This document shows positions 1 to 18,174 of a stretch of DNA of 18,174 nucleotides, piece by piece. This DNA is from an uncultured bacterium (GTDB taxonomy: Bacteria > Acidobacteriota > Holophagae > Holophagales > Holophagaceae). The stretch's first letter is position 1; each line of letters begins with the position of its first letter. The stretch covers positions 1 to 18,174 of the forward strand of contig CAXYVC010000048.1 in NCBI GenBank assembly GCA_964292295.1, in the 5' to 3' direction. The translations under genes and the position numbers were made by a program. The notes under the pieces were generated by a model that worked only from the letters and a program-made list of their open reading frames with translations, was not told where the DNA came from and did no database searches.

Positions 1-309
1 GGCTGCGCGGGCGACCTGATGGAGCCCCGGCCGGCCCTCACCGTCCTGCGTCCCGCCACGGAGGAGGAGACGGCGGGCCTCGTGCCCGGGCACTGGGTGG
101 TGGCGGCGCCGGAGACGGGACGCACCCACCAGATCCGCGTGCATCTGGCGAGCCTCGGGGCGCCGATCCTCGGTGACACGCTGTACGGCGGTGCCCCCGA
201 CGCCCAGCTCTGGCTCCACGCCTGGATCCTGGAGCTGGAGCATCCGGTCACGGGCGAGGCCCTGCGCCTGGTGGCGCCGCCCCGCCGCTTCCGGGCGCCG
301 GGCGCGTGA
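1..309 (+). CDS. Pseudouridine synthase, RluA family (C-terminal fragment; 5' end lies upstream of the window)
   Basis: Frame 1 is open from nt 1. The translation carries the RluA-superfamily C-terminal signature ...[28 protein letters not shown].... The ATG at 19 is internal, since a 96-aa product would lack the catalytic domain. Stop TGA 307-309 overlaps the ATG of the next gene (TGATG). Confidence 0.75.
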
Positions 310-1256
310 TGCGCCTGCCGCTGCTGGTCAACCCCCGCTCGGGAAGCGCGCCGAAGAATCCGGAGGCGCTGCTGGCGCGGCTTCCCGCCCACCACCGCGC
401 ACGGGTGGAGGTTCTTCCCTTCGGCCCCCCCTGGGACTTCGCTCCCGCCATCGCCCAGGCCGCCGCCGCAGGCGGCCCGCTGCTGGTGTGGGGAGGCGAC
501 GGGACGCTCCACCACGCCGCGCGGGCCCTGGTGGCCGCGGGATGCCCCGTGCCCCTGGCCGCGGTGCCCGGGGGCAGCGGCAACGGCCTGGTGCGCGGGC
601 TGCGCACGCCCCTGGACCCGGCGGGGGCCGTGGCGCGGCTGCTGGAGGGCCGCGTGCTGCGCGTGGACCTGCCCCGCCTGGATGGCGTGCCCTTCCTCAA
701 CGTGGCGGGCACGGGCTTCGAGGCCGCTCTCGCCCACGCCTTCGAGGCCGCCCCCTCCCGGGGCTTCCGCAGCTACGCGGGCCTCGCGCTGCGCCTGTGG
801 CGGAAGGAGAGGCCGCTCGTCCTTCGCTGGGACGCCGCACAGCCGGAAGCCGCGGAAGCGCCGGGGCGCCTGGAGCGCCTGAGGGCGGCCTGGCGCGGCC
901 CGGAGCCGGCCCTTCCGGAGCAGGCCTGGAGCTTGGCCTTCGCCAACCTGCCGCAGTACGGCTCCGGTCTGTGGATCGCCCCGGGGGCGGATCCCACGGA
1001 TGGCGCGCTGCAGTGGGCGACCCTGCGCCGGCCCTCGCCCTTCGATCTGCTCGCCGAGCTGCCCCAGCTCTTCCGGGAGGGGGGGCGCACCCCCCTGCGC
1101 CAGGAGGGGCGCCTGCTGCGCGCTGTCCTCTTCCTGGAACGTCCCGCGCCCTTCCACCTGGACGGGGAGCCCGCCCCGGCCCGCGACCGCGCCGAACTGA
1201 CCGTGGAGCCCCGCGCCTTCCCCCTGCAAGTGACGGGCGGCTGCCCCTGGGAATAG
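309..1256 (+). CDS. Lipid kinase with diacylglycerol-kinase catalytic domain (YegS/BmrU/sphingosine-kinase-like)
   Basis: 315-aa translation with the DAGK_cat hallmarks LLVWGGDGTLHHAA and AAVPGGSGNGL. The start ATG at 309 overlaps the upstream stop by 1 nt, suggesting co-transcription with the pseudouridine synthase gene. Stop TAG 1254-1256. Confidence 0.7.
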   Translation: MRLPLLVNPRSGSAPKNPEALLARLPAHHRARVEVLPFGPPWDFAPAIAQAAAAGGPLLVWGGDGTLHHAARALVAAGCPVPLAAVPGGSGNGLVRGLRTPLDPAGAVARLLEGRVLRVDLPRLDGVPFLNVAGTGFEAALAHAFEAAPSRGFRSYAGLALRLWRKERPLVLRWDAAQPEAAEAPGRLERLRAAWRGPEPALPEQAWSLAFANLPQYGSGLWIAPGADPTDGALQWATLRRPSPFDLLAELPQLFREGGRTPLRQEGRLLRAVLFLERPAPFHLDGEPAPARDRAELTVEPRAFPLQVTGGCPWE

Positions 1257-1266
1257 GCGGCGCGGC

Positions 1267-2490
1267 TCAGGGGTCTGGCGCTGAAGGCACGGGTTTGGTG
1301 GCGCTTTCGGGGCAGGGGCGCCCGGTGAGGCGGGTGGCCAGGCGGTCCATGAGGGCCCGGGCGGTGGTGAGCTTGCCGCCCAGCACCAGGGTGAGGTTGG
1401 GCAGGGCGGGGTGCGGCTCCAGGCGGGCTTCCCGGCTCAGGCGGGCGGTGTGCCCCGTACCCGCCACCAGGGGGCGCACGCCTAGCTCACGGCCCAGGAC
1501 CGGCAGCTCCCGCCAGGGGATGCCCGGCATGGCGGCTTCCAGGGCGCGGAGCAGCTCCTCGGCCTCGGCGGGCACCGGTGGAACCCAGCCCTCCGCCACC
1601 TCCCGCTCCGTGGTTCCCACCAGCAGGCGCCCGTCCCGGGGGATGACGAAGAGCACCCGGCCGCCCCCGCGGCGCAGGGCCCAGGGGCGCTCGCAGCCAG
1701 GGAGGGCCGGCAGCCACAGGTGCAGGCCCGCGGAAAGGCGCAGGCGGGGCGGCGCCTGCCCGAACCAGGTGGCCAGCGCGCCATCGGTCCAGGGCCCCAG
1801 GGCGCAGACCCAGGCCCGGGCGCGCAGGAGGCGGGGTGTGCCGTCCCGGCGGTCCCGGAGCCGCGCCTCGCACAGTCCCTCAGGGCCTGTCGTGAAGCCC
1901 TCGACCTCGTGGAAGTCCAGCACGGGTGCGCCGCTGGCCGCGGCCAGGTCCCGGGTGAGGGCGCCATCCCAGGCGAGCAGGTCCGCGTAGGCGGTGGCGC
2001 CCCGGAAGGGGCCCCCGGCGCTGCGGGGATCCGCCCGGAAGACGGATGCGGGCACGGGCCCGAGGGCGAGGCCCTCGGGCCAGCCGGGGCGTTCGCGGCC
2101 CCAGCGGTCGTAGAGCCCGATGCCCAGGCGGTGGGCGAGGCCCTCCGGGCGGTTCCGGTGGGGCATCCAGAAGGCCTCCCAGCGGCAGCGGTGGGGCGCG
2201 ATGCGCGCCCAGGTGGCGCGTTCCTTCAGCCCCGCGCGCATCTGGGCGAGATCCCCGGTCAGGAGGTAGCGGATGCCCCCGTGGAGCAGCTTGCTGGACC
2301 ACTGGGAGGTGCCTCCGCCCACGGCGCCCCGGTCCACCAGCACGCAGGAGCAGCCCCGCAGCGCCAGCTCCCGGGCCAGCGCGGCCCCGTGGATGCCCGC
2401 GCCCAGGATGGCCACCTCCGCCTCCAGGCGCGCGCCGGGGTCCCACGGGCCAGGGGCGGGGGGCGGCGCGGGCCAGGCTGGGGAGGGCAT
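1267..2490 (-). CDS. glpD: FAD-dependent glycerol-3-phosphate dehydrogenase/oxidase-like protein (GlpD/GlpO family, short form without the long GlpD C-terminal domain)
   Basis: Rossmann motif AILGAGIHGAALARELALRG. Strong GlpD-type signature SQWSSKLLHGGIRYL followed by ...RIAPHRCRWEAFWMPHRNRP.... C-terminal GGKLTTARALMDRLA matches the GlpD GGKLTTYR region. The start is uncertain. ATG at 2490 has no SD and adds a Pro-rich low-complexity N-terminus. An in-frame GTG at 2415 is preceded by GGAGGcggag and would start the protein MAILGAGIHG. Confidence 0.7.
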   Translation of the reverse strand: MPSPAWPAPPPAPGPWDPGARLEAEVAILGAGIHGAALARELALRGCSCVLVDRGAVGGGTSQWSSKLLHGGIRYLLTGDLAQMRAGLKERATWARIAPHRCRWEAFWMPHRNRPEGLAHRLGIGLYDRWGRERPGWPEGLALGPVPASVFRADPRSAGGPFRGATAYADLLAWDGALTRDLAAASGAPVLDFHEVEGFTTGPEGLCEARLRDRRDGTPRLLRARAWVCALGPWTDGALATWFGQAPPRLRLSAGLHLWLPALPGCERPWALRRGGGRVLFVIPRDGRLLVGTTEREVAEGWVPPVPAEAEELLRALEAAMPGIPWRELPVLGRELGVRPLVAGTGHTARLSREARLEPHPALPNLTLVLGGKLTTARALMDRLATRLTGRPCPESATKPVPSAPDP

Positions 2491-2545
2491 GGCGCCAGGA
2501 TGCCAGAGCGGGGAGTCCGATGGGGCCTGGGTGTGTCGAGTGGGA

Positions 2546-3262
2546 TCAGGCTTCCAGGGACCGTCTGCCCCGGCGGGGCAGCCATCCCAGCAGGCACAGG
2601 CCCGCCAGGACTTCCCAGATGCCGAAGAGCTTCGCTCCGAGGCGGTTCCAGGCGAAGGTCCGCGGAACGCCGAAGAACTCCAGGTTCCCCACCGCGATCA
2701 CGCAGGCCACGCCGAGGGCCGCCCAGGCCAGGAAGCGCGGGAGGCGGCGCGTGCGGAGGCCGGCGATGCCCGTGCTGGCCAGGAAGATGGTGCTGAAGAG
2801 GAACTGGGTGTGCTCCGCCAGGGTCTCGCCCGCGTAGGTGTTGAAGGCCCGGAAGACGAGGTCCACGGTGCCCGGGTCCCAGGCGCCTCCGGCGCGCCAG
2901 GCGGCGAGCCTGGGGAAGAGCAGGGCGTAGCGCAGGATTCCGGCGAAGAGGAAGACGCCGCTCAGGGTCCCCGCCAGGCCCAGGCCGCCGGGCCAGGGAG
3001 AGCGCTCCTCTGTCTCCAGGGCCACCTGGAGGAAGCGGGCCGCGAACAGGAGGGAAAGCCCCATGCCCCCGACCCCGGCGTAGTAGAGGTACGGCACCAG
3101 GTGGCGCTGGGCATGGAGGCGCGGGAGCAGGACGGAGGGCTCCGCCCGGATGATGTCGGGGTAGCCGAAGTGGAGGGCCAGCAGGGGAAGGCAGAGCAGC
3201 GGAAGGAGGCCCCCGGCCAGGAAACACCAGCCGGCGGCTCTGCGGAATGAGGTTGCGTGCAT
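2546..3262 (-). CDS. Hypothetical integral membrane protein (multiple predicted TM helices; family not recognised with confidence)
   Basis: 238-aa hydrophobic translation with several 20-residue apolar stretches (LAGGLLPLLCLPLLAL, GVGGMGLSLLFAARFL, FLFSTIFLASTGIAGL, LAWAALGVACVIAVG). ATG at 3262 lies 5 nt after a consensus SD AAGGAG; an alternative GTG is at 3265. It sits 55 nt upstream of glpD on the same strand and divergent from the TetR gene. Confidence 0.55.
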   Translation of the reverse strand: MHATSFRRAAGWCFLAGGLLPLLCLPLLALHFGYPDIIRAEPSVLLPRLHAQRHLVPYLYYAGVGGMGLSLLFAARFLQVALETEERSPWPGGLGLAGTLSGVFLFAGILRYALLFPRLAAWRAGGAWDPGTVDLVFRAFNTYAGETLAEHTQFLFSTIFLASTGIAGLRTRRLPRFLAWAALGVACVIAVGNLEFFGVPRTFAWNRLGAKLFGIWEVLAGLCLLGWLPRRGRRSLEA

Positions 3263-3302
3263 CACGGCTCCTTGGATCCCGCTGCGCGGGCCTGGATAGA
3301 AT

Positions 3303-3331
3303 GCGAGTGAAGACTCGTTTTTTCGACTCGC
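3303..3331. promoter_or_regulatory. Inverted-repeat element GCGAGT-gaag-ACTCG-TTTTTT-cg-ACTCGC in the divergent membrane-protein/TetR intergenic region (candidate TetR operator)
   Basis: GCGAGT (3303-3308) is complementary to ACTCGC (3326-3331). An inner ACTCG (3313-3317) forms a second half-site. The T6 run is conspicuous in this GC-rich DNA. The element lies between divergent starts (3262 minus strand, about 3337 plus strand). Confidence 0.3.
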
Positions 3332-3336
3332 GTTCC

Positions 3337-4047
3337 ATGCCCCGCTCCCGCGTTCCCTCCGCCCCTGCGCGCCCCGGCCCCCGGCCGGGCGCCGGGGCCT
3401 GCGGCACTCGCGTTCGGTGTCCGGAGGGGCCTCGGCGCACCCCCCGCCAGGCCCGCTCCCGGGAGACGGTGGAGGCCATCCTGGATGCGGCGGCGTTCCT
3501 GCTGGAGACGGAGGGCTTCCGGGCCGCCTCCACGAATGCGATCGCCCGCCGTGCGGGGGTTTCCATCGGTTCCCTCTACCAGTTCTTCGCCTCCCGGGAA
3601 GAGGTCTTCCGCGCGCTCCTGGACCGGCATGGGGCGGAGGTGCGGGCGTGCGTGGCGCGGGTCCTGGCCTCGCCCTCGGGGGGGGAGGAACCCCCTGCGC
3701 GCATCCTCGCCCGGCTGCTCCGGGAGCTGGTGCGCATGCACCGGGGAAGGCCCGTCCTGGCGCACGCCATGGCCACCCAGCTGGCCCACCTGGCGACGGA
3801 GGCGGCGCGCCGGGAGGAGGGCGCCTGCATGGATGCGCTGGCGGCGCGGGTGGCCGCGGGGCTGGCGGTCCCCCACGTCGCCGCCCGGGCCTGGATGGCC
3901 GTGGAGCTTACAGCCGCCATGGCCCACCGCCTGGCCCACGATCCGCCCTCCGCCATCCCGGAGGGGGAACTCCTGGGTGCCTTCGAGGGGCTTCTGGCGG
4001 GGCTTCTGGGGGCAGGGGCGCCCGGCGGGCATGATGGAGACCTATGA
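3337..4047 (+). CDS. TetR/AcrR-family transcriptional regulator
   Basis: TetR N-terminal HTH: ...RETVEAILDAAAFLLETEGFRAASTNAIARRAGVSIGSLYQFFASREEVF.... The start is uncertain. ATG 3337 has no SD and gives a 40-aa Pro/Arg-rich leader. The ORF opens at 3247, but the 3247/3301 ATGs would place the palindrome inside coding sequence. Stop TGA 4045-4047 overlaps the next ATG (ATGA). Confidence 0.7.
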   Translation: MPRSRVPSAPARPGPRPGAGACGTRVRCPEGPRRTPRQARSRETVEAILDAAAFLLETEGFRAASTNAIARRAGVSIGSLYQFFASREEVFRALLDRHGAEVRACVARVLASPSGGEEPPARILARLLRELVRMHRGRPVLAHAMATQLAHLATEAARREEGACMDALAARVAAGLAVPHVAARAWMAVELTAAMAHRLAHDPPSAIPEGELLGAFEGLLAGLLGAGAPGGHDGDL

Positions 4048-5033
4048 CCGACTGCCTTCCGTCCTTTTCCATCGGCCCCGTGGTGGTGGATCCGCCGCTG
4101 GTGCTGGCGCCCCTGCACGAGATCACCGATGCGCCCTTCCGCCGCATGGTGCGCGAGGTGGGGGGCGTCGGGCTCACGGTGTCCGAGATGATCAGCTGCG
4201 AGGCGCTCATCCGGAATGCCCGCAAGGCCGAGGCCATGATGGCGGGGGACGGCGGGCGCCCCTTCGCCATGCAGGTGGTGGGCTCGGTGCCCACGCACTT
4301 GGCGGAGGCCGCGGTGCGCTGCGAAGCGGCCGGCGCCGATCTGGTGGACCTGAACATGGGCTGCCCGGCGAGCAACGTCACCCGGGGCGGCGCGGGCTCG
4401 GCCTTGATGCGGGACCTCCGCCACGCGGAGGCCTGCGTGGCGGCCGTCGTGCGGGCGGTGAAGGTGCCCGTGACGGTGAAGATGCGCGCCGGGTGGGACG
4501 CGGCCCAGAAGGAGCGGGGGGACTTCCTGGACTTCCTGCGCATGTTCGAGGCCAACGGCGTGCAGGCCCTCACCCTGCACCCGCGCACCCGCGCCCAGCA
4601 GTATTCGGGGGAGGCGGACTGGAGCCTCATCGCCCGGGCGGTGGAACTGGGGCCCGCCTATCCCGTGATCGGCAACGGCGACGTGGTGGAGGCGGAGGAC
4701 GCCCGGCGCATGCTGCGGGAGACGGGCTGCCGCGGCGTGATGGTGGGGCGCGGCGCGCTCTTCAATCCCTTCCTCTTCCGGCAGATCCTGGAGCCGGAGC
4801 TCACGGTGACGCCCGGCATGCGGGTGGACCTGCTGCTGCGCCTGCTGGAGCGCCTCCAGGTCGAGCTGGAGCCGCGGGAGGCCCTGCACAAGGTGAAGAA
4901 GCTGGGGGGCTGGATCACCAAGGGCATCCCCGGGGGCAGCACCTTCCGCCACCAGCTCCACGAGAAGAACGACCCGGAGGCGCTGATGGCCGACCTGCTG
5001 GCCCTGCGGGCGCGGCTGGAGGGCGCTCTGTAA
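4044..5033 (+). CDS. tRNA-dihydrouridine synthase (Dus family, DusB-like)
   Basis: 329 aa with Dus/TIM-barrel flavoenzyme motifs: LAPLHEITDAPFRRM, DLVDLNMGCPASNVTRGGAGSALMRD (catalytic Cys region) and VPVTVKMRAGWD. SD GGAG lies 5 nt upstream. The 4-nt ATGA overlap with the TetR gene suggests translational coupling. Confidence 0.8.
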   Translation: MTDCLPSFSIGPVVVDPPLVLAPLHEITDAPFRRMVREVGGVGLTVSEMISCEALIRNARKAEAMMAGDGGRPFAMQVVGSVPTHLAEAAVRCEAAGADLVDLNMGCPASNVTRGGAGSALMRDLRHAEACVAAVVRAVKVPVTVKMRAGWDAAQKERGDFLDFLRMFEANGVQALTLHPRTRAQQYSGEADWSLIARAVELGPAYPVIGNGDVVEAEDARRMLRETGCRGVMVGRGALFNPFLFRQILEPELTVTPGMRVDLLLRLLERLQVELEPREALHKVKKLGGWITKGIPGGSTFRHQLHEKNDPEALMADLLALRARLEGAL

Positions 5034-5080
5034 CCTTTGGGCGGGGACTCCGGTAATCCTGATGTGAGGAGCCTCAAGTC

Positions 5081-5623
5081 TTGGACAGCGCCGATGACAC
5101 GCAGCTGATGGCCCGCGTCCGCGTGGGCGACGGGGAGGCCCTGGCCCTGCTCTTCGAGCGCCATCAGGGGCCTCTGGTGGGCTTCCTGCACCGGATGACT
5201 GGTTCCGCCGGACTGGCGGAGGATCTGGCCCAGGAGAGCTTCCTGCGGGTGCTCCGCTATGCCCGCAGTTTCAAGCCGGAGGCGCCCTTCCGGCCCTGGC
5301 TGTACCGCATCGCCCGCAACGTCCTGGCGGACCACCGGAGTCCCCTTGACCTGCCGCTGGAGCCCCACGCCGCTTCGGTGCCCGCCGCGGGGCCCTGCCC
5401 CCATGCCGTGCTGGAAGCCACGGAGCGCCGGCAGCGCCTGGCCGAGGCTCTGGAGCGCCTGCCCGAGGACAAGCGGGAGCTGCTGCTGCTCTCCCGGAAC
5501 CTGGGCTACGAGGCCCTGGCGGAGAACTTCGGGTGCAGCGCGGGCGCCCTGAAGGTGCGGGTGCACCGGGCGCTCCAGGAGCTGCGGGCCCTTTTCTTTG
5601 AAGGCCAGGAGGTGCGGCCATGA
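5081..5623 (+). CDS. ECF (extracytoplasmic function) sigma-70 family RNA polymerase sigma factor
   Basis: Region 2 (LAEDLAQESFLRVLRYARSFKPEAPFRPWLYRIARNVLADH) and region 4 (LERLPEDKRELLLLSRNLGYEALAENFGCSAGALKVRVHRAL) signatures. TTG start at 5081 lies 11 nt after GAGGAG; an alternative ATG is at 5108. Stop TGA 5621-5623 overlaps the next ATG. Confidence 0.8.
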   Translation: MDSADDTQLMARVRVGDGEALALLFERHQGPLVGFLHRMTGSAGLAEDLAQESFLRVLRYARSFKPEAPFRPWLYRIARNVLADHRSPLDLPLEPHAASVPAAGPCPHAVLEATERRQRLAEALERLPEDKRELLLLSRNLGYEALAENFGCSAGALKVRVHRALQELRALFFEGQEVRP

Positions 5624-6327
5624 CGATGGAACCGGGGCCCTGCGAGGCCTTCCTCGAGGCGCTGGCGAGGGGCCAGGAACCGACCCCGGAGGCGCGGTCC
5701 CATGCGGAGGCCTGCCCCGCCTGCCGGGAGCTGCGCGACCTGTGGGAAGACCTGGGCGTCCTGGCCGACGCGGGCCCGGATTCTGGCCGCGTCGCGCGCT
5801 TCCGGGAACGCCTGGCGCGGGAGGGGCGGCTGCACCCCCCACGGCGCCTGCTGCGCCTCCTGCTGCCCCTGGCGGCGGCGCTCCTGCTGGTGGCCGGAGG
5901 CGCCTTCGCCGGCGGCTGGCTGCTGCGGGGCCCCGCGGGCCGGGATTCCGAGCTGGCCCTGCTGCGGCGGGGGGCAAGCGGCGCGCGGGTGCAGGCCATC
6001 GCCCTGCTGGGGGCCGGGCGGCAGGGTGGCCCTGACCTGGAGGCGGCGCTGCTGGAGCGGGTCCGGCGGGACGAGGCCACGGAGGTGCGCCTGGCGGCGG
6101 TGGAGGCGCTCTACCTCTGCGCGTCCGATCCCGGCCTTTCCGGCCGCCTGGAGTCGGTCCTGGCCGCCCAGGAACGTCCCGAGGTCCAGCTCGCCCTGGT
6201 GGACCTGATGGTGGCCCTGCGGGAGCGCCGGGCCGCGGAGGCCCTGCGCCGGGTGCTCGGCCGCGGCGGCCTGTCGCCCGAGGTGCGGGCGCGGGCGGAG
6301 CAGGGGCTGGCGGGCATTCCGCTGTAA
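5620..6327 (+). CDS. Anti-sigma factor: N-terminal zinc-finger (ZAS HxxxCxxC), single TM helix, C-terminal HEAT-repeat domain
   Basis: ATGA overlap with the sigma gene and a GGAGG SD 7 nt upstream. Motif SHAEACPACREL is the HxxxCxxC zinc anti-sigma signature. TM segment LLRLLLPLAAALLLVAGGAFAGGWLL. The C-terminus carries repeated E.VRLAAVEAL / RRAAEALRRVL HEAT/PBS-lyase-like repeats. Confidence 0.65.
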   Translation: MTMEPGPCEAFLEALARGQEPTPEARSHAEACPACRELRDLWEDLGVLADAGPDSGRVARFRERLAREGRLHPPRRLLRLLLPLAAALLLVAGGAFAGGWLLRGPAGRDSELALLRRGASGARVQAIALLGAGRQGGPDLEAALLERVRRDEATEVRLAAVEALYLCASDPGLSGRLESVLAAQERPEVQLALVDLMVALRERRAAEALRRVLGRGGLSPEVRARAEQGLAGIPL

Positions 6328-6387
6328 CGGTCCCGTCCGGAAGGGGTAGTCATGGATGCGGGGACATCCCGCATGGAGGGAAGTCCC

Positions 6388-7701
6388 ATGAACCGGAAGC
6401 TGAAGGTCGGTCTGGCGATCCTGGGCGGCGTGGCGGCCTTGCTGGTGGCGGCTCACCTCGTGGAGAACTTGCGGGGCAGGCACGCCTGGCGCAGCTGGAA
6501 GCGGGCCCGCCTGGCCGCCGGGGACCGCTTCGAACCGGCCGCCTTCGCCCCGCCCGCCCTGCCGGAGGCCGACAACTTCGCGGCCGCACCCCTGATCGCC
6601 GAGACCGTGCAGGGGCGGCGCCCCGGGCCCCAGGTCCCCTCCGCGCTCGGCGAACCCCGCCTGATGGGCAGCTGGCGCGAGGGACGAAGGTCCGACCTCG
6701 CGGCCCTGAAAGATACGCTGAAGGTGCAGGACCTGGACGCCTTCCTGGCGCCCTACGGGGTCGAGCTGGAGGCCCTGGCCGAGGCGGCTCGGCGCCCGGG
6801 CTGCCGCCTGCCCGTGGACTACGGCGCGCCCATGGCGGTTCCTCCCCAGTGGCTGGGCATGCGCGCCCGGGCGCGGCTCCTGGCCCTGCGGGCCCTCGTG
6901 CGCCTGGAGCAGGGGAAGTCGGAAGCCGCCCTGGAGGACGTGCTCACGGGCCTTCGCGTGGCTGGTCGCCTCCAGCGGGAGCCCCACCTCATCACCCAGC
7001 TCCTGCGCCTGGCCTGGGCGAACATCCTGTTGCAGCCCGTGTGGGAGGGGCTGGAGGCGCGGTGCTGGAGCGCCTCCCAGCTGGAGCGCCTCCAGGCGGC
7101 CCTGGAGAGGGTGGATCTCGTCGCCTCCTGGCGCCAGGCCGTCCTGTACGAAGGCTGCGGAAGCGTGTCCAGCTTCGAGGCGGTGGTCGAGAAGAACGCC
7201 ATCCTGCGGGGCTGGGCCTACCAGAACCTGGTGCGCATGGGCGGCTGGTGGTACCAGAACGCGGAGGTCATGGATTCGGTGCGGCACCGCTTCCGTCCCG
7301 AGGCCGAGGAACCCCTGAGGCGCATGCTCCTGGCCAGGAGGACGCCCTACACCTTCATGCTCGAATCCTTGCCCGCCATGTTGGGCCAGAACCAGCGCAT
7401 GGCCCGCACCCAGTCGGGGCTGGACCAGGCCCGCGTGGCCTGTGCCCTGGAGCGCTTCCGCCTGGCGAAGGGCTCCTATCCCGAGCGCCTGGAGGCGCTG
7501 GTACCGGGCTTCCTTCCCGAGGCGCCGGGCGACGTGATCGAGGGCCAGGCCCTTTGCTACACGCGCTTCCGTCCCGACGCCTTCCGGCTCTATTCCCCGG
7601 GGTGGAACCGCCAGGATGAGGGCGGGCGCTTGGTCCTTGAGGCGGGGGGCAGGAGCGATCCGGGCAGGGGCGACTGGCCCTGGACGGGGTCTCAGAGGTA
7701 G
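6388..7701 (+). CDS. Hypothetical signal-anchored (N-terminal TM) protein, likely exported domain; family not recognised
   Basis: MNRKLKVGLAILGGVAALLVAAHLV is a charged n-region followed by a hydrophobic helix. SD GGAGGG lies 8 nt upstream of ATG 6388. An alternative ATG at 6352 is also preceded by GGAAGGGG. It lies immediately downstream of the sigma/anti-sigma pair. Stop TAG 7699-7701 overlaps the 3' end of the convergent NlpC/P60 gene by 10 nt. Confidence 0.5.
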   Translation: MNRKLKVGLAILGGVAALLVAAHLVENLRGRHAWRSWKRARLAAGDRFEPAAFAPPALPEADNFAAAPLIAETVQGRRPGPQVPSALGEPRLMGSWREGRRSDLAALKDTLKVQDLDAFLAPYGVELEALAEAARRPGCRLPVDYGAPMAVPPQWLGMRARARLLALRALVRLEQGKSEAALEDVLTGLRVAGRLQREPHLITQLLRLAWANILLQPVWEGLEARCWSASQLERLQAALERVDLVASWRQAVLYEGCGSVSSFEAVVEKNAILRGWAYQNLVRMGGWWYQNAEVMDSVRHRFRPEAEEPLRRMLLARRTPYTFMLESLPAMLGQNQRMARTQSGLDQARVACALERFRLAKGSYPERLEALVPGFLPEAPGDVIEGQALCYTRFRPDAFRLYSPGWNRQDEGGRLVLEAGGRSDPGRGDWPWTGSQR

Positions 7702-8456
7702 CTGCGGGCGCCTAAGTACCGTTCCCGGAAGTAGGAGCTGTCCAGGGATTCCTCCCGGATGGTGCTGCCCTGGCGGGAGGCGTGCACGAAGCGGCCGCCT
7801 CCCGCGTAGAGGCCCACGTGGCTCACCTGGCCCTTGGCGCCGGTGGCGAAGAAGAGCAGGTCGCCCTTCTGGAGTCTGGCGCGCTCCACGGGGTGGCCCT
7901 GCTCCCACTGTTCCCGGGAGCTGCGGGGGATCCGGAGGCCGTCCAGGCGGTACACGGCCCAGACGAGGCCGCTGCAGTCGAAGCCGTCCCCGTTGGTGCC
8001 CCCCCACAGGTAGGGCACGCCCAGGAAGCTGCGGGCGCGCGCCACCAGGCGCTCCCGCAGCTCCGGGACCTTCCCGGGTTCGAGGGCGATGGGCTCGGGC
8101 GCCACGAGGTAGTAGACCTCCAGAACGCCTTCCCTCCGCAGGGCCTCGGCGCGGCGCCTGGCGGATTCCCGGTCCGGAAAGTCGCCGAAGCGCACCTTGT
8201 AGAGGCCGTCGGGCGCGGCGAAGTAGGTGGCGTCCAGGCCCAGATCCTGGAGGCGCGCGCTGAGGCGCGCGGCGTTCTCGACCCGGGCGAAGGCGCCGGC
8301 CTGGATCGTGGTGCCCAGGGCGCGGGCGGGGCGTTCCGAGGCCTGCGCGGGGACGGGGCGCCGCGGCGGGGCGGCGGGAGCGGGTCGCGGAGGCCGGCAG
8401 GCGGGGAGGGAGAGCAGCAGGCCCGCGACGAGGGCCAGGGCAACGCGCGGCCTCAC
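7692..8456 (-). CDS. NlpC/P60-family cell-wall peptidase lipoprotein with N-terminal SPOR domain
   Basis: GTG start at 8456 preceded by GAGGAGGG. Signal peptide plus a possible lipobox MRPRVALALVAGLLLSLPAC. SPOR-like segment IQAGAFARVENAARLSARLQ...YKVRFGDF. NlpC/P60 catalytic triad context GFDCSGLVWAVY (Cys), VSHVGLYAGGG (His), RFVHASRQG (His). The start overlaps the kinase stop (GTGA). The long track ORF 7692..9779 is the same frame read through without a stop; its upstream part is Arg/Pro-rich nonsense. Confidence 0.75.
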   Translation of the reverse strand: MRPRVALALVAGLLLSLPACRPPRPAPAAPPRRPVPAQASERPARALGTTIQAGAFARVENAARLSARLQDLGLDATYFAAPDGLYKVRFGDFPDRESARRRAEALRREGVLEVYYLVAPEPIALEPGKVPELRERLVARARSFLGVPYLWGGTNGDGFDCSGLVWAVYRLDGLRIPRSSREQWEQGHPVERARLQKGDLLFFATGAKGQVSHVGLYAGGGRFVHASRQGSTIREESLDSSYFRERYLGARSYL

Positions 8457-9751
8457 GCGCCCTCCTCGGGCAGGGGCTGGGGCAGCTCGAAGGTGAACTC
8501 GGCCCACTCCCCTGGGCGGGAACGGGCATCCATGCGGCCCCCGTGGAGGAGCACGATGCGCCAGGAGGTGTAGAGGCCCACGCCCGTGCCCTTGATCCGG
8601 GCCAGCTCGGGGCTCTGCAGGCGGCTGAACTTGCGGAAGAGGCGGCCGCGCTGCTCGGGGGGGAAGCCGGGGCCCTCGTTCCAGACCGCCACGCGGACGA
8701 GGTTCGGCTCGTGCCCATAGTGGAGGCGGATCAGCCCGCCCTCGCGGCCGTACTTCACGGCGTTGCCCAGCAGGTTCACCGTCACGATCTTCAGCAGGGC
8801 GGGATCGCAGCGGAGCGCTTCCGGCCGCTCCGGGTAGTGGCGCTCCACGCGCATGCCCCGCTCGGCGATCTGGGGCTGCACCAGCTCCAGGGCGGGCTCG
8901 AGCACCTCCTCCACGAGCATGGACTCCGTGGCCGCGAGGCGCAGCCTTCCGCCCTCCATGCGGGCGAGGTCGAGGTACTCGCGCACCAGGTCCAGCAGGT
9001 AGCTGCCCTTCTGGATGAGGCGCTCCAGCTTCTGCACGTGGCGCGGGTCCAGCTCCCCCAGGTAGCCGCCCGTGAGCACCCGCGCGTCGGTGATCATGCT
9101 GGCGATGGGGTTCTTCAGCTCGTGGCTCACGAAGGCGAGCATCTCGTTGTAGGCCTGGTTGGCGGCAGTGAGCTGCTCGATGCGCCAGACCTTCTCGACC
9201 GCCTGGCTCAGGCGCTCGGCCAGGGCGCGCCACAGGCGGACGTGGTAGGGCGTGTAGACCCGTTCGTCCCGCGAGCTGAGGAAGAGCAGGCCATAGGGGC
9301 GCTGCTCCACCATGAGGGGGCAGGCCATGCTGGAGCGCACGCCCTCCCGCACCAGCAGGCGGGTGGAGGCGCTGCGGGGGTGCTCCGCCTCGTAGCGCGC
9401 CAGGTCGTAGATGATGCGGCTGCAGCCGCTGGCGAGCACCGTCTGCAGGGAGCTGCCCGCGAGGTCCTCCGCGTAGCCGTCCTTCAGCAGCACTTCCGGG
9501 TACAGGGCCCGGGTGCGCCGGGAGACCACGCGCCGCCCGTTCTCCTCCACGAAGGCCAGGCCGATGCGGTCGCAGGGGTAGAGCGCCCGCAGGTTGCCGA
9601 AGAGCCAGTCCAGCAGCTCGTCCAGGGACTCCTTGGCGCTGACCTTGCGGTTCACCGTGTCGAGGATCTCCTGCTCCTCCGCCGGGAAGACCTCTTCCTC
9701 GGCGCCTTCGAAGGTGCTCAGGAAATGGAGGTTGGCGTGGAGGTCGACCAT
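8453..9751 (-). CDS. Soluble sensor histidine kinase with N-terminal GAF domain (GAF-HisKA-HATPase_c), no TM segments
   Basis: 432 aa from ATG 9751. H-box FVSHELKNPIASM, N-box NLLGNAVKYG, G1 VWNEGPGF, G2 GTGVGLY. The N-terminal 170 aa is GAF-like (…LYPCDRIGLAFVEENGRR…MACPLMVEQRPYGLLFLSS…). The SD is weak. The 8453..11548 track ORF is this frame extended upstream without a stop. Confidence 0.8.
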   Translation of the reverse strand: MVDLHANLHFLSTFEGAEEEVFPAEEQEILDTVNRKVSAKESLDELLDWLFGNLRALYPCDRIGLAFVEENGRRVVSRRTRALYPEVLLKDGYAEDLAGSSLQTVLASGCSRIIYDLARYEAEHPRSASTRLLVREGVRSSMACPLMVEQRPYGLLFLSSRDERVYTPYHVRLWRALAERLSQAVEKVWRIEQLTAANQAYNEMLAFVSHELKNPIASMITDARVLTGGYLGELDPRHVQKLERLIQKGSYLLDLVREYLDLARMEGGRLRLAATESMLVEEVLEPALELVQPQIAERGMRVERHYPERPEALRCDPALLKIVTVNLLGNAVKYGREGGLIRLHYGHEPNLVRVAVWNEGPGFPPEQRGRLFRKFSRLQSPELARIKGTGVGLYTSWRIVLLHGGRMDARSRPGEWAEFTFELPQPLPEEGA

Positions 9752-9775
9752 GGCGGGGTCCGCACGGCCATTCTC

Positions 9776-9800
9776 CCACGGGCCGGCGGGAGCCGGCCCG
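9776..9800 (-). other. Very stable GC hairpin (9-bp stem CGGGCCGGC/GCCGGCCCG, 4-nt loop) in the 65-nt hydA-kinase intercistronic gap; no U-tract
   Basis: Plus strand reads cgggccggc-ggga-gccggcccg. It lies 17-41 nt past the hydA stop codon (TAG, minus strand) and is followed on the minus strand by gugggagaauggccgug rather than a U-run. Confidence 0.4.
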
Positions 9801-9816
9801 CAGGAAAGGCCAGGGT

Positions 9817-11742
9817 CTACTCGATGTATTTCCCCCGGGGCGTGTAGTGCGTGTGCAGCAGGGCGTGGCTCTTCGCGCCGCAGGGGCCCTCGGTCAGGAA
9901 GTCCTCGTACAGCTTCAGCAGGGCGGGATTCTCGTGGGACTTCCGCACCGCGTACGCACGGTCCTCCTCGTAGATGGCGCGGGCGCGCGCCTCCCGGATG
10001 GCGGGGCTGGTGGGGATCGGCTGCCCGCCGCCGCCGATGCAGCCGCCGGGGCAGCCCATGAACTCGATGAAGTGGCACTTGGAGAGCTCGCCACCGCGTC
10101 GGATGTCCTCCATCACCTTCTTGGCGTTGGCGGTGCCGTGGGCCACCGCCACCTTCAGGGTGTGCCCCTTCAGGAAGCGCCAGTGGGGGAAGAGGTGCGC
10201 CAGCATGGGGGGCACCTCTCCCACCTCCTGGATGGGGAGCTCCAGGTAGCGCACGCCATCGAATCCGCGCAGGGGCTTGATTTCCGCGTGCTCGAAGAGG
10301 TTCTCCACCTTCACGCCGCACACCAGCTCCACGACCGTGCGCAGGGCCGCCTCCATCACGCCGCCGGTGGCGCCGAAGATCACGCCCGACCCCGTGGCCG
10401 TTCCGAAGGGGGCGTCGAAGTCGCTCTTCGGAAGCATCGGGAGCTCCAGGCCGGCCTCGCTGATCATCTTCGCCAGTTCCCGGGTGGTGAGGCCGTAGTC
10501 CACGTCCTTGAAGCCGCTGGCGGCCATCTCGGAGCGGTTGCACTCGAACTTCTTGGCCGAGCAGGGCATGAGGGCCACCGTCACGATGTCCTTCGGGTCG
10601 ATCCCGTGCTTCTCGGCGTAGTACGTCTTGATCACCGCGCCGAACATCTGCTGGGGGCTCTTGGCGGTGCTCAGGTTCGGGATGTATTCGGGGTAGAAGT
10701 GCTCCAGGTATTTCACCCACCCCGGCGAGCAGGAGGTGAACTGGGGGAAGGCGGCGCCGGGCTCCCGCAGCAGCAGCGCCTTCTTGAGGCGCAGCAGCAG
10801 TTCGGTGCCCTCCTCCAGGATCGTGAGGTCCGCCGAGAAGTTGGTGTCGAAGACCCGGTCGAAGCCGCACATGCGCAGCGCCGTGTTCAGCTCGAAGGTG
10901 AGGGCTCGGCCCGGCGCGAGGCCGAAGCATTCGCCGATGGCGGCCCGCGGGCTGGGGGCGGTCTGGATCACCACGTGCTTGGCGGGGTCGTCGATGGCGG
11001 CCCACACCTCGTCCGTGGGGTCGTTGGCGCGCAGGGCGCCCGTGGGGCAGCGGTTGATGCACTGCCCGCAGTTGATGCACACCACGCTGCCCAGGGGCTT
11101 CTCCAGGAAGGTGCCGATGTGGCTCCTGGCGCCCCGCTCGATCACCTCGATGGTGCCGACCTCCTGGAGGTCGATGCAGGTGCGCACGCAGCGGCGGCAG
11201 AGGATGCACTTGTTGTTGTCCCGCACCACGCTGGTGCTGGATGCGTCGATCTCGTGGACGGGCTGGCTCTGGTGGCCGAAGCGGAAGAAGTCGACGCCGT
11301 ATTCCCTGGCGAGGGACTGGAGCTCGCAGGTGCCGTTGCGCCCGCAGGCGTAGCAGTCGCCCACGTGCTCGGAGAGGAGCAGGTCCAGGATGTGGCGCCG
11401 CGCCCGGCGCACCCGTTCGGTGTGCGTGCGCACCTTGATGGGGGCGGTGACGGGGTAGGCGCAGGCGGCCTGGAGGGTGCGCTGGCCCTCGATCTCCACG
11501 GAGCAGATGCGGCAGACGCCCGCCACGCAAAGGTCCGGGTGGTGGCATAGGGTGGGGATCCGCACGCCCACGCGGGCGGCGGCCTCCAGGATGGTGGTGC
11601 CCAAGGGCACCTTCACCTCCGTCCCGTTGATGGAGATGCCCACCTGGCCGCCGATGGCCTGGGGGCGGTCGGGCGGCGGCACCACCTGGGCCTGCTGGCT
11701 GGCGGGGGCGCGGCGGGATGCAGTCGTGGTCTGGTCGGACAT
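9817..11742 (-). CDS. hydA: [FeFe]-hydrogenase catalytic subunit HydA (M3-type: 2Fe-2S, His-ligated 4Fe-4S, 2x 4Fe-4S ferredoxin-like, H-cluster domain)
   Basis: 641 aa from ATG 11742, with GGAG 6 nt upstream. 2Fe-2S motif CHHPDLCVAGVCRIC. His-ligated cluster motif HVGDCYACGRNGTC. Ferredoxin-like motifs CILCRRCVRTC and CINCGQCINRCP. H-cluster motifs L1 FTSCSPGW (variant), L2 MPCSAKKFE, L3 EFMGCPGGCIGGGGQP. Confidence 0.9.
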   Translation of the reverse strand: MSDQTTTASRRAPASQQAQVVPPPDRPQAIGGQVGISINGTEVKVPLGTTILEAAARVGVRIPTLCHHPDLCVAGVCRICSVEIEGQRTLQAACAYPVTAPIKVRTHTERVRRARRHILDLLLSEHVGDCYACGRNGTCELQSLAREYGVDFFRFGHQSQPVHEIDASSTSVVRDNNKCILCRRCVRTCIDLQEVGTIEVIERGARSHIGTFLEKPLGSVVCINCGQCINRCPTGALRANDPTDEVWAAIDDPAKHVVIQTAPSPRAAIGECFGLAPGRALTFELNTALRMCGFDRVFDTNFSADLTILEEGTELLLRLKKALLLREPGAAFPQFTSCSPGWVKYLEHFYPEYIPNLSTAKSPQQMFGAVIKTYYAEKHGIDPKDIVTVALMPCSAKKFECNRSEMAASGFKDVDYGLTTRELAKMISEAGLELPMLPKSDFDAPFGTATGSGVIFGATGGVMEAALRTVVELVCGVKVENLFEHAEIKPLRGFDGVRYLELPIQEVGEVPPMLAHLFPHWRFLKGHTLKVAVAHGTANAKKVMEDIRRGGELSKCHFIEFMGCPGGCIGGGGQPIPTSPAIREARARAIYEEDRAYAVRKSHENPALLKLYEDFLTEGPCGAKSHALLHTHYTPRGKYIE

Positions 11743-11762
11743 GGTCGACTCCGATGCGCGCG

Positions 11763-12938
11763 TCAGGCGTGGGTGAACTGGCGGCCCATGATCTCGTCGC
11801 GGAAGTGCTTCACGACGGAGAGGAAGGCGTTGGGGCTGCTCTGGCCGAGCCCGCACTTGGAGGCGATCTGCATGGTCTCCCCCAGGGCGCACAGCTCGTT
11901 CAGGTGGGCCATGGAACAGGTGCCCTCCTGGAGGCGCCGCACGCCCTCCAGGAGCTTCGGGTTGCCGCAGCGGCAGGGGGTGCACTGGCCGCAGCTCTCG
12001 TCCACGAAGAAGGCGAGGAAGTTCTCCAGCACCCGCAGCATGTCGCGCTGGGGCCCGAAGACGATCACGCTGCCGCCGGTGGGGATGTCCTCGAAGGCCA
12101 GGGTGCGCCCGAATTCCGCGGCGGGAACGCACTGCCCCGAGGCGCCGCCGATCTGGACGGCCTTGGCCCCCGTGCCGCCCACCTGCGCGAGCAGTTCGTG
12201 GACGGTGATGCCCAGGGGGAGCTCGTAGACGCCGGGGCGCTCGCAGTCGCCGGAGACGCTGAAGAGCTTCGGGCCCGTGCTCTTCTCGGTGCCCTTGGAG
12301 CGGAACCAGGCCGCGCCCTTGGCCAGGATGCAGGCGGCCGAGGCGAGGGTCTCCACGTTGTTCACCACCGTGGGGTGCCCCAGGAAGCCGGTGTTCACGG
12401 GGAAGGGGGGCCGGTTGCGCGGTTCGCCCCGGAAGCCCTCCAGGCACTCGATGAGGGCGGTCTCCTCGCCGCAGATGTAGGCGCCGGCGCCCGTGAAGAC
12501 CCGGATGTCGAAGTCCAGGTCGCTGCCCAGGATCTCGCGCCCCAGCAGCTTCTGCTCCCGGCGGCGCGCCAGCACTTCCAGGAGGTGGGGCTTCAGGTAG
12601 GTGTACTCGCCGCGCAGGAAGAGGATGCCCTCCTTGGCGCCGATGGCCCTTCCCGCGAGGGTCATGCCCTCGAAGACGAGGTCCGCGTGCTCCTGGAGGA
12701 TCACCCGGTCCTTGAAGGTGCCGGGCTCACCCTCGTCGGCGTTGCAGACCACGAACTTGCGGCTGGACTTGGCGGCCGCCGCGAAGTTCCACTTCACGCC
12801 CGTGGGGAAGCCCGCGCCGCCGCGGCCCTTGAGGCCGGAGGCGCCGATCTCGGCGATGATGTCGGGGCGGGGCAGGGACAGGGCCCTGCGCAGGCCCTCT
12901 TCCGGAACCATGGAGGCAAAGGTCGGGACGGGGCTCAT
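11763..12938 (-). CDS. hydB: NADH-binding flavoprotein subunit HydB (NuoF/51-kDa-like), compact form
   Basis: 391 aa from ATG 12938, with AGGAGG 10 nt upstream. NuoF motifs GASGLKGRGGAGFPTGVKW (FMN/NADH site) and ESCGQCTPCRCG...KCGLGQ (N3 4Fe-4S). There are no additional CxxCxxCxxxCP ferredoxin motifs and no N-terminal thioredoxin-like 2Fe-2S domain. ATGA overlap with hydC. Confidence 0.85.
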   Translation of the reverse strand: MSPVPTFASMVPEEGLRRALSLPRPDIIAEIGASGLKGRGGAGFPTGVKWNFAAAAKSSRKFVVCNADEGEPGTFKDRVILQEHADLVFEGMTLAGRAIGAKEGILFLRGEYTYLKPHLLEVLARRREQKLLGREILGSDLDFDIRVFTGAGAYICGEETALIECLEGFRGEPRNRPPFPVNTGFLGHPTVVNNVETLASAACILAKGAAWFRSKGTEKSTGPKLFSVSGDCERPGVYELPLGITVHELLAQVGGTGAKAVQIGGASGQCVPAAEFGRTLAFEDIPTGGSVIVFGPQRDMLRVLENFLAFFVDESCGQCTPCRCGNPKLLEGVRRLQEGTCSMAHLNELCALGETMQIASKCGLGQSSPNAFLSVVKHFRDEIMGRQFTHA

Positions 12939-13456
12939 GCGAGGTGGACCTCCTTCCTCTCGGTGGCGTGGACGCCGAAGACCTTGCGGCAGTCCTCGAG
13001 GATCGCGTGCACCTGTTCCGGCGTGACGCGGGTGAAGACCCGCTCGTTCACCAGGAGCGCCGGCCCCTGGTCGCACATGCCCATGCAGTTCGCCCACTCC
13101 AGGGTGAACTTGCCGTCCTTCGTGGTCTCGCCGAAGGCGATGCCCAGGTCGTTCTCCAGCTGGCGGGCCCCGCGGTCCTTCCCCTGCATGTCGCAGGAGA
13201 TGGTGCGGCAGAGGCGGATCACGAAGCGGCCCTGGGCGCGCTCCCCCAGGAATGCATAGAAGGAGGCGACGCTGTGCACCTCCACGGGGTGGATGCCCAG
13301 CTCGTCGGCCACCACCTGGAGGGCGTAGGCGTCGAGCCGGTGGTACGTGCGCTTCACCTCCTGGAGGATGGTCAGCAGGGCGCTGCGGTCGCAGCCGAAG
13401 CGCTCGGCCAGCGCCTTGACCTCCCGAACCAGGCGTTCCCGTTCGGTCATCAGCAT
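12935..13456 (-). CDS. hydC: Thioredoxin-like [2Fe-2S] subunit HydC (NuoE/24-kDa-like)
   Basis: 173 aa from ATG 13456, with GGGAGG 7 nt upstream. NuoE Cys pattern RLCRTISC...WANCMGMCDQGPAL (Cx4C...Cx3C). Stop TGA overlaps the hydB ATG. Confidence 0.85.
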   Translation of the reverse strand: MLMTERERLVREVKALAERFGCDRSALLTILQEVKRTYHRLDAYALQVVADELGIHPVEVHSVASFYAFLGERAQGRFVIRLCRTISCDMQGKDRGARQLENDLGIAFGETTKDGKFTLEWANCMGMCDQGPALLVNERVFTRVTPEQVHAILEDCRKVFGVHATERKEVHLA

Positions 13457-13458
13457 GG

Positions 13459-13839
13459 CTAGGCCTCCCGGCGCGCCAGCAGGCGCGCCACCTTCGCCAC
13501 GAGCACGTCGGGCTCCACGGGCTTGGGCACGAAATCGTCCACGGGCACCATCTCGTCGTCCGGGCCGAAGGCGAGGCCTGAGGCGGTGGCGACGCTGGTG
13601 AGCATGAGGATCGGCAGTTTCAGGCCCTTCCGGCGCAGCTCCTGGGCCATGGTGAAGCCGTCGTCCGGCTGCTCCATCATCACGTCCAGGATCAGCAGGT
13701 CCGGCTGGAAGCGCTCCACCATCCGGAGGCCTTCCTGGCGGCTTCCCGCGGAGGCCACCTCGTGGCCCTCCTTCTGGAGGAAGAGCTGGCTGGCTTCCAC
13801 GATGTCGGGGTCGTCGTCGACGATGAGGACCTTGGCCAT
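13459..13839 (-). CDS. Stand-alone response-regulator receiver domain protein (CheY-like, no output domain)
   Basis: 126 aa from ATG 13839, with GGAG 6 nt upstream. MAKVLIVDDDPDIVEA (acid pocket), DLLILDVMMEQPDDGF (phospho-acceptor Asp), LMLTS (Thr), FVPKPV (Lys). The stop lies 2 nt before the hydC ATG. The track ORF extends it to 14109, but that N-terminus is low-complexity. Confidence 0.8.
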   Translation of the reverse strand: MAKVLIVDDDPDIVEASQLFLQKEGHEVASAGSRQEGLRMVERFQPDLLILDVMMEQPDDGFTMAQELRRKGLKLPILMLTSVATASGLAFGPDDEMVPVDDFVPKPVEPDVLVAKVARLLARREA

Positions 13840-14120
13840 GCGGGGCTCCTGTTCCCGGCGCCTTCCGCCGGTGCGGCCAGGGAGCGGAAGGGTTTCCTCC
13901 GCGCCTGGATGGGGGGGTGGAACGGGGGTTTCCAAGGGGCTGTCTTGAGGGGGATGGCCCGCATGGTAGCCATGGCCTGGGAAGGGGTCCAGGAAGAAGT
14001 GCGGTTGCGCGCGGGAAGCCTCCTTTCCGGCGCGCCCGGGGCCCCGCTGGGCGGCCTGGGGCCGCGCGCTGCGGTCCGTTGGGCAGAATCCAGGCCTCAC
14101 GTGTTCCAAGGAGAGACGCC

Positions 14121-16157
14121 ATGAACCCCGACGAACCCTCCGCGAGCGCCCTGCTGGGCGTGGCCGGCTGCATCCTGGGAGGCCTCGCCCTCCTGGTGCT
14201 CTTCCTGAAGACCTTCCGCTACATCCCCAACACGCGGGTGGGCATCGTGGAGCGCCTCTGGAGCCCCAAGGGGTCCGTGACGAAGGGGCTCATCGCCCTC
14301 ACGGGCGAGGCGGGCTTCCAGCCGAACGTTCTGCGCGGCGGATGGCACCTTTTCATGCCCTTCGTGTACCGCATCCACCGCATGCCCCTGGTCACCATCC
14401 CCCAGGGCAAGATCGGCTACCTCTTTGCCCGGGACGGCGTGGACCTCTCCGCCACCCAGGCGCTGGCCTGCAACGAGACCGCGCGCGACTTCCAGGATGT
14501 GGAGGCCTTCCTGCGCGCAGGCGGCCAGAAGGGCCCCCAGCGCATGATCCTGCGCGAGGGAACGTACGCCATCAATCTGGCGCAGTTCGTGGTGATCACC
14601 GAGGACCAGATCTACTACCTGCCCCTGGACCGCAGCGAGGTGGAGACCTTCACGAAGATGAGCGCGGTCATCGCCGAGCGCGGCGGCTACCGCCCCGTGA
14701 TCATCAAGGGCACCGACGACTCCGTGGGCATCGTCACCGTGCACGACGGCCCGAGCCTGGCCAGCGGCGAGATCATCGCGCCGACGGTGGGCGAGGACCC
14801 GGCCCAGGCGGCCACGTACCACAACAACTTCCAGGACGCCGACAAGTTCCTGAAGGCCGGCGGCCAGCGCGGGCGCCAGTACCAGGTGCTGGTGGAAGGC
14901 ACCTATTACATCAACCGCCTCTTCGCCACGGTGGAGCTGATCCCCAAGACCGTGGTGGAGGTGGGCACCGTGGGCGTCGTGGTGAGCTACACGGGCCAGA
15001 CGGGCGCCGACATCAGCGGCCAGGAATACCGCCACGGCGAACTCGTGGCCAAGGGCACGCGCGGCGTGTGGAGCGAGCCGCTGCTGCCGGGCAAGTACGC
15101 CTTCAACACCTACGCGGGCAAGGTGCTGATGGTCCCCACGACCAACTTCATCCTGAAGTGGAACAAGACCGAGGTGGGCAGCCACAAGTTCGACGAGAAC
15201 CTGGCGGAGGTCAGCCTCATCACGAAGGACGCCTTCGAGCCCAGCCTGCCCCTCTCGGTGGTGGTGCACATCGACTACCGCAAGGCGCCCCTCGTCATCC
15301 AGCGCTTCGGCGACATCAAGAAGCTGGTGGAGCAGACCCTCGACCCCATGGTCAGCGCCTACTTCAAGAACATCGGCCAGACCCGCACCCTCATCCAGCT
15401 CATCCAGGACCGCAGCGCGATCCAGGAGCAGTCGGGCGTCCAGATGAAGGAGAAGTTCGCCCAGTACAACCTGGAGCTGCAGGAGGTGCTGATCGGCACG
15501 CCCAGCAGCGGCGCCCAGGGCGGCCAGATCGAGCAGATCCTCACCCAGTTGCGCAGCCGCCAGATCGCCGACGAGCAGGTGGAGACCTACGCCCGCCAGC
15601 AGAACGCGGCGGCCAAGGAGCGGGAGCTGCGCGAGGCCGAGGCCAAGGCCAAGCAGCAGACGGCGCTCACCGAGTCTGCCATCGGCATCGAGGTTCAGAG
15701 CAACCAGGGCAAGGCTGACTACGCCCGGGCCCAGCAGCAGGCGGCCCAGATCCAGACCCTCGCGGGCGCCGAGGCCGAGAAGCTGCGCCTCATGGGCGAG
15801 GGCGAGGCCAAGCGCATCAAGGTCATGGCCGAGGCCCAGGCGGAACAGGCGGCCCGGGTGGGCGTGGCCCAGGCGCTGGCCATCGAGGAGCAGGTGAAGG
15901 CCTACGGCGGCCCCCAGTTCCAGCTGGTGCAGCAGGTCATGAGCCGCTTTGCCGAGGCCATCGAGAAGAGCCAGGTGGACGTGGTGCCCAAGATCCAGAT
16001 GGCCGGCGGCCAGGGCGGCGGCAGCCTGATCGAGAGCCTGCTGGGCCTGATGCTCAGCGAGAAGGCGGGCCAGCTCGCGGGCGTGGCCCCGGCGACCGTC
16101 CACCCCGAGGCCGAGGCCCTGAAGGCCCAGCTGCGGGATGTGATGAAGAAGGGCTGA
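14121..16157 (+). CDS. Flotillin-like SPFH/band-7 membrane protein (FloT/YqiK family) with internal duplication
   Basis: 678 aa. SD AAGGAGA lies 6 nt upstream of ATG 14121. N-terminal TM helix LLGVAGCILGGLALLVLFL. SPFH core (...PLSVVVHIDYRKAPLVIQRFGDIKKLVEQTLDPMVSAYFKN...). C-terminal EA-rich flotillin coiled-coil (AKERELREAEAKAKQQ...AEAEKLRLMGEGEAKRIKVMAEAQAEQAA). Confidence 0.85.
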   Translation: MNPDEPSASALLGVAGCILGGLALLVLFLKTFRYIPNTRVGIVERLWSPKGSVTKGLIALTGEAGFQPNVLRGGWHLFMPFVYRIHRMPLVTIPQGKIGYLFARDGVDLSATQALACNETARDFQDVEAFLRAGGQKGPQRMILREGTYAINLAQFVVITEDQIYYLPLDRSEVETFTKMSAVIAERGGYRPVIIKGTDDSVGIVTVHDGPSLASGEIIAPTVGEDPAQAATYHNNFQDADKFLKAGGQRGRQYQVLVEGTYYINRLFATVELIPKTVVEVGTVGVVVSYTGQTGADISGQEYRHGELVAKGTRGVWSEPLLPGKYAFNTYAGKVLMVPTTNFILKWNKTEVGSHKFDENLAEVSLITKDAFEPSLPLSVVVHIDYRKAPLVIQRFGDIKKLVEQTLDPMVSAYFKNIGQTRTLIQLIQDRSAIQEQSGVQMKEKFAQYNLELQEVLIGTPSSGAQGGQIEQILTQLRSRQIADEQVETYARQQNAAAKERELREAEAKAKQQTALTESAIGIEVQSNQGKADYARAQQQAAQIQTLAGAEAEKLRLMGEGEAKRIKVMAEAQAEQAARVGVAQALAIEEQVKAYGGPQFQLVQQVMSRFAEAIEKSQVDVVPKIQMAGGQGGGSLIESLLGLMLSEKAGQLAGVAPATVHPEAEALKAQLRDVMKKG

Positions 16158-16172
16158 TCCGCGTCGAAGATC

Positions 16173-16211
16173 CGTGCCGGAAGGGGGCCTTCAGGGCTCC
16201 TTCCGGCACGG
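16173..16211. terminator. Bidirectional intrinsic-terminator-like hairpin between convergent flotillin and yeiH-like genes
   Basis: Perfect 13-bp inverted repeat CCGTGCCGGAAGG (16173-16185) / CCTTCCGGCACGG (16199-16211) with a 13-nt spacer. It starts 16 nt after the flotillin stop and ends 7 nt before the stop of the minus-strand gene. No clear U-tract, as is common in high-GC genomes. Confidence 0.5.
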
Positions 16212-16217
16212 TCCCGT

Positions 16218-17174
16218 TCAGGCTTGGGCCCAGCCCCCGGACACGGCGACGAAGCTGGTGAGGCCGAGGGCGATCCAGAGGAGCACGCCCATCAGGGCGG
16301 GTTTCCAGCCCACCCGGGCAAGAGTGGCGCGGTCCAGGCCGGCGCCCACGAGGAAGAGGGTGAGCACGAGCAGGCGCCGGGCACCCCAGGCAACGCCGTG
16401 GCCGAGGGGCCGCAGGGCGGGGATCCAGGTGCAGAGGGCCGCCGCCGCCAGGAAGCCCAGGATGAACCAGGGGCGCTTGGCCTTGCCGGCGCCCTCTTTC
16501 TTCGGGTGGAAGCGCGCCAGGAGGAGGGTGAGGGGCACGATCCAGAGCGCCCGGGCCAGCTTGGTGGTGGTGGCCACCTCCAGGGCGCCGCCGCCGTAGG
16601 CCAGCGCGGCGCCCACCACGGAGCTGGTGTCGTGGATGCCCAGGGCCGCCCACAGGCCGAAGGTGGCGGGCGCGAGGCCCGCCAGATGCCCCAGGAGGGG
16701 GAAGACCCAGAGGGCCACGGCGTTCAGCAGGAACACGGTGGCCAGGGCGAGGCCCGTCTCGCCCTCCTCCGCATCCAGCACCGGCGCCGCGGCGGCGATG
16801 GCGCTGCCCCCGCAGATGGCGGTGCCCACGCTCACCAGCAGCCCCGTGCGGCGGTCCACTCCCAGGAGCCGGATGAGCGCGAGGCCCAGCCCCAGCACGA
16901 AGAGGATGCTGCAGAAGGCGAAGCCGGCGCCCTTGAGCCCGGCGTGAAGCACCCGTCCCAGGTCCAGGTCGGCCCCGAGCGCCGCCACGGAAAGGGCCAG
17001 GAGGCGGGGCGTCCAGCGCCGTACCGTGGCCCGGTGGCCGTGGCCGAGCCCGAGCGCCAGGGCGAGGCCCGCCGCCAGGGCGACGCCCGGCGAGACCGCC
17101 GGGTGCAGGGCGGCGAGGAGGCCGGCCAGGAGCAGCCAGGAACCGAGGGCAGGGGGCGTGCGGCGCGTGTCCAT
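16218..17174 (-). CDS. YeiH/UPF0324-family (putative sulfate-exporter family) inner-membrane protein
   Basis: Highly hydrophobic multi-TM translation. The segment SVGTAICGGSAIAAAAPVLDAEEGE matches the conserved YeiH motif (GAGSSICGAAAV...AEASK). ...FHPKKEGAGKAKRPWFILGFLAAAAL matches the YeiH C-terminal region. It is divergent from a LysR regulator, as yeiH/yeiE is in enterobacteria. Start is uncertain: ATG 17174 (MDTRRTPPALGSW...) fits homolog N-termini, and in-frame ATGs also occur at 17198/17201 and 17234. Confidence 0.7.
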   Translation of the reverse strand: MDTRRTPPALGSWLLLAGLLAALHPAVSPGVALAAGLALALGLGHGHRATVRRWTPRLLALSVAALGADLDLGRVLHAGLKGAGFAFCSILFVLGLGLALIRLLGVDRRTGLLVSVGTAICGGSAIAAAAPVLDAEEGETGLALATVFLLNAVALWVFPLLGHLAGLAPATFGLWAALGIHDTSSVVGAALAYGGGALEVATTTKLARALWIVPLTLLLARFHPKKEGAGKAKRPWFILGFLAAAALCTWIPALRPLGHGVAWGARRLLVLTLFLVGAGLDRATLARVGWKPALMGVLLWIALGLTSFVAVSGGWAQA

Positions 17175-17260
17175 GAAGCCAGCGTGGATGGATCCCATCA
17201 TGTATTCAAATCGTTCTTTCGGATGGGCTATCATGGATTCTGATGGCTAGTCCCTCCGCC
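17175..17260. promoter_or_regulatory. Divergent promoter/LysR-binding region between yeiH-like and LysR genes; locally AT-rich, with direct repeat ATCATG[T/G]ATT
   Basis: This is the most AT-rich stretch in the window (ccatcatgtattcaaatcgttctttcggatgggctatcatggattctgatgg). ATCATGTATT (17197-17206) and ATCATGGATT (17230-17239) are spaced 33 bp apart. A near-palindrome ATGGATCCCAT sits at 17188-17198. Confidence 0.3.
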
Positions 17261-18174
17261 ATGTCCCTGGATCCCCGGCGCCTGGAAACCTTCCGCCAGG
17301 TGGCCCTGGCGGGCAGCGTCACCGAGGCCGCGCGGCGCATGGCCCTCTCCCAGCCCGCCGTCACGGCCCAGGTCCGCCAGCTGGAGGAGGCCTTCGGGCG
17401 CGCGCTCTTCCGGCGCAGCCGGGAGGGTATGGCCCTCACGGACGCGGGCCAGGAGCTGCTGGAGGTGGCGGAGCGCCTGCACGCGCTGCTCGCCGGGGCC
17501 ATGCAGGCCCTGGCGGAGCGCCCCGTGCTGGGCGTGCTGGAACTGGGCGCCAGCACCACGCTGGCGTCGTATGTGCTACCGCCCCTGCTGGCCTCCTTCC
17601 TGCGCGCCCACCCGGGCGTGGGCGTGAAGGTGCGCTCGGGCAACACGCGGGAGATGCTGGAGGCCCTGCGCACGGGGGCGCTGCCCCTGGCCCTGGTGGA
17701 GGGCCTCCCGCGGGCCCAGGGGCTTCGCCTGGAGCCCTTCCTGGAGGACGAGCTGGTCCTGGTGGCGCCGGCGCGCTGCGAGGGGCAGCTGCCCAGTCGG
17801 GGGGCGGCTCTGCGGGGCCGCCCCCTGCTCTGGCGGGAACCGGGAAGCGGCACCCGGGCGGTGGTGGAGCGGGCTCTTGCGCGCGCGAAGCCGCCCCGGC
17901 GCGTGGAGCCCCAGGACCTGGAGCTTGGCCACACCGAGGCCATCAAGACGGCCATGCAGCACGGCCTCGGCTTCGGGTTCCTGTCGCGGTGGAGCGTGCA
18001 GCGGGAGGTGGCGGACCGCAGCCTGCGCATCCTGCCCCTGCTGGACCTGCGCATCCCGAGGCGCTTCTCCATCGCCCGGGGGCACGGCCAGCTCTCCGCC
18101 GAGGCCGCCGCCTTCCTCAGGCACCTGGAGCGGAACCCGGCCCGGGGCTCCTCGCCCGGGGGGCCCGGGGCCTC
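17261..18174 (+). CDS. LysR-family transcriptional regulator (3' end truncated by the window edge)
   Basis: N-terminal LysR HTH MSLDPRRLETFRQVALAGSVTEAARRMALSQPAVTAQVRQLEEAFGRALFRRSREGMALTDAG, followed by a LysR substrate-binding domain. The frame stays open to nt 18174 (about 304 codons, so the true stop is just beyond the window). No recognisable SD. Confidence 0.85.
   Translation, partial: MSLDPRRLETFRQVALAGSVTEAARRMALSQPAVTAQVRQLEEAFGRALFRRSREGMALTDAGQELLEVAERLHALLAGAMQALAERPVLGVLELGASTTLASYVLPPLLASFLRAHPGVGVKVRSGNTREMLEALRTGALPLALVEGLPRAQGLRLEPFLEDELVLVAPARCEGQLPSRGAALRGRPLLWREPGSGTRAVVERALARAKPPRRVEPQDLELGHTEAIKTAMQHGLGFGFLSRWSVQREVADRSLRILPLLDLRIPRRFSIARGHGQLSAEAAAFLRHLERNPARGSSPGGPGA

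Follow-up and report, generated by a model that had tools for sequence, protein, structure and literature searches.

A single-domain receiver encoded at the head of the hydCBA operon of a short-HydB [FeFe] hydrogenase

The window analysed here, 18,174 nt of contig CAXYVC010000048.1 (GCA_964292295.1) from an uncultured bacterium of the Holophagaceae, carries the genes of an [FeFe] hydrogenase between those of a response regulator and a histidine kinase, and it raises the question what a receiver protein does at the head of an operon for a redox enzyme. A sequence-only reading had proposed that six genes form an operon in which hydCBA is embedded in its own two-component system. The six-gene minus-strand layout is borne out by the gene coordinates (Table 1) and by the GC3 frame plot, which gives six minus-strand coding frames in succession from 7692 to 13839, and Pfam and NCBIfam profile searches agree with the domain calls for all six genes. 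The receiver and kinase reading frames are real and not frame artefacts, both having Pfam domains, coding frames and orthologues. The tight junctions stand as well: the hydC ATG, with GGGAGG upstream of it, lies 2 nt past the receiver stop, hydC runs into hydB through an ATGA overlap, 20 nt separate hydB from hydA and 65 nt separate hydA from the kinase gene, and the last two genes, for the kinase and the NlpC/P60 protein, overlap by GTGA. The receiver ATG has AGGAG 7 nt 5' of it. The region 13840-14120 presumably contains the promoter of the REC-hydCBA operon and its 5' UTR; no sigma-70 consensus site, Rex box or Rfam family match was found in it, and in the upstream regions of related loci the sole conserved motif is the ribosome-binding site. 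The reported absence of hydE/F/G from the window also holds among the ORFs scanned, none of the others matching a radical-SAM or other maturase family.

Table 1. Features of the receiver-hydCBA locus and its flanks (positions in the window).
Feature	Position	Strand	Description
REC (receiver)	13459-13839	-	first cistron; 126 aa, 13.9 kDa
hydC	12935-13456	-	HydC, NuoE-like [2Fe-2S] subunit; 173 aa; PF01257 2Fe-2S_thioredx, E 5e-42
hydB	11763-12938	-	HydB, short-form NuoF-like FMN/NADH subunit; 391 aa, 41.9 kDa
hydA	9817-11742	-	HydA, catalytic [FeFe]-hydrogenase subunit; 641 aa, 70 kDa
Hairpin	9766-9811	-	G+C-rich, directly 3' of the hydA stop, without U-run (folding)
Sensor histidine kinase	8453-9751	-	soluble GAF-HisKA-HATPase_c; 432 aa (Pfam)
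SPOR-NlpC/P60 lipoprotein	7692-8456	-	254 aa, GTG start (Pfam SPOR and NLPC_P60)
Intergenic region	13840-14120	-	from the divergent SPFH/Band-7 gene to the receiver gene

Fifty-one related loci had usable upstream DNA, and in 44 of them, from at least ten phyla, the order REC-hydC-hydB-hydA is found. The receiver gene lies directly 5' of hydC in loci of Acidobacteriota, Planctomycetota, Myxococcota, Hydrogenedentota, Actinomycetota, Bacteroidota/Ignavibacteria, Sumerlaeota, Neomarinimicrobiota and Riflebacteria and in unclassified MAGs, and the cultured Geothrix and Mesoterricola have the same REC-hydCBA order. In 43 of the 44 loci receiver gene and hydC are separated by -35 to +24 nt, and the junctions within REC-hydCBA are translationally coupled. 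A search started from the receiver recovered the same linkage, hydC being directly 3' of six of the eleven metagenome receivers with at least 46% identity. We therefore give next to no credence to the view that receiver and kinase merely happen to lie beside the hydrogenase genes, to which they would be unrelated, in an adjacency without function. All that speaks for it is that two-component genes are common in bacterial genomes in general, and the synteny data already contradict it, since the adjacency of receiver and hydCBA is conserved across phyla whose flanking genes differ.

The enzyme can do without the receiver, which is missing beside the hydrogenase in seven related loci. HydA is 65-82% identical among distant phyla, and the genomic contexts of the module are unrelated; judged from these comparisons, the conserved core is the four-gene operon REC-hydC-hydB-hydA, and the module is horizontally mobile. 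As it is self-contained in unrelated contexts, the target of the receiver should travel with the module or be universal. Among the 44 neighbourhoods no DNA-binding regulator recurs near the module, and kinases are the sole recurrent neighbour family (31 loci). The receiver appears linked to hydCBA more tightly than the kinase is, because REC-hydCBA persists in four loci (L003, L011, L020 and L039) with no kinase match in the available sequence, about 6-10 kb on each side. Of the synteny expected for receiver, hydCBA and GAF kinase, the part concerning REC-hydCBA is thereby upheld, while the GAF kinase accompanies it in only part of the loci.

The single six-gene operon has to be narrowed in the same sense. 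The hairpin noted in the gap between hydA and the kinase gene is confirmed by folding: a 16-bp G+C stem with four further pairs reaches an MFE of -50.8 kcal/mol (z = -4.5), and none of 200 shuffles folds as well. A strict terminator scan of this high-GC window found nothing. A comparable hairpin lies 3' of hydA in most of the related loci folded, and in low-GC relatives a U-run makes it resemble a canonical terminator, also at loci with a kinase gene further on; the conserved transcription unit would therefore be REC-hydCBA. The hairpin in the window is probably a partial terminator or 3' stabiliser lowering kinase expression and, given this terminator-like element after hydA, the kinase gene is distal and probably depends on read-through or is less strongly expressed. 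The NlpC/P60-SPOR gene, whose product has the lipobox LSLPAC at its N-terminus, can no longer be counted as a member of the module. A tblastn search found no homologue in 80 related genome loci, and the gene is absent 3' of the kinase in three further Holophagae loci (L081, L084 and L085); on this comparison it is a neighbour coupled translationally to the kinase in this genome only, outside the conserved module.

The label hydCBA was correct as to [FeFe]-hydrogenase subunits, but as a generic or bifurcating designation it has to give way to a more specific type. HydB has only the Complex1_51K, SLBB and NADH_4Fe-4S domains (Pfam), lacks the extra Fe-S domains and aligns solely to the central NuoF core of solved bifurcating HydB chains (599-630 aa). 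Its SLBB motif is GGASG, not GGPSG, which is a criterion for the type of HydB (PMC7311640). HydA combines Fer2_4, NADH-G_4Fe-4S_3, Fer4, Fe_hyd_lg_C and Fe_hyd_SSU domains, has the H-cluster motifs TSCSPGW, MPCSAKKFE and EFMGCPGGCIGGGGQP, and reaches 785 bits, above the 765-bit cut-off of NF040763 ('NADH-dependent [FeFe] hydrogenase, group A6'). Among solved structures the best relative of HydA is Acetobacterium woodii HydA1 (7q4v, E 1e-172), with which it shares TSCSPGW. From the NF040763 score, the 391-aa HydB without extra Fe-S domains, the GGASG motif and the subunit sizes, HydABC is predicted to be a short-HydB, non-bifurcating, NADH-dependent [FeFe] hydrogenase, as Syntrophomonas wolfei Hyd1ABC. 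The latter has the same three subunits (63, 43.9 and 17.5 kDa, matched by the sizes here) and likewise a short HydB without extra Fe-S domains and with GGASG for GGPSG. The clade has been termed 'sub-type II BfuABC lacking B3, B4 and B5', and Holophaga foetida is named among its relatives (PMC11406978). The locus in the window differs in having a receiver as first cistron; in the searchable texts of PMC7311640 and PMC11406978 neither a receiver nor a response regulator is mentioned with a Hyd1ABC-type enzyme. HydABC would interconvert NADH + H+ and NAD+ + H2 near equilibrium and, for this reason, its direction would follow the H2 pressure and the NADH/NAD+ ratio.

The receiver had been described as lacking a DNA-binding or other output domain, and rightly so: Response_reg is its sole Pfam domain (E 4e-22), and its orthologue-level relatives are all stand-alone proteins of 101-194 aa. 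Across 44 orthologues D8, D52, K106 and P107 are invariant and D9 nearly so, T81 is mostly kept (Ser or Asn in some), and the family motifs ILDVMMexPDDG and vPVDxFxeKP are conserved. We take it to be a real, conserved, output-less protein with a phospho-acceptor site, predicted to be phosphorylatable. CheY, DivK, Spo0F and CpdR are single-domain response regulators, and Sma0114/SdrG form an alpha4-deficient group. Like the former, the receiver is stand-alone and has a complete phospho-acceptor site. In its AlphaFold2 model (pLDDT 88) residues 84-95 are below 50 and helix alpha4 is not predicted, which could partly be a modelling limit as the alignment was shallow; the predicted missing or disordered alpha4 is reminiscent of Sma0114. 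Unlike all of these, the receiver is closest in sequence to OmpR/PhoB-type receivers (the nearest structures, 35-37% identity), has no PFxFATGY motif and is encoded within a redox-enzyme operon. The unusual alpha4-less model and the position as a translationally coupled first cistron would suit a structural pseudo-receiver, that is a hydrogenase subunit serving as flavodoxin-fold adaptor and never phosphorylated. This we consider improbable, since conservation of the acidic pocket (D8 and D9), D52, T/S81 and K106 across at least ten phyla is not expected of such a protein, and kinases are linked in most of the loci. None of the best 150 representatives of its relatives has the receiver fused to a Hyd subunit, and sister receivers of 47-49% identity occur in non-hydrogenase contexts.

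The kinase is soluble, with GAF as its only sensory module, as had been read from the sequence: Pfam gives GAF, HisKA and HATPase_c, and there is no hydrophobic (transmembrane) segment, the maximum 19-residue Kyte-Doolittle score being 0.92. The AlphaFold2 model of the GAF domain (pLDDT 90) matches generic GAF folds only. The kinase has H210 in SHELKNP and the N box NLLGNAVKY, and its G1 box is WNEGPGF, against WDNGPG in KdpD. Because Asn replaces the G1-box Asp, as it does in every GAF kinase orthologue, the protein may be a poor kinase, and phosphotransfer from it is not assured. Orthologues of 45-71% identity adjoin hydA in Holophagae, Myxococcota, Hydrogenedentota, Sumerlaeota, Thermoleophilia and Neomarinimicrobiota; in 13 loci, from several phyla, they lie 3' of hydA and in its orientation, in two more upstream on the opposite strand and in one about 7.5 kb off. 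The other linked kinases are membrane kinases and HydS-kinase fusions, and the kinase partner appears interchangeable across lineages, sensor kinase genes being linked in most loci. HydS-like sensor genes are found within 10 kb in 13 of the 44 REC-positive loci, one of these genes encoding a Fer4-Fe_hyd_lg_C-FeS-HisKA-HATPase_c fusion; the REC-negative loci have none. The multi-kinase loci with REC-kinase hybrids (L014 and L021) are consistent with a receiver acting on the kinases as phosphate sink or allosteric feedback modulator, as DivK and CheY2 do, its abundance reporting operon expression to the kinases and the true output regulator being elsewhere. The receiver would exceed a kinase placed past the hairpin, and the G1 box suggests a phosphatase-biased enzyme. 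This role is unlikely all the same, as the receiver is kept in loci without a linked kinase and a second regulator would be needed, of which none is conserved nearby.

The mechanism that fits best, and which we favour tentatively, is phosphorylation-dependent direct control of HydABC by the co-made receiver. The receiver would be produced together with the hydrogenase subunits, and one or more linked sensor kinases would set its phosphorylation state by phosphotransfer. In this genome the sensor would be the soluble GAF kinase encoded past the hairpin, with a putative GAF ligand, and in other lineages a membrane kinase or a hydrogenase-like H2 sensor-kinase fusion with a REC-kinase hybrid. The receiver, phosphorylated or unphosphorylated, would bind the HydABC complex and gate its activity or direction post-translationally instead of binding DNA. 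The REC-hydCBA linkage, the intact phospho-site, the kinase linkage and the lack of a conserved DNA-binding partner argue for direct control; the lack of a receiver-Hyd fusion, the seven receiver-less loci, the sister receivers elsewhere and the G1-box Asn weaken it. Single-domain receivers usually serve as relay intermediates or connectors, and the H2 response of HoxJ/HoxA acts on transcription. It is possible, if doubtful, that the receiver likewise passes phosphate to an unlinked effector (Hpt and DNA-binding regulator, sigma/anti-sigma factor or protease adaptor) with hydrogenase transcription or stability as end output, as Spo0F, CpdR and SdrG; the phospho-site, the several kinases converging on the locus and the missing fusion would suit this too. 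However, the 44 neighbourhoods have no recurrent Hpt protein, DNA-binding regulator or other partner, and yet the module moves as a unit between distant phyla. Moreover the receiver gene is apart from the kinase genes and coupled to hydC, which is unusual for a relay component needed in catalytic amounts. With direct control as the preferred reading, a receiver-led operon in at least ten phyla suggests an undescribed way of controlling hydrogen metabolism.

No description of a receiver-led hydCBA arrangement was found in the searchable literature, in keeping with the earlier statement that it was not known as a described one. HoxBC-HoxJ-HoxA (Cupriavidus) and HupUV-HupT-HupR (Rhodobacter) are H2-sensing systems of [NiFe] hydrogenases. 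They resemble the present loci in having a histidine kinase and a response regulator dedicated to a hydrogenase and, in 13 of the 44 loci, a linked hydrogenase-like sensor. In contrast, HoxA and HupR are DNA-binding activators of the NtrC type whose genes accompany those of the sensors, whereas the receiver here is output-less and encoded with the structural genes, and sensing is by a hydrogenase in those systems and by a GAF domain in the window. HoxI is a regulatory-domain protein of the cyclic-nucleotide-binding type, not a receiver, and no kinase is involved with it. It is nevertheless a small extra protein associated with a NuoEF-type NAD-linked hydrogenase and offers a precedent for direct control: in the NAD+-reducing soluble [NiFe] hydrogenase HoxHYFUI2 it is present as extra subunits (PMC3189943). 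Comparable, too, are HydS, the hfs cluster and HydDB 'group C1', putative sensory [FeFe] hydrogenases of which group C1 is linked to histidine kinases (PMC8924675, PMC6163223, PMC8542988, PMC11406978). The claim that the arrangement is unlike known hydrogenase signalling holds for its organisation, but the 13 loci with a HydS gene bring it nearer to the HydS/'group C1' idea. Directly 5' of REC-hydCBA, a sensor of the Fe_hyd_lg_C type, either fused to HisKA-HATPase_c or adjacent to it, is encoded in several related loci, among them L013, L014, L016, L017, L021, L036 and L058; there is none in the window. The term 'response regulator' is absent from the searchable texts of four papers on sensory or group C hydrogenases, and the receiver is a candidate acceptor of the HydS/group C1-linked kinases.

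The G+C content of the window is 66-79% and long spurious open reading frames occur throughout it, for which reason genes were called by the G+C of the third codon position. On the minus strand the frame plot has six coding frames in succession, which encode a stand-alone receiver (REC), the three hydrogenase subunits HydC, HydB and HydA, a histidine kinase with a GAF domain and a SPOR-NlpC/P60 lipoprotein. The sequence-only reading had described these genes as a hydCBA operon embedded in its own two-component system; all six genes and every junction were recovered exactly as it gave them, and its domain calls were all confirmed by Pfam and NCBIfam. The remaining genes of the window are unrelated in function (a diacylglycerol kinase-like protein, an FAD oxidoreductase, TetR and LysR regulators, Dus, an ECF sigma factor, a HEAT-repeat protein and a conserved hypothetical family 698 protein), and no maturase gene was found among the window ORFs scanned, as that reading had also noted. 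The 3' ends of the convergent gene for the 449-aa protein and of the NlpC/P60 gene overlap by 10 nt.

Coordinates of the six-gene run and its neighbours in the window, and of features in related loci of other genomes and contigs (L-numbers)
Feature	Sequence	Coordinates	Strand	Remarks
Six-gene run	window	7692-13839	-	consecutive coding frames
REC	window	13459-13839	-	126 aa; stop 2 nt ahead of hydC ATG
hydC	window	12935-13456	-	173 aa; ATGA overlap with hydB
hydB	window	11763-12938	-	391 aa; 20-nt gap to hydA
hydA	window	9817-11742	-	641 aa; 65-nt gap to kinase gene
L1 motif TSCSPGW	window	10720-10740	-	HydA residues 336-342
Histidine kinase	window	8453-9751	-	432 aa; GTGA overlap with NlpC/P60 gene
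SPOR-NlpC/P60 lipoprotein	window	7692-8456	-	254 aa; GTG start, GGAGG upstream
SPFH/Band-7 gene	window	14121-16157	divergent from module	bounds six-gene run
449-aa protein	window	6352-7701	+	convergent; no Pfam match; bounds six-gene run
HEAT-repeat protein	window	5620-6327	+	followed by gene for 449-aa protein
ECF sigma factor	window	5081-5623	+	followed by HEAT-repeat gene
GAF-kinase orthologues with G1 Asn	L001, L002, L004-L006, L013, L014, L017, L018, L021, L023, L024, L029, L058			N-x-G-[PR]-G-F
REC paralogue	L016, L017, L021, L036, L058 (about 3840-4250); L104, L115, L127, L156			
Sensor-kinase fusion; hybrid	L014	4326-6473; 6477-7637		directly upstream of REC-hydCBA
Sensor-kinase fusion; hybrid	L021	4268-6323; 6326-7579		directly upstream of REC-hydCBA; sensor gene appears frameshifted
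Single hydC-hydB ORF	L018	6282-7994		
Single hydC-hydB ORF	L044	4005-5585		
Single hydC-hydB ORF	L047	1206-2909		
Insertion between hydA and GAF kinase gene	L084	6054-9932		Mesoterricola sediminis
Rex-like gene and neighbours	L085	1-5656		Geothrix sp. 21YS21S-2

HydA scored 784.8 bits against the NCBIfam model NF040763 ('NADH-dependent [FeFe] hydrogenase, group A6'; cut-off 765) and carries the three H-cluster motifs TSCSPGW, MPCSAKKFE and EFMGCPGGCIGGGGQP. In the first of these a serine replaces the second cysteine of the textbook TSCCPxW, a variant common to 72 of 73 related HydA and to A. woodii HydA1 (PDB 7q4v), which is an active enzyme. HydB is a bare NuoF-like protein whose only Pfam domains are Complex1_51K, SLBB and NADH_4Fe-4S and which aligns solely to the central core of the solved bifurcating HydB chains of 599-630 aa; a bifurcating HydABC is ruled out by this architecture. 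Its SLBB region reads GGASG at residue 264 and not GGPSG, and the same distinction separates 56 related HydB with GGASG from 15 Clostridia-type HydB with GGPSG. Losey et al. (PMC7311640) found GGPSG in the SLBB region of bifurcating HydB, while it was absent from NADH-only enzymes; the S. wolfei Hyd1ABC that they described, with subunits of 63, 43.9 and 17.5 kDa and a HydB lacking two Fe-S centres, uses NADH without ferredoxin. In a 2024 study of Hydrogenedentota (PMC11406978) the clade was named 'sub-type II BfuABC', with Holophaga foetida among the relatives; it is devoid of clusters B3, B4 and B5 and was predicted to be non-bifurcating. The NF040763 score, the short HydB, the GGASG motif and the published clade thus assign the window enzyme to an already known type, and it is predicted to be a non-bifurcating NADH-dependent [FeFe] hydrogenase of the Hyd1ABC type, group A6.

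When one genome per GTDB species was scanned with HydA, 80 loci were obtained; Holophagaceae and Holophaga MAGs matched best, at 82% identity, which places the window in an uncultured member of the Holophagae. Synteny was counted by tblastn with the six window proteins in the 51 loci which had a HydA of at least 64% identity and sufficient upstream DNA. REC was directly upstream of hydC in 44 of them, the gap being -35 to +24 nt in all but one (43/44), and in thirteen of the related loci a GAF kinase gene followed hydA on the same strand, so that the co-occurrence of receiver, hydCBA and kinase, which the sequence-only reading had proposed as a check, is borne out in related genomes. Chance adjacency of receiver or kinase and hydrogenase is contradicted by this synteny and is excluded. 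The REC-positive loci belong to Acidobacteriota, Planctomycetota/Phycisphaerae, Myxococcota, Hydrogenedentota, Actinomycetota (Thermoleophilia), Bacteroidota/Ignavibacteria, Sumerlaeota, Neomarinimicrobiota, Riflebacteria and unclassified MAGs; REC is conserved with the hydrogenase across at least ten phyla, including many whose lineages abound in soil, sediment and wastewater. Since the flanking genes vary from locus to locus, the REC-hydCBA unit appears to move horizontally, between phyla. Seven relatives among the 51 loci have the enzyme and no receiver, and no receiver of this type was found with the Clostridia-type bifurcating clusters (approximately 50% identity).

The observation of the sequence-only reading thus stands, and its interpretation is supported in part. 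The NlpC/P60-SPOR gene, which it had listed as a distal cistron, was found in none of the 80 related loci; it is ruled out as a component, and its GTGA coupling to the kinase gene is specific to the window genome.

The association was also approached from the receiver side by scanning metagenomes with receiver motifs. Hyd genes lay within 4 kb of the receiver in 17 of the 80 loci returned, and hydC was directly downstream of six of the eleven receivers with at least 46% identity. Sister receivers (47-49% identity) also adjoin unrelated genes, and the link to the hydrogenase therefore holds for a clade and is not absolute.

Response_reg is the only Pfam domain of REC, which has no output domain. 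Its phosphorylation site comprises D8, D9, D52, T81 and K106-P107; in alignments of 44 and 24 orthologues D8, D52, K106 and P107 are invariant and D9 nearly so, T81 is mostly retained, with Ser or Asn in some sequences, and the family shares the motifs ILDVMMexPDDG and vPVDxFxeKP. Conservation of the phospho-acceptor residues indicates that REC is built for phosphorylation; that it serves as a structural subunit which is never phosphorylated is highly improbable. The nearest proteins in both sequence and fold are OmpR/PhoB-type receivers (35-37% identity). In the AlphaFold2 model (pLDDT 88) no helix is seen between beta4 and beta5, residues 84-95 have a pLDDT below 50, and within the family the sequence of the beta4-beta5 segment (residues 82-101) varies and its length is constant. 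As the alignment behind the model is shallow (24 sequences, 65-82% identity), the absence of helix alpha4 is provisional.

The 120 clusters closest to REC are all of 122-136 aa and carry generic names only, relatives being named in public databases 'response regulator' or, wrongly, 'DNA-binding response OmpR family regulator'. A HMMER search against 1.84 billion representatives gave, among the best 150 matches, orthologues of 101-194 aa which were all stand-alone, the 194-aa match being a frameshifted read; none of these 150 had a Hyd subunit or an output domain as a fusion partner. A REC-HydC fusion in one related locus (L002) was ruled out by translation, which shows a stop codon between the two. 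A paralogous stand-alone receiver, with 35-40% identity to REC and a beta4-beta5 segment that is as long or even longer, is found directly downstream of hydA in a second, different HydABC cluster of Thermoleophilia loci and several metagenome contigs, which suggests that multimeric [FeFe] hydrogenases are repeatedly accompanied by receivers of the stand-alone kind.

The locus encodes a predicted reversible, NADH-linked enzyme together with a putatively phosphorylatable receiver, to which it is, judging from the gene junctions, translationally coupled. In the mechanism that we tentatively favour, sensor kinases would set the phosphorylation of REC, and REC would bind HydABC directly, gating its activity or direction. 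Such phosphorylation-dependent binding is possible, and our confidence in the parts list is much higher than in the mechanism. It is preferred because a module that moves between genomes is expected to bring its target with it; the absence of REC-Hyd fusions and the seven relatives with enzyme and without receiver were counted against it. The main rival, in which REC relays its signal to an unlinked effector, is somewhat unlikely. Unbiased clustering of the ORFs in the 44 neighbourhoods returned histidine kinases as the sole widely recurrent family (31/44), with HydG and HydF in seven loci; neither a DNA-binding regulator nor an Hpt protein nor any other possible partner recurred. A role of the output-less REC as a phosphate sink or as an element of kinase feedback is improbable.

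The GAF kinase of the window has no hydrophobic segment. Full-length orthologues (45-66% identity) follow hydA in the thirteen loci with a same-strand kinase, which span six phyla; of the further orthologues two are upstream on the opposite strand and one is about 7.5 kb away. The N-terminal domain is modelled as a confident GAF fold (pLDDT 90), and since its structural neighbours are only generic ones (bilin, cAMP, sigma-54 regulator and PtsP domains), no ligand can be inferred from the structure. Twenty GAF residues, including one cysteine (C144) and several polar residues, are invariant in 26 orthologues. The H box (SHELKNP, H210), N box (NLLGNAVKY) and G2 box (GTGVGL) are canonical, while the G1 box departs from DxGxG, the window kinase having W-N-E-G-P-G (N358) where KdpD has W-D-N-G-P-G. 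The form N-x-G-[PR]-G is present in all 16 GAF-kinase orthologues of related loci, with P in 15, R in L017 and a variable second residue; D-x-G-x-G is kept by the membrane kinases which occupy the same genomic position in Ignavibacteria. The G1-box aspartate of the Bergerat fold contacts the amino group of adenine, and its change to asparagine abolishes ATP binding in other GHKL proteins. The substitution in the GAF 'kinase' may thus reflect a phosphatase bias, weak activity or specificity for another nucleotide. Compared with a classical two-component system, the acidic pocket, phospho-Asp, Thr/Ser and Lys of the receiver and the H, N and G2 boxes of the kinase are in place, whereas the output domain of the response regulator and the G1 Asp are absent.

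Between hydA and the kinase gene the window carries a hairpin with a 16+4-bp G+C stem (MFE -50.8 kcal/mol, z = -4.5), and most of the loci folded have a strong hairpin immediately after the hydA stop codon. In low-GC genomes it consists of a stem and a U-run, like a canonical terminator, even where a kinase gene follows (L025, L026, L030, L041 and L048); in high-GC genomes the U-run is missing. In the window the kinase ATG comes only some 15 nt after the hairpin; expression of the kinase is therefore most likely to depend on read-through and to be reduced. We infer that REC-hydCBA is the conserved, highly expressed unit, the kinase and, in the window only, the coupled lipoprotein being distal. 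Scans of the high-GC window for promoters, terminators, Rex boxes and Rfam families gave nothing, and the ribosome-binding site is the only motif common to the upstream regions of the relatives.

Other kinases are linked to the module as well. In Ignavibacteria and Bacteroidota the position after hydA is held by a different kinase, with a multi-TM N-terminus followed by HisKA-HATPase_c. In L013 and L014 (Holophagales), in Thermoleophilia loci and elsewhere two genes precede the receiver gene: the first encodes a Fer4-Fe_hyd_lg_C-FeS-HisKA-HATPase_c fusion, i.e. a hydrogenase-like sensor joined to a kinase, and the second a REC-HisKA-HATPase_c hybrid. This pair, as in L014 and L021, looks like a two-tier kinase cascade. 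Of the 44 loci with REC, 13 have a gene for a HydS-like protein, i.e. a hydrogenase-like sensor, within 10 kb; the loci without REC have none. The window, in which catalytic HydA is the sole Fe_hyd_lg_C gene, has no sensory hydrogenase and in this differs from the H2-sensing systems (HoxBC/HoxJ/HoxA; HydS or group C). Across lineages the sensor kinases linked to the module are interchangeable, some of them having hydrogenase-like sensors, and REC becomes a candidate acceptor for group C1 sensory hydrogenases, the class that is linked to histidine kinases. A fuller proposal would make REC a phosphorylation-dependent regulatory subunit, the two-component output being direct allosteric gating of a soluble redox enzyme which integrates H2, sensed by HydS-kinase fusions, with a GAF-sensed metabolite, and the Asn-G1 GAF 'kinase' being mainly a ligand-gated phosphatase or a user of a non-ATP nucleotide; taken as a whole, this is doubtful.

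Poudel and co-workers (BBA, 2016) are said to have found regulatory genes around hydA and to have observed that purified HydABC was phosphorylated. Genome studies have described HydS/hfs systems and the 'group C1' sensory class, which is linked to histidine kinases, and the occurrence of signalling genes close to those of [FeFe] hydrogenases is already familiar. Except in the title of one cited reference, the consulted parts of the Hydrogenedentota study, which analyses this clade, of the papers on non-bifurcating enzymes and of reviews make no mention of a receiver or response regulator with this enzyme (PMC5626996 being covered for wording on regulation only), nor do the portions of the literature searched name a receiver for group C1 kinases. 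The sequence-only reading had not recognised the arrangement as a described one, and the same partial body of text yielded no description of it. The enzyme being of a known clade and a published receiver not having been found there, only the REC-first, kinase-linked module is rated as new among two-component-linked hydrogenase loci.

NADH-dependent non-bifurcating [FeFe] hydrogenases work near equilibrium, and cells must therefore choose when and in which direction to run them; the literature searched, as far as its text was available, contains no description of their control. A dedicated receiver conserved in at least ten phyla offers a testable entry to this control. If REC acts directly on the enzyme, two-component signalling would extend to a soluble redox enzyme complex, and a switch for engineered H2 production would be at hand. 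Cultured carriers of the module are Geothrix sp. and Mesoterricola spp., and Holophaga foetida according to PMC11406978.

Annotated contigs show the same arrangement. On a 3.4-Mb Holophagae contig REC-hydCBA-GAF kinase is followed by a convergent dus gene. In Geothrix sp. 21YS21S-2 the same five genes are preceded by a TM1266-like gene and a radical-SAM/BATS (HydG/HydE-like) gene; this locus also holds a Rex-like gene (Put_DNA-bind_N and CoA_binding domains) adjoined by a second NuoE gene and by a NuoF-GltD-type fusion gene. In M. sediminis an insertion of four genes on the opposite strand separates hydA from the GAF kinase gene; among them are one for a hybrid kinase (HAMP-PAS-HATPase-REC) and one for a binding protein of the NMT1 type, and a DDE transposase gene is found upstream of the receiver gene. 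In three loci, from a Sumerlaeota MAG, a Thermoflexales MAG and Propionigenium maris, hydC and hydB form a single ORF of 526-570 aa, which resembles the HydB fusion of Syntrophus aciditrophicus.

Follow-up and report, generated by a model that had tools for sequence, protein, structure and literature searches.

A natural serine at an H-cluster ligand position in the HydA subunit of a probable NADH-linked [FeFe] hydrogenase from a Holophagae-like bacterium

Results

Organization of the hydCBA locus

The window analysed in this work is a stretch of DNA of 18,174 nt from a Holophagae-like bacterium, in which a cluster with the gene order receiver-hydC-hydB-hydA-GAF-kinase was found on the minus strand. 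The first gene of the cluster (13459..13839) encodes a stand-alone response-regulator receiver protein of 126 aa (Pfam PF00072) and is followed by hydC (12935..13456), which on its domain matches encodes a NuoE-like thioredoxin-like [2Fe-2S] subunit of 173 aa, and by hydB (11763..12938), which encodes a NuoF-like FMN/NADH subunit of 391 aa. The hydA gene (9817..11742) was identified from Pfam, NCBIfam and PDB matches as coding for the 641-aa catalytic subunit of an M3-type [FeFe] hydrogenase, these coordinates being those of the likely gene inside a longer ORF (9817..12447, minus strand). Downstream of hydA, after a gap of 65 nt, lies the gene for a GAF-HisKA-HATPase sensor histidine kinase of 432 aa (8453..9751, Pfam). 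The JGI metagenome contig L001, 146 kb in length, has an identical gene order, with the same hydB gene called and the kinase gene in the same place. No hydE, hydF or hydG maturase gene was found within the window, and this was counted against the interpretation which we favour below.

Synteny of the receiver and kinase genes with hydCBA was widely conserved, the receiver gene adjoining hydC in 44 of 52 related loci and a kinase gene following hydA in 28 of 50. A literature search for a linkage of receiver or kinase genes with hydABC returned nothing relevant. The conserved receiver-hydCBA-kinase arrangement may indicate that a dedicated phosphorelay governs the hydrogenase or receives signals from it.

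HydA is composed of a 2Fe-2S domain, a His-ligated 4Fe-4S domain, a 2x[4Fe-4S] domain, the H-domain and a small-subunit-like C-terminus. When HydA was compared with solved [FeFe] hydrogenases using phmmer the best match was A. woodii HydA1 (7q4v_A, E = 1.2e-172), and Pfam returned Fe_hyd_lg_C (PF02906, 3.5e-82) and PF02256 (1.1e-22). A match to solved enzymes at the level of 1e-172, together with the Fe_hyd_lg_C score, is not a chance match. HydA scored 461.7 bits with TIGR02512 (group A, cut-off 405.95) and 784.8 bits with NF040763 (NADH-dependent [FeFe] hydrogenase, group A6; cut-off 765). A Pfam search of HydA found no PAS or other sensory or signalling domain.

For HydB, Pfam identified only Complex1_51K, SLBB and NADH_4Fe-4S domains and no additional Fe-S cluster domains, as in the non-bifurcating type of Losey et al. 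(2020), and across the clade the C-terminal tail past the NuoF core did not exceed 21 aa. The criteria given for that type are the absence of additional Fe-S domains in the beta subunit, Tyr rather than Phe near the FMN, and no GGPSG motif (Losey et al. 2020). The HydB sequence contains GAGAYICGE, with the Tyr near the FMN site, and GGASG in the SLBB region with no GGPSG, whereas clostridial relatives with a long HydB, which served as an internal control, contain GAGAFVCGE and GGPSG. Losey et al. (2020) further list Thr or Ser at position 232 and Lys, Ser or Ala at position 234 of T. maritima HydB; with a tentative mapping of these positions the two HydB classes were not separated. Based on the short HydB, the Tyr at the FMN site and the lack of a GGPSG motif, we infer that the complex is probably non-bifurcating.

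The L1 motif and the catalytic residues of HydA

The minus-strand codons ttc acc tcc tgc tcg ccg ggg tgg, in frame within the longer ORF, translate to F T S C S P G W, and the L1 motif of HydA (residues 336-342, 10717..10737, minus strand) reads TSCSPGW and not TSCCPxW, as had been stated in the preliminary description. The span reported there for the motif (10726..10746) does end on the Ser codon, but it translates to PQFTSCS with Pro-Gly-Trp missing, the true span being 10737..10717. This offset is minor and the substance of the description is unaffected.

In phmmer alignments Ser339 (codon TCG, 10726..10728, minus strand) was paired with the [4Fe-4S]H ligand Cys300 of CpI, with Cys299 of T. 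kivui HydA and with Ser301 of A. woodii HydA1, while Cys338 (codon TGC, 10729..10731, minus strand) was paired with the proton-relay Cys299 of CpI. The alignments to these three enzymes ran without gaps from approximately 10 residues before L1 to far past it, which rules out a shift in alignment register that would hide both canonical Cys residues. Alignment to a defined CpI residue had been proposed as a check on the claim that Ser replaces the cluster ligand while the relay Cys is kept, and the ungapped pairing with Cys300 upheld that claim. The strict L1 consensus TSCCPxW, represented by TSCCPGW in CpI and TSCCPSW in T. kivui, was not matched in HydA, whereas the characterised A. woodii form TSCSPGW was matched exactly.

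The remaining motifs were as previously described, with all cysteines kept. L2 (MPCSAKKFE, 10543..10569, minus strand) contains Met392, Cys394 and Lys397, which correspond to CpI Met353, Cys355 and Lys358, and L3 (EFMGCPGGCIGG, 10030..10065, minus strand) contains Met562, Cys564 and Cys568, which correspond to CpI Met497, Cys499 and Cys503. The patterns MPCxxKxxE and ExMxCxxGCxxG were both matched, and the three Cys ligands and the equivalents of Lys358 and of Met353/Met497 were all present. The MGC form of L3 is due to Gly563 (10054..10056, minus strand), which replaces the usual Ala, Ala498 in CpI. The proton-transfer pathway was complete (Cys338, Glu311, Ser358, Glu314 and Arg318, corresponding to CpI Cys299, Glu279, Ser319, Glu282 and Arg286), and Ala262-Pro263-Ser264 aligned with CpI Ala230-Pro231-Ser232. 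HydA thus has the features of group A, namely the H-domain, the small-subunit-like C-terminus, a TIGR02512 score above the cut-off, the relay Cys, L2, L3 and the proton pathway.

These residues bear on whether HydA could be a sensory or catalytically disabled homologue (group C/D HydS or Nar1-type), with the kinase and receiver as its signalling output, as the preliminary description had considered. The histidine kinase and receiver genes which flank hydCBA, and the conservation of this linkage, would fit such a role. Sensory enzymes (groups C/D, HydS) were, however, to be recognised by a replaced relay Cys, replaced equivalents of Met353/Met497 and a fused PAS or other signalling domain, and HydA has none of these traits: Cys338, Met392 and Met562 are kept, as is the whole Glu-Ser-Glu-Arg pathway, and no PAS or other sensory domain is present. 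Sensory enzymes of groups C/D are not known to carry the relay Cys. In its domain layout and in its HydB and HydC partners the protein corresponds to metabolic HydABC enzymes, both the NCBIfam A6 and the TIGR02512 group A cut-offs are passed, and the identical L1 motif occurs in the highly active A. woodii enzyme. With every other H-cluster ligand and the proton-pathway residues intact, we consider a sensory or dead enzyme highly unlikely.

Distribution of the serine variant

Recurrence in related orthologues had also been suggested as a check, and TSCSPGW was present in 119 of the 120 closest homologues (74-100% identity). Ser was kept in 79 of 81 genome loci (50-100% identity), which span Holophagae, Phycisphaerae, Myxococcota, Hydrogenedentota, Thermoleophilia, Ignavibacteria, Bacteroidota, Clostridia and others, and all six types of Ser codon were found among these loci (TCG 39, TCA 16, AGC 16, TCT 7, TCC 3, AGT 1). 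Ser at this position is conserved under purifying selection. The possibility that the codon results from a sequencing or assembly error, the true codon being TGC or TGT and the protein a canonical TSCCPGW, is excluded by the orthologues and by independent contigs. Six near-identical proteins (given as 100% identity) from separate NCBI, ENA and JGI records all have TSCSPGW, contig L001 has the identical TCG codon, the Ser of related loci is encoded by six different codons, and two nucleotide changes would be needed to convert TCG to a Cys codon, as had been correctly noted. We regard the probability of such an error as negligible.

Among 125 representatives of 50%-identity clusters with a full H-domain, 17 had Cys-Ser and 89 had Cys-Cys. 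A quick neighbour-joining tree of H-domains from BLOSUM distances, computed without support values for 126 sequences (the 125 full-length representatives and the query), showed Ser and Cys forms interleaved. TSCCPSW was the motif both of the nearest of the 50%-identity representatives (P0125, at 62% identity) and of L038, an Acidobacteriota locus that shares the operon, and together with the interleaving this led us to reject the proposal that TSCSP marks one clade. A tie between Ser and either the bifurcating or the non-bifurcating type was likewise rejected, since TSCSPGW was found in the short-HydB class and also in the clostridial long-HydB class (Phe/GGPSG).

Within group-A-type sequences the MGC form of L3 was found only together with the Ser variant. 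As a universal rule this association was rejected, because in a remote family (23-29% identity, with L2 GPCAxKKLE and L3 EGMGCPGGC) all 32 contigs have MGC together with TSCCP.

Discussion

Ser339 is a genuine, common and conserved natural variant at an H-cluster ligand position, and it is already known. In A. woodii HydA1 Ser301 replaces the Cys ligand of [4Fe-4S]H, the enzyme has normal FTIR signatures and activity, and Ser301 was modelled as a cluster ligand in the 3.4 Å cryo-EM structure (Katsyv et al. 2023); the A. woodii HydABC complex is active. Among putative hydrogenase sequences, Ser was found in place of this ligand in approximately 20% of those analysed (Kertess et al. 2017, PMC5855289). 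Since the variant is common, conserved and described in an active, structurally solved enzyme, it should be regarded neither as erroneous nor as a novel type of active site. The reading in which a working H-cluster has a true Ser at its ligand position, offered in the preliminary description as one of three, is supported by A. woodii HydA1 and by the conservation among homologues, but the biochemical novelty attached to it was overestimated given the share of about 20% in Kertess et al. (2017), the 17 versus 89 representatives found here and the characterised A. woodii enzyme. In our search the literature on natural Ser ligation consisted of Di Rienzi 2013, Kertess 2017 and Katsyv 2023.

We consider it likely that hydA encodes the catalytic subunit of a heterotrimeric, NADH-linked HydABC enzyme of a Holophagae-like member of the Acidobacteriota, with a natural Ser-variant H-cluster that is expected to be catalytically competent. 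In the proposed active site Cys394, Cys564 and Cys568 would hold the [4Fe-4S]H cubane, with Cys568 also bridging to the di-iron site, and the fourth cubane ligand position would be filled by Ser339 in place of Cys. Cys338 would retain its usual role as the last member of the proton relay formed with Glu311, Ser358, Glu314 and Arg318. By analogy with A. woodii HydA1, which has the identical TSCSPGW, O-gamma of Ser339 probably binds an iron of [4Fe-4S]H and the enzyme is probably active.

The 3.4 Å map of the A. woodii enzyme is too coarse for proof of an Fe-O bond and cannot rigorously distinguish this arrangement from a structural register shift, in which Cys338 would bind the cubane to give four thiolates, Ser339 would be a bystander and the azadithiolate bridge would be protonated by another route. 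In favour of such a shift, Kertess et al. (2017, PMC5855289) suggested for the C115A variant of C. reinhardtii HydA1 that the adjacent Cys114 could be an alternative ligand. In the A. woodii structure, on the other hand, Ser301 was modelled as the ligand (Katsyv et al. 2023). In addition, the unchanged Pro-Gly-Trp which follows Ser339 argues against a rearrangement of the loop. Normal catalytic states depend on the relay Cys, as is known from C299/C169 variants. Such states, including HoxH and Hhyd, are found in the A. woodii enzyme (Katsyv et al. 2023). Furthermore, Ser at the ligand position also occurs without an adjacent Cys, as in the representatives with SSSSPAW, SSASPAW and TSFSPAW and in locus L020 with TSSSPGW, so that in these sequences the neighbouring residue cannot be a substitute ligand. 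We therefore regard a structural register shift as unlikely and retain Ser339 as the probable ligand.

An equivalent Cys-to-Ser exchange at this ligand has been engineered in C. reinhardtii HydA1, where C115S (expressed-protein numbering, which we equated with the L1 ligand from the statements in the paper that Cys114 is adjacent and that Ser is natural there) lost most of the cubane and had no stable [4Fe-4S], no [2Fe] uptake and no activity (Kertess et al. 2017, PMC5855289). Ser is thus not tolerated in every scaffold, and as the natural TSCSP enzyme of A. woodii is active while the engineered C115S is inactive, natural Ser enzymes presumably carry a compensating context. The association of Ser with Gly563 is a testable candidate for this context. 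Gly at the position of CpI Ala498 could be a second-sphere adjustment that is possible only after the shorter Fe-O ligand is in place. We propose only tentatively, and with some doubt, that the Ser and the Gly of MGC are a co-evolved pair in group-A-type enzymes and that the hydrogenase is under the control of a dedicated phosphorelay or signals to one. If true, the Ser/Gly pair might serve to tune the potential of [4Fe-4S]H or the catalytic bias in NADH-linked enzymes, and the pairing might explain the failure of the bare Cys-to-Ser exchange in CrHydA1.

Of the known systems, A. woodii HydA1 (PDB 7Q4V, 7Q4W, 8A5E) is the best solved match over a full-length alignment and shares the M3 domain layout and NuoF-like and NuoE-like partner subunits, with its Ser301 equivalent to Ser339. 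It differs in having MAC in L3, and relative to it the HydA described here is extended by 33 residues at the N-terminus and contains an insertion of approximately 19 residues near residues 500-525. Additional Fe-S domains are present in the A. woodii HydB, whose complex bifurcates to ferredoxin, in contrast to the 391-aa NuoF core with Tyr and GGASG found here; organism and operon are also different, the receiver and kinase genes being part of the present cluster. CpI and Thermoanaerobacter kivui HydA have the same fold and accessory-cluster domains, and every residue of L2, of the L3 cysteines and of the proton pathway is conserved, but in both enzymes the fourth ligand is Cys and the first L3 Cys is preceded by Ala, where HydA has Ser339 and Gly563. 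The S. wolfei Hyd1ABC type (NF040763, group A6) likewise consists of three subunits, the beta subunit being short and NuoF-like and the gamma subunit NuoE-like, and its HydB also has Tyr near the FMN and lacks GGPSG. In NCBI, the name NADH-dependent [FeFe] hydrogenase, group A6, is given to close homologues from Holophaga, Geothrix and Mesoterricola. [quoted passage not shown]

TSCCPxW is a consensus and not a rule, and annotation should not flag Ser in place of the second Cys as an error or as a loss of function. An engineered Cys-to-Ser exchange destroys CrHydA1, yet a large share of natural enzymes carry Ser and one characterised example, from A. woodii, works. The locus adds a further case of an apparently two-component-controlled, NADH-linked hydrogenase with a short HydB, probably non-bifurcating, as carried by Holophagae and many other soil and sediment phyla.

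The L1 motif and its correspondence to solved hydrogenases

The minus-strand codons ttc acc tcc tgc tcg ccg ggg tgg translate to F T S C S P G W, in frame within an open reading frame at 9817..12447 (minus strand), confirming the TSCSPGW reading of L1 in the preliminary description. A coordinate check on the sequence placed the motif at 10737..10717 (minus strand), with Cys338 (tgc) at 10731..10729 and Ser339 (tcg) at 10728..10726; the span first reported for it, 10726..10746, is trivially offset, encoding PQFTSCS and ending at the Ser codon. On the same strand L2 (MPCSAKKFE) lies at 10569..10543 and L3 (EFMGCPGGCIGG) at 10065..10030, where the MGC previously noticed in place of MAC was also found, Gly563 (10056..10054) occupying the position of CpI Ala498. 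GC3 analysis and homologue lengths indicate that hydA begins with the Met of MSDQTTT, so that the gene spans 9817..11742 and encodes 641 aa.

When HydA was searched against all PDB chains with phmmer, the top matches were Acetobacterium woodii HydA1 (7q4v_A, E = 1.2e-172), Thermoanaerobacter kivui HydA (8a6t_A, E = 3.6e-156) and Clostridium pasteurianum CpI (about 1e-120). No gaps were present across L1 in any of the three alignments, the blocks ending ...FPQFTSCS at residue 339 of the query, ...LPMITSCS at residue 301 of A. woodii, ...FPMFTSCC at residue 299 of T. kivui and ...FPMFTSCC at residue 300 of CpI. Cys338 therefore corresponds to CpI Cys299, the proton relay; the counterpart of Ser339 is Cys300 in CpI, Cys299 in T. 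kivui and Ser301 in A. woodii. These ungapped alignments rule out a register shift at the level of the alignment and bear out the original assignment, in which the cluster ligand is replaced and the relay Cys kept. The remaining CpI residues known to be important at the H-cluster were all present in the query, namely Ala262-Pro263-Ser264 (CpI Ala230-Pro231-Ser232), Glu311, Glu314, Arg318 and Ser358 (Glu279, Glu282, Arg286 and Ser319), Met392, Cys394 and Lys397 (Met353, Cys355 and Lys358) and Met562, Cys564 and Cys568 (Met497, Cys499 and Cys503). Ser339 is thus at the fourth ligand position of the [4Fe-4S]H subcluster (cubane), with no change to the relay Cys or to any other catalytic residue.

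Compared with A. woodii HydA1 and CpI, the H-domain contains an insertion of ~19 residues, within ...PIQEVGEVPPMLAHLFPHWRFLKGH... (residues about 485-525, window about 10170..10290, minus strand), and a low-complexity stretch of 33 residues, MSDQTTTASRRAP..., extends the N-terminus. The protein lengths of close homologues (640-643 aa) suggest that they share both features.

Conservation and distribution of the serine form

A sequencing or assembly error at the Ser codon had been raised as a possible reading. TSCSPGW was found in 119 of the 120 closest homologues (74-100% identity); the homologues scored TSCSPGW include six near-identical proteins in separate NCBI, ENA and JGI records (reported at 100% identity, the sequences not being all the same). 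One of these six is encoded on a 146-kb JGI metagenome contig (L001) with the same TCG codon and gene order. A one-genome-per-species scan, with L1 left out of the search patterns, identified 80 loci sharing 50-82% identity, distributed over Holophagae, Phycisphaerae, Planctomycetota, Myxococcota, Hydrogenedentota, Thermoleophilia, Ignavibacteria, Bacteroidota, Clostridia and others, and with the JGI locus added Cys-Ser was encoded at 79/81. The variant thus recurs in orthologues, and an error is ruled out by the independent records, the shared codon and the locus counts.

The Ser codons at these loci were TCG (39), TCA (16), AGC (16), TCT (7), TCC (3) and AGT (1), and such turnover among synonymous codons, spanning the TCN and AGY families, marks purifying selection on Ser. 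Moving from one family to the other takes a double change or passage through Cys or Thr; the codon mix would fit a position which toggles between Cys and Ser. At one locus (L020:1967-1987, Ignavibacteriaceae MAG JARRKF010000123.1, 70% identical) L1 reads TSSSPGW, both Cys, relay included, being replaced by Ser (AGC, TCA); this may represent either a genuine variant without the relay or a MAG error.

Among the best 125 representatives with a full H-domain aligned, from a search of 1.84 billion 50%-identity cluster representatives, the L1 pair was Cys-Ser in 17 and Cys-Cys in 89, in line with a published frequency of about 20% for Ser at this position (Kertess et al. 2017, PMC5855289). TSCSPGW has also been remarked in Melainabacteria hydrogenases (Di Rienzi et al. 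2013, PMC3787301). Ser and Cys forms were interleaved in a quick NJ tree of the H-domain representatives, and TSCCPSW with EFMAC occurs both in the nearest representative (P0125, 62% identical) and in an Acidobacteriota MAG (L038:5329-5349, JARRNO010000045.1, 65% identical) with the same receiver-hydC-hydB-hydA context. Ser therefore does not mark a single lineage, and the latter two sequences show that Cys and Ser forms exchange within one operon type.

Association of Ser339 with Gly563

In the representative alignment the column most strongly associated with Ser339 was Gly at the CpI Ala498 position, present in 6/17 Ser vs 0/89 Cys representatives (Fisher p = 7e-6, uncorrected for phylogeny). 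Metagenomes were scanned with a DNA pattern encoding MGCPGGC, and L1 was readable on 81 contigs. Cys-Ser was encoded on all 49 of those with a group-A-type L2, MPCxAKKFE (42-79% identical to the query H-domain; phylogeny-uncorrected), and Cys-Cys on all 32 belonging to a remote family (23-29% identical; L2 GPCAxKKLE, L3 EGMGCPGGC). Since Ser occurs alongside either Gly or Ala in the query's own clade, the group-A contigs support Gly only with Ser, not the reverse. The rule is limited to group-A-type sequences and is context-dependent, as the remote family pairs MGC with TSCCP. The association is suggestive of Gly563 being a compensating second-sphere change for Ser.

Operon context and HydB

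HydA has the M3 layout (Fer2_4, NADH-G_4Fe-4S_3, two [4Fe-4S] motifs, Fe_hyd_lg_C and Fe_hyd_SSU by Pfam), scored 784.8 bits against the cut-off of 765 for NCBIfam NF040763 (NADH-dependent [FeFe] hydrogenase, group A6) and also passed the TIGR02512 cut-off. Its nearest homologues with an organism name belong to Holophaga foetida, Mesoterricola and Geothrix (80-82% identity), and the G+C content of the window is 67-78%, which makes an uncultured Holophagae-like member of the Acidobacteriota the probable source. Upstream of hydA on the minus strand are hydB (11763..12938; 391 aa, NuoF core domains only), NuoE-like hydC (12935..13456) and a stand-alone receiver gene (13459..13839); a GAF-HisKA-HATPase kinase gene (8453..9751, minus strand) lies downstream. 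HydB contains GAGAYICGE, with Tyr at the FMN site, and GGASG rather than GGPSG, and has no extra Fe-S domains. Tyr at this site and the lack of GGPSG are two features separating non-bifurcating from bifurcating beta subunits (Losey et al. 2020), and by these and the lack of extra Fe-S domains HydB fits the non-bifurcating pattern. In contrast, the HydB of clostridial relatives (about 50% HydA identity; within L063-L081 of the scan loci) is about 597 aa long and has Phe and GGPSG instead. TSCSPGW is found in both the short-HydB clade and these long-HydB relatives, which rules out a tie between Ser and bifurcation. Two MAG loci, L067 and L074 (Syntrophorhabdales and Deltaproteobacteria), each have two TSCSPGW-encoding hydrogenase reading frames; here the NuoF-like ORF, about 1000 aa in length, is extended at its C-terminus by about 480 aa and may represent a fusion of HydB with HydA.

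In genome loci with >= 60% identity and sufficient flanking sequence, the receiver gene was directly upstream of hydC in 44/52, across many phyla, and in 28/50 hydA was followed on its own strand, at a distance of no more than 1.8 kb, by a histidine-kinase gene, half of these kinases (14/28) being at least 40% identical to the GAF kinase and clearly orthologous. This points to a conserved receiver-hydCBA-kinase module, a linkage for which no description was found in the literature searched. Elsewhere, at 5081..7701 (plus strand), three co-directional genes, unrelated to the hydrogenase, encode a sigma factor of ECF type (with sigma-70 regions 2 and 4 in the annotation of the matching JGI contig) and proteins of 235 and 449 aa with no Pfam match; they are possibly a sigma/anti-sigma module.

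Proposed role of Ser339 in the H-cluster

The best solved relative, A. woodii HydA1, has an L1 exactly identical to that of the query, and its Ser301Aw was described in place of one Cys ligand of the A1 [4Fe-4S] cluster of the H-cluster (T. kivui Cys299) in an enzyme with a normal H-cluster and normal catalytic states (Katsyv et al. 2023, PMC10021017). The complex gave 4.1 U/mg in the bifurcating assay, and its structure was refined to 3.4 A. An enzyme with this motif is thus active. When the four CrHydA1 cubane ligands were mutated, the engineered C115S variant (expressed-protein numbering, the neighbouring Cys114 being the relay Cys) proved inactive, having lost the cubane and failed to take up the [2Fe] subcluster (Kertess et al. 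2017, PMC5855289).

In the query the cubane would be held by Cys394, Cys564, Cys568 and the O-gamma of Ser339. The main residual doubt is that Cys338 may stand in for Ser339 as ligand, with no Ser-Fe bond, and the 3.4 A A. woodii map is too coarse to decide. Ser is favoured by the existence of sequences that lack the neighbouring Cys but have Ser as the ligand-position residue, and by the normal catalytic states of the A. woodii enzyme. Protons would enter via Arg318, Glu314, Ser358, Glu311 and Cys338, and electrons would pass from the accessory clusters to the HydB FMN and on to NAD+, without ferredoxin.

TSCSPGW is a known and frequent natural L1 variant, and the HydA that carries it here is an unexceptional member of a family that has already been curated. 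The association between Ser and Gly563 provides a lead as to why Ser is tolerated by natural scaffolds but not by CrHydA1.

Follow-up and report, generated by a model that had tools for sequence, protein, structure and literature searches.

A minimal NuoF-like HydB in a Holophagaceae hydCBA locus, predicted to belong to a non-bifurcating NAD(H)-linked [FeFe] hydrogenase

In hydrogenase surveys the label "group A3 bifurcating, H2-evolving" is commonly given to every trimeric [FeFe] enzyme, and Holophaga genomes have been classed in this way (PMC9599518). A hydC-hydB-hydA locus in Holophagaceae-like DNA (Acidobacteriota; 72% GC) raises the question of whether that label holds when the HydB subunit counts only 391 aa, and of what the answer would imply for the direction in which the enzyme works.

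Gene boundaries and domain content of HydB

The window, i.e., the whole 18-kb stretch of DNA that was analysed, carries on its minus strand a four-gene unit consisting of a receiver gene, hydC, hydB, and hydA. Specifically, hydA (9817..11742) codes for the 641-aa [FeFe] hydrogenase catalytic subunit, hydB (11763..12938) for a 391-aa NuoF-like NAD(H)/FMN subunit, and hydC (12935..13456) for a 173-aa NuoE-like protein with one thioredoxin-like [2Fe-2S] cluster (PF01257, E 5e-42; ligands C83, C88, C124, and C128). Directly upstream of hydC lies a stand-alone response-regulator receiver gene of 126 aa (13459..13839; Pfam Response_reg only, E 4e-22), with which the operon probably begins. The same order recurs in Mesoterricola sediminis and in a metagenomic relative (59% HydB identity), and the receiver gene is missing from the Geothrix locus. 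The hydC-hydB-hydA arrangement is kept with equal gene sizes in Mesoterricola, Geothrix, and more distant relatives, with 173-aa HydC homologues in the equivalent position at the Mesoterricola and Geothrix loci and an [FeFe] hydA always present. A scan of positions 9500-14200 for promoter and terminator consensus sequences returned no matches, such a scan being uninformative at this GC content.

The hydB frame (12938..11763) runs from ATG to TGA and codes for 391 aa plus stop. Its start overlaps the hydC stop by 4 bp (ATGA), and its stop is separated by 20 nt from the hydA ATG, which is preceded at 8 nt by GGAG; these tight junctions therefore leave no space for a concealed N- or C-terminal extension of HydB. 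Pfam detects only Complex1_51K (PF01512), SLBB (PF10531/PF22461), and NADH_4Fe-4S (PF10589), a three-domain architecture identical to that of the 407-aa, S. wolfei-like HydB of Syntrophothermus. In the same scan the 626-aa T. maritima HydB (TmHydB), used as a positive control, yields two Fer4 domains and a partial 2Fe-2S_thioredx match (PF01257 at residues 21-111). Neither of these additions is found in the window HydB: the C-terminal 2x[4Fe-4S] domain is absent, with no Fer4 match and only 29 residues following C362, and so is the N-terminal thioredoxin-like [2Fe-2S] domain, the Complex1_51K match beginning at residue 32. Moreover, a six-frame regex scan of the whole window retrieves only two CxxCxxCxxxC motifs, both within hydA (11044..11208, minus strand), which rules out a ferredoxin domain hidden by a frameshift.

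What HydB retains is the glycine-rich FMN/NADH loop GRGGAGFPTG (aa 38-47; 12798..12827, minus strand) and the N3-type motif ESCGQCTPCRCG (aa 314-325). The N3-type [4Fe-4S] cluster, assigned from the PF10589 match (aa 303-383) and the list of cysteines, has C316, C319, C322, and C362 as ligands (11853..11993, minus strand) and is the sole Fe-S site of the protein. The sequence-only reading of this DNA had described exactly such a subunit, with these two motifs and no extra Fe-S domains; both motifs are located, the fourth ligand is placed at C362, and the absence of further domains is borne out jointly by the controlled Pfam scan and by the six-frame scan. A far-upstream start or a frameshifted C-terminal extension, either of which it had named as fatal to its claim, was looked for at the gene junctions and in all six frames and was not found.

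Residue signatures and class assignment

The loss of clusters is not the whole argument, since according to Losey et al. 2020 (PMC7311640) the number of clusters alone is insufficiently diagnostic and residue signatures are relied on, among them Thr/Ser at TmHydB position 232 and Lys/Ser/Ala at position 234. These criteria were applied through a MAFFT alignment with TmHydB numbering. T74-F75-K76 of the window HydB (12711..12719) corresponds to TmHydB 232-234 and presents the non-bifurcating T/K where bifurcating enzymes have A/M; Y154, within GAGAYICGEE (12477..12479), is the non-bifurcating Tyr at the FMN site in the place of TmHydB F312; and GGASG (aa 264-268; 12135..12149) occupies the site of the bifurcating GGPSG (TmHydB 427-431), all on the minus strand. 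HydB is of the non-bifurcating type at each of the four criteria (T74, K76, Y154, and GGASG in place of GGPSG), so that the A/M/F plus GGPSG signature of bifurcating Bfu/HydABC beta subunits is replaced throughout by T/K/Y/GGASG, which strengthens the prediction beyond domain loss. A and M are also given as Bfu-specific by Schut 2022, and PMC7311640 lists GGASG for the predicted non-bifurcating subunits of Ignavibacterium, Selenomonas, Dehalobacter, and Mahella.

An independent sample, the 150 nearest representatives at 50% identity (97 of them scoreable for the signatures), links residues and domains: the C-terminal ferredoxin motif is absent from all T/K/Y representatives (58/58) and present in 21 of the 27 with A/M/F. 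The GGPSG criterion is leaky, being present in 12 T/K/Y representatives. The GGAGF loop is shared with the short, predicted non-bifurcating HydBs that were compared and with the HoxF of H. thermoluteolus, and is GGGGF instead in the T. maritima, A. woodii, and long M. sediminis HydBs, a split that breaks down across the 150 representatives.

Based on domains, signatures, and gene context, hydC-hydB-hydA most likely encode a trimeric non-bifurcating NAD(H)-linked [FeFe] hydrogenase. HydB is encoded beside an [FeFe] HydA and a NuoE-like HydC, as the class of Losey 2020 demands, and its lack of an N-terminal [2Fe-2S] and of a C-terminal 2x[4Fe-4S] domain leads to the prediction that it is ferredoxin-independent. 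By analogy, the same property is suggested by S. wolfei Hyd1ABC and S. aciditrophicus HydAB, which have comparable beta subunits and are ferredoxin-independent. The tie between the loss of beta-subunit clusters and non-bifurcation that the earlier reading had drawn from the literature is essentially right, as Schut 2022 and Zheng & Huang 2024 describe the non-bifurcating S. wolfei enzyme without these HydB clusters. The cofactor is presumed to be NAD rather than NADP, and Katsyv 2023 offers no usable determinants to discriminate between the two.

Two other NuoF-type identities were considered and rejected. As a respiratory complex I NuoF, HydB falls short of the NCBIfam cutoffs, with 394.9 for TIGR01959 (cutoff 558.65) and 324 for NF010120 (cutoff 389), and its neighbours are hydC and hydA. 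As the HoxF of a group 3d [NiFe] hydrogenase, although HoxF is its top PDB match, it has an [FeFe] HydA as partner and not HoxU with [NiFe] HoxYH.

HydA contains Fer2_4, NADH-G_4Fe-4S_3, Fer4_Nqo3/Fer4_7, Fe_hyd_lg_C, and Fe_hyd_SSU matches, i.e., a [2Fe-2S], a His-ligated [4Fe-4S], two [4Fe-4S], the H-cluster domain, and a small-subunit-like tail. Its top PDB match is A. woodii HydA1 (579 bits), with which it aligns at the P1 motif T-S-C338-S339-P (10723..10737, minus strand); there, as in A. woodii HydA1, the Cys that would ligate the [4Fe-4S]H subcluster is replaced by a serine (S339), and the corresponding Ser301 is found in the active A. woodii enzyme (Katsyv 2023). HydA also passes NCBIfam NF040763 (784.8 against a cutoff of 765), whose label "NADH-dependent [FeFe] hydrogenase, group A6" was set aside as evidence for either type, since the bifurcating A. 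woodii HydA1 also exceeds the cutoff and scores even higher; the NCBI HydA model covers bifurcating and non-bifurcating enzymes alike.

In the proposed mechanism, HydB would bind NAD(H) and FMN, and electrons would pass singly from FMN to its one N3-type [4Fe-4S] cluster, then through the [2Fe-2S], the His-ligated [4Fe-4S], and the two [4Fe-4S] of HydA to the H-cluster, or in reverse. The [2Fe-2S] of HydC may be placed next to the flavin, in the manner of N1a in complex I. The two-cluster C-terminal domain that HydB is missing corresponds to the proposed ferredoxin docking or exit branch of T. maritima, A. woodii, and T. kivui HydABC. Lacking both an alternative route for electrons and a place for ferredoxin to bind, the enzyme would catalyse the direct reaction NADH + H+ <-> NAD+ + H2.

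Among characterised systems, S. wolfei Hyd1ABC (Losey 2017) is compared through the 407-aa HydB of Syntrophothermus lipocalidus as an alignment proxy, which in Table S3 matches S. wolfei subsp. methylbutyratica HydB in length and signature. The trimeric HydA/HydB/HydC composition, the Complex1_51K + SLBB + NADH_4Fe-4S architecture, T/K/Y, and the absence of GGPSG are shared, whereas core identity with the proxy is just ~45%, the proxy has GGTSG in place of GGASG and is longer, and the host is a Firmicutes syntroph rather than an acidobacterium with a receiver gene upstream of hydC. S. aciditrophicus HydAB (Losey 2020, PMC7311640), compared by description only, is experimentally ferredoxin-independent and NADH-linked, its equilibrium H2 having been put at 2.2-40.2 Pa, and the residues of the window HydB agree with the criteria of that paper; it is described as a dimer, in contrast with the separate hydC gene found here. 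The bifurcating HydABC of T. maritima (7P5H), A. woodii (7Q4V), and T. kivui (8A6T) share the three-subunit plan, a homologous HydB core (43-45% identity), and, for A. woodii HydA1, the serine in TSCSP, but their HydB bears the N-terminal [2Fe-2S], the C-terminal 2x[4Fe-4S], and A/M/F/GGPSG, where the window HydB is devoid of both domains and has T/K/Y/GGASG. Lastly, the HoxF of Hydrogenophilus thermoluteolus (5XF9) has 48% core identity, T/K/Y, a single N3 cluster, and, like HydB, no ferredoxin domain; it differs in its fused NuoE-like N-terminus and in its HoxU and [NiFe] HoxHY partners, replaced here by a separate HydC and an [FeFe] HydA.

Direction of the reaction and lifestyle

The sequence-only reading stands as far as the minimal, predicted non-bifurcating HydB is concerned, which domains, signatures, and the tree sustain, but its further step to a syntrophic or H2-scavenged lifestyle lacks support: the class occurs in non-syntrophs, the top structural match is a HoxF, M. 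sediminis has a bifurcating-type operon in addition, and H2 uptake is downhill. In vivo the enzyme would be bidirectional, with NADH-driven H2 evolution restricted to pascal-level H2 and with H2 oxidised to form NADH at any time when it is present, e.g., to feed respiration; H2 uptake to NADH and NADH-driven H2 evolution are equally plausible.

The physiological role could thus be H2 uptake by an NAD+-reducing enzyme in which HydCB acts as a HoxEF-like diaphorase module supplying NADH to respiration, a reading that is plausible, if somewhat short of probable. It opposes the lifestyle inference only and is compatible with the non-bifurcating mechanism. The reduction of NAD+ by H2 is exergonic at standard conditions, and the top solved-structure match of HydB is the HoxF of an H2-oxidising, NAD+-reducing enzyme (5xf9_A, 355 bits, versus 329 for A. 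woodii HydB). HoxF-type NuoE-NuoF fusions are numerous among the nearest representatives, Holophagaceae homologues carry the JGI label "[NiFe] hydrogenase diaphorase moiety large subunit", and the named relatives Mesoterricola and Geothrix are iron reducers. Dehalococcoides, an obligate H2 oxidiser, has a HymB of the same class. Losey 2020 lists the same predicted class for Dehalococcoides, Selenomonas, Ignavibacterium, and Dehalobacter. Conversely, the characterised S. wolfei and S. aciditrophicus members are interpreted as H2 producers, and a fermentative, H2-evolving role has been ascribed to the hydrogenases of Holophaga MAGs (PMC9599518). The hydrogenase literature on Holophagaceae, Geothrix, and Mesoterricola yielded generic "group A3/B/C" assignments only, and no data on H2 use were found in it.

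M. sediminis possesses a second trimeric hydrogenase operon, of the bifurcating type and GltD-fused, 6 kb from the minimal one. A "two-gear" H2 metabolism of Holophagaceae, doubtful as it still is, could be tentatively proposed, in which a HoxEF-like module joined to an [FeFe] HydA would serve as a ferredoxin-independent, NAD+-reducing enzyme for uptake, or for venting at low pH2, under the control of the dedicated receiver, alongside the separate bifurcating-type GltD-fused hydrogenase. If so, iron-reducing Acidobacteriota would route H2 electrons to NADH and respiration by [FeFe] and not solely by [NiFe] hydrogenases. Irrespective of this proposal, a HydB of the non-bifurcating type in the widespread hydCBA of Holophagaceae changes the predicted energetics, in that ferredoxin coupling would be lost, H2 evolution would be confined to the pascal range, and uptake from H2 to NADH would become possible, which is relevant for models of the abundant Acidobacteriota of soil, peat, and sediment.

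Homologues, phylogeny, and the remaining alternatives

The best 120 database homologues of HydB (73-98% identity) measure 361-403 aa, with the single exception of a 564-aa HydC-HydB fusion, and none of the 120 contains a Fer4 domain; those with a name come mostly from Mesoterricola, Geothrix, and Holophaga/Holophagaceae, with a single entry assigned to Firmicutes. Similarly, a scan of the ten top-ranked full-length representatives detected Fer4 in none, each of them being a short protein or a NuoE-NuoF fusion. In a neighbour-joining tree (11 taxa, 347-column core alignment, 200 bootstraps), the T. maritima, A. woodii, and long M. sediminis HydBs form a clade that leaves out the window HydB in 200/200 replicates. 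In this small tree the sequences predicted to be non-bifurcating do not form one clade of their own, the Syntrophothermus HydB adjoining the bifurcating clade; for this reason signatures and domains, and not the position among non-bifurcating sequences, are relied on. Pairwise identities of HydB to bifurcating and non-bifurcating references are alike (42-48%).

An enzyme that still bifurcates, through an Fe-S subunit that binds ferredoxin and is encoded in another part of the genome, or through an unrecognised site, so that a short HydB would not be predictive, is highly unlikely: subunit and domain arrangements in the family are highly variable and the view is limited to 18 kb of the genome, but no extra Fe-S gene occurs in or beside the operon here and at four related loci, the A, M, and F kept in all bifurcating enzymes are replaced by the T, K, and Y of complex I/Hox-type proteins, and enzymes of such a type have been shown experimentally not to bifurcate. 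That the short HydB is an artefact of annotation or assembly, i.e., a truncated or frameshifted version of an ordinary ~600-aa bifurcating HydB, has a negligible probability despite the many overlapping ORFs of high-GC DNA and the 564-aa database fusion, given the junctions and the six-frame result described above, the more than 100 independent homologues that are similarly short at 381-403 aa (complete Mesoterricola and Geothrix genomes included), and the fact that the fusion gains the HydC domain only and no Fer4.

The preferred reading, a non-bifurcating NAD(H)-linked enzyme, places HydB in a class that is already published (S. wolfei Hyd1ABC, S. aciditrophicus HydAB, and 24 predicted homologues). 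The accessible part of the supplements of Losey 2020 has no Holophaga or Geothrix entry and the main text does not contain "Acidobacteria"; HydB is an added member from a lineage missing from those tables to that extent. In the same portion, the predicted non-bifurcating beta subunits of Table S1, Dehalococcoides HymB included, measure 402-434 aa and have T/K/Y and, in several cases, GGASG, and the window HydB is shorter than every entry. The HydB of Holophagaceae thus brings one more phylum into a known class whose mechanism is not new.

Organization of the hydCBA gene set

Four genes form a compact set on the minus strand of the window, which has a GC content of 72%: a receiver gene (13839..13459; 126 aa, with Response_reg as its only Pfam domain), hydC (13456..12935; 173 aa, a thioredoxin-like [2Fe-2S] NuoE homologue), hydB (12938..11763; 391 aa), and hydA (11742..9817; 641 aa, an [FeFe] hydrogenase). 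The hydB start shares bases with the hydC stop in an ATGA overlap, and 20 nt separate the hydB stop from the hydA ATG, which is preceded by GGAG 8 nt upstream. The named HydB relatives at 73-98% identity are mostly Mesoterricola, Geothrix, and Holophaga/Holophagaceae, and the window is thus assigned to a Holophagaceae-like member of the Acidobacteriota. The same hydC(173)-hydB(391/393)-hydA(640) unit is found in the complete Mesoterricola sediminis genome and on one Geothrix contig, and short HydB relatives at 54-59% identity are likewise flanked by hydC and an [FeFe] hydA. Downstream of hydA, after a gap of only 37 nt and in the same orientation, comes a gene coding for a 695-aa SPOR and NlpC/P60 cell-wall hydrolase (7692-9779, minus strand); since hydCBA has other neighbours in Mesoterricola and Geothrix, this gene probably has no connection with the hydrogenase.

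Domain content and residue signature of HydB

The sequence-only reading described HydB, with correct coordinates, length, and motifs, as lacking extra Fe-S domains, and the domain search bears this out. Specifically, Pfam detects only Complex1_51K (aa 32-200), SLBB (aa 226-266), and NADH_4Fe-4S (aa 303-383), while, in the 626-aa Thermotoga maritima HydB (TmHydB), the same library recovers Fer4 twice and 2Fe-2S_thioredx in part; in the 407-aa HydB of Syntrophothermus lipocalidus, used as a proxy for that of Syntrophomonas wolfei, it recovers exactly the three-domain architecture. HydB has 13 cysteines, and C316, C319, C322, and C362 make up the N3-type site. A hidden extension or frameshift, which that reading had named as what could overturn it, is excluded by the tight gene junctions and by a scan of all six frames across the window, in which the only two CxxCxxCxxxC motifs both lie within hydA. 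Moreover, no Fer4 domain occurs in any of the best 120 database matches to HydB, which measure 361-403 aa with the sole exception of a 564-aa HydC-HydB fusion. This Holophagaceae-like protein combines PF01257, PF01512, and PF10589, arranged as in the HoxF-type NuoE-NuoF fusions, and may be genuinely fused or may stem from read-through across the ATGA overlap.

The claim that the literature ties the loss of beta-subunit clusters to non-bifurcation is largely correct. The missing HydB clusters of the S. wolfei enzyme have been cited as the reason for its non-bifurcation (Schut 2022; Zheng & Huang 2024), and structural studies assign the ferredoxin site to the C-terminal two-cluster domain of HydB; however, Losey et al. 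2020 (PMC7311640), while describing additional Fe-S domains as characteristic of bifurcating enzymes, do not regard the cluster number alone as reliably diagnostic. They rely on residues, in TmHydB numbering: A or E (bifurcating) versus T or S (non-bifurcating) at 232, M versus K, S, or A at 234, F versus Y at the FMN site (F312), and GGPSG versus any other sequence at 427-431. A study published in 2026 used these criteria on an anaerobic fungus. From the supplementary alignment of PMC7311640, TmHydB and five short beta subunits were transcribed, with lengths (626, 418, 408, 402, 417, and 407 aa) equal to those in its table, and were aligned with the window HydB and the aligned cores of Acetobacterium woodii HydB and Hydrogenophilus thermoluteolus HoxF. 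PMC7311640 is inconsistent about the FMN-site residue, numbering it 367 in the main text but ~312 in the supplement; the alignment identifies F312, within GAGAFVCGEE, as the diagnostic residue, and position 367 is a valine. The window HydB carries T74, K76, Y154, and GGASG and is therefore, by its sequence, of the non-bifurcating type at all four positions; in the tables of PMC7311640, the Ignavibacterium, Selenomonas, Dehalobacter, and Mahella subunits predicted to be non-bifurcating likewise have GGASG.

A HMMER search run exhaustively against 1.84 billion representatives yielded the nearest 150 clusters, 97 of which could be scored. Among these, a C-terminal ferredoxin motif occurs in none of the 58 proteins with T/K/Y at positions 232/234/312 and in 21 of the 27 with A/M/F, and no A/M/F protein ranks ahead of 25th in the 150. 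Each of the ten top-ranked full-length representatives scanned is either a short protein (390-417 aa) or a HoxF-type NuoE-NuoF fusion of ~600 aa. GGPSG is a leaky criterion, less specific than the three residues, because 12 of the 58 T/K/Y proteins carry it without having a ferredoxin domain. Most of the 12 are ~600 aa long and are read as HoxF-like NuoE-NuoF fusions, an architecture confirmed by Pfam for three. In a neighbour-joining tree of a 347-column core alignment, the clade of TmHydB, A. woodii HydB, and the long M. sediminis HydB excludes the window HydB in 200/200 bootstraps; in this small tree, the non-bifurcating sequences are not monophyletic. Among solved structures, HydB matches HoxF of the H. 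thermoluteolus NAD+-reducing [NiFe] hydrogenase best (355 bits), followed by the HydB of A. woodii (329 bits) and of T. maritima (311 bits).

HydA and the predicted electron path

HydA comprises a Fer2_4 domain, a His-ligated 4Fe-4S site, two 4Fe-4S clusters, the H-cluster domain, and a small-subunit tail. Its H-cluster P1 motif (aa 336-340; 10723-10737, minus strand) reads TSCSP rather than TSCCP, with Ser339, after C338, in place of a Cys ligand of the [4Fe-4S]H subcluster. An equivalent serine, Ser301, is documented for A. woodii HydA1 (PMC10021017), which is active and is the closest solved HydA; TSCSP is thus a known natural variant common to both. Compared with A. woodii HydA1, Thermoanaerobacter kivui HydA1, and CpI, HydA contains an inserted stretch of ~23 residues (QEVGEVPPMLAHLFPHWRFLKGH; aa 505-527; 10162-10230, minus strand) and a 33-residue low-complexity N-terminal extension (aa 1-33; 11644-11742, minus strand); both are probably conserved in Mesoterricola and Geothrix, since HydA measures 640 aa there. 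HydA earns the NCBIfam label "NADH-dependent [FeFe] hydrogenase, group A6", but A. woodii HydA1, a bifurcating enzyme, also passes this model, and the label was therefore rejected as a discriminator of bifurcation.

The sequences show the cofactor-binding sites described above and no second electron branch. The mechanism that we consider most likely, with good confidence, would be a linear path independent of ferredoxin and using NAD rather than NADP, in which electrons would pass from NAD(H) to FMN, the HydB [4Fe-4S] cluster, the HydA clusters, and the H-cluster, with the HydC [2Fe-2S] cluster lying beside the flavin. The activity of HydCBA is predicted by analogy with S. wolfei Hyd1ABC and Syntrophus aciditrophicus HydAB.

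Hydrogen metabolism, novelty, and the receiver gene

Hydrogen evolution from NADH does need very low H2, as the sequence-only reading held: S. aciditrophicus HydAB reached no more than 2.2-40.2 Pa. The syntrophic or H2-scavenged lifestyle derived from it does not follow. The nearest structural relative, the HoxF enzyme, makes NADH by oxidizing H2; Dehalococcoides, an obligate H2 oxidizer, is among the non-syntrophs in the same predicted non-bifurcating class (PMC7311640 for the class); the related genera are reported as iron reducers and fermenters; and M. sediminis holds a second trimeric [FeFe] operon (1-6590 of its locus in AP027081.1) ~6 kb from the minimal hydCBA. This operon encodes a rex-like regulator, a 159-aa HydC, a HydB of 1080 aa, and a 573-aa HydA; hydG and a TM1266-like gene lie close by. 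That HydB is fused to a GltD-like NAD(P)H/FAD module and shows A/M/F/GGPSG, the complete bifurcating signature. The two hydrogenase types can thus occur next to each other in this lineage, as they do in at least one relative, which suggests a division of labour and not an obligate dependence on an H2 scavenger. H2 uptake is a possible main role of the hydrogenase, though we lean slightly against it.

The hydrogenase class and its diagnostic criteria are already published. The tables of Losey 2020 list neither Holophaga nor Geothrix, the word "Acidobacteria" is absent from its main text (PMC7311640), and published work has put Holophaga hydrogenases under the general heading of group A3 (PMC9599518). 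What is new is modest: the lineage, the HoxF-like affinity of HydB, and the conserved upstream receiver gene. The latter (13459-13839, minus strand) codes for a stand-alone CheY-like protein without an output domain, and its stop lies 2 nt before the hydC ATG. No kinase gene is visible within the window, and no receiver was found upstream of hydC at the Geothrix locus. The receiver-hydC-hydB-hydA order recurs in M. sediminis (9084-13115 of its locus) and in a metagenomic relative whose HydB is 59% identical (5132-8641 of its locus), and this recurrence, with the receiver adjoining hydC, suggests that the hydrogenase is under phosphorelay control.
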